This document shows positions 1 through 64,000 of a DNA stretch of 64,000 nucleotides, piece by piece (positions within the stretch are counted from its first letter, which is position 1; the number at the start of each line of letters is the position of its first letter). The position numbers and the translations under genes were made by a program. The DNA is taken from assembly GCA_963707635.1 (NCBI GenBank), contig OY970173.1, positions 2,080,001-2,144,000 of the forward strand, written 5' to 3'. The notes beneath the pieces were generated by a model. That model was not told where the DNA came from. It ran no database searches and saw only the letters and a list, made by a program, of their open reading frames with translations. The stretch comes from Candidatus Latescibacterota bacterium (GTDB lineage Bacteria > Krumholzibacteriota > Krumholzibacteriia > WVZY01 > JAKEHA01).

Positions 1-1665
1 GACGTCGGCGGGATCGACGCGATCCTTGTACTCCTTTAGGTTCTTCTCGGTCTGGTACACGAGCGCGTCGGCCGCGTTGCGCGCGTCGACTTCCTCGCGC
101 TTGCGATGGTCTTCGTCGTGGAAGCGCTCCGCGTCCTTGACCATCTTCTCGATCTCGGACTCGCTCAGCCCGCTCGAGGCCTTGATGACGATCTTCTGCT
201 CCTTGCCGGTGGCCTTGTCCTTCGCGGAAACATTGAGAATGCCGTTTGCGTCGATGTCGAAGGTCACCTCGACCTGCGGGACGCCGCGCGGCGCGGGCGG
301 AATCCCGGCCAGCTGGAAGCGTCCGATGGTCTTGTTGTCGACGGCCATGTCGCGCTCACCCTGGAGCACATGGATGTCGACCGCCGTCTGTCCGTCCGCG
401 GCGGTCGAGAAGACCTCGCCCTTGCGCGTCGGAATGGTCGTGTTGCGGTCGATCAGGCGAGTCATCACGCCGCCGAGGGTCTCGATGCCCAGCGACAGCG
501 GAGTCACGTCGAGCAGGAGAACGTCGCGGACGGTCGAGTCCAGAACGCCGGCCTGAATCGCCGCCCCGATCGCGACCACCTCATCCGGGTTGATCCCCTT
601 GTGGGGTTCCTTGCCGAAGAGCTCCTGCACCTTGCGCTGCACCATGGGCACGCGCGTCGAGCCGCCGACCAGGATGACTTCGTCGATGTCCGCCGGCTTC
701 AAGCCCGCGTCGGCCATCGCCTGCTTGCACGGGCCAACGGTGCGCTCGACCAGTTCCTCGACGAGCTGTTCGAGCTTCGCGCGCGTGAGCTTCACGTTGA
801 GGTGTTTCGGCCCCGACGCGTCGGCAGTAATAAAGGGCAGGTTGATCTCGGTCTGCAGCGCGGTGGAGAGCTCGCACTTCGCGCGCTCGCCCGCTTCCTT
901 CAGGCGCTGGAGCGCGATCGCATCCTTGGACAGGTCGATGCCCTGCTCCTTCTTGAATTCGGCCACGAGCCACTCGATCACGCGCTGGTCGAAGTCGTCT
1001 CCGCCCAGGTGGGTGTCGCCGTTGGTCGCCTTCACCTCGAATACGCCTTCGCCCAGCTCGAGCACCGACACGTCGAAGGTGCCGCCGCCGAGGTCGTAGA
1101 CAACGATGGTCTCGTCCTTGCGCTTGTCGAGGCCGTAGGCGAGCGCGGCGGCGGTGGGCTCGTTGATGATGCGCTTGACGTTGAGCCCCGCGATCTTGCC
1201 GGCGTCCTTGGTAGCCTGGCGCTGGCTGTCATTAAAATATGCCGGCACCGTGATGACGGCATCGGTCACGGGTTCCCCGAGGTACGACTCGGCGGCGCTC
1301 TTGAGGTACTGGAGCACCATGGCGGAGAGCTCGGGCGGCGAGTACTTCTGCCCCGCGATCTCGACGACCACGGAGGCGCCGCTCCCTTGGCTCACGGTGT
1401 ACGGGATCATCCGCGTTTCATTCGTGACCTCGCTGAACTTCCGGCCGATGAAACGCTTGATGGAATACACGGTGTTGTGCGGGTTCGTAATGGCCTGCCG
1501 CTTGGCGATCTGGCCGACCAGACGTTCGCCGTCCTTGGTGATGGCGATGACGGACGGAGTCGTCCGGGCGCCGTCCGGGTTCGGAACGACTTTCGGTTCC
1601 GTTCCCTCGATAATGGCGACGCAGGAATTCGTGGTTCCCAGGTCGATGCCGATGGTCTTTCCCAT
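1..1665 (-). CDS. dnaK: Chaperone DnaK (Hsp70), 5' part; runs off the window's left edge
   Basis: Minus strand from ATG at 1665 reads [15 protein letters not shown]...; contains [30 protein letters not shown] and LVGGSTRVP Hsp70 motifs. Not in the ORF track because its stop is outside the window. Confidence 0.97.
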
Positions 1666-1732
1666 GCGCTATCCGGTTCCTTTCCGAGAATGGAATCAAC
1701 GCGGCTGTACGCAGCCGACGCTATTCCTATAC

Positions 1733-1747
1733 ACAAGAGGCGTGCCA
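1733..1747 (-). promoter_or_regulatory. Putative sigma54 (-24/-12) promoter of dnaK
   Basis: Minus strand TGGCACG-CCTC-TTGT against consensus TGGCACG-N4-TTGC (GT instead of GC at -12). An AT-rich tract and palindromes lie upstream. Confidence 0.5.
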
Positions 1748-1852
1748 TTGCGTTCCGCCAGTTTAATACATTGTTGCTATTTAACTTACATGTTACGGGC
1801 TCAAAACGCAGGGTCTGCCACCGGCGCATGGGCAGTAAATCATGACACCGTG

Positions 1853-2170
1853 TCAGCTATTAGGATCCGGCTGGCGATCGAGCAGGCCGATGAGAAGTGT
1901 CAGGCCCACACTGAAATCATTCTCGAGGGGTGGGCGCTCGGCCCTCTTGGGTGGGAGCGCAAAGCGGGGCTGCCCGGCGCGCACGCGGACTTCGAGTTCG
2001 CGCCACCGGGGGTCGGAGATCGAGACGCCCTTGGCGACACAGGCGGACAGGAACCCGGCCCAGGATTCTATCGAGGCCGGGTCGCCCCGGCGCGCCGCCC
2101 TGGCGTCCCAGATCCCGGCAAAGGACCCGGCGACATCGTTCAGGACCTCGACCAGGCGGCGATCGTTCAA
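1853..2170 (-). CDS. Hypothetical protein (~105 aa)
   Basis: In frame with ORF 1853..2362. TTG at 2170 is preceded by GGAGGG; reads MNDRRLVEVLNDVAGSFAGIW...; no recognised motif. Confidence 0.5.
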   Translation of the reverse strand: MNDRRLVEVLNDVAGSFAGIWDARAARRGDPASIESWAGFLSACVAKGVSISDPRWRELEVRVRAGQPRFALPPKRAERPPLENDFSVGLTLLIGLLDRQPDPNS

Positions 2171-2212
2171 CAGCGCCCTCCAGAGATACACAACCGACAC
2201 ACAACAAAACAA

Positions 2213-2241
2213 TTGACAGCGGTTCCCGACAGGCGTAAATT
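2213..2241 (+). promoter_or_regulatory. sigma70-type promoter
   Basis: TTGACA (2213-2218), N17, TAAATT (2236-2241), with an A-rich UP-like tract upstream. No coding ORF follows on +. Confidence 0.65.
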
Positions 2242-2246
2242 CACGA

Positions 2247-2382
2247 ACGCAGAAAGCCTGACGCAAGGTTGATCTTGCCCCAGTACCTACTCGACCTTTT
2301 TGTCGGTTAGAGGGCTTGCCCTCAGCACCTACCAAAAAGGATACCCCTGACACCCCTTGCACAGGCTTTCTGCATTTCTATT
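2247..2382 (+). ncRNA. Candidate structured small RNA (~130 nt)
   Basis: Begins at the predicted TSS. GCAGAAAGCCTG..GCAAGG (2249-2268) is complementary to CCTTGC.CAGGCTTTCTGC (2355-2373); internal hairpins; U-rich tail. Confidence 0.55.
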
Positions 2383-3775
2383 CCACCCGCTCCCCCGTCC
2401 CCGGTTCCTGAACAGGACCTTTTTCCGCCGCAAGAAGCTCCAGCAACACCGGTCGCAGATTGTGTAGCGGCGATTCGATGACGTGTTCGAGCAGCCGCTC
2501 GAGCGCGCGTCCAACGGCGGGGCCCGGCCCGATACCCAGCACGCGCATCACGTCCCCGCCGTCGACCTCGAGGTCGGCGACCCGCAGCGCGGCCCGCTCC
2601 CGCCGCTCGTAGGCCACCCGCTTCCGCAGGGCGTCGAGTTGCCCCAGCTCTCCGGCCATCCCGTCGACGTGCAGGCGAGCGCGGCAGTCGGCTTCGCGCA
2701 GCCGGAAAAGATCGTCCAGCAGGTCGGAACCGACCGTGCGCATGAATCGCCTCACCGTGGCCGCGCGCCATTCCGGCGCGTACCGATACATGTGGTGCCG
2801 CACCAGGCGCCGGCAGCAGGCGACGAACGACGTCGGATAGCGTAACCGCCCCAGGACCGCTTCGGTGATGTCGGCACTCACCAGCTCGTGGCCGTAGAAG
2901 ACGACGCGGGACCCGCGCTCGTCGGTGACCGATTGTCGCGCGTCCACCTTGCCGGTGTCGTGCAGGAGCGCCGCCCACCGCACGAGCAGGTTCTCGCGCG
3001 GCGCCGCGTCGCAGGTCTTTAGCGAGTGCCAGTAGACGTCGTCGGGATGATACTCGTTCTGGGTGACGCCCGCACACCGGGCGAGTTCGGGAAGCATCAC
3101 CGCCAGAGCGCCGGTCTGGTAGAGCAGGTGCCACGCGGCGCCGGGACGGTCGCACTGGGTCATGGTCTTGGTGCACTCGTCGCGAATCCGCTCGGCACTG
3201 ACGGTCGCGACGAGGGCGGCCGATTCTCGCATCCGCGCGCGTGTTTCCGCATCCACCTCGAGGTCGAATCGCGCGGTGAAGCGTGCGCCGCGCAGAATTC
3301 GCAGCGGATCCTCCACGAACGCGCGCTCGAAGATGGTGCGCAGCCGGCGGCGCACGAGATCGCCGGCGCCGCCGAAGGGGTCGACCCGATGTCCGTCCGG
3401 GACGCGCTCCGCGATGGCGTTGATGGTGAAGTCCCGGCGGCGAAGATCGTCTTCCACCGGCAGCCGCCAGTCCCACCGCACGTCGAAGTCACGGTGCCCC
3501 GGTCCCGTCGACGTCTCGGTGCGCGGGAAGACTATATCGTAGGTGACGCCGTCGTCCGCCGCCGTGAACTTGTAGACGCCGAACGCCTTGCCGACCAGCG
3601 CCACGGCACCGTGGCGCGCGAGGATGCCTTCCAGCACCTCAGGCGGCAGCCCGCGCACGAGCAGGTCGGTGTCGGGCAGCCCCGACAACCCGAGCAACCG
3701 GTCGCGCACCGCGCCACCCACCCGGTACAGCTCTCCGCGCGCGAGGATTTCGGACTGCCAGGCCGGGAGGTTCAC
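2378..3775 (-). CDS. cca: CCA tRNA nucleotidyltransferase / poly(A) polymerase family with HD domain
   Basis: VGGAVRD, DTDLLV, DLRRRDFTINA, EDPLRILR and LLHDTGK motifs. GTG start overlaps the upstream stop (GTGA). Confidence 0.9.
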   Translation of the reverse strand: MNLPAWQSEILARGELYRVGGAVRDRLLGLSGLPDTDLLVRGLPPEVLEGILARHGAVALVGKAFGVYKFTAADDGVTYDIVFPRTETSTGPGHRDFDVRWDWRLPVEDDLRRRDFTINAIAERVPDGHRVDPFGGAGDLVRRRLRTIFERAFVEDPLRILRGARFTARFDLEVDAETRARMRESAALVATVSAERIRDECTKTMTQCDRPGAAWHLLYQTGALAVMLPELARCAGVTQNEYHPDDVYWHSLKTCDAAPRENLLVRWAALLHDTGKVDARQSVTDERGSRVVFYGHELVSADITEAVLGRLRYPTSFVACCRRLVRHHMYRYAPEWRAATVRRFMRTVGSDLLDDLFRLREADCRARLHVDGMAGELGQLDALRKRVAYERRERAALRVADLEVDGGDVMRVLGIGPGPAVGRALERLLEHVIESPLHNLRPVLLELLAAEKGPVQEPGTGERVE

Positions 3776-4746
3776 GGCTGCCCGTCGCGCGGCCAGCGCA
3801 CCGGGTGGCGCACCCAGAGTGCCAGACCCGCCAGCGCGGTCAGGTATGTACCGATCAGCACGTAGACGATCGAAAACCCGACCGCTTCGGCGCTGCCGAC
3901 GCCGACCACGGAGAAGAAGTAGATGACGGTCGCGTCTCGCGTCCCCAGCCCCGAAATCGAGAACGGGATCAATTCGACCAGTGTGACGATGGGCATCATC
4001 AACACGATGTAGGCCGGTGACACCGGGATCGAGAGGAGAAGCGATACGTAGACCGCCAGCGCAAAGATGAGCGCCCAGCACACGAGCGTCATCGCGGCCA
4101 TCACGGCGATGCGGCGGCGCGACGCGCCATAGACGCGGAGTGCGTCGTAGAAGGAATGAAAGCCGGTCGACCACCGGTCGCGATGGCGGGCCGGTACCAG
4201 AACCGAAAAGGCGGGTTTCAAGAGCGCCCGCATCCACCGCCGGTTGGTGGCCATGACCGCGGCGGCGGCGATGGCGGCCGCCCCGAGCGCGAACAGCGGC
4301 GCCGACGGAATCTGGATGTACCGCTGCGAGAATATCAGGGTGGTCGCGACCCCGCCGACCAGGATGAAGCCGAGGTCCCAGAGGCGGTCGACGAAGACCG
4401 TGAGGAGTGTTTCCCCCAGCGGACGACCGGTGTCCGTGCGGAGATAGAGCGCGCGAAGGGCGTCGCCGGCCTTGCCCGGGGTCACCGACGACGCGAAGAA
4501 GCCGATCATCCACACCGACGTGCTGCGCCGCAGCCCGTATTCCATGCCCAGGGAGCGGATGACGTAGCGCCAGCGCGCCCCGCGCGCGACGGAAATGGCG
4601 GCGATGATGAGCGGCGCCCACAGGAGCTGGACCGGCTCGATCCCGCGCAGGATCCCGATGATCCGGGCGGGGCCGGTGCGCGCGACGATGGCGGCGAATA
4701 TCGCCAGGCCGACGAGCGGCATCAGGATCGCAAGCGCGCGCTTCAT
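3772..4746 (-). CDS. Lysylphosphatidylglycerol synthase TM-domain / flippase-like membrane protein
   Basis: Multi-TM; RWRY, TPGKAGDALRA, DRLWD and PFSISGLGTRD motifs typical of the LPG_synthase_TM family. Confidence 0.8.
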   Translation of the reverse strand: MKRALAILMPLVGLAIFAAIVARTGPARIIGILRGIEPVQLLWAPLIIAAISVARGARWRYVIRSLGMEYGLRRSTSVWMIGFFASSVTPGKAGDALRALYLRTDTGRPLGETLLTVFVDRLWDLGFILVGGVATTLIFSQRYIQIPSAPLFALGAAAIAAAAVMATNRRWMRALLKPAFSVLVPARHRDRWSTGFHSFYDALRVYGASRRRIAVMAAMTLVCWALIFALAVYVSLLLSIPVSPAYIVLMMPIVTLVELIPFSISGLGTRDATVIYFFSVVGVGSAEAVGFSIVYVLIGTYLTALAGLALWVRHPVRWPRDGQP

Positions 4747-4803
4747 GAGGTCGATGGTTCGGATCGGGAATGGGTCCGGGGCCGCGGCGAATGAACCGGC
4801 TGC

Positions 4804-4832
4804 TTGATTTCGCCGCCCAACCCCCCTATAAT
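4804..4832 (+). promoter_or_regulatory. sigma70 promoter of the sat/cysC operon
   Basis: TTGATT-N17-TATAAT; AGGAG RBS at 4852-4856 before GTG 4864. Confidence 0.7.
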
Positions 4833-4863
4833 ACTCCAATCATAGCCCCTTAGGAGTCCATTT

Positions 4864-5082
4864 GTGAAGCACGACAAGGTCACGATCAAGATCCCCCGGC
4901 CCCTGTACAATCGAGTCCAGCAGCTCATCGACGACTCCGGATTCAATTCTCCGACCGACTTCATTGTATACGTGCTGCGCGACGTGTTGAGCGAGCGAGG
5001 CCTCGACCACGGGGACACGTTCACGCCGGAAGAGCTCGCCGCCATCAAGCAGAAGCTCCGGCGACTCGGATATCTCGACTAG
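4864..5082 (+). CDS. Small ribbon-helix-helix (CopG-like) protein with C-terminal LGY motif
   Basis: KVTIKIPRPLYNRVQQLI...FNSPTDFIVYVLRD RHH pattern; tail EELAAIKQKLRRLGYLD; good RBS. Confidence 0.8.
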   Translation: MKHDKVTIKIPRPLYNRVQQLIDDSGFNSPTDFIVYVLRDVLSERGLDHGDTFTPEELAAIKQKLRRLGYLD

Positions 5083-5106
5083 ACCCTCGGCGAGGAGGAC
5101 GTTCAC

Positions 5107-6267
5107 ATGATTGCACCACATGGCGGGACGCTGGTCTCGCGGATCGTTCCCGCGCGCGAACGAGACCCGCTGCGCGACCACGCCAGCACCCTGCCCGTCA
5201 TCGACCTCAACGCGCGCGAGTCGTCCGACCTGCTCTTGATCGCGATCGGCGGCATGAGTCCACTCGAGGGTTTCATGGGGCGGGCGGACTACGAGCACGT
5301 GCTCACCGACATGCGCCTCGCCTCCGGAATTCCGTGGTCGCTTCCGGTCACACTCTCGGTCGAGTCCGACACGATGCGCGGGCGCCGCACGCCCTTCGTC
5401 GCGTCCCTGCGCACTCCGGAGGGCAAGATCGTGGGCTTGATGACGGTGGACGAGCTCTTCGCCCCCGACAAGACGCGGGAGGCGGAACGAGCGCTGGGCA
5501 CGGCGGACCCCAGGCATCCCGGCGTGCAGTACCTCGACACGACCGGCGACCTGTACGCCGGCGGGAAGGTGTGGCTGCTCGAGCGCGTCAAGGACGGGCC
5601 GTTTGCCGCTCATGAGAGCGACCCGGCCGAGACACGTGCGCTCTTCGCCGAAAAGAAATGGGAGCGGGTGTGCGCGTTCCAGACCCGCAATCCGATCCAT
5701 CGCGCGCACGAGTATCTGATCAAGTGCGCGCTCGAAACCGTGGACGGGTTTCTGATCCACCCGGCGATGGGTGAAACCAAGTCCGACGACGTTCCGGCGG
5801 TGGTGCGGATGGAATGCTATCTCGCGCTGACGCGGAACTACTTCCCCGGTAGCCACGTCGCCCTGACGGTGTTTCCCTACGCGATGCGCTACGCGGGACC
5901 GCGCGAAGCGATCCTGCACGCGATCATTCGCAAGAACTACGGCTGCACGCATTTCATCGTGGGCCGCGACCACGCCGGCGTAGGCAACTATTACGGCACC
6001 TACGACGCCCAGCGCATCTTCGCGCAGTTCACCCCCGACGAGCTTGCGATCACGCCCGTGTTCTTCGAGCACTCGTTCTTCTGCACGCGTTGCGGCGGCA
6101 TGGCGTCGGAGAAGACGTGCCCGCACGGGGCGGAGAGCCGGGTGGCCTTGAGCGGCACCCGGGTGCGCGAGCTGCTCGCGAGCGGCGCGCCGCTGCCGGA
6201 CGAGTTCACCCGGCGCGAAGTGGCCGAGATCCTGCAGCGCCATTACGCCGGCGCGAAGGCGGGCTAG
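5107..6267 (+). CDS. sat: Sulfate adenylyltransferase (ATP sulfurylase)
   Basis: APHGG N-terminus, SPLEGFM, FQTRNPIHRAHE, YAGPREA, GRDHAGVG and Zn site CTRC...CPH. Confidence 0.97.
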   Translation: MIAPHGGTLVSRIVPARERDPLRDHASTLPVIDLNARESSDLLLIAIGGMSPLEGFMGRADYEHVLTDMRLASGIPWSLPVTLSVESDTMRGRRTPFVASLRTPEGKIVGLMTVDELFAPDKTREAERALGTADPRHPGVQYLDTTGDLYAGGKVWLLERVKDGPFAAHESDPAETRALFAEKKWERVCAFQTRNPIHRAHEYLIKCALETVDGFLIHPAMGETKSDDVPAVVRMECYLALTRNYFPGSHVALTVFPYAMRYAGPREAILHAIIRKNYGCTHFIVGRDHAGVGNYYGTYDAQRIFAQFTPDELAITPVFFEHSFFCTRCGGMASEKTCPHGAESRVALSGTRVRELLASGAPLPDEFTRREVAEILQRHYAGAKAG

Positions 6268-6270
6268 CCC

Positions 6271-7650
6271 GTGTCGCGACGCCTGCTCGTCATCGGCCTG
6301 GATTGCGTCACACCTGAATTGTTCTTCGGGCCGTGGTTGGAGGAAATGCCGAACCTGCGCCGGCTGATCCAGAACGGAATCCAGGCGCGTTTGGTCTCGA
6401 CGGTCCCGCCCATCACGGTCCCCGCCTGGATGGCCATGATGACCTCCCACGACCCGGGCATGCTGGGCATTTACGGCTTTCGCAATCGCGCGCGACACGA
6501 CTACGAAGACACCTACACCGTCAACGCCACCCACGTGCAGGCCCGCACGGTGTGGAACATCCTTTCCAGAAACCGGCTGCGATCGATCGTCATGGGAGTT
6601 CCGCTGACGTACCCGCCCAAGCCGCTCAACGGCTTGATGGTCGGGTGTTTCCTGACCCCGGACTCCGCCGCCGAGTTCACCTATCCCCCGGAGCTCAAGC
6701 GGCGGCTCAACACGCTGGCGGGCGGCGAGTACATCATCGACGTGAAGGATTTTCGCAACGAGCGCAAGCAGGAGACACTCGAGCAGATCGAACGCATGAC
6801 CGAACGGCGGTTTCGAGCGTTCCGCGGCCTGCTCGCGGGCGAAGAGTGGGATTTCGCGATGATGGTCGAGATGGGACCGGACCGGCTGCACCACGCTTTC
6901 TGGCGCTACTCCGATTCGGGACACCGGCTGTACGAAAAGGGCAACCCGTTCGAGGACGTCATCCACCGGTACTACCTCGAGATGGACGCCGAAATCGGCC
7001 GCACCGTCGACGCGGTGCCCGCGGACACATCGGTGATCGTCGTTTCGGACCACGGCGCCCGGCGCATGGCCGGCGCGATCTGCGTCAACGAGTTCCTGAT
7101 TCGCGAGGGCTACCTGACGCTCAAGTCGTACCCGGACCACCCGACGCGGCTCACCCCGGATCTGGTGGACTGGGATCGTACGTTGGCGTGGGGCGACGGC
7201 GGTTACTACGCGCGCGTGTTTCTCAACGTGGCCGGGCGCGAGCCCCGCGGGCAGGTGGCCCCCGACGACGCCGCGCGCGTCGGCCGCGAACTCGCGGCCA
7301 AGCTGGAGGCGCTCGGCGACGAGAACGGGCGCCCGATCGGGACGCGCGTATTCTTTCCCGGGGAGATCTATCGCGAAACGCGTGGGGTGCCGCCCGACCT
7401 GATCGTGTATCTTGGCGACCTCGAGTGGCGCAGCGCCGGAACCGTCGGACACGGCCGCGTGCACGTCTTCGAGAACGACACCGGGCCGGACGACGCGAAC
7501 CACGCCCAGGAAGGCGTCTTCGTGTGGGCGAACCGGGGCAAGGCGCCCGCGGGTCCGGTCGCGCGGGTGTCGATCTACGACGTGGCGCCCTCGATACTCG
7601 ACTACTTTTCGATACCGGCTCCGCCGGAGATGATCGGGCACGTGATTTAG
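6271..7650 (+). CDS. Alkaline phosphatase superfamily (nucleotide pyrophosphatase/phosphodiesterase-like) protein 1, cytoplasmic
   Basis: IGLD, STVPPITVPAW (Thr nucleophile position), DRLHH, SDHG and DDANH; no signal peptide. Confidence 0.88.
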   Translation: MSRRLLVIGLDCVTPELFFGPWLEEMPNLRRLIQNGIQARLVSTVPPITVPAWMAMMTSHDPGMLGIYGFRNRARHDYEDTYTVNATHVQARTVWNILSRNRLRSIVMGVPLTYPPKPLNGLMVGCFLTPDSAAEFTYPPELKRRLNTLAGGEYIIDVKDFRNERKQETLEQIERMTERRFRAFRGLLAGEEWDFAMMVEMGPDRLHHAFWRYSDSGHRLYEKGNPFEDVIHRYYLEMDAEIGRTVDAVPADTSVIVVSDHGARRMAGAICVNEFLIREGYLTLKSYPDHPTRLTPDLVDWDRTLAWGDGGYYARVFLNVAGREPRGQVAPDDAARVGRELAAKLEALGDENGRPIGTRVFFPGEIYRETRGVPPDLIVYLGDLEWRSAGTVGHGRVHVFENDTGPDDANHAQEGVFVWANRGKAPAGPVARVSIYDVAPSILDYFSIPAPPEMIGHVI

Positions 7651-7725
7651 CGCAACGTGCTGCGGGCGAGCCGAACGGCGGCCACCCCGCGTCGTGCCAA
7701 ACCGTAATGCTTCAACGGAGGATCT

Positions 7726-8325
7726 ATGAAAGGCTTCACGCTGTGGTTCACCGGGCTACCCTCGTCGGGCAAGTCGACGCTGGCTCGTCGCGTGGAGGAG
7801 ATCCTCCTCGAGCGCGGGATGAACGTCGAGGTCCTGGACGGGGATGAAGTCCGCGAAAACTTGAGCAAGGGGCTCGGGTTCTCGAAGGAGGACCGCGACA
7901 CCAACATCCGGCGCATTGGCTTCGTCGCCAAGCTGCTCGCGCGCAACGGCGTGGTCGCCATCACGGCGGCGATTTCGCCCTACCGCGACGTGCGCGATGA
8001 AATGCGGCGCGCGATCGGACGCTTCGTCGAGGTGTACGTCGAGTGCCCCATCGACGTGCTCAAGGAACGAGACGTCAAGGGCCTGTACAAGAAGGCGCTG
8101 GCCGGCGAGATCAAGCATTTCACCGGCGTGGACGATCCCTACGAGCCGCCGCTCAAACCCGAAGTGGTCGTGCACAGCGACCGCGAGGGCGTGGACGAGA
8201 GCGTGGCCCGGATCGTGGGAACGCTCGAAGTGCTCGGGTACATCCCGCGGGCGTCCGGGGGCGACTTCTCCGCCGCCGAAGAGGAAACCATCAAACGCCG
8301 GCTTAAGGATCTCGGCTACATCTGA
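7726..8325 (+). CDS. cysC: Adenylyl-sulfate (APS) kinase with C-terminal LGY extension
   Basis: [39 protein letters not shown] and FTGVDDPYE; tail [15 protein letters not shown]. Confidence 0.96.
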
Positions 8326-8330
8326 CCCCC

Positions 8331-9657
8331 ATGCTCAAGTGGTTTCAGCAACCGGCGGAGCGGGCCTGCGTCGTCGGACTCGACGGCGTTCCCTGCTCGA
8401 TGATCCGGCGCTTCACGCAATCCGGCGTCATGCCCCGCATGGCGGAAATCGTGGCCCGGGGCGCCCTGCGCGAAACCACCGTGTCGCTGCCCGAGATCTC
8501 TTCCGTCAGCTGGTCGTCGTTCATGACCGGCAAGAACCCGGGTGAGCACGGCATCTTCGGATTCACCGATTTGCACCCGGGGACCTACACGCAGAGCTTC
8601 CCGAGTTTTCGCGACCTCAAGTGCGACACCATCTGGGACCGCCTCGGCGAGCGCAAGATGCGCAGCGTCGTGATCAACCAGCCCGCGACCTATCCGGCGC
8701 GGCCGATCCACGGCGTGCTGGTGTCGGGCTTCGTCGCGGTTCACCTCGACCGCTCCGTGTTTCCCGCGCGCTATCTGCGCCTGCTGCGCGACATCAACTA
8801 CGAGATCGACCTCGACGCAGAGGTCGTGCGCGACAACCCGACGGCCCTGTTCCGCAAGCTGCACGAGTTGCTCATCGCGCGCGAGCGGTTGCTGGACGCG
8901 CTGTGGACGGAAGAGAAATGGAACCTGATGCAGGTGGTGGTCACCGGAACCGACCGCCTGCACCACTTCCTCTTCGACGCATACGACGACGCGGCCCACC
9001 CGGAGCACCAGGGTTTTCTCGACTACTATCGAGCGGTGGACGCGTTCGTCGGGCGCGTTTACGACCGCTTTGCCGCCTCCGGCGACGGGCGAAACTTCTT
9101 CGTCCTTTCCGACCACGGGTTTTGCCGCACGAGCCACGAGGTGAACGTCAACGCCGTCCTGGAGCAGAACGGGCTGCTCGCCTTCGCGACGGCCGACGCG
9201 ACCGGGCTGGACGGAATCTCCGAGCGCGCGGCGGCGTTCGCGCTGGACCCCGCGCGCCTCTATGTCCACCGCCGCGGCCGCTTCCCCCGCGGTGGGGTGG
9301 CCGAGGATCGCGTCGAGGGCGTCCTCGACGAGCTCACGGCCCTGTTCACGTCGCTGCGCGCACGAGGGAGAGCCGGTCGTGCGCCGGATCTTTCGCGGGC
9401 GCGATGTGTACCATGGCAGTGAAGCGGCCCGCGGTCCGGACCTGTTGCTCGTTCCCGTCAACGGGTTCGACCTGAAGGGGCGCGTGCGCGCGCGCGAGGT
9501 GGTGGCTCCCCGCCGTCTCCAGGGCATGCACACCTGGGACGACGCGTTCGTGGCCACGCTGCGCACGGACCTCGTCCCCCAGGGCCGCGAGCTGACGCTG
9601 CTGGACGTGCCGCGGATGATTCTCAAGAGCCTCCATGTCGAACCGATGGATTCGTAG
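8331..9657 (+). CDS. AlkP/NPP-like protein 2, cytoplasmic; single frameshift near 9360 (sequencing error or pseudogene)
   Basis: GLDGVP, VSLPEISSVSW, DRLHH and SDHG in frame 8331. The family-like C-terminus (EPVVRRIFRGRDVYHG..GPDLL..QGMHTWDDAF) continues in ORF 9262..9657. Confidence 0.82.
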
Positions 9658-11689
9658 CATCGCCGTCGTGACGCTGGCGCTGTGGCCGACCGCGGCGTTC
9701 GCCTACATCGGGCCCGGCGCCGGCTTCGCGCTGGTGTCGTCGTTCGTGACGCTGGTGGTGGCGTTCGGGGCCGCGTTCTTTGCGGTGTTCGCGCTGCCGG
9801 TGCGCGTGCTCGTGCGGCAGTGGAAGCGGCGCCGCTCACTCCGGCACGCGCGCGTGAAGAAGGTGATCGTGCTCGGCCTGGACGGGCTCGACCCCGACAT
9901 CTGCGAGGCACTGTTCGCGCGCGGGGACCTTCCCCACCTGCGCAAACTCCGCGACGAAGGGACCTACCGCCGGCTGGGCACGTCGATGCCCGCCCTCTCG
10001 CCGGTCGCGTGGTCGACCTTCGCCACCGGCGCCGACCCGTCGCGACACGGAATATTCGACTTCGTGGCGCGCGATCCCCGCACCTACGCCCCGCACCTTT
10101 CGTCGAGCGAAGTGTACGGACGCACCCGTTTCATCGGCGTCGGACGGCTCCGGTTCCCGGTTTCGAGCGGCGGCGTGCGCGGATTCCGGCGCAGCCGGAC
10201 GTTCTGGCGGGTGCTTTCCGACCACGGCGTGGCCTCCTCCGTCCTGCGGGTTCCGATCACATTTCCGGTCGAGAAGATCGACGGTGTGATGATCGCCGGC
10301 ATGTGCGTGCCGGATCTGCGCGGCACCCAGGGATCGTTCACGTTCATCACCAGCGACTCCGAGTCGCCCCCGCGCGGCGGGGTCGTGATCGACGTGCCCG
10401 CGTCGGGAGGTGCCGTCGTCATCCCCGGCCCCGCGAGCCCGATCGACGGCAAGCCGATTTCGGTGCGTGTCGAGATCCGTCGCACACGCGACGCCGGCCA
10501 CGAGCTCGTCGTGGGGCGGGAGCGCGTGGCGCTGCGCGAGCGGGAATACACGCCCTGGGTGAGACTCGCCTTTCGCGCCGCGCGCGGGCTGACCGCCAGC
10601 GGCATCGCGCGCTTCTATCCCGTGCGCCTGGCCGACGGCCTCGCCATCTACGTGACGCCGATTCACGTCGACCCGGAGCACCCGGCGATTCCGATCTCGC
10701 ATCCGTCGGTGTTTTCAGTCTACCTGGCGAAGCTCATGGGGCCGTTCGGGACCCTCGGGCTGGCGGAGGACACCAGCGCGCTCAACGACGGAGCCATCGA
10801 CGAGCAGGCCTTTCTCGACCAGGCCTACGACCTGCACGCGGAGCGACGCGCCATGTGGGAGCACGCGCTGGCGCGGCTGCGCGGCGGCCTGGCGGTGTGC
10901 GTGTTCGATATCAGCGATCGCCTCCAGCACATGTTCTTTCGCTATCGCGACCCGGCCCATCCAGCCAACGCGGGCCGCGACGTGACGCGCCACGCGGACG
11001 CGATTCACGAGATGTACCGGCGCATGGACACCCTGGTCGGTGAGACGATCGCGCGGGTGGATCGCCACACGGCGCTGTTCGTGATGTCGGACCACGGCTT
11101 CAAGCAGTTCCGCCGCGGCGTCAACCTCAACGGGTGGCTCGCGCGCGCCGGGCTGCTCGCGGTCAAGGAAGGCGCCGGACCCGGCGAGTACCTGAGCGCA
11201 ATCGACTGGAGCCGGACCCGGGCGTACGCGCTGGGGTTGAGCGGCATCTACCTGAACCTGCGCGGCCGCGAGCGGGACGGCATCGTAGACGCCGCCGACG
11301 CGGACGGCCTGAAGCAAACTATCATTCGCGGGCTCACCGCGCTGCGCGATGGCGACGGTCCCGTCATCCGCCGGGTCGTCGACGTGGCGCGCGACCTCGA
11401 CGGTCCCTATCGCGATGGCGGGCCCGACCTGCTGCCGGGCTACGAGGACGGTTACCGCGTGTCGTGGGACTGCGCCAAGGGATCGGTGCGCGACGAGTTG
11501 TTCGAAGACAACACGAAGTGCTGGAGCGGCGATCATTGCGTGGACTCCGACATCGTCCCCGGCGTCCTGTTCACGAACGTCGCGCTGGACGAGGGGCCGA
11601 TCGGGCTGGAAGACGTCGGCCCGACCATTCTGGATCTCTTCGGCGTGCCGGTTCCTTCCTATATGACCGGACGGAGCCGGGCGAAATGA
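9635..11689 (+). CDS. AlkP/NPP-like protein 3 with signal peptide, YIGPG motif and TM anchor
   Basis: N-terminus ...TAAFA-YIGPGAG, then a hydrophobic helix and RQWKRRR; followed by GLDGLD, TSMPALSPVAW, DRLQH, SDHG and SGDH. Confidence 0.87.
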   Translation: MSNRWIRSIAVVTLALWPTAAFAYIGPGAGFALVSSFVTLVVAFGAAFFAVFALPVRVLVRQWKRRRSLRHARVKKVIVLGLDGLDPDICEALFARGDLPHLRKLRDEGTYRRLGTSMPALSPVAWSTFATGADPSRHGIFDFVARDPRTYAPHLSSSEVYGRTRFIGVGRLRFPVSSGGVRGFRRSRTFWRVLSDHGVASSVLRVPITFPVEKIDGVMIAGMCVPDLRGTQGSFTFITSDSESPPRGGVVIDVPASGGAVVIPGPASPIDGKPISVRVEIRRTRDAGHELVVGRERVALREREYTPWVRLAFRAARGLTASGIARFYPVRLADGLAIYVTPIHVDPEHPAIPISHPSVFSVYLAKLMGPFGTLGLAEDTSALNDGAIDEQAFLDQAYDLHAERRAMWEHALARLRGGLAVCVFDISDRLQHMFFRYRDPAHPANAGRDVTRHADAIHEMYRRMDTLVGETIARVDRHTALFVMSDHGFKQFRRGVNLNGWLARAGLLAVKEGAGPGEYLSAIDWSRTRAYALGLSGIYLNLRGRERDGIVDAADADGLKQTIIRGLTALRDGDGPVIRRVVDVARDLDGPYRDGGPDLLPGYEDGYRVSWDCAKGSVRDELFEDNTKCWSGDHCVDSDIVPGVLFTNVALDEGPIGLEDVGPTILDLFGVPVPSYMTGRSRAK

Positions 11690-13626
11690 AGGGTCTCATC
11701 GGCGCGCTGCTGGTCGCGATGCTGGCGACGCCGGCCGCCGCGGCCGGCGAGCATCCCTCGGTGGTCGTGCTCGGCATCGACGGCATGGACCCCGATCTGC
11801 TGACAAGATTCATGTCCGAAGGGCGCATGCCGAATTTTTCCGCGTTGATCGCGGAGGGATCGTTCACGCGACTGGAGACGTCGATTCCCCCGCAGAGCCC
11901 GGTCGCGTGGTCGAACTTCATCACCGGCATGGACCCGGGCGGCCACGGCATCTTCGACTTCATCCACCGCGACCCCGCCACTTATACCCCGGTGTTTTCC
12001 GCCGCCGACATCGAGGAGCCGTCGAAGACTCTCTCACTCGGCGACTGGCTGCTCCCCTTGTCGGGGGGCGGCACGGTGCTGCTGCGCAAGGGCGAGGCGT
12101 TCTGGCAGGTGCTGGACCGCGCGGGAATTCCGTGCACGGTAATCCGCGTGCCGGCCAACTATCCACCTGCGAAGACGTCGGCGCGCACGCTCTCGGGGAT
12201 GGGCACACCGGACCTGCTCGGGAGCTACGGCACCTTTACGCTCTACACCGACGACGACATATGGCGCGGCGCCCACGTGAGCGGCGGGCGCGTGGTGATG
12301 GTCGACCGGGTGGACGACCGGGCGCGAATTCAGATCGAGGGGCCGAAGAACTCGTTGCGCAAGAGCCAGCCGACGCTGGCGCGGGAAGCCGTGGTCGACG
12401 TCGACCCCGAGCACGATGCGGCCCGGATCGCGGTCGGTGGCGAGGAGATCGTGCTCCACGCCGCAGAGTGGAGCGGCTGGGTCCCCATCGACTTCGACGT
12501 GCTCGGGCCGGTGAAGAAGCTCCGCGGCATGTGTCGATTCTATTTGAAGAGCGTGCGCCCGTCACTCCAGCTCTACGTGTCGCCTCTGAACCTAGACCCG
12601 CTGCACCCGGCGCTTCCCATCTCCACACCCGAAGACTATTGCGCCGACCTGGCGCGGCGGGTCGGGCGCTACTACACGCAGGGGATCGCGGAAGACACCA
12701 AGGCGCTCGAAGCGGGCGCGCTGAACGACGCGGAGTTCGTGGAGCTGACCGATACGCTGCTCTCGGAGCGCGAGCGCATGCTCGACGCGGTCCTCTCGGA
12801 TTATCGCGACGGCTTCTTGTTCTTCTACGTGTCGACCATCGACCAGTCGTGCCACGCCCTGTGGCGCAATGCGGACGCGGCGCACCCCGCCCACCCGGCG
12901 GACGGCGCGTTCGCGGACCGCTTCGCGACCCTCTACGCAGAAATGGATCGCGTGCTGGGAACGATTCGCGCGCGTATTCCCCGCGACGCCACCATGATCG
13001 TCATGTCCGACCACGGCTTTGCGCCCTACTACCAGAAGGTGCACTTGAACACCTGGCTGTACCGCAACGGGTACCTCGCCCTCGTGCGTGCGGACGAACC
13101 CGGGGGCCCGCTGTTCGGCAACGTGTTTTGGCGCCGCACGCGGGCCTACGCGGCGGGCCTCAACGGGCTCTACCTGAACGTGGCCGGCCGGGAGGCGCGC
13201 GGGATCGTCGCGCGCGGCGCGGAATACGACGATCTCCTGGCCGAGATCGCGACGAAGCTGCTCGAGTTTCGCGACCCCGAAAACGGCGAACGGGTGGTGA
13301 CGACCGTCTATCGGGCCCGCGACGTCTACCACGGATCGGAGGTGGGTGCGGCTCCCGACCTGATCGTGGGGTACAATCGTGGGTACCGGTCGAGCGACGA
13401 TTCGGCGCTGGGGACGGTCACCTCGGAGCTGCTGACCCCCAACCTCGGCAAATGGACCGGCGACCATTGCATGGACCATCACCTCGTGCCCGGAATCCTG
13501 GTGTGCAACCGGCCGCTGCGCGCGGGCGACCCGCGGCTGATCGACCTGCCCGTCACGATCCTGGCGCTGTTCGGCGTGGACGCGCCGGCCGCGATGACGG
13601 GCCGGGCGCTGATCGACACCCCCTGA
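11686..13626 (+). CDS. AlkP/NPP-like protein 4, exported (Sec signal peptide)
   Basis: ATGA overlap with the previous gene; MKGLIGALLVAMLATPAAAA signal; GIDGMD, TSIPPQSPVAW, DQSCH, SDHG and TGDH; paralog of protein 3. Confidence 0.87.
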   Translation: MKGLIGALLVAMLATPAAAAGEHPSVVVLGIDGMDPDLLTRFMSEGRMPNFSALIAEGSFTRLETSIPPQSPVAWSNFITGMDPGGHGIFDFIHRDPATYTPVFSAADIEEPSKTLSLGDWLLPLSGGGTVLLRKGEAFWQVLDRAGIPCTVIRVPANYPPAKTSARTLSGMGTPDLLGSYGTFTLYTDDDIWRGAHVSGGRVVMVDRVDDRARIQIEGPKNSLRKSQPTLAREAVVDVDPEHDAARIAVGGEEIVLHAAEWSGWVPIDFDVLGPVKKLRGMCRFYLKSVRPSLQLYVSPLNLDPLHPALPISTPEDYCADLARRVGRYYTQGIAEDTKALEAGALNDAEFVELTDTLLSERERMLDAVLSDYRDGFLFFYVSTIDQSCHALWRNADAAHPAHPADGAFADRFATLYAEMDRVLGTIRARIPRDATMIVMSDHGFAPYYQKVHLNTWLYRNGYLALVRADEPGGPLFGNVFWRRTRAYAAGLNGLYLNVAGREARGIVARGAEYDDLLAEIATKLLEFRDPENGERVVTTVYRARDVYHGSEVGAAPDLIVGYNRGYRSSDDSALGTVTSELLTPNLGKWTGDHCMDHHLVPGILVCNRPLRAGDPRLIDLPVTILALFGVDAPAAMTGRALIDTP

Positions 13627-13646
13627 CGGAATCAAAGGAGACACCC

Positions 13647-13838
13647 ATGTTCGGAAAGAATCGAGTTACCCTCGAAAAGGATCTGTTCGAGCGCGTGCGC
13701 GCGGCCTCGGAGAAGGCAGGGTACGCGTCGGCCGACGAGTTCGTCGCCCACGTGCTCGAACGCGAGCTCGCGAAAACGGAAGCGGGGTCGAGCGGCGACG
13801 TGAAGAAGCAGCTCGAGGGCCTCGGCTACATTTCCTGA
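13647..13838 (+). CDS. Second small RHH-like protein with C-terminal LGY motif
   Basis: AAGGAG RBS; MFGKNRVTLEKDLFERVRAASEKAGYASADEFVAHVLERE...DVKKQLEGLGYIS, resembling the 4864 protein. Confidence 0.8.
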   Translation: MFGKNRVTLEKDLFERVRAASEKAGYASADEFVAHVLERELAKTEAGSSGDVKKQLEGLGYIS

Positions 13839-13839
13839 C

Positions 13840-14661
13840 GTGTTCCTGCTCGCGCGCATCGTGACCCTCGTCTTCGACGCGCTGGTGGCGCCGTTCGGCT
13901 CCCATCGGCTCGCCGCGCTGCTGGCGGTTTCCCTGCTGGGCGGGGCAATGCTCGCGCTGGTTTTTCGCGCGACCTCGAAGCAGGCCGCCATCGGCCGTTC
14001 GCGCGAGCGGTTCAAGGCGCGGATACTCGAGATGCGTCTCTACCCGGACGACATCGTCCTGATCACGCGCGCGTTCGGGGGCGCACTCGCCGCGCAGGGT
14101 GCGTATCTCAAGTACGCCGCGCCCGGGATCCTGGCAGCGGTCGTGCTCGCCGCCCCGCTGTTCGTACAACTCGAGCAGCGCTTCGCCTCCCGCGCGCTCC
14201 CGCCCGGGAGCCGCACGCTGGTCACGGCGACGCTGGCGGAGGGCACCGACCCGCGCGCGGTCGTCACCTCGCTTTCCGGACCCGCCGGGACCGAGGTGGA
14301 CGCACGCTCGCTGCGCGCGAGGGCATCGCGCGACGTCGTGTGGGTCGTGGATGTCCGGGAGCGCGGCCGCCACGAGATGGAGCTCACGCTGGGAGCGCAG
14401 GCGTATCGATTCCCCATCGAGGCGAAGGAATCGTGCCGCGCGATCGGTCGACGACGAAGCGCGGGTTCCTGGGTCGACGCGGGGACGCAGGTCGGGCTGC
14501 CCGGGATCGCGGCGGGGGGCCCCATAGCAGGGGTTCGCATCCATTACCCGGCCGCGCACTATCGACTGCTGGGGATCGGGATGAACTGGCTGGCTGTATT
14601 CCTGATCGGGACTCTGGTGGGCGCGGTCCTGCCGGCGCGGCTGTTGAGAATCCACCTCTAG
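13840..14661 (+). CDS. Membrane protein, DUF106/EMC3/TMCO1-like topology with soluble insertion
   Basis: TM, basic helical segment (KQAAIGRSRERFKARILEMRL), TM, beta-rich insertion, then C-terminal TM WLAVFLIGTL..ARLL. Family assignment by eye only. Confidence 0.6.
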   Translation: MFLLARIVTLVFDALVAPFGSHRLAALLAVSLLGGAMLALVFRATSKQAAIGRSRERFKARILEMRLYPDDIVLITRAFGGALAAQGAYLKYAAPGILAAVVLAAPLFVQLEQRFASRALPPGSRTLVTATLAEGTDPRAVVTSLSGPAGTEVDARSLRARASRDVVWVVDVRERGRHEMELTLGAQAYRFPIEAKESCRAIGRRRSAGSWVDAGTQVGLPGIAAGGPIAGVRIHYPAAHYRLLGIGMNWLAVFLIGTLVGAVLPARLLRIHL

Positions 14662-14678
14662 GCGCGACTGGCGGCAAG

Positions 14679-14771
14679 TGGTGCCGGAGGCCGGAGTCGA
14701 ACCGGCACGGGGCTTTCAAAGGCCCCAGCGGATTTTAAGTCCGCTGCGTCTACCAATTCCGCCACTCCGGC
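14679..14771 (-). tRNA. tRNA-Leu (TAA)
   Basis: GCCGGAGTGGCGGAATTGGTAGACGCAGCGGAC-TTAAAA-TCCGCT, long variable arm, GGTTCGACTCC, encoded CCA. Confidence 0.96.
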
Positions 14772-14819
14772 GTCGGGCGGTCGCCTACTCTCTTAACCCA
14801 AATCGACCGCCCGATCCAG

Positions 14820-15272
14820 TTAGTCCTGCGGCACCCGCTTGCCCGTCGGGGCTTCGGCCGGGGTGGTGGCGATATTCTGTTCGTCGCGCAGGGCGGGACC
14901 TCCGTACCGCTGGCGCAGCATGCTCCAGCTGTCCAGAACCCCTCCCTTGAACGACAACGCATACTCGATGGCATCTCCCGAGTTCTCGTCGGTGTCGATG
15001 TACACCCATCGCTCGGCGGCGTCCTCGTTGCGGGCGCGGCGCTCGGGGCTACCCCACGAGGCCAGCACGCCGAACGGATCCATGCCCTTGACGACCTCAC
15101 CGCGCTCCACGTTTCCGCGGAACGGCGTGTCCGGATTCATGGCGAAATACTCCGCGCGCAGATCGGCGAGACGGTCGGGACGAGGGTCACGCGTGAGCTG
15201 CAATGACGACGCGCATCCGACGACGAGAACCAGCAGAGAAACCGACAAGAGCCTGTGTGGGGCTCGGCGCAT
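14820..15272 (-). CDS. Hypothetical lipoprotein (weak SmpA/BamE-like pattern)
   Basis: Lipobox LVVGC; KGMDPFGVLASWGSP...ERWVY...LSFKGGVL; AAGGAGG RBS. Confidence 0.7.
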   Translation of the reverse strand: MRRAPHRLLSVSLLVLVVGCASSLQLTRDPRPDRLADLRAEYFAMNPDTPFRGNVERGEVVKGMDPFGVLASWGSPERRARNEDAAERWVYIDTDENSGDAIEYALSFKGGVLDSWSMLRQRYGGPALRDEQNIATTPAEAPTGKRVPQD

Positions 15273-15366
15273 GACGGCCTCCTTCCTGCAAAGGAAGCCA
15301 GCGACGAGTAGCGAGCCCGCCGCCGGCGGACTTCGCAGTAGTTAAAACGCGGCCTACTACCCCACC

Positions 15367-15395
15367 AGTGTGGCACCACTCGCGGCGGCTGTCAA
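15367..15395 (-). promoter_or_regulatory. Putative sigma70 promoter for the lipoprotein (and possibly tRNA-Leu)
   Basis: Minus strand TTGACA-N17-CACACT. Confidence 0.45.
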
Positions 15396-15550
15396 TGCGC
15401 TACGTCTGTGTGGGTGGCACCGATTCCACCAACTCGCTGTCGTGACGTGACTTCGCGTCACGACCCCGCCCGCCCTGACACCTTGCTCACCCGCCGCCTT
15501 GCTCAGCCTCGCCATTGTGGTGCGGCGGAACGTCTGTCTATAATGCCCGG

Positions 15551-17320
15551 ATGTACGGTGCTGCATTCGCCTTGGCGATCGCCCTCGGGGGTTACGATCG
15601 CGCAGGTTTCTCCACCGAGTTCGACCGGTCCGGAGGGACGCGAACCTCCAGCTACGCCCAGACCGTCGACGTGCTCGCGGAGCTGGACCGCGCATCGAAA
15701 TGGATCAAGGTGGAGACGTTTGGAACCAGCGGCGAGGGGCGCGCGCTGCCGCTGGCGATCGTGGATCACCGGGGCCACTTCACGCCGGAAGTCGTCCGGC
15801 GTGACGGCAATGCGGTGGTGCTGATTCAGGCCGGGATCCACGCCGGTGAAATCGACGGCAAGGACGCCGGCCTGCGGCTCCTCAAGGAAATCGCTGTCGA
15901 CGGCTCGCTGGCCCACCTGCTCGACCACGTGACACTGCTCTTCATTCCCATCCTGAACGTCGACGGCCATGAGAATACGAGTCCGTTCAATCGCGCCAAC
16001 CAGGCGGGTCCGGAGAACCCCGGGTTTCGGGCCAACGCGACCAACCTGAACCTCAACCGTGATTACATGAAACTGGATGCGCCGGAAACGCGCGCGTGGC
16101 TCGCCCTCTTCAACCAGTGGCGCCCCGACCTCTTCATCGATTGCCACGTCACCGACGGAGCCGACTACCAGTACGTGATGACGTATATCGTCGAGGTGTG
16201 GCAGTACACCGATCCCGGGGTCGCGGCGTGGTCTCGCGACCGGCTACTCAAGCCGCTCCAGGACCGGATGCGCAAGAGCGGATATCCCCTCTCCCCGTAC
16301 TGCGAGTTTCGGGTGGACAACGACCCGACCAGCGGGATAAAGAGCCACGCGTCGACCCCGCGCTTCTCGACCGGCTACGCCACCATCCGCAACCGTCCCG
16401 CGCTGTTGCTCGAAGCCCACATGTTCAAGGACTACGCGACGCGGGTGGACGCCACCCACTCGATGCTGGTGCACGCGCTCGGAGTCGCCAACGCCGATGC
16501 GCGCGGGCTGCGGGCCGTCGTCGCGCAGGCGGACGCGCGCACCGCGTCGCCCGCCTTTCGCGGCACCCCGTTCCCGCTCGTGCTCGACGTGACCTACGCC
16601 GACAGCGTGATGATCGATTTCGCAGGGGTCGACTTCGAAAAGGTGAAGAGCGACATCACCGGCGGGGTGTGGTATCGCTTCGGCGCCAGCTCGACCACGT
16701 TTCGAATCCCGTACTTCAATTCCCAGCAGGTGGTAAAGGAAGCCGCGCTCCCCGAGGCCTACATCATCCCCCGCCAGTGGGCCGATGTGATCACGCGCCT
16801 GGAATGGCACGGGGTGCGCGTGTGCCGGACCGGGGCGGCGGTAACGCTCCCGGTGGAGTCGATCCGCCTGCGCGACGTCGCCTGGAGTGCCAAGCCGTTC
16901 GAAGGGCGCCACGCCGTGACCTACACGGGCGAGCGGTTCGAAGAGACGCGCACGTTCCCCGCCGGGTCCGCGGTCGTCGACATGGCCCAGGCGAACGCGC
17001 GAGTGATCGCCCACCTGCTCGAACCGGACGCGCCCGACGCGTTCGTGCAGTGGGGGTTCTTCGACGCGATCTTCGAGGAGAAGGAATATATCGAGTCGTA
17101 CGTGCTGGAGGCGAAGATCCGCGAAATGCTCGCCTCCGACCTCGCGCTTGCCACCGCGTTCGAGGAGGCGAAGCTCGACAGCAGTTTCGCCGGAGATCCG
17201 GAGCGCATTCGCCGTTGGTTCTACGAGCGCAGTCCGTACGTCGAGCATCGCACCGGAGTGTATCCGGTCGGGCTGATCCGCGACCGCGCCGTGGTCGAGG
17301 CGCTCTGCCCCGCGCGCTAG
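15551..17320 (+). CDS. M14 family zinc metallopeptidase
   Basis: AGIHAGEIDG, NVDGHE, NLNRD and DCHVTDG. TATAAT at 15539-15544 lies 6 nt before ATG 15551 (leaderless-like). Confidence 0.9.
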   Translation: MYGAAFALAIALGGYDRAGFSTEFDRSGGTRTSSYAQTVDVLAELDRASKWIKVETFGTSGEGRALPLAIVDHRGHFTPEVVRRDGNAVVLIQAGIHAGEIDGKDAGLRLLKEIAVDGSLAHLLDHVTLLFIPILNVDGHENTSPFNRANQAGPENPGFRANATNLNLNRDYMKLDAPETRAWLALFNQWRPDLFIDCHVTDGADYQYVMTYIVEVWQYTDPGVAAWSRDRLLKPLQDRMRKSGYPLSPYCEFRVDNDPTSGIKSHASTPRFSTGYATIRNRPALLLEAHMFKDYATRVDATHSMLVHALGVANADARGLRAVVAQADARTASPAFRGTPFPLVLDVTYADSVMIDFAGVDFEKVKSDITGGVWYRFGASSTTFRIPYFNSQQVVKEAALPEAYIIPRQWADVITRLEWHGVRVCRTGAAVTLPVESIRLRDVAWSAKPFEGRHAVTYTGERFEETRTFPAGSAVVDMAQANARVIAHLLEPDAPDAFVQWGFFDAIFEEKEYIESYVLEAKIREMLASDLALATAFEEAKLDSSFAGDPERIRRWFYERSPYVEHRTGVYPVGLIRDRAVVEALCPAR

Positions 17321-18996
17321 TCCCGCGCTTCCCAGACGATCGCGCCGCGCACCACCGTGAAGGCCGCGTGCGCCTGCAAGAGTACTCGCGGTTCATGTTG
17401 CACCCGTCCGATGACATCGCGATCCAGGATGGTGAGGTCGGCGCGCCTGCCCACGGCAATCGTCCCCGCGTCTCCCTCGTCGAACGAGGCGTACGCGGCC
17501 CCTTCGGTAAAGGCCGCCACGGCCTCCGGGAACGTCAATCGCTCTTCCGGACGCCAGCCGCCGGGCGGGTTGCCATCCGCGTCCTGCCGCGTGACCGCCG
17601 CGTAGAGACCGAGCAGAGGGTCGACCGCTTCGATCGGGAAGTCGGAACCGAACGCGACCACCGCCCCGCTGTCGAGGAGGGTGCGCCAGACGTAGGCGCC
17701 GCGGAGTCGTTCCACGCCGATCCGCGCCTGCGCCCACGGCATGTCGGAGGTCGCGTGAGTGGGTTGCATGGAGGCGACCACGCCCAGCGACTTGAACCGG
17801 GGAATGTCGTCGAGAGCGAGAATCTGGCAGTGCTCGATCCGCAAACGCGCGTCACGCGCGCCGGTCTCCCGCAGCACCTGTTCATAGATATCGAGGGTCA
17901 AGCGATTGCCGCGATCGCCGATGGCGTGGGTGCCCACCTGGAACCCGTGCCGCACCGCTTCCCGCGTCCAGTACAGGATCGAGTCGGGCGGATCCACGTT
18001 GGTGCCCCGGTTGCCGGGGTCGTCGGTGTACGGCTCGAGCAATGCAGCCCCGCGTGAGCCCAGCGCCCCGTCGGCGCGCAGCTTGATTGCGCGCACTACG
18101 ATGCGGCCGTCGAACTCCCGCGCGGGGCCGGCCGCGAGCTGCTCCCGCAGCAGGGGCGGTTCGTCCGAGTCGAGCAGGCAGTACACGTTGAGCGTCAATT
18201 CGCCCCGCGCGGCCACCCGGCGCAGGGCGCGAAGCACGGCGCGGCTGGTGCCGGCGTCGTGCACGCCGACCAGCCCGACGCGATTGCATTCGCGAATCGC
18301 CAGCTCGATCCGGGCTTCGACCTCGTTCGCGTCCGGTCGCGGAACGCGCGCGGTTACGAGATCTGCTGCGTCGTCGACCAGAATTCCTGTCGGCTCGCCG
18401 CGCGCGTCGTGGAGAATCCGCCCGCCCGGTGGGTCCGGGGTGTCGCGGGTGATGCCGCACGCGTCCAGCGCGGTGCGATTGACCCACAGTGCGTGGCCGT
18501 CGATGCGCTCGAGGTAAACCGGATTGCGCTCCGTGCCCGCCAGGTCCCGCCAGGTGGGAAACGCGGTATCGGCCCAGTCGTTCTGATCCCAGCCCCGGCC
18601 GTAGATCCACACCCCCTTTTCCACCGGCTTCTGCGCGGACACGACCAGAGCGACCGCTTCCTGCGCCGATTCCGTTCCGACCAGCGAGACCGTGCGCAGA
18701 AATTCCCCGAGGTTGGCGAGGTGCGCGTGCGCGTCGACCAGGCCGGGCAGCACCGTCTTGCCGGCGAGGTCCACCCAGCGCGTCTGCTCGCCTCGAAGCG
18801 GTGCCGCACCGTCGGCGTCCCCGACGTAGACGATCCGGTCGCCGCGGATGGCCACCGTGGTCGCCGGAGGCGTCCGTTCGGCAGTCGTGGAATAGACCTG
18901 GCCATTGGCGAATACGAGCGTGGCCTTCTCCTGCGCCCGCGCCGGCGCGGCAATGAGAAGCGCTGCTGCAACCCAGTGCGAGGAACGTGCGTGCAT
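17317..18996 (-). CDS. Exported amidohydrolase (Amidohydro_3 / YtcJ-like)
   Basis: Signal peptide; PGLVDAHAH, KLRADGALGSRGA, HAIGD, RIEHCQ and FGSDFP. Confidence 0.9.
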   Translation of the reverse strand: MHARSSHWVAAALLIAAPARAQEKATLVFANGQVYSTTAERTPPATTVAIRGDRIVYVGDADGAAPLRGEQTRWVDLAGKTVLPGLVDAHAHLANLGEFLRTVSLVGTESAQEAVALVVSAQKPVEKGVWIYGRGWDQNDWADTAFPTWRDLAGTERNPVYLERIDGHALWVNRTALDACGITRDTPDPPGGRILHDARGEPTGILVDDAADLVTARVPRPDANEVEARIELAIRECNRVGLVGVHDAGTSRAVLRALRRVAARGELTLNVYCLLDSDEPPLLREQLAAGPAREFDGRIVVRAIKLRADGALGSRGAALLEPYTDDPGNRGTNVDPPDSILYWTREAVRHGFQVGTHAIGDRGNRLTLDIYEQVLRETGARDARLRIEHCQILALDDIPRFKSLGVVASMQPTHATSDMPWAQARIGVERLRGAYVWRTLLDSGAVVAFGSDFPIEAVDPLLGLYAAVTRQDADGNPPGGWRPEERLTFPEAVAAFTEGAAYASFDEGDAGTIAVGRRADLTILDRDVIGRVQHEPRVLLQAHAAFTVVRGAIVWEARD

Positions 18997-19003
18997 CGTG
19001 GTG

Positions 19004-21883
19004 CTACATCGAGGGCCGCTGCTGGAGCCGGTCCCGGGCGGAACGCACGTCGCGCTTCAGCGGCAGGTCCGCGTCGGCGTGTTTCCACATCGACAGGACG
19101 CGGTCGTAACAATCGAGCGCATTGGCGGTCCGACCGCTCGCCTCGTAGGCGCGGCCCAGGTCGTACCAGGCCGTCGCGTACAGCGACGCCAGGCCGACGC
19201 TCAGGAGCGGGCGGTCGAGCACGGGGCGGAGCTGGTCGATCGCGGCGGCGTTCTGTCCGGATTCCACGAGACAATGGCCGACCACCATGCCGATGAGGTC
19301 GGCCGAGTCGGGGCCGCGCAGCGATTCGGCGGTCAGGCGCGCGCGCGCGTCCAGCGCGCCGGCGCAATCGCCGGCCACGGCGAGCGCGAGCACCCGGTGC
19401 AAGTCGCGCGTCGGGGCCGGAATCACGTCACGGTGGGCGTTGGACAGCTGCCGGACGCGGGTCGTGTCACCTTTCATTATTGCGAAACCGATGAGCGTCT
19501 CCCAGTACTCCCGGGTTCGATAACGGGGCGAAAGCTGTTCGAACGTCACCAGCGCCTCGCGCGCCGTCTTCTCATCCCCGAACCCGTAGTAGAGCAGCCG
19601 CGATTTCCCCGCCAGCACCCGGAGGACGAGGGACGAGTCCTCGTAGACGTGCAGGGCGTTCCCCAGGCCCTCGTCGAGGATCCGAACCGCGTCGTGGTAG
19701 CGGCCGAGGTAGGGATACAAGACACCCGCGCGCATCGAGGCCACCTCGACCAGCACGAGCGGCTCGCCGCGGCCCGCCCCCACCTCGGCTTCGTCGAGGA
19801 GACGGAGCGCATGGTCGGGCTCGCCCATCGAAAAGCGCACCGCGGAGAGGCGCATCGCGATCTTGGGGTCGCCGGGGTCGCGTTCCTTGGCCCGCGCGAG
19901 CGACTCCAGCGCCGCCGGCGCATCGCCGAGCAGCAACTGAACCGACGCCTGGTTCTCCAGCGCCTCCGCCGATCCGGTCGTGCCAACCCAGCGCCGCGCC
20001 ATGGCCAGCGCTTCCTCGTATCGGTTCAAGCGCATCAGCGTCCACGTCAAGTGTTGTAGCGCGCGTTCCATCTGCGGGTCGATGACGAGCGCCTCGTTGA
20101 GATGAACAGCCGCGGAATCGAAGTTCGCGGAGTGAAACTCGGCGTCGCCCAGTCCGAAGAGCATCTCCTTGTCGTCCGGATACAGCGCGCGCATCTCGGT
20201 CAGGACCGGCAGCTGGGCCTCGAAGCCGTCGTCGAGCGCGGCTTTCAGCGCGCGCACGAGGAACCGTTCCTTCATCGGGAGGCGGTCCAGATTGTCGACC
20301 GCGTACATGATGTGTTTCCTGGCGTCGTCCGCCCGCCCGCGCGCCCACCACTCCGTGTAGGCGAGCCGGTAGTAGGCGAGCGCGAATGTCGAATCCTTCT
20401 CGATCGCCTGCTGGAAGGACGCGCGCGCGCCGTTGAAGTCGAGACGGTTGAGCATCTCTTCGCCCTCGAAGTAGGCCTGGTAGGCGGCCAGGTCGGGCGT
20501 GGTCACGTCCGCCACCGACGCGGTGCGCGCGACGGCGTCGAGCGCCTCGCGCAGGTCGATGCGGATGTCGCGCGCGATCTCGTCGATCATGTGCGGGATG
20601 CTCTCCTGCCCGCGCCCCTCTTCCTTGGTGGTGAACACGTAGCGGTGCGCGCGCGTGTCGAGCACCTTGAGGTCGATCGTGTACAGGTCGCCGAAGCGAC
20701 GGATGGTGGGAATGACAAGCACGTCTACGCCCGCGGCGTCGCAGATGCGTTGTCCCAGCGATTCATCGATGCGTTCCACGCCTCCCCGGCCGATGGTCTT
20801 CAGCAGGTCGAACATGCGGGAGCGCGTCATGACGGAGAGCCGGCGCGACTGCTCGAGGGCCGTGATCAACATGCCCGAAAGTCCGTCGAGCGAGGCGTCG
20901 TCGGTTTCGTTGTTGAAATCGATCACCGCGATCGGAACGCGCTCCTGCCCTCCCGCCTGCCGCCCGTGGAGGAAGTCGTAGACGACGAAGGCGGCCACCA
21001 GGGTCAGCACCGTCGCCGCCGCCAGCGTCATCGCGCGGGCCCGGCTGGGGGCGTCGCGGCGCCACGCCGCGGCGGGGTTGATGGCTCTCCGCAGCGCCAG
21101 GATCAGTTCGTCGAGGGTCTGGAAGCGCTCGTCCGGATTTTTCTTCAGACAGCGCTCCACGATTTTCAGGACGCGCGACGGCACCGCCGGCCTCAGCTCG
21201 GCGAGCGGCCTTGGCGCCTCGTTCAGAATCGAATAGAGAACCGCTTGCTCGTAATCGCCGCGGAATGGCAGCTGCCCGGCGAGCATCTCGTAGAGGACCA
21301 CCCCGAGCGACCAGATGTCGGTGCGCTGGTCGACGGTCTCGCCCCGCGCCTGTTCCGGAGACATGTACGCGGACGTGCCGCGCGACGAGAAACGGTCGTC
21401 GATGCGGCCGGCTTCCACCGGGCGCGCCAGCCCGAAGTCCATGATCACGGCCTGACCCGACGGGGTGATCATGATATTGGAGCTCTTCATGTCGCGGTGG
21501 ACGATCCCTTTGGTGTGCGCCTGCTTGAGTCCGTCCGCGATCTCGATCAGAAAACGCAGCGCCTCGTCGGTCTCGATGTGACCGGAGAGGACGCGGTCGC
21601 GCAGCGTCGACCCCTCGATGAACTGCATCGCGATGAAGACGCGCCCGTCGATCTCGTTGATCTCGTAGATGGTACAGATGTTGGGATGGGTGAGTCCTGC
21701 CGCCGCGCGGGCTTCGTGCACGAGGCGCTGTTGCTCGTCGGCGCTGGAGACAATGAGCGGGTGGAGGAACTTCAGCGCGACGGTTCGTTGCAGACGGGTG
21801 TCCTCCGCCTTGTAGACGAGGCCCATCCCGCCTTCGCCGAGCTTCTCGGTGATCTGATACTGGTGTACACGCTGCCCGATCAT
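19004..21883 (-). CDS. Membrane Ser/Thr protein kinase with extracytoplasmic TolB/FlgO-like and TPR regions
   Basis: LGEGGMG, VALK, HRDMKSSN, DFG and YMSPEQ; TM around aa 285-305; TPR-like repeats. Confidence 0.92.
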   Translation of the reverse strand: MIGQRVHQYQITEKLGEGGMGLVYKAEDTRLQRTVALKFLHPLIVSSADEQQRLVHEARAAAGLTHPNICTIYEINEIDGRVFIAMQFIEGSTLRDRVLSGHIETDEALRFLIEIADGLKQAHTKGIVHRDMKSSNIMITPSGQAVIMDFGLARPVEAGRIDDRFSSRGTSAYMSPEQARGETVDQRTDIWSLGVVLYEMLAGQLPFRGDYEQAVLYSILNEAPRPLAELRPAVPSRVLKIVERCLKKNPDERFQTLDELILALRRAINPAAAWRRDAPSRARAMTLAAATVLTLVAAFVVYDFLHGRQAGGQERVPIAVIDFNNETDDASLDGLSGMLITALEQSRRLSVMTRSRMFDLLKTIGRGGVERIDESLGQRICDAAGVDVLVIPTIRRFGDLYTIDLKVLDTRAHRYVFTTKEEGRGQESIPHMIDEIARDIRIDLREALDAVARTASVADVTTPDLAAYQAYFEGEEMLNRLDFNGARASFQQAIEKDSTFALAYYRLAYTEWWARGRADDARKHIMYAVDNLDRLPMKERFLVRALKAALDDGFEAQLPVLTEMRALYPDDKEMLFGLGDAEFHSANFDSAAVHLNEALVIDPQMERALQHLTWTLMRLNRYEEALAMARRWVGTTGSAEALENQASVQLLLGDAPAALESLARAKERDPGDPKIAMRLSAVRFSMGEPDHALRLLDEAEVGAGRGEPLVLVEVASMRAGVLYPYLGRYHDAVRILDEGLGNALHVYEDSSLVLRVLAGKSRLLYYGFGDEKTAREALVTFEQLSPRYRTREYWETLIGFAIMKGDTTRVRQLSNAHRDVIPAPTRDLHRVLALAVAGDCAGALDARARLTAESLRGPDSADLIGMVVGHCLVESGQNAAAIDQLRPVLDRPLLSVGLASLYATAWYDLGRAYEASGRTANALDCYDRVLSMWKHADADLPLKRDVRSARDRLQQRPSM

Positions 21884-21969
21884 AATCCGCTTCTATTCCG
21901 GGGGCTCACGCCATGCCGTAGGGTGTACTACTGCATACGCCGCGGCCGACGTTGGGTTGCACGGGTGGG

Positions 21970-23304
21970 TCAGGAGACCCGCTTCAGCACGATGATCGTG
22001 AGGTCGTCGATGCGCTCCGCGCCCTGTTCGTGCTTGAGGACCGCCTCGATGACCTTCTGCATGAGGTCGCCCGCCCCCGCGGAAGCGTTCGCTTCCACCG
22101 TGCGCATCAGACGCTCCTCGCCGAAGGGGCTTTCGAACTCGTTGACGGCGTCGGGGATCCCGTCCGAATAGATGACGAGCGTGTCACCGGGGTCGAGGGT
22201 GGCGGAGCCCTCCTGGTACGGAAAATCGTCGAGGACGCCGAGCGCCATGCCCCCGGTGGCAAGCCGCGCCGGCGGAGCCCCGGTCTTGAAGACCATCGGG
22301 TGCTCGTGGCCGGCGTTGCAGAACGACAACGTGTGCCGCTGCGCGTCGAGCACCGCCATGAACAGAGTCGCGAACTTCTCCGGATCGGTGCTCTCGTAGA
22401 GGAGGCGGTTCGAACGAACGATGGTCGCCCCCACGGGCGTGTCCAGCGCGGTCTGGCCGCGGAGCGTGGCCTGGAGGTTCGCCATCAGGAGCGACGCCGG
22501 CAATCCCTTTCCCGATACGTCGCCCAGACAGATGGCCCAGCGGGGGCCGTTGATGTGGATGAAGTCGTAGTAGTCCCCGCCGACCATTTGCGCCGCGATG
22601 CTGCACGCCGCGATGTCATATCCCGGCAGCGTGGGCGGCGCCTTCGGCAGCAGGTCCTGTTGAATCTGGGCCGCCAGCTTGACCTGCTCCTTCATCCCCA
22701 CCAGCGCTTTTTCCTCCTCGTAGAGGCGCGCGTTCTCGATGATCTGCGCGGACTGCCCGGCGATGATGGCGAGCAGGCGCTGGTCTTCGTCGGTGAACCC
22801 GACTTCGTCCTTCTTGTTGTAGCTGGTGACGACGCCGATCAACTCCGACTTCACCATCAGCGGGACGCAGAGAATAGAGTGGATGCTCTGGTCCCACTTG
22901 AGCCCGCGGAAGCGATCGTCGTTGGTAGGGTCGTTGGTGAGCAGCGGCTTCTTGTAGAGGTGCATCCACCCGAGCAGGTTCTCGTTCACGTGGTAGTGCG
23001 TATGTTCGGAGGAGCTGGTCATGGCACGGACCAGCGTCTTCATCGGCTGGTCGGCGTTGCGATCGACCAGCGTCACGACCGTCTGCTCGGCCAGCACCGC
23101 CCGCATCGAACGGTCCACGATCTTGCGGATGATATCCTGGGAATCGACCGACGCGCCGATCGCGCGGGCCAGGTCGTTCAGGATGGACAACTCCTCGACC
23201 GCCCGCTTGAGCTGCCGGTTTTCCTCCCGGAGCAGGTCGGCATCGTCGCCGGCCTCCTCCTCGCCGGCGCGGCCGAACGGCAGCCGAAAACCCTTTTTGG
23301 TCAT
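21970..23304 (-). CDS. GAF + SpoIIE/PP2C phosphatase (RsbU-like)
   Basis: GAF (SILCVPLMV..FTDED); VGGDYYD, GDVSGKG, NAGH, YSDG and DDLT. ATG at 23304. Confidence 0.92.
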   Translation of the reverse strand: MTKKGFRLPFGRAGEEEAGDDADLLREENRQLKRAVEELSILNDLARAIGASVDSQDIIRKIVDRSMRAVLAEQTVVTLVDRNADQPMKTLVRAMTSSSEHTHYHVNENLLGWMHLYKKPLLTNDPTNDDRFRGLKWDQSIHSILCVPLMVKSELIGVVTSYNKKDEVGFTDEDQRLLAIIAGQSAQIIENARLYEEEKALVGMKEQVKLAAQIQQDLLPKAPPTLPGYDIAACSIAAQMVGGDYYDFIHINGPRWAICLGDVSGKGLPASLLMANLQATLRGQTALDTPVGATIVRSNRLLYESTDPEKFATLFMAVLDAQRHTLSFCNAGHEHPMVFKTGAPPARLATGGMALGVLDDFPYQEGSATLDPGDTLVIYSDGIPDAVNEFESPFGEERLMRTVEANASAGAGDLMQKVIEAVLKHEQGAERIDDLTIIVLKRVS

Positions 23305-23439
23305 GGGGGCCTCTCTGCTAGAGTCAGCGGACCGAACCGCGTAACGGTCCACGAACTTGCCCAGTATCCGACGGCGGCAGGGCGAATGCAACACGGTTTC
23401 GTCAACGGCGCGCGCAGCACGCGCGTGGAGTCTTGACCG

Positions 23440-23883
23440 GTGAGAATCGCCACCACGCGCCTGGAAATCGTTACCGACGTCGGGGTTTCGCTGGCGGACA
23501 TCACCAGCGACGTCAACGCGTTCATTGCCGCAAGGGGCGTCGCCCGCGGGCTGTGCATCGTGACGGTCGGGCCGGAGGATTCCGGCCTCTCGCTGGCTGC
23601 CAGCCTCGACGACGACGTGGAGGATCTGCTCCGTCTCGGGCGGCGCCACCTCCCGGCGGCAGCCGAAACGGGCTCCCGGCCCGCGCGAGCAGTCACCCGG
23701 GCGGTGGTGGATCGGGCGGACGTCGAAGAGCCGGGCTACAGTCCGGCAGGGATCATGGCGTACTGTCTTTCGCTTGCGATCCGTCAGGGAGGTCTCCACC
23801 TGGGCAACTGGGACGCCGTGGTGCTGATCGACGCCGCCGGGCCGAGGCGGCTTCCGGTGGACATCATTCTGATGGGATCCTGA
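23440..23883 (+). CDS. Divergent YjbQ (UPF0047)-like protein
   Basis: ADITSDV..GLCIV...LAIRQGGLHLGNWDAVVLID..GPRR resembles YjbQ, but the conserved His residues are missing. Confidence 0.6.
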   Translation: MRIATTRLEIVTDVGVSLADITSDVNAFIAARGVARGLCIVTVGPEDSGLSLAASLDDDVEDLLRLGRRHLPAAAETGSRPARAVTRAVVDRADVEEPGYSPAGIMAYCLSLAIRQGGLHLGNWDAVVLIDAAGPRRLPVDIILMGS

Positions 23884-24016
23884 CTTCTGAAGCTGCTTGA
23901 ATTAGCATGCCTATCTCATTTAAAATAAGACAGGTTACCGTTTCGCTCCCAGGGCGGTTCCCGCCCGGCGCGTGGTCGCGGGATCTCGCTCTCTGCGCCC
24001 GAGTTCCATCTGCGAA

Positions 24017-26111
24017 GTGTTGACGCCCGTGTCGTTGCTTGAACGCCCCAGGGTCCATGGCGCACTCGCGCCGGCCGTGATCATTGTCCTCGCCGGGATC
24101 GCCCTGGCCAGTCCGCCAGCGTCCGCTCCGCTGGCCACCCTCGTCCGGTTGTCCTCCTGGATGCTGGTCATGGTGATTCCCGGGATCGCTGTCCACCGTC
24201 TGGTCACGCGCCGCCCGGGTGGTCTGGGTGAGGCGGTGCTGGCGGGCTTCATCGTCTCCCCGGTTGTGCTCGCGGTGTTCGGCGTGCTGGCGCTCACGCT
24301 GGGTGCCTCCCCCGCTGCCGCCGCGCACGCGTGCGTCGTGCTCGCGGCCGGGGTCGCACTCGCCGCCACCGCGGTGCAACGGGTCCCCTTCACGCGCCCC
24401 CCCCGCCGGGAGACGCTGGTGTTCGTCGCGTTCGTCGCCGCACTGGTTCTTCTCACCGCCTTCCTTCCATTTACACGGGAATGGTGGCGGGTGCGCTCCG
24501 ACGCGTGGTTCCACGCCGCCGTGGTCGCGCAGATCGAGCACACCGGCGTGCCGCCCGAAGATCCCTACTTCGCCGGCGTTCAGCTCCAGTACATGTGGTT
24601 TTACCACGTGCTCGTCCTCCTGCTGGCGCGCACCCTCGATCTCGACTCCTTCTGGTGCATGGCGATGGTGAACGTCCACGCCCTGGTGGGACTCTCGCTG
24701 GCGGTTTTCTGCCTCGCCGGCGTGTTTCGCGACCGCTTCGCGGATCGTCTGGCGGCGACGGCGACGGTGCTGCTCGCTTTCAATGCCGCGTTCTGGGTGT
24801 TCTTTCCGGTCAAGGCGCTCAAGGCATTCATCGGCGACGTTCGCGGCAGCCGAGGAAATCGCGCGCACCTTTGCGCTTACGCCGCTCCACTACCAGACTG
24901 CCTTTCGTTTTCTCGAGACGTACTACAACCCCGTGTTCTTCCTGGACAAGTTCATGGTGGGGACGGCATTCGGACTCGCGCTCGCATGGATGACCGCCGC
25001 GTGGGCATCGGCGTGCCGCTACACGGCAACGCGTCGGCCCGAAGCTCTCTGCGTGTTCGCGGCCGCGTTGGTCGGAATGCTCGGGTTTCATAGCGTGGTC
25101 GGCGTCGTGACCATCGTCGGCATCTGGGGAGGTCTGGCGCTGACGCACCTGCGCCGCGCGCACGTGGCCGGTTACCAACCACGCTCCGCGACCGTGCTGC
25201 TCGTGGTCTCGGCGGCGGCGCTCGTCGTGATGGCGCCCTACCTGCACCAGGTGACGCACCTGCGGGACACGCGCGGCGCGTGGCCAGTCGGCTTCGGGTT
25301 CCGGAAACTCGCGGCCATGGTGGTTCCCTGTGCGTTTGTGTTCGTGGTTGCCTGGCGGGAGACGCGCATGCGCCGGGACACCGGCTGGCCGGCCCGCTTC
25401 TTCGTGTTTGGCAGCCTCGCGGCTGCTTTGTTCGCGCTAGTGCTCCGGCTTCCCGGGCCCAACGACAATCACAAGCCCGGCTTCTTCGCGTTCGTCCCGC
25501 TCGCCGTCGTCGCGGGGTTCGGGCTGGTGGAGTCGGTCACCGCCCGGACGGGGGTTCGCCGTGTGGTGACCGCGCTGGCGTGGTCACTGCTGTTTTTCGT
25601 CCCCGTCAACGCAATCGCGCTGATCCATTATTACGGGACGCCCGTGAGCGCAACCGTCACGAAGGACGAGGAAGCCATGGCACGCTGGGTGCGCGCCAAC
25701 ACGTCGCGCGACGCCGTCTTCGTCGACGACGAGGACCGCGTGTTCCTCCTGGTGACGGGGCCGCGCCGCTATCTATTCGGCTCGTGGGACTACGCGCAAC
25801 AATGGAGCTACTCGAGGGCGGAGATGGCCCGCCGGTTCCACGCGTGCCGCGCGCTGTACGGGGCCCGGCCCTTCGACGCGACCACGCTCGACGTGCTCGC
25901 GAGCGTCGACGCGCCCCTGTTCGTCGTGGTGCGCGGGCGGCATCGGTTCGCGGGTGCGGCCGTCACGGCCCACCCCGAGTTGTTTGCGACCGTGCACACG
26001 GAGGGCGACCTGTCGCTCGTGCGGGTGGACGCCGACGCCTGCCGGCGGGCGATCGACGCCGCTCCCGCCGCCATCGCGGCCGAGGATCTGATTCGCGAAT
26101 CCGGACTGTGA
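24017..26111 (+). CDS. Large multi-TM GT-C/STT3-like membrane protein; frameshift near 24848
   Basis: ORF 23972..25093 (SDAWFH..PPEDPYFAG..YMWFYH) continues into ORF 24783..26111 (WVRANTSRDAVFVDD). Start codon uncertain. Confidence 0.65.
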
Positions 26112-26127
26112 CTTCGTTGGGAGCGAT

Positions 26128-27063
26128 ATGTATCGAGACAAACAGATTGGAGTCGTGATTCCCGCCTACAACGTGGCCGACCACATTCGCCACGTGGTCG
26201 ACGGACTGCCGGCGCTGGTCGATCGCATTGTGGTGGTCAACGATGCGTCGAAAGACAGGACGTCCGAGGTGCTCGGGTCCCTGTCGGAACCGCGCGTGCA
26301 GGTGCTCGCGTTGCCCTCCAACACCGGCGTAGGGGGTGCGATGGTGGCGGGATTTCGAGCCGCTCTCGCCGGCGGTGTCGACATCGTCGTCAAGATGGAC
26401 GGCGACGGCCAGATGGACCCGCAGCAGCTCCCGCGTCTGCTCGACGCGATCATCGTCGATGGATTCGACTACGCGAAGGGCAACCGCTTTCTGGACAGCG
26501 ACGAGCTGGCGCAGATGCCCAAGCTGCGCCTCTTCGGGAACTTCATCCTGAGCTTTCTCACCAAGCTTTCGTCCGGGTACTGGAGTGTGTTCGATCCGCA
26601 GAACGGGTTCGTGGCGATCGACGCCGCCGTGCTCCGGAGGATCCCGCTCGACCGCCTGTCACGGCGCTACTTCTTCGAGAACGACATGCTCGTGCATCTC
26701 AACATCGTCCAGGCGCGCGTCAAGGACGTCGCCATTCCCGCGCGCTACGGTGACGAGCGCTCGTCGCTGCGGGTGTCGCAGGTGCTGGCCACGTTTCCGG
26801 CCTACCTGTGCCGCCGCTTCTGGTACCGCGTCTATCAACGCCACGTTCTGCGGGATTTCTCCGTCGTCGCCGTGTTCTGGGTCGTGGGCGCGGCGCTGGT
26901 CGTGTGGGGAGTCGGGTTCGGAGCGACCATGTGGGTGATTTCGGCCGTTTCCGGCCGCGTCGCGTCCACCGGCACGGTCATGCTGGCGGCGCTGCCATTG
27001 ATCCTCGGCTTCCAGCTCGTTCTGCAGGCGATCCTGATCGAAATCCAGGAGTCGTCGCGATGA
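26128..27063 (+). CDS. GT2 glycosyltransferase (polyprenol-phosphate GT-like) with C-terminal TMs
   Basis: VVIPAYN, VVNDASKD, KMDGDGQ, KGNRF and DPQNGF. Confidence 0.92.
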   Translation: MYRDKQIGVVIPAYNVADHIRHVVDGLPALVDRIVVVNDASKDRTSEVLGSLSEPRVQVLALPSNTGVGGAMVAGFRAALAGGVDIVVKMDGDGQMDPQQLPRLLDAIIVDGFDYAKGNRFLDSDELAQMPKLRLFGNFILSFLTKLSSGYWSVFDPQNGFVAIDAAVLRRIPLDRLSRRYFFENDMLVHLNIVQARVKDVAIPARYGDERSSLRVSQVLATFPAYLCRRFWYRVYQRHVLRDFSVVAVFWVVGAALVVWGVGFGATMWVISAVSGRVASTGTVMLAALPLILGFQLVLQAILIEIQESSR

Positions 27064-27094
27064 CCTCCTCCCCCGCCTTCGCCCGGAGCGCTCC

Positions 27095-28069
27095 GTGAAA
27101 CGCAAGTTCGCGTTCGGGATCGCGATGAGCGGCGCATTCCTCTACCTGGCCACGCGCGGCATCGACTGGAACGCCTTCGCCGCCGCGGTGCAGCGGACAC
27201 GCGTCTGGCTGCTGGTCCCCGGCATCGTGTTCACGATGCTCGGACACTTCAGCCGCTCGGTGCGCTGGAAGTTCATGATGTCGCCGATCAAGGAATGCGC
27301 GGTGGGCCGGCTCTGGCCGGCCACGGCGATCGCGTTCATGGTCAACAATCTGCTCCCCGCGCGCCTGGGCGAGTTCGTCCGCGCGTACGTGATCGGACGC
27401 ACGGAGGAGGTCAGCAAGTCAGCCGCGTTCGCCACCATCGTCTACGAGCGCGTCGTCGACGTGTTCGTCCTGATCCTCCTGCTCTGGTACTGCATGATGC
27501 GGGTCGCGGGGCCCCCGTGGCTGCAGCGAAGCGCCACCCTGCTCCTGGTCTGCAACCTGGTCCTGTTCGGGCTGCTGGTGGCGATGGTGCGCTGGCGGGG
27601 CCATTTTCGGGCGCTGGTGGACCGCGGGGTGAGACCGCTACCCACCGAGACCCGGCGGAGAATCCACGGGTCCGCGAACGCGTTCGTCGACGGCCTGGGC
27701 GTGCTCACCCGCCCCGCCTCCAGCATCCCCATCGCGCTGCTGTCGGTGGCGGTGTGGGGGTTTGCAGCGCTCGGTATCTACTGCAGCGTGCTCGCGTGCC
27801 GGCTGGAGCTGCCCGCGATGGCGAGCGTCGTCCTGCTCGTGCTGATGTCGCTCGGGTCGATGATCCCATCGGCGCCAGCGTTCGTCGGCACCCTCCAATA
27901 CGCGTGCGTGGTGGGGCTCGGACTCTACGGCGTGGATCGCGGCGAAGCCCTCGCCTTCTCGGCCGTGTACCACGCGACTCAGTTCTTCCCGATCACCCTG
28001 GTCGGGCTATACTATGCGTGGCGTTCGCACCTGCGCCTGTCCGAGCTTTCCAACGGCCGGGCCGCGTGA
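27095..28069 (+). CDS. LPG synthase TM-domain / flippase-like protein
   Basis: RSVRW, NNLLPARLGEFVRA, ERVVD and PSAPAFVG. Confidence 0.85.
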   Translation: MKRKFAFGIAMSGAFLYLATRGIDWNAFAAAVQRTRVWLLVPGIVFTMLGHFSRSVRWKFMMSPIKECAVGRLWPATAIAFMVNNLLPARLGEFVRAYVIGRTEEVSKSAAFATIVYERVVDVFVLILLLWYCMMRVAGPPWLQRSATLLLVCNLVLFGLLVAMVRWRGHFRALVDRGVRPLPTETRRRIHGSANAFVDGLGVLTRPASSIPIALLSVAVWGFAALGIYCSVLACRLELPAMASVVLLVLMSLGSMIPSAPAFVGTLQYACVVGLGLYGVDRGEALAFSAVYHATQFFPITLVGLYYAWRSHLRLSELSNGRAA

Positions 28070-28131
28070 TGCGCCGCGCGGCTGGCCGGCATGTCGGTGC
28101 GTCAGACCATTCACATCACGGAGTCACACCC

Positions 28132-29118
28132 ATGGGTATTCGCCATTCGCTGATCACAGCCTCCCTCCTGTGCATCTTCCCCTCCTTCGCCGCGGCGGAT
28201 ACGGTGGTCATCGGTCCGCTCAAGGACACGACCGTGTACGCGGAAGACTCGACGCTCAGCAACGGGTCGGGGGAATATTTCTTCGCGGGGGACAACGGCA
28301 GCGGCAGTCCGCGGCGAGGGTTGATTGCCTTCGACATCGCAGCGTTCGTCCCGGCGGGTGCGACCGTGGACAGCGTCGAACTCACGCTCTCGATGTCGCA
28401 CACGTCGGTCGGCTCCGGGGCGCGTTCGATTGCCCTCCACCGTCTGCTGGCCGACTGGGGCGAAGGGCTTTCCGACGCCGAGGGCAACGAAGGCGGGGGT
28501 GCTCCCGCCACATCCGGCGATGCCACCTGGACGTTCCGATTCTTCAACACCGACGACTGGGCGGTGGAGGGCGGCGAATTCGTGCCGGCGGAGAGCGCGA
28601 CCCGCGTGGTCGAAGCCATCGGCGTCTACGTCTGGCGCTCGACCGGAATGCGGGACGACGTCCAGGGGTGGCTGGATTCGCCGTCGTCGAATTTCGGGTG
28701 GATTCTCGTCGGAGAAGAAACCGGGCCGCAAACCGCGAAGCGATTTGATTCCCGGCAGCGCGCCACCCCCGCCTCGCGTCCCACCCTCACCGTCTACTAC
28801 CGGCCCGCGCCCACCGGCGTCGGCGGGGCGCCGTCGATCGGCGCGCGACTGCTCGCGGTGTTTCCCAACCCGTTCAACCCGACGACCACGATTCGTTTCG
28901 AGCTCGACCGCCCGGCGAGCGTGCGCCTGTCGATCTGCGATGTCGGGGGGCGAGAGGTGCGCACACTCGTCGAGGGCGCGGTGGATGCGGGCGACCACGC
29001 GGTCGCGTGGAACGGAGCCGACGCCGACGGCGGCCGCGTCGCGTCCGGGGTGTACTTCGTGCGCATGAGCGTCGACGGAGTTGCCCCCCAGGTCCGCAAG
29101 CTCGTGCTCCTGAAATAG
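28132..29118 (+). CDS. Secreted DNRLRE-domain protein with FlgD-Ig / T9SS-like C-terminal domain
   Basis: Signal peptide; RRGLIAFD, NFGWIL and RPTLTVYY; C-terminal PNPFNPTTTIRF..GREVRTL..WNG..SGVYF..KLVLLK. Confidence 0.85.
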   Translation: MGIRHSLITASLLCIFPSFAAADTVVIGPLKDTTVYAEDSTLSNGSGEYFFAGDNGSGSPRRGLIAFDIAAFVPAGATVDSVELTLSMSHTSVGSGARSIALHRLLADWGEGLSDAEGNEGGGAPATSGDATWTFRFFNTDDWAVEGGEFVPAESATRVVEAIGVYVWRSTGMRDDVQGWLDSPSSNFGWILVGEETGPQTAKRFDSRQRATPASRPTLTVYYRPAPTGVGGAPSIGARLLAVFPNPFNPTTTIRFELDRPASVRLSICDVGGREVRTLVEGAVDAGDHAVAWNGADADGGRVASGVYFVRMSVDGVAPQVRKLVLLK

Positions 29119-29121
29119 GCG

Positions 29122-29889
29122 CTAGCGGCCGGCCCCGATCGCCTCGAGCACTTCCGTGGCCACCATTTCCCCCAGCCGCTCGATCATCTCCACGCCGTGC
29201 GCCGCGCTAGCGCGCGCGGGGGCGCCGGCGTACGCGCGGTCGAGCCCCATGGCGCGAAAGGTGACGATTCCCGCGGCGAGCCGCTCGGACAGGCTGACGT
29301 CGACGTCGGGGAGCGCGGCGCGGATGTCCTCGCGCACCGTCTCCGGGCTAGCGGCCTGCACAATCGATGTTTCGTACTCGCCGGCGTGGCACGCTCCGCG
29401 CTTGAACTCGTCGGAGAGGGTGCGGCCCCAGCGACGCGCGAGCGGGGATGCGACACTCACCCGCGCCGGCTGGAACTCCGCGACCGCCGCGCGAACCGCG
29501 GCGTCGTGCGCCGGTTCCAGGTGATTATTGACCACGCTCACGTGGGAGGCGCCCGTGCCCAGCCAGCCCGCCACGACCCCGCGTAGATAGGCCGAGAACA
29601 CGGCCGCTCCCACGCCGGCTGCGCCGGCGAACTCCCGGGCGCAGTCGGTGACCCCGTACGCGACGTCGGGAGCGACGAGTCCGCGCACGCCACGTGCGTC
29701 GAGCAGACCGACGGCGCGCGCGCAGGCGGCGCGCGAAATGATCAGGTCCGTGTCCAGCGGCAGGTGCGGTCCGTGCGGTTCGATCGCGCCCACCGGCACG
29801 AGCACCGCCACCGGTTTCGCCCCGTCCAGGACCTCCGCGAACTCCTCGGTGGTCATGCGCGCGATGAAGATCGCCGGCGCTAGCGCCAT
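29122..29889 (-). CDS. Creatininase-family amidohydrolase
   Basis: PVGAIEPHGPHLPLDTD, VNNH and HAGEYET. Confidence 0.88.
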   Translation of the reverse strand: MALAPAIFIARMTTEEFAEVLDGAKPVAVLVPVGAIEPHGPHLPLDTDLIISRAACARAVGLLDARGVRGLVAPDVAYGVTDCAREFAGAAGVGAAVFSAYLRGVVAGWLGTGASHVSVVNNHLEPAHDAAVRAAVAEFQPARVSVASPLARRWGRTLSDEFKRGACHAGEYETSIVQAASPETVREDIRAALPDVDVSLSERLAAGIVTFRAMGLDRAYAGAPARASAAHGVEMIERLGEMVATEVLEAIGAGR

Positions 29890-31565
29890 GGGTTCGCCCC
29901 CTGGCGTTCACGCTCCAGCAGAGACTTCTTGTCGACCTTGCCGCGGTCGTTCCTGGGAAGGTCGTCGACGAACACCACCCAGCGCGGATACTTGTGTTTC
30001 GAGAGACGACCCTTGACGTGTTCCTGCAACTCCGCACGCAGACCGTCGAGGTCGGCGCGGCCGACCCCCTCGCGCAGCACGACGAATGCCTTCGGCTTGG
30101 TGAGCGATTCCTCCTCGGCGGGAATTACCGCGGCGAGCCCCACCGCTGGATGCTCGAGGAGGCACTCCTCGATCTCGAGCGGGGCCACGAATACGCCGCC
30201 GACCTTGAAGAGGCTGTCCGCGCGCCCGCAGAACCACAGGTATCCGGCTGCGTCCATTCGGAACAGATCGCCGGTGCGGCACCAGTGCCCATGGAAGGTC
30301 TCCCAGCTCTTTTCGCGGTCCTGGTGATACGCCAGCGCCACGCTGTCGCCGCGCACCCACATCACGCCGACCTCGCCGCGGGCGGCTTCCGGCGCGCCGG
30401 GCGTGTTCGCGTCGGTGGGAAGGATGCGGATCTCGTAGCCCTCGACCGCGCGGCCCAGCGAGCCGGGCTTGATGTCGCCGGGCCGGTTCGACGCGTAGAT
30501 ATGAAACATCTCCGCCGACCCGATGCCGTCGTAGACGTCGTTTCCAAATCGCTGGACGAAGCGCTCGAGCAGGGGCGGCGGCAGCGCTTCGCCCGCCGAG
30601 AGGTGGAAGCGGATGCAACCGAGATCGAGCGGCGTCGCACCCCGCGCGCGCAGAGCGTCGTCGTGGTCGAGCAGCTTGGCCATCATGGTCGGGACATTGG
30701 TGACGATGGTCGGACGATACATCGCGATCGCGGCCGCGAGCGATTCCGCCGTGGGACGCTCCGAGAAGAGACAGGTGGTGGCGCCGACCGCGAACGGAAA
30801 CATCAGGTTCGTGCCCGTCGCATAGCCGAAGAACAGCCCGGGGACGCTGACGGTGAGGTCGTCGCGCCGGTAACCCACCGTGCGCTTCGCGTAGACCTCG
30901 GTGTTGTAGGCAAAGTCGCGGTGGGTATGAATCGCCGCCTTGGGCGCCCCGGTCGATCCCGACGTGAACAACCACACCGCCACGTCGTCGCGACGCGTGC
31001 CGGCGTCGCGAAACTCGATGCGCTCGCCCGCGCGGATGGCGTCGGTCAGCGAATGCACCGGGAACGCAGCTCCCTGGCACGCCGGCGGCACCGGACAGAC
31101 TCCCTCCGGGTCGTCGCCCGTCGCCACGTCCGGGACGAGAAACACCGCCTTGAGGAAGGAAAGCGCGCGCAGCTTCTCCGCCAGCGCGGCGGCCACGGCC
31201 GGCACGGTGATCAACGCGGCGGCGCGCGTGTACTCCATTACATACGCGAGGTCGGCGGTCGGGGCGACGGGGTTGCCCATCGCCACCACGGCGCCGGCCG
31301 CGAGTGTCCCCATGAAACTCCACGCGAAGGGCGGCGTGTCGGGTAGAACGATGTAGACCCTCGCTTCGGGCGTCACCCCGGCCGCGCGCAAACTGCTCGC
31401 GAGCGCCCGCGCGCGCGCCGCGCACTGCGCGTAGGTGTACCCGCGATCGCCGTAGCGCACGGCGACCCGGTTGCCGTCGCCCTCGCGCACCCGGTCGAAG
31501 AGAAAATAGTCGGCCAGGTTGAACGCGTCGGGAAAGACGGGGCGGGTCGGGCTGGCCGCGGACAC
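29880..31565 (-). CDS. Benzoate/2-aminobenzoate-CoA ligase family
   Basis: FTSGSTGAPK, LFFGYATG, SAGEALP, DGIGSAEMFHIY and TGD; context of the abm-like cluster. Confidence 0.88.
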   Translation of the reverse strand: MSAASPTRPVFPDAFNLADYFLFDRVREGDGNRVAVRYGDRGYTYAQCAARARALASSLRAAGVTPEARVYIVLPDTPPFAWSFMGTLAAGAVVAMGNPVAPTADLAYVMEYTRAAALITVPAVAAALAEKLRALSFLKAVFLVPDVATGDDPEGVCPVPPACQGAAFPVHSLTDAIRAGERIEFRDAGTRRDDVAVWLFTSGSTGAPKAAIHTHRDFAYNTEVYAKRTVGYRRDDLTVSVPGLFFGYATGTNLMFPFAVGATTCLFSERPTAESLAAAIAMYRPTIVTNVPTMMAKLLDHDDALRARGATPLDLGCIRFHLSAGEALPPPLLERFVQRFGNDVYDGIGSAEMFHIYASNRPGDIKPGSLGRAVEGYEIRILPTDANTPGAPEAARGEVGVMWVRGDSVALAYHQDREKSWETFHGHWCRTGDLFRMDAAGYLWFCGRADSLFKVGGVFVAPLEIEECLLEHPAVGLAAVIPAEEESLTKPKAFVVLREGVGRADLDGLRAELQEHVKGRLSKHKYPRWVVFVDDLPRNDRGKVDKKSLLERERQGANPWR

Positions 31566-31569
31566 GGCG

Positions 31570-31974
31570 CTACTCCCCGCCGTCCGGGATCACCGCGGTG
31601 GCTTCGATTTCGACGCGCGCGTTCGATTCCACCAATCCCGCCACACCGACCAGCGTCATGGCGGGAAAGTGCGCGCCCATGACCGAGCGGTACGCGTCCC
31701 CGATGGGGCCGAGCGCTCGCCGGTACTCGTCCACGTCCACCACGTACCAGGTCATCCGCACGACGTGGCGCGGAGAGGCTCCCGCGCACGCGAGCACCGC
31801 GACCACGTTGCGGAGCGCTTGCGCGGTCTGCGTCGGCAAATCGTTTCCCACCAGAACCCCGTCCACGCCGAACGCCACCTGCCCCGCCACGAACACCATG
31901 CGGCCGCGCGCCTCCATCCCGTGGCTGTACCCGCTCGGGCGCTTCCATCCGTCCGGCTGCAGCGTGCGACTCAC
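31570..31974 (-). CDS. RidA/YjgF family protein
   Basis: [20 protein letters not shown] and VEIEATA. Confidence 0.9.
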
Positions 31975-33128
31975 GACCTCGCCCCTTCGATCAGTGTGCG
32001 CGCGATGACCAGCTTCTGTATTTCCGACGTGCCTTCGTAGATGCGCAGCGGCCGGATTTCGCGATACAGCTCTTCCAGGATTGAGCCGGCGACAACGCCG
32101 CGGGCGCCGAGAATCTGGACCGCGTCGTCGATCACGCGTTGCGCGCCTTCGGTGGCCGCGTACTTGGCCATCGCCGCCTCACGCGTCACCCGTCCCTCGC
32201 ATTCGTCCCGTGTCCAGGCCGCGCGGTACACGAGCAGCGCCGACGAGTCGATAATCATGGCCATGTCGGCGAGTTTCTCCTGGATGAGCTGCAACTCGGC
32301 GAGCGCGGACCCGAAGGCCCGGTGCCGTGTGGCGTGCGAAAGCGCCTCGGCGAACGCCCGGCGGGCGAACCCGAGGGCGGCGGCGCCGACGGTGGCGCGA
32401 AACACGTCGAGGGTGCCGAGGGCGACCGCCATCCCCCGCCCCGGTTCTCCCACCATCCGGGAGGCGGGCACGCGACAGGCCTCCAGCCGCACGCGTCCGA
32501 GCGGATGCGGCGCGATGATTTCGATCGGCGTGGTCGACAGCCCCGCCGTGTCCGCGTCCACCACGAAGGCCGACAGCCCCTTGCTGCCGCTGCCCTCGCC
32601 GGTGCGCGCGAACACGACGTAGAAGTCGGCGATGCCAGCGTTCGATATCCACGTCTTCTCGCCGTCGATCACATAGTGCGAGCCGTCCCGGCGCGCGGTC
32701 GTCTCGACGGCGCCGAGGTCGGAACCGGCGCTGGCTTCGGAGATCGCGAAGGCGGCGATCGCCTCTCCCGCGGCCGCGCGGGCGGCGTGGGAGGCCCGCA
32801 GCGCCGGCGACCCGAAGAGGGCGATCGGGCCGGTGCCCAGCCCCTGCATGGCGAACGCGAAGTCGGCGAGTCCCCACGCCTCCGCCAGCGACTCGCGGGC
32901 GATGCACGCGGCGCGCACGTCGACACGGGCCGGCGGTTCAAGGGAAAGCACGCGCGCGACCACCCCGTGGCGCCCCAGCGACGACACCAGCGCCCGGCAA
33001 CGCGCGCCGGCGCCGGAGAGCGCGCGAATCGCCGGCAACTCGCGCTCGCACCAGGCGCGGATATCGGCGTGGAACGCACGGTGCGCGTCGGCGAAGAACG
33101 GCCAGTCCAGGTGAGAGCGCTCGCTCAT
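31971..33128 (-). CDS. Acyl-CoA dehydrogenase
   Basis: [26 protein letters not shown] and [13 protein letters not shown] at 33128. Confidence 0.92.
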
Positions 33129-33937
33129 CAGTCCCCCTTGAACTCCGGGGCACGGCCGTCCACGAACGCTTCGTAGGCCCGGCGAAAGTCGCGGGTGCGC
33201 ATGAGTACCGCCTGCTCCCGGGCCTCGTCCTGCACGGCGCGAACCAGGTCGAGGTTCCATTCGGCCACCAGCTGCCGCTTGGTGGCCCGGTGGGCGGCGA
33301 TCGGACCGTCGGCGATGGAACGGGCGAAGGCGTTGGCCTCTTCAGCCAGCCGGGGCGCTTCGCAGACCCGGTTGAAGAAGCCCCACTGCAGCGCTTCGTC
33401 GCCCGGCATGGTCCGGCCGGTGTAGAGCAGCTCCGCCGCGCGCCCGTGCCCGATGATCCGCGGCAGCATCGCGCACGCGCCCATGTCGCACCCCCCGAGC
33501 CCCACCTTGACGAAGAGGAAGGCGACGCGGCTGCGCGCCGTCCCGATTCGGATGTCCGAGGCCATGGCGATGGCGGCGCCGGCACCGACGCACACGCCGT
33601 CGACGGCGGCGACGATCACCTGGGAACAGGTCAGCATCGCGATCACGAGGTCCCCCGTCATGCGCGTGAACTCGTGGAGGCGCGCCTCGTCCATGCGCAC
33701 GAGCGCTCCGATGATCTCGTGCACGTCGCCCCCGGAGCAGAAATTGCCGCCCGCCCCGCCGAACACCACCGCGCGCACCTCCGGGGTCTCGCGCAGGCCG
33801 AGGAAGGTGTCGCGCAGCTCCGCGTACGCTTCGAACGTCAGCGGATTCTTCTTCGCCGGGCGGTCGAGCGTGATCGTGGCGACGCCGCGCTCGAACGTCC
33901 AGCGGAAATGAGAAGGGTCGAAACGAGTCGGGTCCAT
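33128..33937 (-). CDS. Enoyl-CoA hydratase/isomerase
   Basis: [21 protein letters not shown] and [16 protein letters not shown] at 33937. Confidence 0.92.
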
Positions 33938-33945
33938 TCCTTCAC

Positions 33946-34740
33946 CTAGCCGAGCAGCGCGCCGCCGTCGACGACGATCGGTTCCCCGGTGACGGCGGCC
34001 TGCGCCGGGTCGCACAGCCACGCCACCGCGCCCGCCACCTCGTCGGGAGTGACCAGGCGCCCCTGCGGGTTGGCCGCGGCAAACAGCTGGCGGATTTCTG
34101 CCTCCGGCTTGCCGGTGCGCTCCGCGGCCCGCCGGACCGACTCGGCGAGGAGCTCCGTGTCGGTGTAGCCCGGGCACACCGCGTTGACCGTAATGCCGTC
34201 GCGCGCGGTCTCCAGGGCGAGCGAGCGCGTCAAGCCGACCAGCGCGTGTTTCGCGGCCGCGTACGCGGAGACGAATCGATAGCCCCGCAGGCCGGCGGTA
34301 CTGGCGATGTTCACGATGCGTCCTTCGCGGCGCGCGCTCATGGCCGGCAGCACGGCCCGGCTGCAGAATACCGCACCCATGAGATTCGCGTCGAGCATGC
34401 GTCGCCACAACCCATCGTCGCTGTCGAGGAACGCCGCGGATTCGGCCGCACCGGCGTTGTTGACCAGCGCGTACGGCGGGCCGATGGTTTCGACGGCGCG
34501 AAGGATGGCGCGGGAAACGGCCACCGCGTCGGTGACATCGGCGGGTGCGGCCAGCGCGCGCACGCCGAAACGGGACTCCAGCTCGCGCCGGGCCGCCTCC
34601 AGGCGCGAGGCGTCCCGGCCGAGCAGCGACACGTCGGCCCCCCTGCGCGCCAGTTCGCGCGCGATCGCCGCGCCGATACCGCGGCTGCCGCCGGTCACGA
34701 TCGCGTGGCGCCCCAGGAGGGGCGCCCCGGTTGCGTTCAC
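33946..34740 (-). CDS. SDR (3-hydroxyacyl-CoA dehydrogenase-like)
   Basis: TGGSRGIG, NNAG, YAAAK and VCPG. Confidence 0.92.
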   Translation of the reverse strand: MNATGAPLLGRHAIVTGGSRGIGAAIARELARRGADVSLLGRDASRLEAARRELESRFGVRALAAPADVTDAVAVSRAILRAVETIGPPYALVNNAGAAESAAFLDSDDGLWRRMLDANLMGAVFCSRAVLPAMSARREGRIVNIASTAGLRGYRFVSAYAAAKHALVGLTRSLALETARDGITVNAVCPGYTDTELLAESVRRAAERTGKPEAEIRQLFAAANPQGRLVTPDEVAGAVAWLCDPAQAAVTGEPIVVDGGALLG

Positions 34741-34756
34741 AGTTCCTCCTCGGAGG

Positions 34757-37039
34757 TCAAATGGGCCCGGTGGCCTCGCGCGCGCGTCGCGCGAGCGTCT
34801 CCAACTGCCGGCGCGCGGAGCGGTACTGGGGCGGCCATCCCACTCCGTCGTACCCCGCTTCCGCCGCCGCGCGCAGCGTCCACATCGGGTCCCACAGGTG
34901 CGGCCGCGCGAGCAGACACACGTCCGCGCGCCCGGCGGCGATGATGCTGTTCACCTGGTCGGGCTCGGTGATGTTACCGACGGCGAGGGTCGCCAGGCCG
35001 ATCTCCAGGCGGATTCGCTCCGCGTACGGCACCTGAAACATGCGCCCGTACACGGCGTGCTGGTCGGGGGAGACCTGCCCGGTGGACACGTCGATGAAGT
35101 CCGCCCCGTGCGACTTGAACGCGCGCGCGATATCGACGCTGTCGTCGAGCGTGATCCCGCCCGCGACCCAATCGGTCGCCGAGATGCGCACGCCGGCCGG
35201 AAGATCCGCGGGCCAGACCGCGCGCACCGCGTCGAACACTTCCAGTGGAAAGCGGAGCCGGTTCTCGAGCGATCCCCCGAACGCGTCGCTCCTTCGATTC
35301 GTCACCGGCGAGAGGAAACTCGACAGCAGGTAGCCGTGGGCGCAATGGAGCTCGACCGCGTCGAAGCCGGCGCGCACTCCGCGCGCGGCGGCGGCGGCGA
35401 ACTCGTCGCGCACGCGCTCCATGTCACCGCGCGTCATCTCGCGCGGAATCTGGTTCTGGTCGGACCAGGGAATCGCGGACGGACCCACCACGGTCCAGTT
35501 CCCGTCGGGGAGCGGAAGGTTTTCCCCTTCCCAGAGCACCCGGGTGGAACCTTTCCGCCCCGAGTGGCCGAGCTGCAGGGCGAACCTGGCCGCGCTGTTT
35601 TCATGCACGAAGTCGACCACCCGCTTCCAGGCGATCGCATGCGCGTCCTGGTAGAGGCCCGCGCACCGCGGTGAGATGCGCGCCTCGGGCGAGACACAGG
35701 TCATCTCGGTGAAAATCAAACCTGCCCCGCCCAGCGCCCGGGCACCGAAATGCACGAGGTGGAAATCGCCGACCGCTCCGTCGACCGCGCTGTACATGGC
35801 CATGGGCGACACCGCGACCCGATTGGCGAGCTCGAGTCCGCGGAGGCGAAACGGGAGGAACATGGGGCGCACGCCCGCGCGCTCGCCGGTGGTCCTGGCG
35901 CACAACCAGCGCTCGTAGGACTCGAGGTAGCCGGCGTCCCGGGCGCGCAGGCTCTCGTGGCTCACGCGCTGGCTGCGGGTAATGAGGCTGTACGCGAACT
36001 GTTCCGGCTCCAGGTTCGCCTTCAGCCCGACCTGTTCGAACCACTCCGTGCTGTTGCGCGCCGCGTTCTGGAGCCGGACCACCTCGACGCGCCGCTCGTC
36101 CTCATAGCATTGCAGCTTGTCCGCCAGTTCGCCTTCCCCGTGGAGGTGCTCGGCCAGGGCGATGGCGCTCTCCATCGCGAGTTTCGTTCCCGACCCCACC
36201 GAGAAGTGCGCGGTGGCGGCTGCGTCGCCCAGAAGCACGAGGTTGCGGTGGTGCCAACGCGCGCAGGACACGCGCGGAAAATTCAGCCACGCGTCGGAAC
36301 CGCGCAGGTGCTCCGCGTTGGACACGAGCCGGTGGTCGCCCAGGTGCCGCGCGAAGAGCCGCTCGCAGAACGCGATGCTGCTCTTCTGCGACGGGTGGTC
36401 GAGGCCGTCCGCCTTCCACACCGATTCCGGGCACTCCACGATGAAGGTGCTCCATCCCTCCGCGAACGGGTAGCAATGGGCCTGGTACCACCCATGCTCG
36501 GTCTTTTCGAAGTAAAAGGTGAAGGCGTCGAACGGCTTGCGCGTCCCCAGCCAGACGTATTTGCAGCGGCGGACGTCGATCTCGGGTTCGAACACATCGG
36601 CATGGCGCCGCCGGGTCGCGCTATTGACGCCGTCCGCGGCGACGACGAGGTCCGCATCCGCGAACGAGGATTCGTCGGGGAGTTCGGTCGCGAACGCGAG
36701 CTCGACGCCAAGGCCTTCCGCCCGCGCGGCGAGAACGTCCAGGAGCGCCTGGCGCGCGATCCCGCAGAACCCGTGGCCCCCCGATCGGATCACGGTGTCG
36801 CGATAGAACACGTCGATCGCGTCCCAGTGCACGAAGCGGCGGGTGATGTGCTCGTACGTGTCCGCATCCGCGTGGCGGAGTCGGTCCAGCGTCCCGTCGG
36901 AGAACACGACGCCCCAGCCGAACGTGCTTCCGCGACGATTTCGCTCCGCCACGACGATTCGGTGCGACGGATCCCGGAGCTTCATCTGTATGGCGAAGTA
37001 GAGCCCGGCCGGCCCGCCGCCGATGATGGCTACCTTCAT
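34757..37039 (-). CDS. abmA: Bifunctional anthraniloyl-CoA monooxygenase/reductase (salicylyl-CoA 5-hydroxylase family)
   Basis: N-terminal [28 protein letters not shown] flavin monooxygenase fused to an OYE domain ([16 protein letters not shown]). Confidence 0.88.
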
Positions 37040-37219
37040 ATCGCGGCCGATTGTCGCAAATATCGCACGCGGCGGAAACGACTACCTCGCGCGATTCGCG
37101 GCCAAAGGACGGAGGGTCCGGCGGATGCGTCCTGTCGCCGCGAACCCTCTCCCGAGGTCCGGCTCACTCCCAGGGGGTCCAAAGCGGTTATAATGCACGG
37201 CGACCCTCAACAGGCGACC

Positions 37220-39235
37220 ATGGATCCCTCCGAACCCTCAATTCGCCCGCCGCGCCGAAGCTCGCGCGCGCGAGCCGGCCTGCTCGTCGGCGTCGCCGCT
37301 CTGCTCCTCTTCGGCAGTACGCTCGACATTTCCCCGCTTCGAGAGCACCTGGCGTTGCGCGCGCTCCTGCTGCTCGCGGGTCTCATCCCGGCCGGGTGGT
37401 TCTTGCTTTCCGTAATCCCCCACGGGCGCATCGACGAATCGAACCGCCGCCGCTTCCTGCTCGCGGTTTTCGGGATCCACCTGGTGGCGACGCTGTACGT
37501 CTTTCCTCCCGGCGCCGTGTTCGATCGGCGTCCGTTCGTCACCGTCGATCACGCCGTCCATTACACGCAGTGCGTGCGGGCGAAGAGCGCCTTCTGGAAG
37601 TCGCTGCGGATGAACTCGTACAGCCCGTACTTCATGGCGGGCTACCCGGCGGGGACCGTCTTCGACGTGGACATGAAAGGCGCGGAACTGTTCTGCACCG
37701 TGCTTCCTTTCTCAACCGCTTTGACGCTCAAGGCGTTCATCCTCGGCGCGTATCTGACCCTGGTGTTTACGATGGTCGCGGGGGCCCGGATGCTCGGTTT
37801 TCGAACCGAGGAGAGCGTTTTCGGCCTGCTGGTGTTCCTGGCCTACTGGCACTGGGGAAGGCCGTACGCCGGGGCGTTCCGCTTCGTGGGCATGTTCTCG
37901 TTCGTGTTCGCGTCCCACCTCTGCCTGCTCCTCGCCGGTCTCCTGCGCCGGTTTCTCCTCGGCACCCACCGGCGGACGTTTTTCGTCCTCGCCCCGCTCA
38001 CCTTTCTCGTCCACATCTCCGCGCTGGTGATCGCGGGCGCTCCGCTGGTCAGCGTCATGGCGACGGATCGAGCCCGGCTGCACCGCCGCAACGTGGAAGT
38101 CCTCCTGATGTGCGCGCTGCTCGTGCTCTTCGTGAATGTGCTGTGGCTCAAGCCGGTGATCGACTTCCTGCCCGACAAGACGCCGACGAAGGTGTACTAC
38201 CAGACCCGCGGGCTTGCGGACCTGGCAGCACTCCTGGCGCGGCCTACCGCCGTACTCGCGCTCGCGCTGCTCGGGCTCGCCGTGGTGGGTGCGTGGCGCC
38301 TGCGCCGCGAGCAGCGCGGCGCCGTGGGCGCGCCCTGCGTCGCCGCCACCTTGTTCCTGCTCCTGTGCGCGAGCTACGGCGTGTACATGCCGGGGGTCGA
38401 TCAGATGGAACCCGGGCGATTCCTGTTCTCCGCCCTCGTCTTCGCGGCACCGCTCGCGGGTGTCGGCACCGCCTGGCTGCTCGACGCTGTCCTCACCCGG
38501 CGGGCCGGGACGGAAATATCGGTCCGGCGCGTCCGCGCGCGCGCCGTCGCCATCGTCGCCCTGGCGCTCGCCGGTCTGCCGTTGGCCATGGTGGAAGCGA
38601 AGGCCTACTACCGCCACACGGTCCACGTGGATTTATCGGCGCGGGTCAACGTGCTGCGCGCCGCGATCGACGCGCACGCCCGGCCGGGCGCCCGCCTCAT
38701 GATCGAAGACGCCAGCGCGGAAACCTACGATGGAGCGCACCTGCCCGCGCTGCTCCCGCTCGAGACCGGCGTCGAGCAGATCGGCGGGCCGTATCCCCAC
38801 ACGCCGCTGCGGCACTACCGCACGTCGTTTACCAGCGAGTCGATTCTGGGCACGCCGCTCGCCGAGTGGAAAGCCGACGATCTGCGCGCGCGCCTGAATT
38901 TTCTCCGCGTCAAATGGATCGTGACCGCGACTCCGGCGACGGCGGCGGTCGTCGCGTCGCTGCCCGGTGTCGCGCGAGTGTGGACGGAGTCGGCCTACTC
39001 GCTCTGGGAGCTGCCCGACGCCGGCGTGTGGGAGCCTCGCATCACGAGCACCTTCGACCGCCTCGAGGTGGAGTTCTCGACACCGTCGAACGGAGCCGTG
39101 CTCCCCTACCACTGGGTCCACGGCCTGGAGGCAGACGCGCCGGCGGACATCGTCCCCGTGCTTCGCTACGACGACCCCGTTCCCTACATCTACGTCCGCC
39201 CGCGCGGACTCTCCCACGTCGTCATCACGTACTGA
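37220..39235 (+). CDS. Large multi-TM membrane protein (GT-C/YfhO-like)
   Basis: 3' part of ORF 35750..39235. [16 protein letters not shown] loop, many TMs, soluble C-terminus; TATAAT at 37189-37194. Start uncertain. Confidence 0.7.
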
Positions 39236-39283
39236 GGCGAACTCGGCGGGCCGCAAAAGCGGGTCTTGTCGGGGAAGAGAGAA

Positions 39284-39358
39284 TGGAGGCGGCACCCGGA
39301 TTCGAACCGGGGATAACGGTTTTGCAGACCGTCGCCTTAGCCACTTGGCTATGCCGCC
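39284..39358 (-). tRNA. tRNA-Cys (GCA)
   Basis: GGCGGCATAGCCAAGTGGCTAAGGCGACGGTCTGCAAAACCGT...GGTTCGAATCC...CCA. Confidence 0.97.
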
Positions 39359-39392
39359 TCCCGGCGACCTCGGGCGAGGCGCGGAAAAGAAA

Positions 39393-39467
39393 TGGAGCGG
39401 GAAACGGGATTCGAACCCGCGACATCCACCTTGGCAAGGTGGAGCTCTACCACTGAGCTATTCCCGC
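39393..39467 (-). tRNA. tRNA-Gly (GCC)
   Basis: GCGGGAATAGCTCAGTGGTAGAGCTCCACCTTGCCAAGGTGG...GGTTCGAATCC...CCA. Confidence 0.97.
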
Positions 39468-39492
39468 TCCGAAACCGATTGGCGTAGCGGCT

Positions 39493-39520
39493 ATTATAGT
39501 GTCCGGGCGTGGGTTGTCAA
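39493..39520 (-). promoter_or_regulatory. sigma70 promoter of tRNA-Gly/Cys
   Basis: TTGACA-N16-TATAAT on the minus strand. Confidence 0.8.
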
Positions 39521-39537
39521 CCCGATCTTGGCCGGCG

Positions 39538-40134
39538 TCACGGGGTCTGCGCGCGTGCGACAACGACTTTCGAGGGCACGATCCACGCGTCGGCGTAGTC
39601 GGCCGCCCGAATCGTCGCGAGCGCCCTGTCCGCGTCCGCGCGGGTCACGAAGTCCCCCACGCGCACCTTGTAGACTCCGCCCTCGAGGTCGAGGTAGCCC
39701 GGGAGGCGGAGTCGCTGCGACGCCACCACCCGCGCGTTTTCCGCCACCTCGCGATCGGACGACGCGAAGACCTGCACCCGAAAGCCGTCCGCGGTCGTGT
39801 CGGCTGCGGCCGGTGCGCGTGTGCTGTCCACCGGGGGCGCTTCCGCCTCGCTCACGTCGATACTCTCCTGCGTCATCGGGATCTCTTCCACATCCGCCTC
39901 CGAGCGGCTGTCGGCGGGTGTTACCGGAGGAACCTGCCCTTCGCGCTTGAAGTCGTAGGGCGCGGCGTCGCTCGAGCGCGCCGTGGGAGCCTTGTGCGCG
40001 GTTGGAGCGGTAGATGCGCAGGCCCCGAGTGCGACGACGGCGACGCTGGCACATGCGATTCGACGCAGCAGCATGACGGTCACCATAGCACCGGCTTCGC
40101 AGGTTTCGGAAACAGAAATCGGCGCGCGCGTCAC
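39538..40134 (-). CDS. SPOR-domain lipoprotein
   Basis: Lipobox LGAC; GFRVQV..YKVRVGDF..DAWIV. True start may be further in. Confidence 0.85.
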   Translation of the reverse strand: MTRAPISVSETCEAGAMVTVMLLRRIACASVAVVALGACASTAPTAHKAPTARSSDAAPYDFKREGQVPPVTPADSRSEADVEEIPMTQESIDVSEAEAPPVDSTRAPAAADTTADGFRVQVFASSDREVAENARVVASQRLRLPGYLDLEGGVYKVRVGDFVTRADADRALATIRAADYADAWIVPSKVVVARAQTP

Positions 40135-41282
40135 GGCATCCCCAGCACCCGGTAGTACTCGGCCTCCACCTGGTCGGTCACGAGATCCCAGTCGTACTCG
40201 GTCTCGAAGCGCGCCCGCGCCAGATTGCCCAGGGCGTCACGGGCCGCCGTATCATCCAGCAGTTGTTGAAGAACATTTGCCAAGGCCATGACGTCACCGC
40301 ACTTGAAGTACCTCGCCGCGGGCCCTCCGACCTCGGCGTTCTCCGGGATGTCGCTTAAGACGAGCGGGCGCGCGTGGGCCATGGCCTCGCACACGGTGAT
40401 GGGAAGGCCCTCCACGCGCGATGCCAGCACGTAGAGACGCGCGCCGGCGTAGAGCGCCTCCAGCGGTTCGCCAAATACGTCGCCGGTGAACACCACGCGC
40501 TCCCCTGCCAGGCGCTCGAGCGTGTCGGTATACGACGAGCGCGGCCGTTCCGACCCGACGATTACCAGACGAAGCGTCGTGGGCACCTGCTGAAAGGCCT
40601 CGATCAAGGTATCGAGCTCGCGATCGGGGATGATCCGCCCGACGGTGAGAACATAGTCGCCGGGCCGCAACCTCCAGCGCTCGAGCAGCGACAGATCCGC
40701 GGGCATGCGGCGCCGCGTGGCGCCGTTGGGAATGTAGCGGGCCTCGACTCCGTGGGCGTGCTGGATGTGTGCCTGCATCAGGCGTGACACGGCGATGACC
40801 GAGTCGCTTCGTCGCGCCCCCGTACGCTCGCCGCGCTTGAGGAACACTTTCGCCGATCGGCCCCACTTGACCTGGCGCCAGTCCAGGGCGTGGAACGTCG
40901 AGACCACACGGCGGCCGAACAGCCCCGCCACGGGCGCGAAGGCAGCGGGGCCGATGCCGTGCAGGTGGATGATATCGAGATCGTGCCGGAACGACGCTTC
41001 CAGCGCGCACCAGAGCGCGTGGGTGGCGGCGTCGAGGTGCTTGGTGGGAATGCTGGGGCGAAAGACGACGCGCACGCCCCGGTAGGTCGCCTCGCGTCGA
41101 GCCTCAACGTATCCGGGCGGCGCCTGGGCAGGATCGATCCGCAGCCGCGACCGGCAGAACACGCGCACGTCGTGCCCGCGCTCCGCCAGCCGGGCGGAGA
41201 TGTTCTCCACGTGGGTCTCGACTCCGCCGTAGCGAGCGGGGATGCCCTTCTGTCCAATCATGGCGACGCGCAGCGCGCGCAT
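40131..41282 (-). CDS. GT4 glycosyltransferase
   Basis: KGIPARYGGVE, YIPNG, EGLPITVCEAM and SDIPEN. Confidence 0.92.
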   Translation of the reverse strand: MRALRVAMIGQKGIPARYGGVETHVENISARLAERGHDVRVFCRSRLRIDPAQAPPGYVEARREATYRGVRVVFRPSIPTKHLDAATHALWCALEASFRHDLDIIHLHGIGPAAFAPVAGLFGRRVVSTFHALDWRQVKWGRSAKVFLKRGERTGARRSDSVIAVSRLMQAHIQHAHGVEARYIPNGATRRRMPADLSLLERWRLRPGDYVLTVGRIIPDRELDTLIEAFQQVPTTLRLVIVGSERPRSSYTDTLERLAGERVVFTGDVFGEPLEALYAGARLYVLASRVEGLPITVCEAMAHARPLVLSDIPENAEVGGPAARYFKCGDVMALANVLQQLLDDTAARDALGNLARARFETEYDWDLVTDQVEAEYYRVLGMP

Positions 41283-41404
41283 GCCGGTGCGACGCGTCAA
41301 GACCGCGCCTCCGGCGCGCGCCCCGCCGTGCGCAGCCCTTCAGACCGAAACCACTCGTGGGATGGGAAATCGACCACAACGACCGGCCGGCACTCGCGCC
41401 GACG

Positions 41405-42430
41405 CTAGTGGGAAAGGTGAGACTTGAGCTTCTCGCGGGCGATCCAGCCCAGCGCCTGCGGCAGGCTCTTCTTCAACTCCGAACGCGCCGTGCAAATCAT
41501 CCAGCATTGCTCGCACCCGGCGACTTCGCGCCGGACCGCCTCCGCCTGCTCCGATTCCCACACCGCTTCGAAGGAGCGTCCCTTCAGATCGCCCATCGGC
41601 GAGGGAATGGTCAGGCAAGGGTACACGACCCCCTCCGGCGCCAGGTAGAAGAAATCGATCGCGGCGCGGCAGGCCAGGATGCGGCGCTTTTCCTGATTGA
41701 ACACCAGCGTCCCCGACTCGAAGTAGGCGCGCAGCCAGCGCTTCGGGTGATAGCTCAACAGCTCGTGCTTCATCACGTACCCGAGCGCGTCGTAGAGCCG
41801 CTCATCGCTGACGTTCTGGTTTACCTGGGTCGAAAAATAGATCTCGGAGTTCTGCGCCACCGCGGTGGTGAACTGAAATCCCATCTCGCCCGCGTAGTCG
41901 TAGACGGCGCGCATCTCGTGCACGTTCTCGTTCATGGCCGTGAAACCGATGCGCACGTTGGTGAACCCGCGCTGCTTGAGCTGCTGCAGCGTCGCGCTCG
42001 CGTTCTCCCACGCGTGGGCGACCCCGCGGATGCGATTGTGGGTCTCGCCGATGCCGTCGAGCGAGACGCCGACGCCGATGTTCGGGATGGTCTTGCGCAG
42101 CTCCTCCATCGCGGCGATGATCTGCGCCGTCCGAAAGCCGTTGGTCGAGATCACGATTCGTGGCCGGTGGCACTTCTGGTGGACGACCTTCACGATGTCG
42201 ACCACGTCCTTGCGCATGAAGGCTTCGCCGCCCGAGATATTGATGTCGCGCAGAGACTCGGGAACCTTGGCGTAGTCGTCGATCGACAGGTACTCCTGCG
42301 GTTTGAGCTGCCAGATGTTGCACATCTCGCAGCGCGCGTCGCACCGGTAGGTCAGCGCGATGATCGCGTCGGTCGGGCCCGGCGACGTGGCTCCGTTGGT
42401 TCCGGATATGGGTTTGTGGGTCGTGCTCAT
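41405..42430 (-). CDS. Radical SAM protein with SPASM/twitch domain
   Basis: CDARCEMC, SGGE, STNG and SLDG; C-terminal C..GVVYPC..CEQCWMIC. Confidence 0.92.
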   Translation of the reverse strand: MSTTHKPISGTNGATSPGPTDAIIALTYRCDARCEMCNIWQLKPQEYLSIDDYAKVPESLRDINISGGEAFMRKDVVDIVKVVHQKCHRPRIVISTNGFRTAQIIAAMEELRKTIPNIGVGVSLDGIGETHNRIRGVAHAWENASATLQQLKQRGFTNVRIGFTAMNENVHEMRAVYDYAGEMGFQFTTAVAQNSEIYFSTQVNQNVSDERLYDALGYVMKHELLSYHPKRWLRAYFESGTLVFNQEKRRILACRAAIDFFYLAPEGVVYPCLTIPSPMGDLKGRSFEAVWESEQAEAVRREVAGCEQCWMICTARSELKKSLPQALGWIAREKLKSHLSH

Positions 42431-42443
42431 CGATCCGTCGCCG

Positions 42444-43589
42444 TCAGGCAGCGACTACCTCTTCGAACAGCTTCGAGTACTGGGCTGCAGTGCGCTCGAT
42501 GGAATACCGGGCGCCGACGCGCTCGCGGGCGCGCGCGGCCACGCGCGCCGCTTCCCCGGGGTTGTCGAGAACATGCGCGATCCGGTCCGCGAGGGCAAGC
42601 TCGTTCGCCGGCGGTATCAGCCACCCGGTCCGTCCGTCCGCCACCACTTCCGGAATCGATCCGACCGCGCTGGCGATCACCGGGATGCCCACCGCCATCG
42701 CCTCCAGGACGGCGAGCGGCAGGGTCTCCACCACCGCGCGCGACGGCAGGACCAGCGCGTCGCTCGCGTGCAACAGGCGCGCCACGTCGTCGCGCACGCC
42801 GAGGAAATCGACGCGGTCGGAGATCGCCAGCGCCGCCGCCCGCTCTTCCAGCAGATGCCGGCGTGGTCCGCCGCCCGCCACCAGCGCCCGCACCCGGCGG
42901 CCGCGTGCGCGCAGGGCGGCCACGGCCTCGAGGAGCGACTCGTGCGCCTTCTCCGGGCGCAGCGCGGCGACCATCACGACCACCGACTCGCCCGCGCCTA
43001 TCCCGAGCTCGGCCCGCGCGCGCTCCCTCGCCGCCGGGCTCACGGGAGTCCACGCGCCCAGGTCGATCCCGTTCTCGATCACGACCAGGCGCCGACGGTC
43101 GATCCCCTCACTCGCATTCAGGTACCCGGCGTGGCTCTCCGACACGGCCACGACGCGGGTCGTAAACTCCATCATTACACGGTCGCTCGGACGAAAACTC
43201 TTGCGCACGGTTCCGTCGCGCCCGGCGAGCCCGGTCGAGTGCGAGGCCACCACCGACGCCCGCGCCCCCGCGAGAATCCCGGCGATGCGTCCCACCAGCA
43301 TGGCATCGTGGTGGTCGAGGCAAAACACGACGTGCGGTCGCTGCGCGCGCAGGCGCCGCGTCAGGCGGGCGAGCGCGCGCGAGTCGCGCGGGCGCTTGCA
43401 CAGCTGCTCGGTGCCCCCGAACCCCCGTTCGAACAGTGCGCGGCCGACGGGTCCGGCGCCGCGCAGGAAATAGAGGCGGGTCTCGAATCGGTCGCGCGGA
43501 AGCCGGTCGAGCACTCCGGCCGTGACGCGCTCGGCACCGCCGACGCCGAACGTCGATGCCACCAGCGCGATGCGGATGGTGCCCACCAC
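42444..43589 (-). CDS. GT4 glycosyltransferase
   Basis: GGAER, IENGID, KAH and ETLPLAVLEAMA. Confidence 0.92.
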   Translation of the reverse strand: MVGTIRIALVASTFGVGGAERVTAGVLDRLPRDRFETRLYFLRGAGPVGRALFERGFGGTEQLCKRPRDSRALARLTRRLRAQRPHVVFCLDHHDAMLVGRIAGILAGARASVVASHSTGLAGRDGTVRKSFRPSDRVMMEFTTRVVAVSESHAGYLNASEGIDRRRLVVIENGIDLGAWTPVSPAARERARAELGIGAGESVVVMVAALRPEKAHESLLEAVAALRARGRRVRALVAGGGPRRHLLEERAAALAISDRVDFLGVRDDVARLLHASDALVLPSRAVVETLPLAVLEAMAVGIPVIASAVGSIPEVVADGRTGWLIPPANELALADRIAHVLDNPGEAARVAARARERVGARYSIERTAAQYSKLFEEVVAA

Positions 43590-43596
43590 GCGGCGC

Positions 43597-44643
43597 CTAG
43601 GCGCCTTCGGCCCCCCCCGAGTGGCTGGTGATCGGCTCGATGTCGATCATGCGGCCGTCTTCCCGGATCGACTCCATCGCCGCTTCCAGCACACGCACTA
43701 CCTCGAGGCCATGGACCCCCGAACTGCGCGGCGGCACTCCCTTCTCCACGCAGTCGAGGAAGTGCTGGCACGCGACCTTCAGCGGCTCCGCGTCGTCGAG
43801 GCGCGGGATGGTGATGTCTCCGTAACGGTAGGACAGCTGAAACTCGCCGAACGTGTCGTAGTGAGGCGTCACGGTGACGCCCTTGTCGTAGATCCGAATC
43901 TTCTCGAGCGCGCTCACGTCGTCGTACACCAGCATCTTCTTGCTGCCCACCACGGTGGTGGATCGAATCTTGTTCGGGTTGAGCCAGCTCACGTGCACGT
44001 GCGCCAGTATGCCGCCGGGGTAGCGCAGCGTGAGAAAGGCGACGTCCTCGACCCCCTTGCGAATGTACGAGTTCGCCTGCGTCGCCACCGATTCCGGCAT
44101 CCGGTTCAGGATGTAATTCAGGATCGAGACGTCGTGGGGCGCGAGGTCCCAGACCACGCTGATATGCTCCTGGAAGATGCCGAGGTTGACGCGGGTCGTG
44201 CTGATGTAGAGGATCTCGCCCAGCTCGCCCGAGTCGATCACTTCCTTGATCTTGTTCACCGCCGCCGTGTAGACGAACGTGTGCCCCACCAGCAGCACCC
44301 GTCCGGCCTTCCGCGCCGCCGCCACCATCGCGGCTCCGTCGGCCGCCGACGTCGACAGCGGCTTTTCCACGAACACGTGCTTGCCCGCTCGCAGCGCTTC
44401 CTGGGTGAGGGTGGTATGCGTCTCCGGCGGGGTCGCGACCACGACCGCGTCGACATCGCTGCGCGCCAGCACGCGGCGAAAATCGGTCGAGGTCTCGATG
44501 CGCGGGTAGAGGCTGTGCATATGGGCGAGGCGTTCCTCGCTCAAGTCCGAGCAGATCAGGACTTCGGAGCCCTTCAGATGCGAGAAATTTCGAATGAGGT
44601 TGGGGCCCCAGTACCCACAACCGATCACACCGATGCGAACCAC
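43597..44643 (-). CDS. Gfo/Idh/MocA oxidoreductase (NDP-sugar dehydrogenase-like)
   Basis: GCGYWGPN, VFVEKP and WDLAPHD. GTG at 44643. Confidence 0.9.
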   Translation of the reverse strand: MVRIGVIGCGYWGPNLIRNFSHLKGSEVLICSDLSEERLAHMHSLYPRIETSTDFRRVLARSDVDAVVVATPPETHTTLTQEALRAGKHVFVEKPLSTSAADGAAMVAAARKAGRVLLVGHTFVYTAAVNKIKEVIDSGELGEILYISTTRVNLGIFQEHISVVWDLAPHDVSILNYILNRMPESVATQANSYIRKGVEDVAFLTLRYPGGILAHVHVSWLNPNKIRSTTVVGSKKMLVYDDVSALEKIRIYDKGVTVTPHYDTFGEFQLSYRYGDITIPRLDDAEPLKVACQHFLDCVEKGVPPRSSGVHGLEVVRVLEAAMESIREDGRMIDIEPITSHSGGAEGA

Positions 44644-44675
44644 GGTAGCGTACTCCTGTGTGGTGAGGAAGCGGG

Positions 44676-45425
44676 TCAGTACCCGCCAAAACCGAACAAC
44701 ATGACCGGGATCGTGCGCAGGATGATCTTCACGTCGAGCGTGAGGGACCAGTTCTCGATATAGTAAAGATCCAGCATCACCATCTCGTCGAACGGCACGG
44801 TGCTGCGCCCGCTCACCTGCCACAGCCCGGTGAGCCCGGGCTTCACGGCGAGCCGGCCGCGGTGCCACTCTTTGTAGTGGGCCAGCTCGTAGGCCAGCGG
44901 TGGGCGCGGGCCGACGAGCGTCATCTCTCCGCGCAAGACGTTAATGAACTGCGGCAGCTCGTCGAGGCTGCTCTTGCGCAGAAAGCGCCCGATCGACGTT
45001 ACGCGCGGATCGTGCTGGATCTTGAACACGCGTTTGCTTTCGCCGGCGGACTCGTGCATGAGTCGACCGGTGATGAACTCCTGCGCGAAGTCCCGGTGCA
45101 AGCTGTCGCTGTTGTCCGCGACCATGGTCCGGAACTTGTAGAACTTGAACGGCTCCCCGTCCCGGCCGACGCGGTCCTGGACGAACAGCACCGGCCCTTC
45201 CGAGGTGAGCTTGATGAGAGCGGCGATGAGGGCATAAAACGGCAGACCCAGAACGATCACCGCCAGCGCGAATAGCATGTCGATGGACCGTTTCACCGCG
45301 AACGCACCCAGCCGCCGATCGGGCAGCGAGGTCGCCAGCGGGTACGAACCCTGGACCGCGTCCGTCGCGTAGAGCGGGATCACTTTCTGGTCGGAGTATC
45401 TGAACGTTGCAAGGTTCTTCTTCAC
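44676..45425 (-). CDS. Bacterial sugar transferase (monotopic phosphoglycosyltransferase)
   Basis: KRSID, YKFRTM, DPRVT, SLDELPQ, VGPRP and KPGLTGLWQV. Confidence 0.92.
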   Translation of the reverse strand: MKKNLATFRYSDQKVIPLYATDAVQGSYPLATSLPDRRLGAFAVKRSIDMLFALAVIVLGLPFYALIAALIKLTSEGPVLFVQDRVGRDGEPFKFYKFRTMVADNSDSLHRDFAQEFITGRLMHESAGESKRVFKIQHDPRVTSIGRFLRKSSLDELPQFINVLRGEMTLVGPRPPLAYELAHYKEWHRGRLAVKPGLTGLWQVSGRSTVPFDEMVMLDLYYIENWSLTLDVKIILRTIPVMLFGFGGY

Positions 45426-45457
45426 GGGTGCTGACCTTCCGAATCTGGTGGTGCAAT

Positions 45458-46579
45458 TCAGACTGATACTTCGACCCTCTTGAGGAGCACATCGGCGGTG
45501 TAATCGACCTGGTCGTTCGTCAGCTCCGGGAAGACGGGCAACGACACCAGGCTCTTCGACAACGACTCGCTCACCGCAAACGACTCGCCCGTGCGAACGA
45601 GGTGTCGATACGCGGTGTGCCGATGCGCGGGCGGAACGATATGCTTGCCCCATCCGATTCCGGCCGCGGTGAGAGCTTCCTGGACGGCGCGCTGGCGCGG
45701 GTGCCGCGCCGCGAGAATGTGATACACGGGTACGGACCCGGGCACCCGAGCCTGAAACACGAACTCCGTTCCCTGCAGGCGCGATTGGTAGCGCTCCGCG
45801 ATCTCGCGCCGGCGCTGATTCCAGCGGTCGAGATGCGGGAGCTTGACGCCCAGCACCGCGGCCTTGAGGGTATCGAGCCGGTAGTTGTAACCGACGGCCG
45901 GAAACACGTTGGGCTCGAACTGACCGTGGTGCCGAAGCGCTTTCACCTTCGCGGCGAGCTCGGGGTCGTTGGTCGTGAGTGCCCCTCCGTCGCCGATCGT
46001 CCCCAGATTCTTGGTCGGGTAGAACGAGAACGCGGCCGCGTGGCCGAACGAACCCACTCTGCGCCCGACGAACGTGGCCCCGTGCGCCTGGCAGGCGTCC
46101 TCGACGATCGCGATTCCATGGCGGGACGCGATACTCGAGATCGACTCCATGTCGCACGGTTGCCCGTACAGATGAACCGGGATGACGGCTTTGGTACGAG
46201 GCGTGATCGCCCGCTCCAGGCGGGAAGGATCCAGACCGAAGGTCTCCGGCGATACGTCGACGAGCACCGGCGTCGCGCCGGTGTACACGATCGCTTCGAC
46301 GGTCGCAATGAACGAGTTCGGGACGGTGATCACTTCGTCGCCGGGCCCGATTCCGAGTGCCACCAGCGCCAGGTGCAGCGCGGCAGTTCCGGAACTGAGA
46401 CCCACCGCGAACTCGCATTCGCAGTAACGAGCAAACTCCCGCTCGAAATCGTCGAGCGACGCTCCGAGGATGAAGTCACCACGGTCGATCGTGCGTTCCA
46501 CGGCCGCGTTGATTTCGTCGCGAAGCTCTCGGTGTTGCAGCGTCAGGTCCAGGAAGGGGACCGTTCGCTTCTGCCCCAT
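45458..46579 (-). CDS. DegT/DnrJ/EryC1/StrS aminotransferase
   Basis: SGTAAL, PVHLYG, EDACQAHG, SFYPTKNLG and NYRLD. Confidence 0.93.
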   Translation of the reverse strand: MGQKRTVPFLDLTLQHRELRDEINAAVERTIDRGDFILGASLDDFEREFARYCECEFAVGLSSGTAALHLALVALGIGPGDEVITVPNSFIATVEAIVYTGATPVLVDVSPETFGLDPSRLERAITPRTKAVIPVHLYGQPCDMESISSIASRHGIAIVEDACQAHGATFVGRRVGSFGHAAAFSFYPTKNLGTIGDGGALTTNDPELAAKVKALRHHGQFEPNVFPAVGYNYRLDTLKAAVLGVKLPHLDRWNQRRREIAERYQSRLQGTEFVFQARVPGSVPVYHILAARHPRQRAVQEALTAAGIGWGKHIVPPAHRHTAYRHLVRTGESFAVSESLSKSLVSLPVFPELTNDQVDYTADVLLKRVEVSV

Positions 46580-46711
46580 CGATGACACCCGGATACCCCT
46601 ATCGGATGGTCCTTCCCCTTAGCGCGAGTCAGTTGATTCTAGCACACTTACAAAGCCCCATCCAGCCGTTTTTTCGCGTACGGACGGCTTTTCCAAGGCC
46701 CGGGCAGGCGC

Positions 46712-47929
46712 TTACCCGGCAAGGCGTTCCACGCACGCGCGCAGCCCCGGGCCGCGCGCCTCGGGCCCGTAGGCCCTCCAGGCGTGGTCGCGGGCCCGGG
46801 CCGCGAGCCGGGCGGCGAACTGGGGATCGTCGAGCAGGCGGGCGACGTGGGAGCGATAGTCCGCCGGCGTTCTTGCCACCAGCACGTGCTGCCCGGCGTC
46901 CAGCGCCATCCCCTCGACGGCGGCCGGCGACGCCACCACCGGTAACCCCGCCGCCATGGCCTCGATGATCCGGATGCGCAACCCTCCGCCGTAGCGAAGC
47001 GGGACCACCAGGCACGCGGCGCGCTCCAGAAACGCGCGCAGGTCGCGGGCGTGACCCGCCACCTCGACGTTGGGCGCGCCCGCGAACGACTCCAGCCCGG
47101 GCGGCAGTTCCCCGCCGACGACGGTGAAGCGGATCCCCTCGATGGCGGAGAGCCCCGGATGGAGGTCGCGCGCGAAGTGAATCAGCGCGTCGCGATTGAA
47201 GGCGGCCCCCATCGCCCCGACGAACAGCACCTCGCGCGAGGCGCGCGGACCCGCCGCGGGCGCAAAACTGGCGGCAGGCAGACCGAACGGAAGCACCTCC
47301 ACCTGCGCGTTCCCGGCCGTGAGTGCGCGGGCGGCGTCGGCGTCCCGCGTCGTGAGCGCCAGGATGCGCCGCGAGCGCCGGTACGCGTGCCGTTCCTCGC
47401 GCCGCTCCATCCGCCACCGCGCCAGCGCTGCTGCGCGCGCCCACACTCCGCGCTCGAGGCGGGCGCGTTCGCGGTTGACCAGGAAATCGATGTCGTGCGT
47501 GAGCAGCACCGTTCGCTCGGGCGCGAAGACGTCGAAGAGCGGGTACAGCTGCCAGTATTCGAGCACGACCAGGTCGAACCCCTCGCTCACCAGTGCGCGC
47601 GCCGCGCGCACGAGCGACCCCGGACAGTCGTACTGGCTCTTGAGCGAGCGCCCGGTGAAGAACGCGCGCAGCAGGTAGCCGGCTCGAAAGGCGACGCGGG
47701 CGGCGAGGCGGGTGCGATTGAGTGGGAGCACGGTGACGACGCGCACGCCGCGCGTGGTCAACTCGCGCGCCAGCGCTTCCTCGCGCGGGTCGAGAAGGCG
47801 CGCCAGCACGGTCACGTCGTGCGCGTCGGCGAGCGCCTCCACGATCGCGAACGATACCACCTTCGTCCCCTGGTCGGGCGGGTACGGCAGCACCGGTTTG
47901 ACAAGGAGGATCTTCTTGCGCGCCGTCAT
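46712..47929 (-). CDS. GT4 glycosyltransferase
   Basis: PYPPDQG and VVPLRYGGGLRIRIIEAMA. Confidence 0.88.
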   Translation of the reverse strand: MTARKKILLVKPVLPYPPDQGTKVVSFAIVEALADAHDVTVLARLLDPREEALARELTTRGVRVVTVLPLNRTRLAARVAFRAGYLLRAFFTGRSLKSQYDCPGSLVRAARALVSEGFDLVVLEYWQLYPLFDVFAPERTVLLTHDIDFLVNRERARLERGVWARAAALARWRMERREERHAYRRSRRILALTTRDADAARALTAGNAQVEVLPFGLPAASFAPAAGPRASREVLFVGAMGAAFNRDALIHFARDLHPGLSAIEGIRFTVVGGELPPGLESFAGAPNVEVAGHARDLRAFLERAACLVVPLRYGGGLRIRIIEAMAAGLPVVASPAAVEGMALDAGQHVLVARTPADYRSHVARLLDDPQFAARLAARARDHAWRAYGPEARGPGLRACVERLAG

Positions 47930-49035
47930 GCCGGGATCCCGCGCGCGAGGCGTTCGTAGAGTGCGCTCATGGTCTCGACCTGCCGCTCGAGTGTGAACCG
48001 TTCTTCGAAGCGCCGGCGCGCGTTTGCGCCCAGGCGCTCGCGCAGCGGCGCGCTTTCGATGAGGCGCGCGAGCGCCGCCGACAGCGCGGGCGCGTCTTCC
48101 GGCGGCACCAGGAGTCCGGTTTCGCCGTCGACCACCACCTCGGGAATCCCGTACACGTTGCTTGCGACCACCGGAAGCGAGCTGGCCATCGCCTCCAGGA
48201 TGACGTACGGCAAGCCTTCCATCGCGGACGGGAGCACGAGTGCGTCCGCCGCCGAGAGGTGTTGCTCCACCTGCGCCGGGGACTGCCGTCCGAGGAACGT
48301 GACCCGCGACGCCAGACCGAGACGATCGGCGAGCTCGCGACAGCGCGTCTCGTCGGGCCCGGCGCCCACGACGCGCAGGCGCCAGCCGCTCGTCACCTTC
48401 GAGAGCGCCTCAAGCGTGGTGTGCAACCCCTTGTGTGCGATTATGTTTCCGACGAATACCAGGGTGAGGTCGCCGCCGCCGGGCCGCGCGGGGCGCGCCG
48501 ACCCGAACCCGAATGGGATCCCGTTGGGAACCACCCGGACCCGCTCGGCCGGCACACGCTGGCGTTCGACCAGGCACGCGGCGTTCGCCCGCGTCATCGT
48601 CACGGCGACGTCCACGGAGCGCATCGCGAGTCGCTTGAGCGCCCGGCGCTTCCACAGGGGAGGCACCATGGGCAGGTGCTCGGTGGTAACCACGCGCGCG
48701 CCCGCCGCGCGGGCGATCGGGGCAAGCAGGGCGTTCTGACCGCTGTACGGGCCCGGCATGTTGACGTGCACGACGTGCGGGGCGAGACGGTCGAGTTCCC
48801 GCCACACGCGCGGCGCGTCGTCCAGCCGCCACGGCAAGCGCATCGGCGCGCGCACGACCCGAATTCCTTCCGCGGCCAGGCCCGTCGCCCACGCGTCCAG
48901 TGCCCCATCCTGGCCATCGCCCATCAGCAACGAGACCGAGAAGCGATTTCGATCCAGCGCGGTGGCGAGACGCGACACGTAGTACTCCGCCCCGCCGAGA
49001 AACGGGGCATCGACGCCGAAGCAGAGCCGGATCAC
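47926..49035 (-). CDS. GT4 glycosyltransferase
   Basis: GGAE, VPNG, HKG and EGLPYVILEAMA. GTG at 49035 (GTGA overlap). Confidence 0.9.
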   Translation of the reverse strand: MIRLCFGVDAPFLGGAEYYVSRLATALDRNRFSVSLLMGDGQDGALDAWATGLAAEGIRVVRAPMRLPWRLDDAPRVWRELDRLAPHVVHVNMPGPYSGQNALLAPIARAAGARVVTTEHLPMVPPLWKRRALKRLAMRSVDVAVTMTRANAACLVERQRVPAERVRVVPNGIPFGFGSARPARPGGGDLTLVFVGNIIAHKGLHTTLEALSKVTSGWRLRVVGAGPDETRCRELADRLGLASRVTFLGRQSPAQVEQHLSAADALVLPSAMEGLPYVILEAMASSLPVVASNVYGIPEVVVDGETGLLVPPEDAPALSAALARLIESAPLRERLGANARRRFEERFTLERQVETMSALYERLARGIPA

Positions 49036-51578
49036 GGGCGTCCCCCGGAGCCCACGACGGCATCGGCGACCACCAGCGTCGCACACGGCCTGCCCGAGTA
49101 GTGATCCCGGTTGAACAGGAGGTCGTCGAGGTGGAAGTTGGGCAGGAGCGACTCCCGTTCGACCTTCACTTCGACGCGATAGGTCCCCGGCCGGGTCGCG
49201 CCCGGAACGGCGACGACGAAGCGTTCGCACAACGCCGTTCCCATCGGCCACACGTCCGGCTCGAACACGCCGTGGCCCGGGCGCACGTCGGCGCGAAAGC
49301 GAACGAACGAGCCGGACCACCGCTCGCGGGCGCGCCGCAGGTACTTCTCGCCGGGCACGCCCCGCCGTGCCGGCACGCTGGTGTGGTCGAAGCGCAGGTG
49401 AATCACGAAGGGAAAGCCGAAGGCGCAGGGCTCGTCCCTCCGGTAACCGATCGTCACCACCACCGAGTCTCCGGGCAGCACCCGCGGCGGCGACACCGAC
49501 ACCCCGGTCAGGCTGAACACGTCGCCGGGAACCGGCACGTCGCACGGGAGAGCGTCCACGGGGCCGAACGCGACCGGCGGCGCCGGCCCCAGGGCCGGTT
49601 GCGGGGCGATCCCGTCGGGCTGAAAGCGGAACGCCACCGCGTCCCCGTCCGCGAGCACGCGCAGGAAACACGCCGGCATGGACTCGATGCGCGCAACCGC
49701 CGGCTCGAAGAGAGCAGGAAGCCAGTACGACAGCACCCCGGTCGGCCCCTCGCCGGCCCCCCGGCTCACCACGACGTAGTCGACGGCGTAGCGGCGGCAC
49801 GCCGCCGGCGCCGCGCTTCCAATCGCGAAGGGCGAAAGCGCGTCGCGCACGGCGCGAAGGCGATCGAGCGCGTACGGGTCGTACGGATTCGCGTGCTGTT
49901 CGTAGAGCGCCACGAAGCGGTGCGTGGTGCAGGCACTCAGCTCGTAGCTGGTGGCGGGGTCGGAGAGAATCGTGCTGCCGGGCGGAAGCCTGCGCGCCCA
50001 CTCGGCCAGGGCGGTCGGGCAAAGACCGGCCCGTGCCGGCGGGCGGCGCACGCGTCCGGCGTCGGCGGCAAACGCGCGCACGGACGGGGCCAGAAACACG
50101 AGCGCCCACCACGCGATGGCGATCGCCGTGACCACCCGGCGCAGCGCGCTGCCCCGTCGCGCCGACCGCACGCTCCACACCACCACCAGGACCAGCGCGG
50201 GAACGACCGGCGCGTTCAAGAGCACGCGCAATACCATGTAGCTGGCGCGCGCGAAGAACGGCGTGGCGAGCCACGGCACGAACGCCAGCGCGAGCGGCAG
50301 TATCGAAAACGCCAGCGTGAGCGGCGCGCGGCGGTCCGAGCGCCGCGCGGGCACGAGCAAACCCACGAGCAGGATTCCGCCGAGAAACACGAGGCCGTGT
50401 TCACGCAGTACTTCCATCGGGCTCGCGACCATCCAGCCCTTGCCCACCGTCATCATTCCCTGCACGTGGGTGTGGATTTCATTCGCGGCGCCCCGTTCCC
50501 CGGCCAGGCGCGCGACGGCGGCCGCCCCGCACGACGCGGCGACCAGCAGCGCCACCCGGGTGCGCGCCGCCCGCGGCAGCATCGCCATGCCTCCGAAAAG
50601 CGCGAGCGTGCACGCGAGCACGAAACCGTGTGCCGCCACGCCGAGGTGCACCAGGGTACCGCCCGCGCCGACAAGCGTGAGCAGCGCCGCGCCCGCCCGC
50701 GAGAGCCTGCCCGTGGCCGCGCGCACCGCCAGCGCGGCCATCACCCAGTACCAGGTGGCGGCGAGATTCTGTCCGTACGCGGAGGTCGGCGCGAGCTGCC
50801 ACACGGTGCCGCCATAGGAAAGCGCGAAGAGCACGATGCACGCGGCGAGCATTCCCCCTCCCCCGACGAAGGTCGCCGCGAAGGCGGCGAACGCGAGCAC
50901 CGCGGCCGGAAACATGACGACGGGAAACCAGACCCAGGTCGTCGCGGGATCGCTCCCCGCGAGTACGGTGATCGAGGCGAGCAGCGAGTGCAGGCTGCCC
51001 TTGCGGGGATCGCCCGGCAGGGCGGCCGGCGCGTCCTCGGGCCACGCGAGCACTCCGTCCGGACGCATGGAGTCGAAGTCAACGGCTCGCCGCAGGTAGC
51101 CGATGTGGTCCAGCGCGTCTTCGTTCGGCGCGAGCGTCGGCCGGGCCAGGACGGCGATCGCCGCCAGCGCCATGACGACGAGCGCTCCGGCCATCACCCG
51201 CCGCCCGCCGATGACGCGCGCGCGGTGCCGACGGAGAACGGTCACGATCACCGCCAGATACGCCGCGAGCAGCGCCCACACCGTCGCGTCCGTATAGCTG
51301 GAGAGGCGGCACCCGGCGCGCCACGCGGCTTCCGATGCAATCGCGTGCACGGAGAGCGCGCCGACGATCGACAGCGGGTACGCGAGGAGGAATGAAGGAG
51401 TCGTAACGCGCGCGGAAACGATCGCCAGCGCCACCGCGGCGGGCGCGACGATGACGCCGATGAACACCGTGATCACCCGCGCCGCTTCCGGGGCGGCGCC
51501 GAGCCAGCCGGCCGCCGCCAGCCCGGTGGCGGCGAATCCGATTCCGGCCGCCGCGGCGGTGAAGACGGAGTGTTTCAA
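49032..51578 (-). CDS. Large multi-TM GT-C-like membrane protein with C-terminal soluble (Wzt-C-like) domain
   Basis: EDALDH loop, many TMs, PGSTILSDPATSY motif. TTG start overlaps the GT2 stop. Confidence 0.65.
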   Translation of the reverse strand: MKHSVFTAAAAGIGFAATGLAAAGWLGAAPEAARVITVFIGVIVAPAAVALAIVSARVTTPSFLLAYPLSIVGALSVHAIASEAAWRAGCRLSSYTDATVWALLAAYLAVIVTVLRRHRARVIGGRRVMAGALVVMALAAIAVLARPTLAPNEDALDHIGYLRRAVDFDSMRPDGVLAWPEDAPAALPGDPRKGSLHSLLASITVLAGSDPATTWVWFPVVMFPAAVLAFAAFAATFVGGGGMLAACIVLFALSYGGTVWQLAPTSAYGQNLAATWYWVMAALAVRAATGRLSRAGAALLTLVGAGGTLVHLGVAAHGFVLACTLALFGGMAMLPRAARTRVALLVAASCGAAAVARLAGERGAANEIHTHVQGMMTVGKGWMVASPMEVLREHGLVFLGGILLVGLLVPARRSDRRAPLTLAFSILPLALAFVPWLATPFFARASYMVLRVLLNAPVVPALVLVVVWSVRSARRGSALRRVVTAIAIAWWALVFLAPSVRAFAADAGRVRRPPARAGLCPTALAEWARRLPPGSTILSDPATSYELSACTTHRFVALYEQHANPYDPYALDRLRAVRDALSPFAIGSAAPAACRRYAVDYVVVSRGAGEGPTGVLSYWLPALFEPAVARIESMPACFLRVLADGDAVAFRFQPDGIAPQPALGPAPPVAFGPVDALPCDVPVPGDVFSLTGVSVSPPRVLPGDSVVVTIGYRRDEPCAFGFPFVIHLRFDHTSVPARRGVPGEKYLRRARERWSGSFVRFRADVRPGHGVFEPDVWPMGTALCERFVVAVPGATRPGTYRVEVKVERESLLPNFHLDDLLFNRDHYSGRPCATLVVADAVVGSGGRP

Positions 51579-52246
51579 GCGAACCGCTTCGTGACCAGAA
51601 AGAGCAGATTCCGAAACCCGTCCCGCCACTTCTGGAGTTTCACCTCTCCCACGCGGGGATGGTAGTCGATGGGATACTCCCCGAAACGGACCTGCGGGTG
51701 GCGGATCGCTTCGATCTTGATCTCTTCCGAAAACGCCATCCCGTCGCTCTTGACCGTCAGTTTCTGATACACCGGCGAGCGAAACACCCACATCCCCGAT
51801 TGCGAATCCCGCACCGCCCGGCCGTACAGGATCGCCATGCCGATCGTGAGCACGAGGTTCCCGACCTTGTTGGAGAAGTTCATTGCGCGTGGATTCCGCA
51901 GCGGGAAGCGCGACGCGCTGACGAAATCCAGTTCGCGTTCCACGAGGTGGTCCACCAGCTCGGGAATCTGCTCGGCCGGGTAGGTGCCGTCCCCGTCCAG
52001 GGTGACGGTCACGTCGCCGGTGACGGCGGGAAGCCCCGCCTGGTAGGCGGCGCCGTAGCCCTTGCGACGCTCGAATACCACCCGCGCGCCCAGCGAGCGC
52101 GCGGTCTCGGCGGTGCGATCGGTGCTGTTGTTGTCCACCACCACGACTTCGTCGACGCAGGCGGGCAGCTGGCCGATGGTGTGGCGAATCCCCTGCTCCT
52201 CGTTATAGCACGGAATCACGACGCTGATTTTCAAACCAAGGTGCAT
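51575..52246 (-). CDS. GT2 polyprenol-phosphate glycosyltransferase (DPM1-like)
   Basis: VIPCYNEE, DNNSTD, KGYG, DGDGTYP and DSQSGM. Confidence 0.92.
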   Translation of the reverse strand: MHLGLKISVVIPCYNEEQGIRHTIGQLPACVDEVVVVDNNSTDRTAETARSLGARVVFERRKGYGAAYQAGLPAVTGDVTVTLDGDGTYPAEQIPELVDHLVERELDFVSASRFPLRNPRAMNFSNKVGNLVLTIGMAILYGRAVRDSQSGMWVFRSPVYQKLTVKSDGMAFSEEIKIEAIRHPQVRFGEYPIDYHPRVGEVKLQKWRDGFRNLLFLVTKRFA

Positions 52247-52266
52247 GGTCGCCTCCTGTCGGCGGT

Positions 52267-53796
52267 CTACCTGGGAGCCCCCAGCAGGCGCGCGAGACGC
52301 CCCGCCATGGGGACCGGAATGGAGGCGACGACGTCGAGCTCCTCGGGGGTGAACAGACGCGCGGCGCGGTACGCCGCCGCCACCGCCACCACCGCCGCCG
52401 CGGTCGCGGCGGCCAGCCCCACGCTTCCCTCCACGCGCCACAGCACGGGCACCGCCACGAGAACCGCCGCCGAGGCGAGAAAGCAGCGGCCGATGAAACG
52501 AAACGGAATCGAAATCTCCGGCACGAAACGCCGAACGGCGATGAAATACGCGATGGGCTGCGCGGCGATCGCGATCGCCACCGGAATCATCGCTCCCGGC
52601 ACGCCGTACTTCGGTATCAACACCAGATCCAGACCTATATTGATGATGGCGAGGAACAGGTAGATTAGCAGATTGACGTGGGTTTTTTCCAGAACGTAGA
52701 GCGCCATCGACAGGGGGGTGGACACGAAAGACACCGTGAAGATGGCGAAGAACAACTGCGTCGGGAGCGCGGCAGCGCGCATGCCGTCGCCGAACATATC
52801 CACCACCACCCGCCCGCCCAGCACGATGCCTCCCGCGCACAGCGGCGCGCACAGCAGGAACAACAGCCGATAGTAGCGCTCGACCACGCCGCGCAGGCGG
52901 GCGGGATCGCGCGAATACGCTTCCGACATCCCGGCCATCACCAGCGGCCACACCGTGCCCGGAACGAATTCGAGGATGGTCTGCGGCAGCCGGTACGCGA
53001 GGTCGAAGAACCCCGCCTCCGCCGCGGTTCGAAAGTGCCCCAGTAACAACGTCTCCGACTGGCGCCACACCACCAGGTTCAGCACGCCGATGGCGGCGAA
53101 CGGGAGCGAGTACTTCCAGAGCCGCGCGCGTGTGACCTCCGCTTCCGTGTCGCGCGCGGGAAATGCCGTCGCGCTGCCGAGCCGGCCGACGATCATGGCG
53201 CACGCCACCGCGTTTCCGAGCGCGCCGGCGGCGAGTACCCCGACGACTCCCCACCCCATCGGAATCGCGACCGCGACGGCGGCGGTGTAGACGACGTGGC
53301 TGGCCAGCGCGGCCGCGCTCAGGCGCGCGGTGTCGTAGCTCGAGTTGAGCACGTGGGCGGCGACGGTGAAGAGGATTTCGAACAGGGCGAGGGCCACGGC
53401 GGCCGCGACGTACACCCCGACGCCGTCGCCGTGGAATACGCGCTCGGCCGCGCCCCGGAAGACGAAGGCGCCCGCGGCCAGCCCCAACCAGGTGAGCGCG
53501 TGGATGGCGACGACGCGCCGCACGAGCCGCCGGGCGGCAACCGCCGACCCGCTCACCCGCAGCACCGGGAGGAACTTCAGCAGCGCCTGGCCCGTGCCCA
53601 GCCCGGCGAAGAGGACCGCGAACATCAGGATCGAGCGCACGACGCTGAGCACGCCGTAGTCGTGGTCGCCGAGCCCGCGAACCACGATCACGCTGCTCGC
53701 GAATCCCAGCACGAAACGGGCCGCGCGCGACGCGACCGTCCACGCCATCGCCCGGCCGATGCGCTGGGTGGTGCCCCCTGCTTCAGCGTGACTCAT
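52267..53796 (-). CDS. wzx: Wzx-type oligosaccharide flippase
   Basis: Many TMs; RGLGDHDYG, LWKYSLP, AGFFDLA and LIPKYG. Confidence 0.85.
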   Translation of the reverse strand: MSHAEAGGTTQRIGRAMAWTVASRAARFVLGFASSVIVVRGLGDHDYGVLSVVRSILMFAVLFAGLGTGQALLKFLPVLRVSGSAVAARRLVRRVVAIHALTWLGLAAGAFVFRGAAERVFHGDGVGVYVAAAVALALFEILFTVAAHVLNSSYDTARLSAAALASHVVYTAAVAVAIPMGWGVVGVLAAGALGNAVACAMIVGRLGSATAFPARDTEAEVTRARLWKYSLPFAAIGVLNLVVWRQSETLLLGHFRTAAEAGFFDLAYRLPQTILEFVPGTVWPLVMAGMSEAYSRDPARLRGVVERYYRLLFLLCAPLCAGGIVLGGRVVVDMFGDGMRAAALPTQLFFAIFTVSFVSTPLSMALYVLEKTHVNLLIYLFLAIINIGLDLVLIPKYGVPGAMIPVAIAIAAQPIAYFIAVRRFVPEISIPFRFIGRCFLASAAVLVAVPVLWRVEGSVGLAAATAAAVVAVAAAYRAARLFTPEELDVVASIPVPMAGRLARLLGAPR

Positions 53797-54907
53797 CCAG
53801 CACCCGTTGCAAGTACGCCTTGAAGCCGAGGATCGACGCCGGCACCGTGTTCGACGCGGTCGACATGAAGCACCCGCGCGAATACCGGTCCTCGGGGTGG
53901 TAGCCGTGCATGGCCGCGATGGGTCGCGCCCCCATGAAGCTGGGCACGATCAGCACGCCCGCGTCGGCGAGGAAGATGCTGCGGCCGTACTCGCGCTCGG
54001 GAAACAGGCAGCCGAGCGACGCGAGCTCGGAGTCGTCCAGGCGCCGCCCGAGCCCGCCGAAGGCCTCGGCCACCGCCCCATCCACGTCGGCATCGCCCCA
54101 CACCCGCGCCATGGTCGAGTCGAAAAACGCGAGGTAGTCGCGCCCCAGTGCCAGCCCACGACGCGTGAGTGTGCCCCAGACGTCGACGGTGCGCGTAACC
54201 GCCGTCATGCCGTGGTCGCTCAAGAGCACAATCGAAAGCTCTACGTCGCGCGCGCGCGCCTGCGCCCGCGCGTCCGCCAGGAAGCCCTCGTAACGGGCCA
54301 GCTTCGCCCGCACTGCCTCGTGAACGATGCCGACGCGATGCATGAGCGCGTCCAGCTCCGCCGTGTAGACGAACAGGACCTCGGCGTCGCCGCCCAGCGC
54401 CGCGACCGCGTCGCGGAAGTTGTCCTCCTCGGGCGTCCGGTAGTACCACGCCCGATAGTGAATGCCCCGCGCGCGCATCCAGTCGAACACGGACTCGCAC
54501 CCGAGCCCCCCGGGCTCGAACGGGTCGGTACGCTGCGCGACGTCGAAGCGATGCAGCAGGTGCACGGGTATGTCATAGAGATCGTAGTACGATCGCACGC
54601 CCCCGCGCCGGTCGACCCAGCGGCGCACCCAGCGGCGCGCGCGCCAATCGACGGCGTGCGGCAGGCGCGGCACCCCGCGCAGGAACGCGAAGGTACCGCC
54701 CGCGCGGGCAGCGCGAAACATGGAAAACACGCCGTGCTCGCGCGGCTCCGCCCCGGTAAGCAGACTCGGAATGGCGGTGGAGCTGTACCCGAGCACGGTA
54801 CCGAGCGACGAGCGCCGCGCGAAGGTGCGGTTCCCGAAGCCGTAGTACTCCGCGATCTCCCAACCGAGCGCGTCCACCAGAAATACCAACGTCACGCGGC
54901 GCGCCAT
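53783..54907 (-). CDS. AlkP/NPP-like protein in the polysaccharide locus
   Basis: LVDALG, LGYSSTAIPSLLTG, LDALMH, SDHG and AMHGY; no signal peptide. Confidence 0.85.
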   Translation of the reverse strand: MARRVTLVFLVDALGWEIAEYYGFGNRTFARRSSLGTVLGYSSTAIPSLLTGAEPREHGVFSMFRAARAGGTFAFLRGVPRLPHAVDWRARRWVRRWVDRRGGVRSYYDLYDIPVHLLHRFDVAQRTDPFEPGGLGCESVFDWMRARGIHYRAWYYRTPEEDNFRDAVAALGGDAEVLFVYTAELDALMHRVGIVHEAVRAKLARYEGFLADARAQARARDVELSIVLLSDHGMTAVTRTVDVWGTLTRRGLALGRDYLAFFDSTMARVWGDADVDGAVAEAFGGLGRRLDDSELASLGCLFPEREYGRSIFLADAGVLIVPSFMGARPIAAMHGYHPEDRYSRGCFMSTASNTVPASILGFKAYLQRVLDESR

Positions 54908-54918
54908 CCCGGACTCCC

Positions 54919-56064
54919 TCACGAAATCGCCCGGTGCGCGGCCGCTGTCCGGCGCGCCACCGAGCCGTCGGCGAAGCCGAGCACGGTCGTCAGGCGCTCC
55001 ACGTAACGCTCGAGTGCCGCCAGGCCCGGGGCGGAGCCCGGTTCGGCGCGCCGCAACTCCGCCACGAGCGGATGGGTTCGCAGCGCGACGCGCGGCGAGA
55101 AGGAGGCGAACCGGAGTCCGCGCACGGCGCTTTGCGCCCGCGAGACGCCGCTCGCGTGCCGCAGCCGAACGAATTCGCGATAGTTGCCCCAGCGACGCCC
55201 TTGCCCGCAGCGCCGGTTGACCTGGGCCACCACGTCTCCCCCGGCGCCGAGGACACGGGCGGCGAGGGCTCGCCACGCGTCCGCGGCCAGCATGACCGCG
55301 CGGGCCACCTCGGCGGACCCACCCCCCGCCCCCACGTATCCATCCAGCCGGCCGTAATCCGCAAACGCCGCTTCGATGTCGGCGCGCGCGCGCGCCGACA
55401 TCGCAGCGGGCGTGCGGGCGCGAATCGCATCTACGCGACCCTGGACGGAGGACGCGTAGCCGCCTTCCGCAATCAGGTGAGCGGCAGCGATGTCGAGGCG
55501 CGCCTTGAGCGCCTGGACCCTCGCGAACCGTTCCTGGGCCGGGTCGGCCGGCGTCGCCAGCCACGACAGCTCCGCGATCCGATTCTCGAGCAGATAGAGC
55601 GCCTCGGCGGGCGCGATCCTGCGCGCTTCCAGCGGCGCGAGCGCGTCGAGCAGCGTGCGGTCCCCGAACAACCAGAACGACTCCCGGGCGAGGCCCGCGG
55701 TCCCCGGCCGCGCGGGCTGGGCCACGAGGTCCTCGAGCGTGTACACGCCGACGTCCGCCCCGCGCAGGAATCGCGCGCCAACTCCTGCGGCAGGCAGACG
55801 CTCGCTCGCCGCGCTGGCCTGTGCGCGCACCGGCGCCATGGCGCCCGGGCCGGACACCACCAGGTAGACATCGAGATCGGAGTAGATTTCCCAGTCCCCA
55901 TCCACGCGAGCGGCCCACACGTCGCCGCGCGCCGCGCTGCCGCCGAGAAACACCGCGCGAACACTGCCCGCCGGCACCGCCGAGAGAATGTCGGCGCACA
56001 GCGCGTGCGCGCGCGCGCGCAGGAGCTCGATCGGGGAGTCGTTGAGAGTCGAAGACTGCTGCAC
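54919..56064 (-). CDS. Pol-beta-fold nucleotidyltransferase-like protein
   Basis: FLGGSAARGD..SDLDVY (GS + DxD), followed by a helical domain. Confidence 0.65.
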   Translation of the reverse strand: MQQSSTLNDSPIELLRARAHALCADILSAVPAGSVRAVFLGGSAARGDVWAARVDGDWEIYSDLDVYLVVSGPGAMAPVRAQASAASERLPAAGVGARFLRGADVGVYTLEDLVAQPARPGTAGLARESFWLFGDRTLLDALAPLEARRIAPAEALYLLENRIAELSWLATPADPAQERFARVQALKARLDIAAAHLIAEGGYASSVQGRVDAIRARTPAAMSARARADIEAAFADYGRLDGYVGAGGGSAEVARAVMLAADAWRALAARVLGAGGDVVAQVNRRCGQGRRWGNYREFVRLRHASGVSRAQSAVRGLRFASFSPRVALRTHPLVAELRRAEPGSAPGLAALERYVERLTTVLGFADGSVARRTAAAHRAIS

Positions 56065-56083
56065 GGCGCAAGTACCGCCGGGG

Positions 56084-56926
56084 CTACAGCCGTCGATAGA
56101 TGAAGGCGGGGATGTAGTAGCGCTTGCGGTTCAGCACTACACCGACGACGCGACCCTTGAACTGCTCGACCTGTTTCACGGAGCGCTCGACGGTCTCGCG
56201 CTTGGTCCGGCCGCAATGCACGACCAGCGCCACCCCGTCGGCGAGGGGAGTGATCGGCGGCGTCTCCGGGCAGGCCACGATCGGCGGGGCGTCCACGATC
56301 ACCGCGTCGTAGGTCCGAAGCGCATCCGCGAACAGGCGCGGCAGCAATCGCTCGAGGTTGATCTGGATCAGGGTCGGGTCGGCGCGCCCGACGTGTAAAA
56401 TGTCGAAGTCCTCGCCAGCGGGGCGCTGCACGAGTGAATCGAGCGGTGCTGCGTGCTCGAAGTAGTCGGTGACGCCTTCCGGCCGCGGCAGCGCGAACGT
56501 CCTGGCCAGCGACGGGGTCCGCGCGTTGAGCTCCACCAACAGGACCCGCGCCGCCCCATGCATCGCGAGCAGACGACTGTAGCCGACCGCGAGCGTCGTC
56601 ACCCCTTCGCCGTGCATCGCCGACGTGAAGACAAGCACGCGCTTCGCGCCGCGTTCGAGGCGCGTCTCGAGCGAATTGCGCAGGATCCCGAGCTCGCGCA
56701 GGAGCTCGCCGGGAAACGGATCCGACCCGTTCACCGACGGCGCCTGCGCGGGCGCCTCCGCGGCCACGTCGGCGTCGGGACGCGCCCGCACTGGCGCGTC
56801 GGCGCGGCGGAAGTCGGGCCGCGCGGGCGCGGGGTCCGCGAGCACCTCGCGTACGGTGTCCACGGACTCGTGCTGCCGGCGCCTTTCCGCCTCCGCGCGC
56901 CGCAATGCGTCGAACATCTTGCTCAA
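56084..56926 (-). CDS. CpsD/CapB-type BY-kinase domain protein (degenerate Walker A)
   Basis: TSAMHGEGVTT, LLVELN, IVDAPP and VVLN..YYIP. Confidence 0.85.
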   Translation of the reverse strand: MSKMFDALRRAEAERRRQHESVDTVREVLADPAPARPDFRRADAPVRARPDADVAAEAPAQAPSVNGSDPFPGELLRELGILRNSLETRLERGAKRVLVFTSAMHGEGVTTLAVGYSRLLAMHGAARVLLVELNARTPSLARTFALPRPEGVTDYFEHAAPLDSLVQRPAGEDFDILHVGRADPTLIQINLERLLPRLFADALRTYDAVIVDAPPIVACPETPPITPLADGVALVVHCGRTKRETVERSVKQVEQFKGRVVGVVLNRKRYYIPAFIYRRL

Positions 56927-57783
56927 TGCGCGGCGCCTCCCCCGGCCGCCCGCCGGTTCGGAACGTCGTGCCCGCCGGTGACCCCGAGCTCCTGCGCGCT
57001 CGCGAACACCAGGTCGGATTCGATCGCGCGTGCCTTCTGCAGGTAACCGCGCACGAGGATGCGGTCGCACAGCATGTTGATCAGGCGCGGCGTGCCCGCC
57101 GAGTACTCGAAGATCCCGTCGATCGCCTCTTCGGAGAACACCAGCTGACCGTTCGTCAGCCCCGCGACCGCGAGGCGGTAGCGCACGTATCGGTACACTT
57201 CGTCCCGCGACAGCAGCTTCATGTGGCAGACGCCGGAAATGCGCTGGCGGAGCTGGCGCAGGTCGTCGCGCTGGAGCAGGTGCCAGAGTTCGGGCTGACC
57301 CACCAGCACGATCTGGATGAGCTTCTGCTGATTCGTCTCCAGGTTCGAGAGCATGCGCAGCTCTTCGAGCACGTCGGGCGAGAGGTTCTGCGCCTCGTCG
57401 ATGACGAGCACCGGGTTCTGATTCTCGGCGTAGCGCTTGATCAGGAACTCGTTGAGTTGCGCGAGCATTGCCACCTTGAGGTCGCTCTTGATCTCGACGC
57501 CGAAGTCGGTGAGGAGCATGTAGAGCATTTCGCGGAAATCGACTTTGGTGTTGATGACGAACGAGACTTCCAGACAGGGGTGGAACGTCTGCACGAACGC
57601 GCGCACCACCGTGGTCTTCCCCACCCCGACCTCGCCGGTCAGGGCCAGGAAGCCCTTCTTGAGGAATATCCCGTGCGCCAGGTACGCCAGCGCCTCGCGG
57701 TGCGCGCGGCTCTTGTAGAGGTAGCGCGGATCCGGGGTGGTCCCGAACGGGTTTTCGCGCAGGCCGTAGAACGCCTCGTACAT
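56923..57783 (-). CDS. ExeA/GspA-type AAA ATPase (EPS/PEP-CTERM-associated type)
   Basis: MYEAFYGLRENPF, GEVGVGKTT, IDEAQNL, LVGQPEL and GTPRLIN. Confidence 0.9.
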   Translation of the reverse strand: MYEAFYGLRENPFGTTPDPRYLYKSRAHREALAYLAHGIFLKKGFLALTGEVGVGKTTVVRAFVQTFHPCLEVSFVINTKVDFREMLYMLLTDFGVEIKSDLKVAMLAQLNEFLIKRYAENQNPVLVIDEAQNLSPDVLEELRMLSNLETNQQKLIQIVLVGQPELWHLLQRDDLRQLRQRISGVCHMKLLSRDEVYRYVRYRLAVAGLTNGQLVFSEEAIDGIFEYSAGTPRLINMLCDRILVRGYLQKARAIESDLVFASAQELGVTGGHDVPNRRAAGGGAAH

Positions 57784-57784
57784 G

Positions 57785-59221
57785 CTACCCACCCCCACCC
57801 GCAGCCGTGCGCTTGCGGCCGCCGGTCTCGCTGACCACCGCCAGCACCGTCACTCCCAGGAACTCCTCTGCTTCCGCCCGGCTCTTGACCGAGTGATCCA
57901 TGCTCTCCAGGAAGAACGCGATGCCCAGGCCCACGATGATGCTGAGCAGCGGGCCCAGCGCGAGGCGGATATAGTCGCGCGTCTTCTTACTGTACGGGGC
58001 GCTCGCGTGCTGGAGGATCGCCACGTCCTGCTCGGGGCTTCCGGCTTGGGCGATCTCGGACTCGCTCTGACGGTTCTGCAGCAGCTCGATTCTACGAGCG
58101 AGATTCTTGATGGTCTCGTCGAACTCGGTGAGCTGGCGCTCGCGGTTGGGGATCGCGTCCAGTTCGGCGCGGGCGGTATTCAGCTCCTCTAGAACCGCCG
58201 CGAGGCGCGCCTCCATTTCGCTCAACGACACCTTCTCCACCAGATAGGCGTTCTCAACCTGTCGTTTCAGGTCGGCGTGCAGGTCGGCGATCTGCTGATT
58301 CACCGCCAGCAGTTCCGGGTGCTTGTCGGTATATTTCTGCATCAGGTCTTCCCGTTGCAGGTTCAGCTGTTGCAGCGAAAACTTGATGTTCTGGACGACG
58401 GCGGATTGCAGCACGTGCTGCGATACCGAAAAAGCGAGCTCGCTTTCCAGCTCCGGCCCGCTCCGCTTGCTCAGCTGTTCGAGATTCGCGACGCGAAGCC
58501 GCTGGGAGGACACGTCGCCGTTCAATTGCGAGACCCGCGCCTCGAGCGTTCCGATCTTGCTCAGGAGAAAACGGCTGGTCTCATCGGTGCCGAAGAACTT
58601 CTCCCGGTTCATGAATTCGTTGCGCCGCGCGCGCCACAGTTCGAGCTGGGCGCGCGTGTCGGCCAGCTCCGCCACGAAAAAGTCACTCAGCGCGGGCGGG
58701 CTCTTGCGTTCGCGATAGTACTCCTGGAAGGCCTGGGTCACGACGTTGCACCCGAGCGTGCACACCTCGCGCCGAACGTCGGCGTAACTGATGACGAATG
58801 CGTTCGACTCCCCGATCACGTCGGCGCGTACCGCCACCGCGTTGAACGTCCAGTCCGCCGGCAGGCCGCGATCCTTCACGGAATCCGCGAACGCGACTCG
58901 CGCGCGGCTGAAGACGTCGTCGGAGAGGATGACCTGGATCTCCGAGGCCACCTCTTCCGCCCACCCCAGGGTCCGTATGGCCGGACTCAACAGGCTCGTC
59001 TGTTCGCCGCGGCGCACGAGGACACGGGAGCTGGATTCCCAGAGAGCGGGTCTCCGCGCGTCGAGGATGACCACCAGCACGCTCGCGAACGCGAACACGG
59101 ACAGGATGACCCACTTGCGCCGGAAGACGACGTCGAGAAAGTCGCGGAGACTGGTTTCCTGGCGATTCTGAAGCTTATCTGGCATTGATCTGGGTGGGGT
59201 TGTTGGCCCGGAAATACTCAT
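57785..59221 (-). CDS. Polysaccharide co-polymerase (Wzz/Wzc/GumC transmembrane part)
   Basis: RDFLDVVFRRKW, two TMs flanking a coiled coil, YTDKHP. Start may be 59185. Confidence 0.88.
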   Translation of the reverse strand: MSISGPTTPPRSMPDKLQNRQETSLRDFLDVVFRRKWVILSVFAFASVLVVILDARRPALWESSSRVLVRRGEQTSLLSPAIRTLGWAEEVASEIQVILSDDVFSRARVAFADSVKDRGLPADWTFNAVAVRADVIGESNAFVISYADVRREVCTLGCNVVTQAFQEYYRERKSPPALSDFFVAELADTRAQLELWRARRNEFMNREKFFGTDETSRFLLSKIGTLEARVSQLNGDVSSQRLRVANLEQLSKRSGPELESELAFSVSQHVLQSAVVQNIKFSLQQLNLQREDLMQKYTDKHPELLAVNQQIADLHADLKRQVENAYLVEKVSLSEMEARLAAVLEELNTARAELDAIPNRERQLTEFDETIKNLARRIELLQNRQSESEIAQAGSPEQDVAILQHASAPYSKKTRDYIRLALGPLLSIIVGLGIAFFLESMDHSVKSRAEAEEFLGVTVLAVVSETGGRKRTAAGGGG

Positions 59222-60053
59222 AGCTCGACGACAGGTTGGCGATCTGCCAGCCCTTGAAGACCGCGTCCAGCGGGACCGTAATGATCTTCCCCACCTGCTC
59301 CATGAAATCCGCCGCCGAATAGATGGGGTGCTGCGGCACGAACACGATGTCGTAGTTGCGCAGCCGCAAGTCGTTCTGCATCGTCGAACCGTCCATGACC
59401 GCCTGCAGGTCGACTTCGACCCCGACGATCTTGGAGACCGCCTGGCGCCGGATCAGAATCACGTGTCCCGGGAGCGCTCCCTTCCTGAATCCGCCGGCCG
59501 ACGCGATCGACTGCAGCATGGTGATGTCGTCGTCGAACTGCACCTGGCCCGGGACCTGTACTTCGCCGAGCACATACGCCCTCTGCGGGGCGGGCTTCTT
59601 CACGATTACGGCGAGACTCGGGTCGCGGAGGATTTCGCTGAAGCGAACCTCGAGCAGCGAATCGAGCTCCATGGGCGTGATGCCGGCCGCCATGTGGTCG
59701 CCCACGTACGGGAGCGAGATGCGCCCGTCGCGGCGTATCACCAGGTCCCGCGTGGTCAAGTTGCTGTGGTAGAGGAACACGATCTCGAGCAGGTCGCCGA
59801 CGCCCATCACGTACTCGGGATCCAGCAGCGGCTGGATCGTCTGGCGGGTTTCGGCGTCGAACACCGCCAGGGAATCGCTGTCGTACCAGCCCTGGGAGCG
59901 ATCCGCCCCCTTGGCACCGGACGCGCAACCCGTGGCCACCATCGGCAACGCTGCCGCCAAACCCAGCGCGCACGCGAGCGATGTGTGGGCCTGCGCCCGA
60001 CGACCCGTGAGCCGCTTGCCCCAGCTCACGCCACTAAAGAAAACGCAACTCAT
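59175..60053 (-). CDS. wza: Polysaccharide export lipoprotein (Wza/OPX)
   Basis: GAGGAG RBS before ATG 60053; lipobox ATGC; YVMGVGD, DGRISLPYVG, VLGEV and DIVFVP. Confidence 0.9.
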   Translation of the reverse strand: MSCVFFSGVSWGKRLTGRRAQAHTSLACALGLAAALPMVATGCASGAKGADRSQGWYDSDSLAVFDAETRQTIQPLLDPEYVMGVGDLLEIVFLYHSNLTTRDLVIRRDGRISLPYVGDHMAAGITPMELDSLLEVRFSEILRDPSLAVIVKKPAPQRAYVLGEVQVPGQVQFDDDITMLQSIASAGGFRKGALPGHVILIRRQAVSKIVGVEVDLQAVMDGSTMQNDLRLRNYDIVFVPQHPIYSAADFMEQVGKIITVPLDAVFKGWQIANLSSSYEYFRANNPTQINAR

Positions 60054-60102
60054 TAACTCCTCGACGATTATGAAAAGCCTGATGGGCGTTTGGATTACAA
60101 GC

Positions 60103-60117
60103 GCAAGGCGCATGCCA
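60103..60117 (-). promoter_or_regulatory. sigma54 promoter upstream of wza
   Basis: Minus strand TGGCATG-CGCC-TTGC, a canonical -24/-12 match. Confidence 0.72.
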
Positions 60118-60132
60118 CCAACAGGAGCCGCA

Positions 60133-60828
60133 TCAGTATGCTCCACGCCTTGCCATCACGGCAGGAATCGTCTTCACAAAGATGAGGAAATCGGTCCGCA
60201 AACTCCGGGTGCGCAGATACTCCATGTCCAGCCTCATCCACTCGTCGAACCCGATCTGGCTGCGGCCCGAGATCTGCCACAGGCAGGTGATCCCGGGCTT
60301 GACCTCCAGGCGGCGACGGTGACTCGGGAGATAGCGCGACACTTCCGCCGGCAGCGGCGGCCGCGGACCCACGATACTCATGTCACCCTTGAGAACATTC
60401 AACACTTGCGGGACCTCGTCCATGCTGGAGCGCCGCAGGAAACGCCCCACCGACGTCACCCGCGGGTCCAGCCGCATCTTGAATACGGGGCCGTCCTGTT
60501 CGTTGCGGCCCTCGAGCTCTTTCTGTCTGCGATCCGACTCCACGTACATCGAGCGGAACTTGTAGAACTTGAACGGCCGGCCCCCCTCGCCAATGCGGTC
60601 CTGGCGGTAGAACACCGGCCCCGAGCTGTCGAGCCGGATGATCAGCGCGATCAACGGGACGACGGGAGCGAGCAGAATGAGGATGAGAAAACCGACGATC
60701 AGGTCGAAGATTCGCTTGGCGGCCACGTACCCCGGGGGCACGCGCAACTCGACGCCGTCAAATTCCGACACTCGCGTGCCCTCAAACCCACGAGTTCCTC
60801 TGGACTCCACTTGCACGAGGTGCTCCAT
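60133..60828 (-). CDS. Second bacterial sugar transferase (phosphoglycosyltransferase)
   Basis: [38 protein letters not shown] and GAY end. Confidence 0.92.
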
Positions 60829-60868
60829 CACGCGGCTGCGGCTCGGCTCGGCGTGGGACGTCGGGAGT

Positions 60869-60907
60869 AAAAAAATAACCGCAGGGGGAAAACCACCCAC
60901 GCGGTTA
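60869..60907 (-). terminator. Intrinsic terminator
   Basis: Minus strand TAACCGC-GTGGGTGGTTTTCCCCCT-GCGGTTA followed by T7. Confidence 0.8.
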
Positions 60908-61030
60908 CACGCCCCCGAACTGGCCTGACTAACGCTCACCCGCGCGCGCCGGGGCGCGCAGGACTGTGTCTTGAACTGACAACGAGAACCGTTAACAGAC
61001 GAGTCCGGATGAACCTCCTGAAACGCGCAT

Positions 61031-61059
61031 ATAGTATCAAGTTGTGAGCGTGCTGTCAA
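61031..61059 (-). promoter_or_regulatory. sigma70 promoter overlapping the 3' end of the Wzy-like gene
   Basis: TTGACA-N17-TACTAT on the minus strand. Confidence 0.65.
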
Positions 61060-62590
61060 GCCGCGGGTCGGCGGGCTGGAGCGCGGCCTCTGCCTCCTCC
61101 CGGATCAGGCGCGCCCCGGCCACGACCACACCGAACCACAGCCACAGCATGTACGGATAGATGTCATCGCGCTGGTGGTCGCTTCGGAGCTGGAGGACCG
61201 CGAACACCACGAACCAGACGTGGGCCAGGGCCATCAGGTCGCCGACGGGGTGGCTCTCGTTCTGCCAGACCCGCTGCGAGAGGGTCATGCGATAGATCCG
61301 AGCCATGATCCACATGAACGCGCCCAGGCCGAAGAGGCCCAGCGTCTGCAGATAGAACAGGTAGGCGTTGTGAGGCCAGAACTGGAACGCCAACCCCTCT
61401 ACCACGTCAAAGTACGGGCCGTGGCCAAAGAACGGGTGCTCCATGCTCTTGGCGATCGACGGGGCCCACGTCATCGTGCGCGTCTCCGGAACCATTCCCA
61501 CCATCTCGGTATGCAACAACCGGTCGAGTGGCGAAGTAGCCACCGTGTAGCGATCGAGGAGATAGGCCACCGATACCACCAGCAGTACGAAGGCGAGCAC
61601 CGCCGCGGACAGCTGTCGAAACGGCAATTTCCGGCGGAACAGAAACGTGGTGTATACGATCGCGATGGTGAGACCGATCAGACCGCCGCGGTTACCCGTC
61701 GAGAGAACGCCCACCAGTGTGGCCGCGGTCGCCAGTGCCCAGAAGGTCTTCTCCAGGGGGTTGCGCGCTTTCCACGCGAAGTACCCCAGCAGGCAGAACA
61801 CGTAGCTGCCGAAGTCGGCCACGTTCGCATCGCTGGCGAGGGCTCCGCCCACGCGGATCTTGTGCACTCGAGCCGCGAGCCGGCCACCCTCTTCCAGCCC
61901 TCGGCCCAGGTCGATCCAGCCGGGAATGATCACGGTGCCCGGCGCCACCAGTTCCACGATCGCCGTCAACATGACCAGCGTGATGCCGAAGGCCATCAGC
62001 TTCAGCAGACGGGTCAGCTTCTCCGGCGTGTCCACGAACGTGACGATCATGTAGAAGAACGCGAAGCACGCCAGTTGCCGCCACAGCACCTTAAGACCCA
62101 TGATCAAGAGGTGGTTGGTATCCACATTCATGAACGAGAGCACATAGGCGAGCGCGAAGAGCGCGATCGGGGCGTCGAGCGTCGTGCGGCGAAACAGACG
62201 CGCCTTGGTGGAGGCCGCGCGCACCGCCCAGATCATCGGGATCACCGTCATCAGGACGCTGTTGCTGCTCGCGATCGAAATGCCGCTCGGAAAGATGAAC
62301 AGCACGGCAAAGAGATAGACCGCGTAGACCATCTCGAAGCGAAACATGAATGCCATGAGCCCGAGAAACAGCGCGGCCTTGATGGCGCGGTGCTGGGGCT
62401 TGACGGCCTGCTCAGCGGAAAACAGCGCGCCGATGGCGACCAGGGTGGCGACAGGTATGATCCGCACCGCAAGGTCGAGGCCGCGCGCGAACCACGCGGT
62501 CCCGCGGCGCTGAGTCTTTTCAACCGTCGTATTCACGGCAAATTTCCTGATGCCGGACCCTCCGGCGGAGGCGGGCACGGTCCCGCGCAC
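61037..62590 (-). CDS. O-antigen ligase / Wzy polymerase family protein
   Basis: Multi-TM; STGNRGG, R..TW, HPFFGHG and WPHNAYL. Start could be 62536. Confidence 0.85.
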   Translation of the reverse strand: MRGTVPASAGGSGIRKFAVNTTVEKTQRRGTAWFARGLDLAVRIIPVATLVAIGALFSAEQAVKPQHRAIKAALFLGLMAFMFRFEMVYAVYLFAVLFIFPSGISIASSNSVLMTVIPMIWAVRAASTKARLFRRTTLDAPIALFALAYVLSFMNVDTNHLLIMGLKVLWRQLACFAFFYMIVTFVDTPEKLTRLLKLMAFGITLVMLTAIVELVAPGTVIIPGWIDLGRGLEEGGRLAARVHKIRVGGALASDANVADFGSYVFCLLGYFAWKARNPLEKTFWALATAATLVGVLSTGNRGGLIGLTIAIVYTTFLFRRKLPFRQLSAAVLAFVLLVVSVAYLLDRYTVATSPLDRLLHTEMVGMVPETRTMTWAPSIAKSMEHPFFGHGPYFDVVEGLAFQFWPHNAYLFYLQTLGLFGLGAFMWIMARIYRMTLSQRVWQNESHPVGDLMALAHVWFVVFAVLQLRSDHQRDDIYPYMLWLWFGVVVAGARLIREEAEAALQPADPRLDSTLTT

Positions 62591-62612
62591 GGGTGGAGCA
62601 AAGGACGTTCCG

Positions 62613-63566
62613 CTACCGTCCGTCTTGCAGGAGAAGATACAGAAGGGGCAGCAGAATCTCGTGGTGCCCGGTGATCATGTGGCTCTCGCCGGCGCCCCGG
62701 AACGGGCGCGACAGCACGTTCTCGCGCACCCGGTACTGCGGCAACATGTCGAAGCAGGCGGTGAACACCCCGCCCGGCGTCGCCCCCAGATTATAGGCCA
62801 CCGAGACGGCCTTCAAGAACACCTCGGGCAGCACCACCGCGGAGCCGGCCAGGATCACGACCCCGGCGTCGAACACGCGGCCCACCCGGTGGGCCAGGAT
62901 GCGAAAGTCGCGCATGGATAGTTCCGCGGCGTCGGCGGCCGGGAATCCCGGGTGCGGGTGGGTGATATCCGTGCCGAGCGCCACGTGGACCGTGGCCGGG
63001 ATGCCCCGGGCGTGAGCCCCCGCGAACACGCTGGTGCGACGGTGGGGCGCACCCTCCGCCGCGATGTAGGCACCCATCCCCTGCCCCAACCCCATCGCGT
63101 GAGCGGCCGCGAATCGAATCGCGGCGTTGAAGCGCTGCGACGTCTCCGCCGACATGCCGAAACGTCCCCGGGGCAGCTCGGCCGCCACGTCTTCCGAGGT
63201 GTGTCCGAAAAAGGCGAGCTCCAGATCGTGAATCGTCGACGACCCGGTGGTGGCCAGACAGGTGACGAACCCGTCGTCGACCAGCGCGTTCATGTAGCCG
63301 CCGAGCCCGCACTTGATGACGTGCGCGCCCATCAGCCACACGATCTCGCGCCCTTCGGCGCGCGCCCGCCGCAACGCCTCCGCCGTGCGCTGGAGCGAGT
63401 CGGCCGCCAGAATGCGCGGGAACGCCCGCGCCAGTTCGGTGGCGGAAACCGTCACCGGCGCGGCGCGCGGGTCCACGATGTCACCGACGTGCACCTTCGA
63501 GGCGCGCCCTTCGATCGGGGTCGCGCGGATCCGGGAAAGGTCGGCTTCTTCGAAGCGCTCGCTCAT
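62613..63566 (-). CDS. Conserved hypothetical protein (possibly deoxyhypusine-synthase-like fold)
   Basis: MGAHVIKCG, IHDLE, TSEDV, GSAVVLPEVFLKA and GHHEI. Fold assignment from memory, not searched. Confidence 0.6.
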   Translation of the reverse strand: MSERFEEADLSRIRATPIEGRASKVHVGDIVDPRAAPVTVSATELARAFPRILAADSLQRTAEALRRARAEGREIVWLMGAHVIKCGLGGYMNALVDDGFVTCLATTGSSTIHDLELAFFGHTSEDVAAELPRGRFGMSAETSQRFNAAIRFAAAHAMGLGQGMGAYIAAEGAPHRRTSVFAGAHARGIPATVHVALGTDITHPHPGFPAADAAELSMRDFRILAHRVGRVFDAGVVILAGSAVVLPEVFLKAVSVAYNLGATPGGVFTACFDMLPQYRVRENVLSRPFRGAGESHMITGHHEILLPLLYLLLQDGR

Positions 63567-63588
63567 GGCTCCACGTCTCCCGCGCGCG

Positions 63589-64000
63589 TCACTTCTTGCC
63601 CACCTGATAGCTCTTCAGCACCGCGGCCACGTGCCCGATGATAACCTTGCTCTTCATCAGCACCGGCATTCGCCTGCGGTCGTCCGTCACCCACACCATG
63701 AGCCGCCCCTTCTGGGTAAACACCCCCGGGCCGCGCAGAATCGGCTCCACCACCAGGCAATCGAACTCCCCCGCTTCCACCTTCACCCGTTCCCGCCCGT
63801 GCACTTTCACGATCAGCGGGTAGTTCTTGCCGTCGGTGTGGTTCGCGAACGCAATCGACATTCCGACCTCGAGGGGCAGGGTGCGGACATAGTACAGCGC
63901 CGAGAGGACGTCCTGGCTCCGGGGCGCAATCGGAACCACCTTGTCCTTGTACGTCGCCCGGTGGTTGACCTGGTCGAAATCGACCGCCTGGTCGCGCTTG
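63589..64000 (-). CDS. DUF3108-like protein, 3' part
   Basis: QDVLSALYYVR, GRERVKVEAGEFDC and VWVTDDRRRMPV; open to the window end. Confidence 0.75.
   Translation of the reverse strand, partial: KRDQAVDFDQVNHRATYKDKVVPIAPRSQDVLSALYYVRTLPLEVGMSIAFANHTDGKNYPLIVKVHGRERVKVEAGEFDCLVVEPILRGPGVFTQKGRLMVWVTDDRRRMPVLMKSKVIIGHVAAVLKSYQVGKK

Follow-up and report, generated by a model that had tools for sequence, protein, structure and literature searches.

The window, the whole stretch of 64,000 nucleotides that was analysed, carries on its forward strand a run of genes in the order RHH1-sat-AlkP1-cysC-AlkP2-AlkP3-AlkP4-RHH2-membrane protein (Table 1). The gaps between them are, in order, 24, 3, 75, 5, −23, −4, 20 and 1 nt, bearing out the gene order and tight packing described in the initial annotation, and the promoter that it had placed ahead of RHH1 is present as a σ70-like candidate. 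When 10 upstream regions were aligned, TTG...TATAATACT, which includes the −10 box TATAATACT, was identical in all 10; the bases directly past that box are also conserved, with no clear operator visible by eye. Terminator signals number 6, against 5.0 in shuffles, hence none above background. A gene like that of the divergent flippase-like protein is found in 10 of 80 AlkP1 loci.

Table 1. Features of the operon and its upstream flank (positions in the window)
Feature	Position	Strand	Description
Flippase-like membrane protein	3772-4746	−	PF03706; divergent; associated in near relatives only
Candidate promoter	4804-4832	+	σ70 type, TTGATT-17-TATAAT
RHH1	4864-5082	+	CopG/RHH-like, 72 aa, C-terminal LGY tail
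sat	5107-6267	+	Sat, ATP sulfurylase
AlkP1	6271-7650	+	NPP/PhnA-clade enzyme, predicted cytoplasmic
cysC	7726-8325	+	CysC, APS kinase; appended LGY tail (last ~22 aa)
AlkP2	8331-9657	+	AlkP1 paralogue, predicted cytoplasmic; frameshifted near 9356
AlkP3	9635-11689	+	Signal peptide-like start, YIGPGAG, one TM segment, Ser122
YIGPGAG motif in AlkP3	9704-9724	+	Tyr24, predicted first mature residue, outer face
AlkP4	11686-13626	+	AlkP3 paralogue, predicted exported, Ser71
RHH2	13647-13838	+	RHH-like microprotein, 63 aa, LGY tail; linked to AlkP3/4
Membrane protein	13840-14661	+	Likely Oxa1/EMC3/TMCO1(DUF106)-like fold with inserted beta domain

PAPS synthesis genes and four AlkP-fold enzymes

By curated models, Sat (NF003166 at 514 bits against a cut-off of 387, and TIGR00339) and CysC (TIGR00455 and NF002059, both over cut-off) belong to families whose known function is the synthesis of PAPS. 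In the genome, a single contig that is 96% complete, no match was found to PF01507 (PAPS/APS reductase) or PF01077 (sulfite reductase), profiles that, as controls, matched in all 14 and in 11 of 14 genomes respectively, nor to PF00685, PF14269 or PF05935, and there is no cysD. The reductase and sulfite reductase of assimilatory sulfate reduction are thus both lacking genome-wide, extending what had been noted for the window. Since PF01507 occurs in just 1 of 22 genomes of family f1, to which this genome belongs, and in 1 of 12 of family f2, PAPS is not made for assimilation. The claim that a P-loop sulfotransferase is absent does not hold beyond the window: one PF13469 protein is encoded at C1:1882027, ~200 kb from the operon, and 21 of the 22 f1 genomes have one. 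A classical enzyme that could use PAPS, which the initial annotation had named as grounds for giving up its proposal, therefore exists in the genome, and its proposal is weakened to that extent.

All four AlkP proteins pass Pfam PF01663 and none passes PF00884. The nucleophile motifs PPITVPAW, PEISSVSW, PALSPVAW and PPQSPVAW occur as originally read, together with metal-ligand motifs, and the sulfatase C/S-x-P-x-R motif is found in none, so that by motif and profile they are not formylglycine sulfatases. With members of the NPP/PhnA clade (Xac NPP, ENPP1/3/6, phosphonoacetate hydrolase) they share the AlkP fold, the two-metal ligands and the Ser/Thr nucleophile, save that the last His of AlkP2 is out of frame. 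They differ from that clade in their low similarity (at most 16% identity, with TM 0.55-0.60, for a model of AlkP1 at pLDDT 88.9 compared with PhnA and Xac NPP by Foldseek), in their linkage to PAPS genes and in the motif GI[FY][GD]F after the nucleophile. Here AlkP1-4 all carry Phe at the position that aligns with what we take to be the phosphoryl-binding Asn of the Xac NPP motif. In AlkP1 the nucleophile Thr49 and the ligands D11, D204, H208, D260, H261 and H411 are invariant in the homologue alignment, and a search of solved structures with AlkP1 gave a weak arylsulfatase match and no close relative.

NPP-like bimetal sites attack phosphorus, and PAPS would then be cleaved at P and not at S, which speaks against a relay of sulfate. 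The enzymes might accordingly move AMP, pAMP or phosphate from APS/PAPS to the tails or the envelope, for signalling or phospho-decoration. Their complete NPP-type two-metal sites with Ser/Thr nucleophiles fit this alternative, Tyr is a known adenylylation acceptor, and dependence on Sat and CysC would give the same genomic profiles. Given that tailed haloarchaeal AlkP proteins deliver sulfate to glycans, not AMP, and that Phe replaces the phosphoryl-binding Asn, we regard it as improbable.

AlkP2 (nucleophile Ser57; profile match to AlkP1 at E 3.5e-53) has its motif intact but not its reading frame, and so is not the metal-ligand-complete enzyme first described: a frameshift near 9356 leaves an ORF of 363 aa with the last ligand His in another frame, whereas the gene is intact in relatives, at about 440 aa. 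At 9356 one base is missing in the ~97%-identical contig of a relative, which stems from a separate run and is not this strain. In this strain the enzyme may lack activity. AlkP3 begins with a signal-peptide-like start followed by YIGPGAG, a hydrophobic segment at 38-56 and 10 K/R in residues 56-76. Its description as membrane-anchored stands, with the catalytic side corrected by prediction: by the positive-inside rule, applied to the K/R-rich stretch, the catalytic domain is probably cytoplasmic, and Tyr24 is predicted to start the mature protein on the outer face. Of 31 AlkP3 frames, 30 contain this Tyr and the remaining one has the motif in a neighbouring frame, whereas it occurs in 0 of 30 AlkP4 proteins. 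AlkP4, 38% identical to AlkP3, does have an N-terminal hydrophobic stretch, read by eye as the signal noted before, and its export is predicted. The operon would therefore place little-studied phosphatase-fold enzymes on both sides of the membrane.

Co-conservation of the AlkP subfamilies with sat and cysC

The suggested co-conservation of sat and cysC with these AlkP subfamilies is strongly borne out by neighbourhood and genome counts, which resolve two modules, sat-AlkP1-cysC and AlkP3-AlkP4-RHH2-Oxa1-like protein, the latter tracking cysC. Of 80 AlkP1 loci, 66 have enough flank to judge; 25 of these carry sat immediately before AlkP1, 33 carry cysC immediately after it, and 24 carry both. 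The arrangement sat-AlkP1-cysC recurs in at least 6 phylum labels (Krumholzibacteriia, Armatimonadota, Terriglobia, Planctomycetota, Chloroflexota, Actinomycetota); Sat is fused to AlkP1 in L036 and P0180 and a Sat-AlkP1-CysC fusion occurs once (P0153). Cultured carriers of an AlkP1 gene include Thermotoga sp. KOL6, Thermosipho ferrireducens and Marinitoga, and in JGI naming the family goes under predicted AlkP superfamily phosphohydrolase/phosphomutase. Across 201 genomes of the phylum, which are related and hence give counts that are not independent, AlkP3/4 and cysC occur together in 118, AlkP3/4 without cysC in 11 and cysC without AlkP3/4 in 14, while 58 have neither; cysC thus accompanies AlkP3/4 in 118 of 129 genomes. 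A fixed four-gene unit is not seen, since the genomes of family f6 have AlkP1/2 in 0 of 87 and keep AlkP3/4 in 82 of 87. Any loading step by AlkP1/2 is therefore not obligatory. We also rejected the idea that AlkP1 is required wherever Sat is used (47 of the 87 f6 genomes have Sat and 0 have AlkP1). Replacement of AlkP1 by a P-loop sulfotransferase in f6 was unsupported beside cysC (0 of 18 loci, 4 of which have RHH1-LGY adjacent), and beside sat the few sulfotransferase-like genes nearby are inconsistently arranged.

The main competing account is one of housekeeping, in which AlkP1, as a pyrophosphatase, pulls the Sat reaction forward, AlkP2-4 dispose of PAP, of APS/PAPS or of further nucleotides, and the P-loop enzyme encoded elsewhere does the sulfation. 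It draws on the NPP/PhnA fold, on the Sat-AlkP1 fusions, on the genome having a membrane H+-PPase and no family I PPase, and on the PF13469 genes of this genome and its family. It also has a biochemical precedent. In the Thermococcales cluster copG-sat-pApase-NPP-cysC, described for Pyrococcus yayanosii PYCH_17520-17560 and Thermococcus onnurineus TON_1704-1707 (PMC8268124, PMC4463584), TON_1705 holds the position of AlkP1, after an RHH gene and sat and just before cysC. TON_1705 hydrolyses PPi with a kcat of 2.1 /s, a Km of 18.8 µM and a kcat/Km of 1.1e5 (PMC9653972 Table 1), and the same activity has been proposed for PYCH_17550. The RHH regulator, Sat and an NPP-family enzyme directly before cysC are common to that cluster and our operon, and P. 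yayanosii likewise has no identified reductase or sulfotransferase route. In the passages on that cluster the NPP enzyme is taken for a PPase and the tail goes unmentioned; orthology is by position only. Unlike the archaeal cluster, the operon has no DHH pApase and adds three more AlkPs, RHH2 and the Oxa1-like protein. No protein named as Thermococcales was among the AlkP1 matches listed (120 in each of two homologue listings), and the plasmid matches are haloarchaeal and only distantly paralogous (25-31% identity), their glycan loci lacking sat and cysC.

Several observations make the housekeeping account somewhat unlikely. TON_1705 is, by the published values, ~250-fold less efficient than Ton1914 of the same organism (1.1e5 vs 2.7e7), exported AlkP4 cannot serve a cytoplasmic Sat, and two DHH-family proteins of the genome could already clear PAP. 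PF13469 matches, which in 89 of the 129 AlkP3/4 genomes do offer a P-loop enzyme that could use the PAPS, are absent from 34 of 118 genomes with AlkP3/4 and cysC and from 7 of 35 with AlkP1 and cysC. Moreover, AlkP1 often parts from Sat to join tailed AlkPs. At 32 AlkP1 loci neither sat nor cysC is a neighbour (cysC is elsewhere in 30 of these genomes and Sat in 28), and at 25 of them AlkP1 or a neighbour bears the LGY tail. Several sit amid glycosyltransferase and flippase genes, company that speaks against a pure PPase role.

The LGY tail and the membrane protein

The tail, ~22 residues of consensus EEE-I-x-x-RL-x-x-LGY at protein C-termini, is borne by CysC, RHH1, RHH2, exported Thr-type sulfatase-fold proteins and the haloarchaeal sulfotransferases Agl30 and Agl31; elsewhere it is found on AlkP1, on DUF2061 or alone as proteins of 31-55 aa, some possibly fragments. 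Here AlkP1-4 have no tail in cis, and among the AlkP1 homologues listed it occurs as a fusion in 27 of 120 in one listing and 0 of 120 in another. In this genome the pattern gives 6 C-terminal matches, all on CysC, RHH or AlkP-fold proteins, where 20 shuffles average 0.45. The 7 PF00884 proteins of the genome include two of the Thr type, both tailed; the 4 Cys-type proteins and the seventh lack the tail, as do 4 of 4 Cys-type sulfatases in other loci. No relative of the tail profile was found among solved structures at E<0.03.

When the search pattern leaves the Tyr position free, 129 of 129 tails still have Tyr there (some counted twice or from close kin), whereas the matching place in the last helix of CysC itself has Tyr in just 12 of 18. 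Under the housekeeping account the tail would be a docking or regulatory helix gathering CysC, RHH and the AlkPs; such a helix could tolerate Phe, yet 0 of 129 tails have it. In RHH1, L-x-x-LGYL is invariant in 19 sequences, which were picked for bearing the tail. RHH1 and RHH2 are RHH-like in sequence (Atlas 0.92-0.95), RHH1 clusters being named putative CopG regulator at 0.95 and RHH2 having a weak NikR match.

For the membrane protein (model at pLDDT 90.6), Pfam gave no match and Foldseek nothing at E<=0.001. The best VIA match is 7tut_8, from the multipass translocon (Z 10.6, rmsd 3.9, 136 aligned), which stands 2.7 over the next row but below the value of ~13 recommended for helical proteins; YidC (3wo7_A) reaches Z 7.2. 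One of 33 homologues is named DUF106, and the Atlas lead is at 0.84 with PF01956 on 17% of members. Taken with the model, this makes an Oxa1/EMC3/TMCO1(DUF106)-like fold with an inserted beta domain likely.

A possible sulfate relay to the envelope

In haloarchaea, glycan sulfation is lost when the AlkP-superfamily proteins Agl30 and Agl31 are deleted (PMC11980604), and Agl7 is likewise needed for it (PMC3892788). As AlkP-superfamily proteins are genetically required there, a non-canonical role of AlkP1-4 in envelope sulfation is plausible. Agl30 and Agl31, one membrane-bound and one soluble, both end in LGY: the primer ends for Agl30, Agl31 and VNG1063H translate to HLEDLGYL, LEELGYT and KELGYIE (PMC11980604 Table 1). 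Halobacterium salinarum, which has Agl30 and Agl31, is already amenable to gene deletion and glycan MS. Unlike AlkP1-4, Agl30 and Agl31 are sulfatase-like rather than NPP-like, they keep function with C-terminal tags, and the paper nowhere mentions PAPS and describes no membrane-crossing module. The initial proposal that sulfate is taken from APS/PAPS and relayed to the envelope thus has PAPS linkage and the haloarchaeal precedent in its favour, and the Thermococcus PPase and the P-loop enzyme against it. On balance we lean slightly towards envelope sulfation by the AlkP-fold enzymes; that it works through a sulfo-tyrosine relay is a more tentative suggestion, which we hold to be less likely than not.

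In such a relay, the four two-metal Ser/Thr AlkPs would move a sulfuryl group through covalent enzyme adducts to envelope glycans, with Sat and CysC supplying PAPS. AlkP1 and AlkP2 would load its sulfate onto the tail Tyr of CysC, RHH1 or RHH2, and AlkP1 may instead, or in addition, remove PPi. More speculatively, cytoplasm-facing AlkP3 could take sulfate from PAPS or RHH2 and pass it to Tyr24, while a repurposed Oxa1-like protein would offer a groove across the membrane. AlkP4, outside, would hand the sulfate to exported lipoproteins of the Thr-type AlkP kind, whose genes lie elsewhere; their tails would receive it, and they may act like Agl30/Agl31. ASST, a beta-propeller enzyme with a His nucleophile, performs periplasmic envelope sulfation by ping-pong transfer from an aryl-sulfate donor. 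A sulfo-Tyr is also an aryl sulfate; this genome, however, has no ASST match anywhere, and we rejected that route. DltX is a Tyr-peptide acyl shuttle. A precedent for a relay across the envelope is given by PatA/PatB and OatA, in which a short terminal peptide, C-terminal in PatA/PatB, uses an invariant Tyr to carry a group from a donor in the cytoplasm to a transferase outside (PMC12148441). Those shuttles differ in their acyl cargo and in their MBOAT/AT3 and SGNH enzymes, and are analogous, not homologous, to the tails.

Peptide carriers might be dispensed with altogether if each AlkP, on the side of the membrane where it sits, sulfated a small lipid or aromatic carrier or a lipid-linked glycan. 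The flippase-like and Oxa1-like proteins would then move the product or insert AlkP3, and the tail would serve as a cis lid or docking element. The presence of the PF03706 gene agrees with this, as do Agl30 and Agl31, whose substrates are dolichol-linked glycans and each of which worked by itself in Haloferax, and an Oxa1 fold would fit insertion of the N-out helix of AlkP3. We nonetheless hold this version to be quite unlikely, as it gives no account of the tail moving among CysC, AlkP1, RHH, DUF2061 and the 31-55-aa proteins and leaves the invariant outer Tyr of AlkP3 unexplained.

Open-access literature searches returned no description of the operon, the four-gene module or the tail. To our knowledge, the way in which prokaryotes bring sulfate beyond the cytoplasm and the donor of the AlkP-fold archaeal sulfotransferases are open questions. 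The operon offers a compact, testable parts list of four nucleophile residues, two invariant Tyr motifs and an insertase-like protein, and the LGY tail a simple rule by which many 'sulfatase-like' and 'phosphodiesterase' genes can be re-annotated as candidate sulfotransferases. If true, the relay would supply the missing donor mechanism for Agl30/Agl31, and the numerous tailed 'sulfatase-like' proteins of archaea and many bacterial phyla would be envelope sulfotransferases fed by it.

Operon layout and active sites

The nine genes lie on the + strand in the order initially annotated (RHH1-sat-AlkP1-cysC-AlkP2-AlkP3-AlkP4-RHH2-membrane protein), with intergenic gaps of at most 75 nt, and are headed, as claimed, by a σ70-like promoter whose −10 box does not vary across 10 of 10 aligned upstream regions. 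Sat and CysC score above curated model cut-offs, and GC content in the operon region is no different from that of its flanks.

All four AlkP proteins exceed the PF01663 threshold and none that of PF00884. The annotated Ser/Thr nucleophiles are present (Thr49, Ser57, Ser122 and Ser71 in AlkP1 to AlkP4), accompanied in every case by G[LI]D, D-x-x-x-H, SDHG and late His motifs, which we take to correspond to the NPP two-zinc site. The four active sites look intact, but AlkP2 is broken in the present assembly: its frame shifts near 9356, so that the last metal-ligand His falls in a different frame. Since a ~97%-identical contig from another run has one base fewer at this site and relatives' AlkP2 genes are intact, the frameshift reflects either a misassembly or a lesion of this strain. 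The predicted AlkP1 structure (pLDDT 88.9) is nearest to phosphonoacetate hydrolase and Xanthomonas NPP (TM 0.55-0.60, identity ≤16%); no close relative was found among solved structures. The names of homologues indicate Krumholzibacteriota. The AlkP3 N-terminus carries a signal-like stretch, YIGPGAG and a single hydrophobic segment followed by 10 K/R, which would give an N-out helix after cleavage and place the catalytic domain, by prediction, in the cytoplasm. The YIGPGAG Tyr is present in 30 of 31 AlkP3 frames, the remaining one being frameshifted and having the motif next to it; none of 30 AlkP4 has this Tyr.

Locations of the operon promoter and of related or neighbouring features (C1, contig of the genome under study; L numbers, loci compared)
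Feature	Location	Strand	Context
σ70-like promoter	window 4804-4832		heads operon
tRNA-Leu(TAA)	window 14679-14771	-	immediately behind operon, tail to tail
Further PF01663 protein	window 53783-56083	-	without LGY tail
Fifth AlkP1-like gene	C1:982812-984428 (L167)		tail-less; first in polysaccharide cluster (GT4, sugar dehydratases, flippase, PF00953)
Tandem near-identical AlkP-TPR genes	C1:2930597-2935131 (L166)		beside GT2 and RmlD genes
Thr-type tailed sulfatase-fold gene and neighbour	L165:6051-9289		inside fatty-acid oxidation operon
PHP-domain gene	L069:12001-12888		one of 13 loci
Tailed DUF2061 membrane microprotein	L011:13333-13686; L013:13360-13716		right after AlkP2, Armatimonadota-type loci

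Linkage to PAPS supply

AlkP1 neighbourhoods were mapped for the best 80 of 590 loci in GTDB, 66 of them with sufficient flank. Within these 66, sat is immediately upstream in 25 and cysC immediately downstream in 33, 24 loci having both, and the neighbourhoods span at least six phylum labels. Sat and AlkP1 are fused in L036 and in protein P0180, and P0153 unites Sat, AlkP1 and CysC. Where neither gene flanks AlkP1 (32 loci), the genomes nonetheless hold cysC (30/32) and Sat (28/32); AlkP1 or a neighbour bears the LGY tail in 25 of these 32 by our own count, and several lie amid glycosyltransferase and flippase genes (68 selected proteins scanned). A PHP-domain gene, a candidate PAP phosphatase, recurs in 13 loci, mostly in Actinomycetota and mostly just 3' of cysC. 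In the 201-genome phylum set, AlkP1 (36 genomes) and AlkP2 (37) occur only in families f1 and f2 and in three genomes of f5, and 35 of the 36 AlkP1-bearing genomes have cysC.

The operon's core has already been published, and read differently, as the archaeal cluster copG-sat-pApase-NPP-cysC; in the portion of that account available, the NPP gene is speculated to degrade PPi and P. yayanosii is given no identified sulfotransferase (PMC8268124). TON_1705, the Thermococcus gene at the position of AlkP1, is described in the available portions of two reports as a pyrophosphatase, with kcat/Km of 1.1e5 versus 2.7e7 for Ton1914 (PMC9653972, PMC4463584). A reading of the AlkPs as housekeeping hydrolases seems unlikely, though deserving weight; its best case is AlkP1, in view of TON_1705 and because no family I PPase was found in the genome under study, and its weakest is AlkP4, which is exported.

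The proposed co-conservation with PAPS genes is borne out for AlkP3/4, found in 129 of the 201 genomes: 118 have both AlkP3/4 and cysC, 11 AlkP3/4 alone, 14 cysC alone and 58 neither, these related genomes not being independent. Family f6 has AlkP3/4 in 82 of 87 genomes, and AlkP1 or AlkP2 in none. Twenty f6 loci were fetched and 17 inspected in full; AlkP3-AlkP4-RHH2 is contiguous in all 17, the membrane gene is called in 12, a tailed NPP-like protein stands behind it in 4, and sat and cysC were not found near AlkP3/4. The model of the membrane protein (pLDDT 90.6) best matches the multipass-translocon chain 7tut_8 (Z 10.6), presumably TMCO1, and weakly YidC (Z 7.2); the annotated DUF106 likeness is therefore likely, though unproven.

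The LGY tail

The tail ([YFL][ST]xEEExxIxxRLxxLGY[LI]) terminates six proteins of the genome, against 0.45 expected: CysC, RHH1, RHH2 and three proteins of AlkP fold, whose signals look lipoprotein-like on inspection by eye. Two AlkP-TPR proteins have an internal LGY motif between their AlkP and TPR parts. Both Thr-type sulfatase-fold proteins are tailed; Cys-type sulfatases are tail-less here (4/4) and in other loci (4/4). Two of the tail-bearing AlkP loci have in their vicinity a GT2/RmlD pair or a flippase-like gene, and one is within a fatty-acid oxidation region (L165). There, the tailed gene's neighbour reproduces, at its called start, the N-terminal ~35 residues of the thiolase encoded downstream, which suggests insertion with duplication.

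Carriers vary among CysC, AlkP1, RHH and DUF2061. AlkP1 is tailed in 27 of 120 homologues listed in one search and 0 of 120 in another, and in four genomes of Chthonomonadales the tail is on AlkP1 and CysC lacks it. In two Thermodesulfobacteriota loci (L045, L048) RHH1 has no tail; L048 has it on AlkP1 instead. A tail profile gave 757 matches at E≤0.001 among 1.84 billion proteins. Of the best 150, 143 terminate in LGY and 72 have CysC, AlkP or RHH bodies, a survey that is partly circular because the profile was built from such proteins; the other 78, mostly short, have no body class and include five unrelated repeat proteins. Pfam assignments for 63 of the 150 comprised APS kinase (9), PF01663 (3), RHH (1), a weak YajR match (1), the five repeat proteins and 44 without family. 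Six proteins of 43-44 aa (P0285, P0288, P0289, P0291, P0313, P0320) consist of a low-complexity linker and the tail alone, and could be fragments of genes or else free-standing carrier peptides.

With a Tyr-blind pattern, run on proteins that had been identified from their bodies, Tyr occupies the tail position in 129 of 129 tails, a count that includes four ambiguous CysC ends and some tails twice. The equivalent position in CysC's own last helix is Tyr in 12 of 18.

Sulfate routes and a possible relay

The initial annotation called for a genome-wide search for sulfotransferases and cysH. The latter was not found, nor were matches to cysD, sulfite reductase or ASST; one PF13469 sulfotransferase was found, its gene standing behind methyltransferase and GNAT genes. 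In f7 loci L122 and L123, a Sat-CysC fusion is convergent with a gene matching PF13469; their genomes contain a single AlkP3/4-type gene, which is more distantly related.

The system combines PAPS enzymes, no reductive route, AlkP genes tightly linked to those for PAPS supply, and a pair of invariant tyrosines. We lean slightly towards AlkP-based envelope sulfation. Halobacterium Agl30 and Agl31, AlkP-superfamily proteins required for glycan sulfation, provide a genetic precedent for AlkP-fold glycan sulfotransferases; their C-termini, translated from the published primers, are LGY, and the available part of that account discusses neither donor nor motif (PMC11980604). A part for Agl7 in sulfation of dolichol-linked hexose is described in the accessible text of PMC3892788. 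In such sulfation the group moved would be sulfuryl, not phosphoryl; adenylyl or phospho transfer by the AlkPs we judge improbable. Direct transfer via a lipid carrier appears just as improbable.

A tyrosine relay, to which we give about half the credence of envelope sulfation itself, would have Tyr as sulfate carrier, cross the membrane via the groove of the Oxa1-like protein and end with tailed lipoproteins as final transferases. The PatA to PatB acetyl shuttle, as partially available to us, runs via a C-terminal Tyr peptide (PMC12148441). No description of the operon, of its AlkP3-AlkP4-RHH2-membrane protein module or of the LGY tail was found in the open-access papers searched. The operon system is real, widespread and largely unstudied and, if true, a tyrosine relay across a membrane would be categorically new.

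Follow-up and report, generated by a model that had tools for sequence, protein, structure and literature searches.

Three of the nine genes of an operon in the window (the whole stretch of 64,000 nucleotides that was analysed) encode proteins ending in the same short LxxLGY tail, and we consider it about an even call that this tail is a conserved, portable arm that docks in the cleft of AlkP-fold enzymes and whose tyrosine putatively carries sulfate. The sequence-only reading had proposed a common L-x-x-L-G-Y-[IL] end for RHH-1, CysC and RHH-2, and the exact ends were verified on the sequence: tag 1 (EELAAIKQKLRRLGYLD) at 5029..5079, with Tyr70 at 5071-5073; tag 2 at 8278..8322, appended to CysC past a linker; and tag 3 (DVKKQLEGLGYIS, containing Tyr61) at 13797..13835, all on the forward strand, as are the operon genes. 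Inside six-frame ORFs of the source genome the background rate of LxxLGY is 8.8e-6 per residue, its 26,680 ORF ends hold six terminal matches against 0.94 expected, and the chance of finding 3/9 operon genes tagged is about 4e-12. A profile of the tag gave seven strong matches in this genome, all at most one residue from a stop. Four more tag-ending ORFs lie elsewhere in it: one encodes a DUF2061 membrane protein, and the other three encode enzymes of the AlkP/sulfatase fold whose N-termini bear hydrophobic or lipoprotein-like signals. Two further AlkP enzymes carry the tag directly ahead of a TPR-like extension. Conservation of the tyrosine had been put forward as a check, and this residue is present in 120/120 RHH-1 and 95/95 RHH-2 homologues, as well as in 80/80 and 36/36 complete locus copies selected on the RHH core or on the neighbouring genes.

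These figures bear on the view that the LxxLGY ends are just a widespread kind of amphipathic helix cap, of independent origins and with no shared function. A similar helix end does occur in the CysC core (LEVLGYI, residues 167-173, at 8224..8244) and, weakly (E 1.4), in the solved APS kinase 7yq0. The core copy, an internal control, is variable and poorly kept (Gly 10/21, Tyr 13/21, with Phe tolerated at its tyrosine), whereas Gly and Tyr are both 21/21 in the appended tag; it is a possible source of the tag. Given the operon probability, the position of all seven strong matches next to a stop, the class-specific distribution and the controlled docking prediction, we regard independent helix caps as extremely improbable and largely refuted.

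The tag marks a class of enzymes. Among sulfatase-domain proteins sampled by Pfam domain alone, without reference to the motif (median pairwise identity 32%), 85 of the 87 complete proteins with a Thr/Ser nucleophile are tag-ended, one more ends in IDSGY and one is tail-less, against 0/9 Cys-type sulfatases examined; the Thr/Ser class may be a single clade, so that these counts would not be independent. The source genome shows the same split (2/2 Thr/Ser versus 0/4 Cys-type). The tagged class shares its superfamily and Pfam domain PF00884 with the formylglycine-dependent S1 sulfatases, which need C/S-x-P-x-R, but has Thr/Ser in its nucleophile motif and lacks the Arg; SulfAtlas describes the PF00884 proteins with Thr as lacking characterisation and advises against naming them sulfatases (PMC5066984). 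By a crude test, 83/89 Thr/Ser enzymes have a hydrophobic stretch upstream, and most of them would thus have no access to PAPS. Sulfatase-domain matches reach about 40 per genome, mostly of the Thr/Ser class among those examined, and this class and an AlkP3/4-type gene occur together in 35 of 61 genomes, one without the other in two, and neither in 24.

The tag is therefore a sequence marker that splits a large class annotated as 'sulfatases' from the true formylglycine sulfatases, and it links that class to the two AlkP-fold enzymes known to add sulfate. These are Agl30 (VNG1056C) and Agl31 (VNG1057C), N-glycan sulfotransferases of Halobacterium salinarum identified by deletion and heterologous expression, which end in HLEDLGYL and LEELGYT, respectively, as read from the cloning primers (PMC11980604). 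They resemble the operon system in their AlkP/sulfatase fold and LxxLGY tag, but the tag is in cis and, unlike in the operon, there are no trans-acting tags and no membrane cassette in what is described of them (PMC11980604), the likeness being one of fold and tag. The exported tagged enzymes of the source genome combine the same Agl-type AlkP fold with a terminal LxxLGY, whereas AlkP1-4 of the operon have no cis tag. The available text of PMC11980604 mentions no mechanism, donor or tail, and 'tyrosine' occurs in it zero times. Both enzymes functioned in a foreign host with C-terminal StrepII-His tags, and Agl31 is cytoplasmic, where a carrier would be unneeded (PMC11980604); both observations speak against a carrier.

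The operon holds four AlkP genes, and not three as first counted, all of them untagged. A cis tag is found in 0/28 AlkP1, 0/21 AlkP2, 0/45 AlkP3 and 1/43 AlkP4, while related AlkPs elsewhere have it in cis. This complementation between cis and trans, the invariant tyrosine and a controlled complex prediction for the RHH-2 tail and AlkP3 together support, at the level of sequence and model, the earlier proposal of a portable tag that docks on AlkPs. All four enzymes match PF01663 (111-152 bits, curated cut-off 23) and, as judged from their sequences, retain the two-metal site motifs and a Thr or Ser nucleophile, seven metal/nucleophile positions of AlkP3 being invariant (37/37). The formylglycine signature C/S-x-P-x-R is absent from AlkP1-4, which read PPITVPAW, PEISSVSW, PALSPVAW and PPQSPVAW, respectively.

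The first half of the operon contains intact genes for making PAPS: Sat, an untagged ATP sulfurylase (5107..6267), and CysC (7726..8325), an APS kinase followed by the linker and appended tag, with matches to PF01583 and PRK00889 that are both over cut-off. The source genome yielded no PAPS/APS reductase. With them are two tail-less cytoplasmic enzymes, AlkP1 (6271..7650), which is of NPP type and has a Thr49 nucleophile and a complete set of two-metal ligands, and AlkP2 (8331..9657), with a Ser nucleophile. The AlkP2 frame is broken in the assembly near 9356, by one surplus base that four homologues and a public contig do not have, and the last His of its metal set lies downstream of the break. 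The CysC tag goes with AlkP1 (24/24 versus 0/38), but this amounts to only about two changes on the CysC tree, so that these counts too are not independent. In this soluble branch, AlkP1/AlkP2 would work with the tails of RHH-1 and CysC: a cytoplasmic AlkP would take the sulfuryl group from PAPS through its Thr/Ser and would then pass it to the tail tyrosine, as an aryl sulfate.

The complex of the RHH-2 tail with AlkP3 was predicted with a score of 0.71, against 0.01 for the best of three controls; the mark for this score is reached by 116/157 solved and 2/215 mismatched pairs, and is rough here, as it was applied to our own alignments. Runs share at least 78% of contacts, with a partner pLDDT of at least 54. 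The interface places residues 52-63 of RHH-2 on, among others, Leu121, Phe143, 229-234, Trp630 and Cys635 of AlkP3, where Leu121 adjoins the nucleophile Ser122 and Cys635 adjoins the metal ligand His634, and AlkP3 interface residues are better conserved than the domain average (0.82 versus 0.65). The tail is, in this model, predicted to dock at the active-site cleft. A complex prediction had been proposed to see whether the tyrosine enters the active site: the tail is placed at the cleft, but the contacts listed for Tyr61 are Leu535 and Ala614, and neither Ser122 nor the metal ligands are among the confident contacts of this model, which was built without metals. The Tyr-O-sulfate carrier that had been suggested is still the best reading, on indirect evidence, although Ser122 is not a listed neighbour of Tyr61.

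That the listed contacts of Tyr61 are hydrophobic residues and not the nucleophile would suit a tail that completes a transferase active site non-covalently, as a lid or docking helix, with nothing carried on the tyrosine. Such a lid would shield the sulfo-enzyme from water, with the Tyr hydroxyl in a fixed hydrogen bond; most enzymes would have it in cis, and here it would be provided in trans, tethering CysC, for PAPS channelling, and the RHH proteins to the enzymes. It accounts just as well for the invariance, the class link and the docking, agrees with a cytoplasmic Agl31 that tolerates a C-terminal purification tag (PMC11980604), and fits the separate conserved flavour of each of the three tags (one starts with KLRx, another reads KLxGLGYIS), as expected of partner-specific docking. 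However, a structural aromatic position usually accepts Phe, as in the CysC core, and no Phe, Trp or His was found in place of the tag tyrosine among the proteins picked by Pfam domain. In the monomer model, too, the cis tail shows little order: the tag ends a long helix and confidence drops from 88 to 71 and 55, as for a mobile arm. A lid also leaves the exported enzymes without a sulfate donor and the AlkP3/AlkP4/Oxa1-like cassette, with its Tyr24, unaccounted for, and we hold it to be possible but doubtful. Even as a lid or docking arm, the tail would be a cis/trans-exchangeable module not found in the literature searched, which also returned no publication on the LxxLGY motif.

RHH-1 (4864..5082), a putative ribbon-helix-helix protein, is at the head of the operon, downstream of a sigma70-type promoter match (TTGATT-17-TATAAT) that is overlapped by an operator-like ACTCCAATC site and accompanied by a second half-site, GGAGT (4804..4860, forward strand). 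It has a conserved beta-strand (TIKIP) and matches the NikR N-domain (E 0.0046). The operator-like motif occurs 179 times upstream of RHH-1 homologues, versus 62 in shuffled sequence (79 loci); it was initially chosen by eye from the same data, and unsupervised 6-mers agree. RHH-1 is likely an autorepressor of the operon, so its tail would couple expression to pathway state. With this array over the promoter, the RHH tail could be a regulatory device, by which enzymes sequester or modify the repressor and transcription tracks enzyme or PAPS state, outside the sulfate flux; about 35 of the 80 loci with RHH-1 include AlkP1, and the others lack it. Yet RHH-2 sits mid-operon, third in its cassette, and upstream of it the RHH-1 motif, the one searched for, is not enriched (38 versus 29 shuffled, 35 loci), though RHH-2 may bind at other sites. 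Moreover, non-regulators are tagged too: CysC, CysD, DUF2061 and 40 exported lipoprotein-like proteins in Planctomycete loci. We find a purely regulatory tail improbable. The suggestion that the 'CopG regulators' are carriers is compatible with RHH-2 and only in part with RHH-1, given the operator-like array and promoter of the latter; RHH-2 is the better fit to a carrier role.

RHH-2 (13647..13838; 63 residues, ribbon-helix-helix-like, LGYIS tail) is weakly matched by RHH_1 in 7/29 members, below cut-off, and its Atlas neighbours are named CopG family (0.94-0.95). It always adjoins AlkP3/AlkP4 and a membrane gene. AlkP3 (9635..11689; tail-less, nucleophile Ser122) consists of a signal peptide, one membrane segment, a basic stretch and a predicted cytoplasmic AlkP domain, and its Tyr24 (9704-9706), which would become the first residue on cleavage as predicted (A|Y[IV]GPG), is invariant (37/37). 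AlkP4 (11686..13626; tail-less, Ser71) is its predicted exported sister, with a 36% identical profile match. The membrane gene (13840..14661) encodes an Oxa1/YidC-superfamily-like protein with an inserted Ig-like domain, in which the core of TM1, coiled coil, TM2 and TM3 is present and both parts align in a profile match to MJ0480 (5c8j; E 3.4e-6). Its fold matches include 7tut_8 (Z 10.8, rmsd 3.8, 135 aligned) and YidC 3wo7 (Z 7.5, rmsd 6.6, 151 aligned), Z alone being middling for helical folds; PF01956 matched 0/34 members at E 0.01 and is carried by 17% of a related Atlas cluster.

RHH-2 occurs in 29 of 61 genomes of the phylum, beside AlkP3/AlkP4 matches even where sat/cysC are located elsewhere; CysC is present in all 29, of which 12 yielded no match to a classical sulfotransferase (PF13469). 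AlkP1 is missing from 20 of these cassette genomes, which means that loading does not require AlkP1/2. In one family, six genomes lack RHH-2 and encode just one exported AlkP3/4-like enzyme, of a different build, and a relay through RHH-2 would thus not be the sole route. AlkP3, RHH-2, the Oxa1-like protein and exported AlkP4 may form a membrane branch for the putative passage of sulfate across the membrane, in which Tyr24, exposed at the N-terminus of AlkP3, is the probable relay point on the outer side. Next, AlkP4 would charge the cis tails of exported Thr/Ser enzymes, which, like those of the lipoproteins, would sit outside the membrane, and the loaded enzymes would sulfate envelope glycans, lipids or proteins. 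The complete scheme, a putative protein-borne aryl-sulfate relay from PAPS through tail Tyr-O-sulfate and AlkP3/RHH-2/Oxa1-like/AlkP4 to the exported LGY arms of dozens of enzymes per genome, is tentative, and we think it rather less probable than the sulfate-carrying docking arm itself. If true, exported 'sulfatase-like' enzymes would really be sulfotransferases of the cell envelope. A tyrosine carrier would also explain the sulfation of bacterial and archaeal envelope polymers where PAPS is unavailable, and would provide a mechanism for Agl30/Agl31.

The group carried might be a different one. The closest solved folds of the AlkPs are NPP phosphodiesterases, and because NPP-type enzymes attack phosphorus, APS/PAPS would leave a phosphoryl-type group on the tyrosine; the tail could then be a covalent carrier of an adenylyl or other phosphoryl group from APS/PAPS or another nucleotide. 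In keeping with this, and against a sulfate carrier, two class-rich genomes, G041 and G057 (17 and 6 class matches; 95% and 93% complete), gave no hit for Sat, CysD or APS kinase; in G031 CysD is present but no APS kinase was found. However, absent genes may reflect incomplete assemblies, CysC is in the operon as well as in every cassette genome, and Agl30/Agl31 add sulfate (PMC11980604); we see only a slim chance for this alternative.

For the proposed sulfate-carrying tail, a parallel in logic is with the MBOAT-SGNH tyrosine acyl shuttles, DltX of teichoic acid D-alanylation and the C-terminal hexapeptide of PatA (PMC12148441). Theirs is also a short near-terminal motif with an invariant Tyr, fused to the enzyme or on a separate small protein, and serves ping-pong transfer between Ser-nucleophile enzymes across a membrane, as proposed here (PMC12148441). 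The analogy, drawn already from the sequence, holds as logic, but motif, partners and location differ: FXYXXF on an extracytoplasmic membrane helix, with acyl chemistry (PMC12148441), against LxxLGY[IL]; no Pfam or NCBIfam match to MBOAT or SGNH partners among the operon proteins scanned; and no hydrophobic segment in RHH-1, CysC or RHH-2, unlike the outside-displayed DltX/PatA motif. The relay, if real, would be a sulfate counterpart of that shuttle with unrelated folds and a repurposed insertase. PAPS-independent aryl sulfotransferases have a different fold and a His nucleophile. They take the sulfuryl group from aryl sulfates (PMC13426309), and a sulfated Tyr tail would offer the same chemistry. 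Their donors are small molecules, and they are not known to use a protein arm like the proposed tail.

A cluster of Pyrococcus yayanosii, copG-sat-pApase-type I phosphodiesterase-cysC, likewise joins an RHH gene, Sat, AlkP and CysC, but has no AlkP3/AlkP4/RHH-2/Oxa1-like module and no tag in the available description; its authors identified no sulfotransferase and read the cluster as assimilatory, with the AlkP as a pyrophosphatase (PMC8268124). On the other side of the operon promoter, a divergent flippase-like LPG_synthase_TM gene (3772..4746, reverse strand) is kept beside RHH-1 in 25/80 related loci, and might connect the operon to an acceptor of lipid or glycan nature.

Re-reading of the sequence confirmed exactly the three tagged C-termini of the sequence-only reading, those of RHH-1 (4864-5082), CysC (7726-8325) and RHH-2 (13647-13838), each an LxxLGY-type helix end with a near-terminal Tyr. 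The operon runs in the order RHH-1, Sat, AlkP1, CysC, AlkP2, AlkP3, AlkP4, RHH-2 and a membrane gene, with a flippase-like gene divergent from it and a tRNA-Leu(TAA) gene (14679-14771, minus strand) directly after it; tRNA-Cys and tRNA-Gly genes (39284-39358 and 39393-39467, minus strand) lie further along the window. Close homologues bear the name Candidatus Krumholzibacteria. Inside six-frame ORFs of the genome LxxLGY occurs at a rate of 8.8e-6 per residue, and the chance of three terminal tags among the nine operon genes is about 4e-12, which makes a fortuitous resemblance extremely improbable.

Searching the genome with a profile of the tag end, whose training set included homologues of four of the proteins retrieved, gave seven strong matches, every one at most one residue from the stop: the three operon tags, three enzymes of the AlkP/sulfatase fold and one DUF2061 protein. 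The DUF2061 protein, a small membrane protein with an LGY tail (L001:7905-8201; G000:C1:569857-570201), is encoded away from any sulfate gene of the genome. In two more AlkP enzymes the tag immediately precedes an extension that we read as TPR-like. A tandem pair of near-identical AlkP genes (L005:6597-11131; G000:C1:2930597-2935131), adjoining a family 2 glycosyltransferase gene, differs only in the TPR-like part after the internal tag. Compared with four homologues and a single public contig of low depth, AlkP2 contains an additional base near 9356 (window 9346-9365), which would be either an assembly error or a recent frameshift.

Conservation of the tyrosine in homologues had been proposed as a check, and the residue is kept in 120 of 120 RHH-1 and 95 of 95 RHH-2 homologues, with the first Leu of the tag altered in one RHH-1 protein. 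When loci were picked by a pattern of the RHH core, not of the tail (the best 80 of 376), the tag was present in all 80 RHH-1 and all 36 complete RHH-2 proteins. At the level of sequence, a look-alike helix end in the CysC core is an internal control for the appended tag: Gly and Tyr are both found in 21/21 appended tags, against 10/21 and 13/21 in the core helix, where Phe, Leu, Asn and His also occur. The flavour of the tag is conserved separately within each carrier protein. Less weight falls on 120 of 120 AlkPx homologues and on 150 representative RHH hits, because the queries contained the Tyr; the latter comprise 141 with a C-terminal LGY, five with LGY or IGY and extensions, two tail-less or frameshifted, one LGP, and one LGF in an apparent chimera. 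Likewise, the invariant GY of alignment A10 exists by construction, as it was made from tagged rows. Two representative hits, P0364 and P0336, have two RHH-tag stretches within one chain, and in P0364 an LGY tag follows each of two RHH domains.

The tag also marks a class of enzymes. We drew proteins with the PF00884 sulfatase domain from five genomes on domain score alone (122 matches), fetched 90 loci or regions and analysed 103 distinct ORFs, two of them cut by the locus end and five, two of which are tagged, unalignable at the nucleophile. Of 87 complete proteins whose nucleophile position is occupied by Thr or Ser, 85 are tagged, at the end or ahead of a further domain, the exceptions being a variant IDSGY and a tail-less protein; none of the nine Cys-type sulfatases is tagged, and Phe, Trp or His was never seen in place of the tag Tyr in this set. 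In the window's genome, the tag is borne by 2/2 Thr-type and 0/4 Cys-type proteins, and one divergent membrane-anchored protein is untagged. Median pairwise identity in the Thr/Ser class is 32%; since the class may be a single clade, the 85 tagged proteins represent retention across deep divergence and not 85 independent events. The accessible part of the SulfAtlas paper treats Thr-bearing PF00884 proteins as uncharacterised (PMC5066984). For Agl30 and Agl31, AlkP-fold proteins of Halobacterium, N-glycan sulfation was shown by deletion and heterologous expression, and the cloning primers, once translated, give C-termini HLEDLGYL and LEELGYT, a tail that the accessible text does not discuss (PMC11980604). 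Among mostly openly readable papers, we found none on an LxxLGY-type motif, on AlkP-fold periplasmic sulfotransfer or extracytoplasmic sulfation of this kind, or on Thr-type sulfatases as sulfotransferases. The P. yayanosii cluster has the archaeal core described, without the tag in the part of that paper available (PMC8268124).

Related AlkPs bear the tag in cis, and the enzymes of the operon are nearly always tail-less (tagged in AlkP1 0/28, AlkP2 0/21, AlkP3 0/45 and AlkP4 1/43), all four keeping the ligands for two metals together with Thr or Ser as nucleophile. Of 62 loci, 24 encode a tagged CysC, with AlkP1 in all 24 and AlkP2 in 23; AlkP1 is absent from the 38 loci with untagged CysC, and among 61 genomes of the phylum tagged CysC was found in the nine with an AlkP1 orthologue. 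This association is suggestive only, since it amounts to about two changes on a quick CysC tree (61 rows, two tagged rows having been dropped by a motif filter), and we consider independent co-evolution of the CysC tag with AlkP1/2 weakly founded. In family f6, an untagged CysC adjoins rmlA/rmlC and rpsO-pnp. At L095:5412-9351, a CysD ending in QKLRSLGYM adjoins an AlkP3/4-like gene for a cytoplasmic enzyme that has no tail; no APS kinase was found in that genome. The tag is also present on 40 lipoprotein-like proteins in Planctomycete-type loci: in 40 loci among L033-L085 (e.g. L049:9203-9697), divergent from RHH-1, lies a helical protein of about 165 residues with an LGY tail and no Pfam family, a candidate periplasmic carrier. 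Together with the tagged CysD, these proteins place tags on both sides of the membrane. In Planctomycete operons AlkP1 is replaced by a highly conserved, tail-less sulfatase-like protein of 318 residues (L057:11548-12504 and relatives; YASWTAPSH), which in L075 continues into a fused C-terminal portion with a cis tag. In L100 and L101, cis-tagged AlkP1-like genes lie immediately 3' of O-antigen-ligase-like and MurJ-like genes, a neighbourhood pointing to a polysaccharide acceptor.

For complex prediction we paired the tail of RHH-2 (33-63) with the catalytic domain of AlkP3 (68-684), the combination for which the rationale was clearest. It scored 0.71, and the best of three controls 0.01; the score mark, rough here because we used our own alignments, is reached by 116/157 solved complexes and 2/215 mismatched pairs. 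Runs agreed in at least 78% of contacts, with a partner pLDDT of at least 54. On RHH-2 the predicted interface coincides exactly with the tag (52-63); the AlkP3 side includes Leu121, beside the nucleophile Ser122, Phe143, loop 229-234, Trp630, and Cys635, a neighbour of the metal ligand His634. Conservation of the AlkP3 interface is 0.82 against a domain average of 0.65 (permutation p 0.0003), in part because it borders the active site. AlkP4 retains much of this groove. Among solved structures we identified no close AlkP1 relative and none with a resolved cis tail, which makes it less likely that the score merely reproduces a known complex. On whether the Tyr enters the active site, the prediction goes only part of the way: the tag is placed at the cleft, but the listed contacts of Tyr61 are Leu535 and Ala614, and Ser122 is not among them. 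AlphaFold2 models the genome's cis-tagged AlkP with the tag at the tip of a long helix, along which confidence drops to 55 from 95, the pattern expected of a mobile arm. We hold it highly probable that the tag is a genuine, portable element for docking on AlkP enzymes.

Carriage of sulfate by the tag Tyr is the best single mechanism, with chances that we put at about even; a tail acting as a non-covalent lid comes behind it and is doubtful. Aryl sulfates are known sulfo donors from aryl sulfotransferases, according to the accessible part of PMC13426309. The analogy drawn earlier with DltX, a tyrosine acyl shuttle, survives in its working principle, but the FXYXXF motif and the MBOAT and SGNH partners that define the DltX/PatA family, as given in the accessible part of PMC12148441, were not found. 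Several findings speak against sulfate carriage. Agl30 and Agl31 showed activity in a different host while fused at the C-terminus to purification tags, Agl31 being cytoplasmic (PMC11980604, in the part accessible). Neither Sat nor CysD nor an APS kinase was found in G041 and G057 (95% and 93% complete), which have 17 and 6 matches to the class, a finding that also favours a tail carrying another group, in our view a rather improbable reading. G031, the only one of 11 genomes in its family with both the Thr/Ser class and an AlkP3/4-type gene, has CysD, and no APS kinase was found in it. In one family, six genomes lack RHH-2 and encode just one exported AlkP3/4-like enzyme, which contains an internal hydrophobic hairpin; AlkP1 is missing from 20 genomes with the RHH-2 cassette. 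In the six loci concerned (L091, L093, L094, L096, L097 and L099) the hairpin is inserted next to the predicted tag-docking loop, and in two of these genomes no sulfate-activation genes were found. The absence of AlkP1 leaves AlkP1/AlkP2 unsupported as obligatory loaders of RHH-2; in those 20 genomes AlkP3 itself may be the PAPS user. A classical P-loop sulfotransferase was rejected as required loader, as none was found in 12 of the 29 cassette genomes and the single copy of the window's genome is untagged. No PAPS/APS reductase was found in the latter genome (96% complete).

In the 37 loci examined, RHH-2 adjoins AlkP3 every time, and AlkP4 and the membrane gene in 36 each. Of 61 genomes, 29 have RHH-2, in each case next to AlkP3/AlkP4 matches (one of the two in G026, at a contig break). 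CysC is present in all 29, and the cassette also occurs in genomes with sat and cysC elsewhere, where an exported cis-tagged AlkP follows it (4/9 loci). A cultured Planctomycete, Rohdeia mirabilis (L081), has the cassette too. Across genomes, the Thr/Ser class and an AlkP3/4-type gene occur both in 35, one only in 2 and neither in 24, counts in which kin genomes share traits; a listed match reaches the tag in 34 of 36 class-positive genomes. At the N-terminus of AlkP3 (window 9635-9820) a signal peptide leads into A|Y[IV]GPG, conserved in 37/37 homologues, and then into a single hydrophobic segment and a basic region; AlkP4 has a signal peptide only. Hydropathy and the positive-inside rule predict for AlkP3 an N-terminal Tyr exposed outside and the enzyme domain inside. 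The motif is the sole one of its kind in the genome, and its Tyr is a candidate second carrier tyrosine. The protein of the last operon gene matches the profile of MJ0480 (E 3.4e-6), which we take to be an Oxa1-superfamily member, and in fold a multipass-translocon chain and YidC; Foldseek gave no match at E 0.001. It likely belongs to the Oxa1 superfamily.

The proposal that the 'CopG regulators' are carriers fared differently for the two RHH proteins. Upstream of RHH-1, a sigma70-type promoter (4804-4832) overlaps a repeated motif, first chosen by eye and agreeing with unsupervised 6-mers, that occurs 179 times against 62 in shuffles (79 loci); RHH-1 is likely a regulator. RHH-2 is internal to its cassette, and upstream of it that motif is not enriched (38 vs 29; 35 loci); the role of a dimeric tail scaffold would therefore suit it better. 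That the tail itself serves regulatory coupling seems to us unlikely. A wider regulon of RHH-1 gained little backing: of 18 genome matches to a 10-base pattern, those at tagged genes are its own promoter and one near C1:638414.

Follow-up and report, generated by a model that had tools for sequence, protein, structure and literature searches.

The YIGPG segment at the N terminus of AlkP3, an enzyme encoded in the 64,000-nt stretch of Candidatus Latescibacterota DNA that was analyzed here (the window), is likely a membrane-tethered tyrosine handle, which would move activated sulfate as tyrosine-O-sulfate out of the cytoplasm to the inner membrane's outer face. We assign a probability of about 0.6 to the reading in which the YIGPG tyrosine, with help from a YidC-like protein, takes sulfate through the membrane in aryl-sulfate form and brings it to the paralogous enzyme AlkP4. 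The gene context suggests that the carried group is probably sulfate. The fact that the same invariant tyrosine tag also occurs as a tiny free protein beside sulfate-transfer genes suggests that it likely ferries activated sulfate outward.

The translation of positions 9635–9860 of the window agreed exactly with the first-pass annotation, which had described a leader, YIGPG, a hydrophobic helix and a basic cluster at the start of AlkP3. The sequence and the homolog alignment define a signal-peptide-like leader of 23 aa (9635..9703, plus strand, as are all features below except one), in which a basic n-region and a hydrophobic h-region are followed by proline at −6 and the terminal A-F-A; by our own heuristic the n-region, the h-region, and the small residues at −3 and −1 are features of a Sec/SPase I signal peptide. 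The leader is followed by the invariant YIGPGAGFA motif (9704..9730), defined by the homolog alignment, in which Tyr24 is the proposed sulfate carrier. The single predicted transmembrane helix (9731..9802), defined by hydropathy, the AF2 helix and invariant columns, ends at the invariant Pro55, after which comes the invariant Arg57, and the 19-residue Kyte-Doolittle windows above 1.6 start at residues 24–43, with a peak of 2.43. The next segment (9803..9862; residues 57–76) is a basic cluster with 10 K/R in 20 residues, which its composition and the well-established positive-inside rule predict to be cytoplasmic. The earlier proposal that the tyrosine is outside and the catalytic domain inside agrees with these topology rules, as applied to the leader and the basic cluster. 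In the AF2 monomer of AlkP3 one continuous helix extends across mature residues 4–48, which by helix geometry would place the tyrosine about 60–70 Å from the enzyme body, so that its loading would need a large movement.

Of the 120 best full-length AlkP3 homologs, 118 had the Y-x-G-P-G-A-G-F-A sequence unaltered, while the two that missed it were N-terminally truncated, and hence the tyrosine, whose conservation was in question, is kept in all 118 full-length homologs possessing the N terminus. The motif was also present in 13/13 bacterial loci among 16 GTDB loci, the other three being archaeal, AlkP1-type loci without it. In a 108-row alignment, in which 103 of all 661 columns showed no variation, the motif was the best-conserved 9-residue window of AlkP3 (8/9 columns invariant versus 6/9 for the catalytic motifs). 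Judged from the aligned sequences, the conservation of this N-terminal motif is far beyond chance. The leader is free to vary in length and sequence among homologs, with only the Ala at −1 fixed, and a small-x-small pattern before the tyrosine was detected by our own heuristic in 117/118 close homologs versus only 76/120 more distant fragments. In 5/30 loci, from the order holding the Bryobacteraceae genome L007, the leader has 6–10 residues and no h-region. The first-pass annotation had proposed that AxA cleavage exposes the tyrosine as the mature N terminus; AFA followed by Tyr is indeed present, and sequence rules predict a cleavage site before Tyr24, but cleavage is not required because some relatives have only these very short leaders.

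The N-terminal module had no family in Pfam or NCBIfam, and its ESM Atlas matches were unnamed 69–80-aa clusters only, at 0.90–0.91. One fragment bore a PF28147 tag, which a local Pfam scan did not return. Most hits of a search for short homologs were AlkP3 fragments at contig ends. Nothing in plasmid records matched the carrier, and their AlkP matches were all distant and haloarchaeal; no RNA holder was listed. At the level of titles and abstract beginnings no description of the motif or cassette was found in the literature; nothing on either was contained in the searched passages of PMC11766843, PMC11625862, and bioRxiv 10.64898/2026.10.08.757636.

AlkP3 (684 aa; 9635..11689) was assigned as an NPP/AlkP-superfamily enzyme by its match to PF01663 (E 1.6e-31), by alignment, and by Foldseek comparison of the AF2 model, in which the nearest folds were phosphonoacetate hydrolase and NPPs (E 3e-10; PDB 3SZY, 2GSN). 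The metal ligands Asp83, Asp428, His432, Asp486, His487, and His634 were invariant in 108 rows, and so was Ser122 at the nucleophile position. AlkP3 thus shares with the NPP/phosphonoacetate hydrolase branch (PF01663) the fold, the two-metal ligands and the position of the Ser/Thr nucleophile, while it differs in its low identity (11–14%), a large beta-rich insertion, a predicted cytoplasmic location, and the Tyr-tipped anchor. AlkP4 (11686..13626), the proposed outside acceptor enzyme, is a paralog of AlkP3 (38% identical) with an N-terminal signal peptide, and some of its orthologs have twin-arginine leaders. The metal sites are intact in all four AlkP-fold enzymes of the operon. AlkP4 accompanies AlkP3 in 20/20 loci. 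The idea that Bryobacteraceae have no AlkP4 was rejected: in two of the three genomes where it is not adjacent to AlkP3 it is encoded elsewhere (G201 and G202), while it was not found in G203. An in-frame TGA in two AlkP4 orthologs was only apparent and corresponds to the normal stop.

The operon starts with a gene for a small RHH-like protein with an LGY tail (4864..5082), which is followed by genes for sulfate adenylyltransferase (sat, 5107..6267), AlkP1 (6271..7650), APS kinase (cysC, 7726..8325), and AlkP2 (8331..9660), so that the AlkP genes are interspersed with sat and cysC. AlkP1 and AlkP2 are PF01663 paralogs without signal peptides, and AlkP2 is split by a frameshift near 9361–9374 in this assembly. 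The C-terminal LGY tail of CysC was found in 13/13 orthologs. Another LGY tail, kept in 31/31 orthologs, belongs to a 63-aa ribbon-helix-helix-like protein (13647..13838; weak NikR match, E 0.005), which is a candidate cytoplasmic tyrosine carrier. The idea of a second tyrosine carrier is therefore in line with other Tyr-tailed proteins within the same operon, three in all. On the minus strand, a divergent flippase-like (LPG synthase TM) gene (3772..4839), which close relatives also have next to the operon, hints that the acceptor may be lipid-linked. The cysC gene was adjacent in only 7/20 loci. APS kinase was found in 104/111 genomes with a strong module match versus 28/90 others, a comparison in which kin are not independent. 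The seven module-bearing genomes in which it was not found are 68–92% complete. In one family (f5) only 3/42 genomes have APS kinase, and these are exactly the three with the strong module match.

The tyrosine module also occurs as a free-standing protein of 70–90 residues, which aligned to the AlkP3 module with an hhalign probability of 98.6 and equal Tyr-to-Pro spacing. Six such loci were found in five genomes of this phylum, with a gene for an aryl-sulfate sulfotransferase (ASST; PF14269) upstream in 5/6 loci, and a sulfotransferase downstream (PF13469 in three, homologous ORFs in two more), so that the stand-alone carriers sit between genes for a cytoplasmic PAPS sulfotransferase and an ASST. 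Of 407 confirmed metagenome loci the best 80 were taken, and of these 53 had ASST, 55 sulfotransferase, and 71 either one; because carriers next to ASST genes served to build the query, these 80 loci are biased to that subfamily. In those of at least 5 kb an ASST or PAPS sulfotransferase was beside the carrier in 36/36, and both in 26. This genome contained neither a detectable ASST (PF14269) nor the pair of PAPS sulfotransferase and ASST, and the sulfate argument is therefore borrowed from relatives. The family comprises 3336 representatives at 50% clustering, and the tyrosine was present in all 150 best of these profile hits, even though the search did not require it; it was never Phe or Trp in these 150 or in the 118 full-length homologs. 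The same basic cluster is kept in the stand-alone homologs, which have no enzyme attached. The small AY[IL]DPG proteins mentioned in the first-pass annotation do exist, with AYIDPG at five loci. By hhalign (probability 97) these YIDPG-type proteins and the GPG type are homologs; the former adjoin methyltransferase-like genes, which suggests that the family may carry other groups as well.

The first-pass annotation was silent on how an inner-face enzyme could load an outer-face tyrosine, and a candidate for this step is a 273-aa membrane protein of the YidC/Oxa1 superfamily (DUF106/Ylp1-like) encoded at 13840..14661; an Ig-like domain separates its TM2 from TM3. It matched archaeal Ylp1/MJ0480 by profile (E 2.2e-6 and 7.3e-8), while PF01956 was detected in 2/29 members of its family, at a best E of 0.0026. 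The best structural match of its AF2 model (pLDDT 91.5) was a multipass-translocon chain (chain 8 of PDB 7TUT, which we take to be TMCO1), with Z 10.7 and rmsd 3.9 over 135 aligned residues, as compared to Z 7.5 and rmsd 6.8 over 150 residues for YidC; Foldseek returned nothing at E ≤ 0.001, and Ig-like domains only. The alignment of the family has conserved polar and charged columns at S31, K/R43, E64, R77, N/Q86, Y89, and Q110. The protein shares the three-TM core and the coiled coil after TM1 with the Oxa1 superfamily (Ylp1/MJ0480, PDB 5C8J; YidC, TMCO1, EMC3, and Get1), and it differs from the known members in being a DUF106-type paralog from bacteria that has an Ig-like insert and is tied to a single operon. 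A homolog was next to some stand-alone carriers (probability 92; 4 of the best 80 loci). A 128-aa membrane protein beside most of them (46 of the best 80) showed no homology to the YidC-like protein (probability 0.3). YidC proteins are known for one-way insertion, and we know of no Oxa1-superfamily member that serves a group-transfer cycle. Known members have been described as inserting proteins during biogenesis, and YidC-family proteins as giving a Sec-independent route (PMC5868721), which is what the N-tail of the signal-less variants would need.

In the proposed mechanism, Sat and CysC would make APS and PAPS, and Ser122 in the AlkP3 domain on the cytoplasmic side would receive sulfate from the cytoplasmic AlkP1 and AlkP2, with the LGY tyrosines as possible intermediates. 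AlkP3 would then sulfate a YIGPG tyrosine, for which the short N-tail must enter the membrane or pass through it, most likely along a putative hydrophilic groove in the YidC-like protein. Outside, AlkP4 would take the sulfate via its own Ser and place it on a glycan or lipid of the surface. In the stand-alone versions a PAPS sulfotransferase would be the donor and ASST the acceptor enzyme, with the tyrosine module kept. The conservation above that of the catalytic motifs, the ASST and sulfotransferase neighbors of the stand-alone proteins, and the co-occurrence with APS kinase were counted for this reading. The distance of the tyrosine from the enzyme body in the model and the one-way insertion by known YidC proteins were counted against it, as were the limited cysC adjacency, the seven genomes in which no APS kinase was found, and the attack on phosphorus by the closest folds of AlkP3. 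Overall, the earlier view of AlkP3 stood in its invariant tyrosine, predicted topology, stand-alone carriers, AlkP4 co-occurrence, and LGY proteins, and it did not stand in the need for cleavage.

The same N terminus could alternatively be a docking or assembly tag for the YidC-like protein or AlkP4, which organizes a complex and is inserted once, while sulfate crosses by another carrier such as a lipid or a small aryl molecule, like the pyrone shuttle reported for caprazamycin. Invariance is as strict in the whole GPGAGFA run and at the −1 Ala as at the tyrosine, which fits a binding surface; also the tyrosine sits a long way from the catalytic site in the AF2 model, for variants without a signal peptide biogenesis alone could call for a dedicated insertase, and the flippase-like gene flanks the operon. 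However, a docking role does not account well for the lack of Phe or Trp replacements, and the module is kept across unrelated folds, which are the AlkP pair on one side and sulfotransferase with ASST on the other, and what these share is the need for an aryl-sulfate intermediate and not a surface. We consider this explanation rather unlikely.

It is improbable, to a greater degree, that the tyrosine is a covalent carrier but that its group in this operon is phosphoryl-type (adenylyl, phospho, or phosphodiester), formed by NPP chemistry on APS, PAPS, or another nucleotide. Such chemistry would suit the nearest structures with their two-metal sites and Ser/Thr nucleophile, the 13/20 loci in which cysC is not adjacent, and the non-sulfur neighbors of the YIDPG homologs, but it is opposed by the interleaving of sat and an LGY-tailed cysC with the AlkP genes, by the coincidence of APS kinase and module in family f5, and by the ties of the nearest stand-alone homologs to sulfotransferases. 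An inverted topology or an uncleaved leader, which would make AlkP3 an ordinary membrane-anchored ecto-phosphodiesterase with a periplasmic catalytic domain, appears very improbable. Most characterized NPPs are extracytoplasmic, and the AlkP3 topology was derived from sequence rules, but two hydrophobic segments put the domain inside whether or not the leader is cleaved, the 10 K/R follow the helix and recur in the stand-alone homologs, and the invariant tyrosine would be left unexplained.

For a sulfate-carrying tyrosine the precedents are DltX and PatA, which are tyrosine acyl shuttles of the DltB/DltX/DltD and PatA/PatB systems, as described in PMC12148441. According to it, in both a membrane-anchored peptide has an invariant tyrosine at its outward end, as would AlkP3 and the stand-alone module, for which the outward side is predicted; DltX is free and PatA is fused to the donor enzyme, and the group is relayed from a donor in the cytoplasm to a transferase outside, by way of a Ser intermediate. 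On the other hand, their tyrosine is in a C-terminal FxYxxF and carries acyl groups, while here it is in an N-terminal A-Y-[IV]-G-P-G and the group is probably sulfate; and they are loaded via an MBOAT funnel for an SGNH enzyme (PMC12148441), while here an AlkP-fold enzyme, or a sulfotransferase with ASST, would act with a YidC-like membrane partner. No MBOAT or SGNH family was detected among the scanned operon proteins. In caprazamycin biosynthesis, Cpz8 and a pyrone reportedly form a two-step sulfate relay with the pyrone as the shuttle. A two-step sulfation via an aryl-sulfate intermediate is shared with the scheme proposed here, and ASST genes flank the stand-alone module; the known shuttle is a small molecule and no membrane is crossed, while the window is without ASST and uses AlkP paralogs. 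ASSTs, the PAPS-independent aryl sulfotransferases to which Cpz4 of caprazamycin biosynthesis belongs, use aryl sulfate donors and can act on tyrosine peptides, and a 2026 review states that the substrates they have in nature are not identified (PMC13426309). The AlkP-core-fold proteins Agl30 and Agl31 of Halobacterium salinarum, one membrane-bound and one soluble, are needed for sulfation of a lipid-linked glycan, for which the searched passages of PMC11980604 name no donor or carrier; they are sulfatase-like, unlike AlkP3, and the likeness is drawn from fold and role.

We tentatively suggest that the YidC/Oxa1-family protein may have been repurposed as a shuttle gate cycling the Tyr-tipped N-tail, which would be sulfated inside and donate outside, with direction given by the negative charge and the membrane potential, and that tyrosine-O-sulfate on thousands of microproteins could be the missing natural donor of both extracytoplasmic ASSTs and one class of AlkP-fold sulfotransferases. 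The site of PAPS synthesis is the cytoplasm, yet many bacteria have outward-facing sulfate-transfer enzymes. The module offers a specific candidate for the sulfate donor, namely sulfated tyrosine in a family of membrane peptides that has 3336 representatives. If this is true, the tyrosine-shuttle principle of DltX and PatA would be extended from acyl groups to sulfate, many proteins annotated only as "alkaline phosphatase family" would gain a function, and the YidC-like fold would have a new job.

The region 9635–9860 is the N-terminal start of AlkP3, a 684-aa protein (9635–11689) assigned to PF01663 by a Pfam profile scan, and its first-pass reading matches the translation. The leader (residues 1–23) is Sec-signal-peptide-like and ends in A-F-A. 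It is directly followed by the motif YIGPGAGFA (9704–9730), a single long hydrophobic helix, and 10 Lys/Arg within residues 57–76. According to the positive-inside rule, this arrangement suggests that the tyrosine points outward and the catalytic domain inward, whether or not the leader is cleaved. In the AF2 model of mature AlkP3 (pLDDT 89.2), residues 4–48 form one helix, residues 1–4 are of low confidence, and the nearest folds are phosphonoacetate hydrolase and NPPs.

The N-terminal motif of AlkP3 is real and strongly conserved. The first-pass annotation had named its conservation across homologs as a check, and the motif was present in 118 of the best 120 full-length homologs (55–93% identity, from 7588 matches), the other two being N-terminally truncated. 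In these 118 proteins the leader varied in length and sequence, while the Tyr, Gly, Pro, Gly, Ala, Gly, Phe, and Ala of the motif and the Ala at −1 were invariant. In a 108-row alignment, the motif was the best-conserved nine-residue window, with 8/9 positions invariant versus 6/9 for the catalytic motifs. The metal ligands and Ser122 were likewise invariant, and therefore the enzyme looks active as judged from its sequence. Among 16 GTDB loci, the motif was found in all 13 bacterial ones (Krumholzibacteria, Acidobacteria, Aminicenantes, and Calditrichaceae); the three archaeal loci were AlkP1-type, without the motif.

Cleavage before the tyrosine, which had been treated as a requirement, appears to be optional instead. 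At the DNA level, five of 30 loci, from the order of a Bryobacteraceae genome (L007), have leaders of 6–10 residues with no h-region; four of the five start at an ATGA overlapping the upstream stop, and an in-frame stop closely precedes the start in four. The leader of locus L012 is similar, and its gene is frameshifted further on. Of 120 more distant fragments, only 76 carry small residues at both −3 and −1; in 10, the leader begins with Met and is no longer than 11 residues. The conserved feature is a tyrosine at or near the N terminus of a single helix; a free alpha-amine is not part of it.

The operon, all on one strand, comprises a gene for an LGY-tailed, RHH-like protein (4864), sat, AlkP1, cysC, AlkP2, AlkP3, AlkP4, and genes for a second LGY protein (13647) and a membrane protein (13840). 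A leader is lacking in AlkP1 and AlkP2; AlkP4 has a signal peptide, which is of the twin-arginine type in four orthologs. AlkP3, AlkP4, and the 13840-type membrane protein are adjacent in 20/20 loci taken from the phylum; 19 of these also include the LGY protein and seven include cysC. Of 111 genomes with a strong module match, 104 had an APS kinase, versus 28 of 90 others, counts which are descriptive because related genomes are not independent. AlkP4 is non-adjacent in L006, L007, and L012; it is located elsewhere in two of these genomes, and a search of the third did not find it. An acidic helix with an LGY tail ends three operon proteins (4864–5082, 7726–8325, and 13647–13838), and the LGY ending is kept in 31/31 small proteins and 13/13 CysC orthologs. 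The tail is absent from the four AlkP enzymes, it occurs on the C terminus of other AlkP/sulfatase-like proteins of the genome, and it may be a trans-acting tyrosine carrier or a completing helix.

Several other features of these loci were observed. AlkP2 (8331–9660) is split by a frameshift near 9361–9374, with relatives intact; it may be an assembly error or a recent break. Divergent sigma-70-like promoter matches, by consensus only, lie at 4804–4868 between the operon and a flippase-like gene, and a tRNA-like sequence lies directly past the operon (14680–14770, minus strand). In Acidobacteria (L006:7036–13246, L007, L010, and L012) AlkP3 is preceded by a short, coupled sulfatase-like gene; after the cassette, L006 has a GH20-like hydrolase and L007 a similar ORF. 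Outside the window, G000:C1:2930600–2935131 holds two tandem, near-identical AlkP-family genes with N-terminal anchors.

Second matches to the module were 70–92-aa proteins with a leader, A-Y-[IVT]-G-P-G, a helix, and a basic cluster, homologous to the AlkP3 N terminus (probability 98.6). At six loci in five genomes the gene order, to the extent that the contigs cover it, was ASST, carrier, membrane protein, and PAPS-type sulfotransferase, with ASST in five, PF13469 in three, and homologous ORFs in two. In a metagenome scan 407 loci were confirmed, and neighbors were scored in the best 80 using profiles built from loci of this analysis. The carrier had an ASST next to it in 53 and a sulfotransferase in 55; at least one of the two was present in 71 and both were in 37. 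These counts describe the ASST-adjacent subfamily, because ASST-adjacent carriers were the query. The nine loci with neither enzyme were all <5 kb; each of the 36 loci of at least 5 kb had at least one of them (26 had both). A Tyr-independent profile search returned 3336 cluster representatives, and the tyrosine was present in all of the best 150 (149 by pattern, one by eye). Small AYIDPG-type proteins, mentioned in the first-pass annotation, were also recovered: five with YIDPG are homologous to the carriers and lie upstream of methyltransferase-like genes, and one of the five is itself preceded by a sulfatase-like gene. In L074–L078 the genes of these microproteins run into the start of a conserved 460-aa gene, which has a methyltransferase-like domain at its C-terminal end; similar genes may be NoeA-like. 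The YIDPG microproteins may represent a sister relay that carries a different group.

The membrane partner encoded at 13840–14661 is YidC-like. The only clear sequence match of its family profile in the PDB was archaeal MJ0480/Ylp1 (E 2.2e-6 with 29 rows, 7.3e-8 with 76 rows). Its AF2 model (pLDDT 91.5) consists of TM1, a helical hairpin, TM2, an Ig-like domain, and TM3. Among 48,161 chains, the best structural match was a multipass-translocon chain, which we take to be TMCO1 (Z 10.7, rmsd 3.9, 135 aligned), and YidC was third (Z 7.5, rmsd 6.8, 150 aligned). The structure-comparison tool rates such Z scores as only moderate for helical proteins; Foldseek matched only the Ig-like part. The membrane protein beside the carrier is a 13840 homolog in L067/L068 (probability 92) and 4/80 metagenome loci, while for the 128-aa one found in 46/80 homology to 13840 was not detectable. 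This 128-aa protein contains a helical hairpin and comes after the carrier at most stand-alone loci (L069:6260–7735; L070:6706–7089; L071:6025–6408); in L069 it is fused to the sulfotransferase. Oxa1-superfamily proteins expose a hydrophilic groove to the lipid and act on substrates whose translocated regions are small (PMC5868721; PMC8920935); the latter source also argues that the groove acts through hydration rather than charge attraction.

The stand-alone layout, in which a Tyr-tipped membrane peptide is encoded between a cytoplasmic PAPS sulfotransferase and an ASST anchored in the membrane, matches the expected appearance of a tyrosine-sulfate relay. In the window, the peptide is fused to an AlkP enzyme predicted inside, an exported paralog comes next, and both belong to a sulfate-activation operon. 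From these two layouts we infer a sulfate path to the surface. The weak points are the distance from the tyrosine to the active site, the phosphoryl chemistry of the nearest folds, the one-way role of YidC proteins, and ASST, which was not found in the window's genome. ASSTs take sulfate from aryl sulfates and accept tyrosine peptides, and none of their natural substrates has been identified (PMC13426309); glycan sulfation in Halobacterium requires AlkP-fold proteins (PMC11980604). The relay logic would be that of DltX and PatA, in which a tyrosine brings acyl groups to an outside enzyme (PMC12148441); the AlkP3 module may work like a DltX-type shuttle, but without the defining motif and partners of the DltX family. 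No description of the YIGPG motif or the cassette was found in the literature searched. What the sequences show are genes, conservation, homologies, and neighborhoods; every chemical step is deduced from these, and on this reading the AlkP3 tyrosine is probably a sulfate carrier (a probability of roughly 0.6). Sulfate would pass from APS/PAPS to AlkP1/AlkP2, then, perhaps through the LGY tyrosines, to Ser122 of AlkP3 and on to Tyr24, whose sulfate would cross the membrane with the YidC-like protein and outside be handed to AlkP4 and finally to a surface glycan or lipid.
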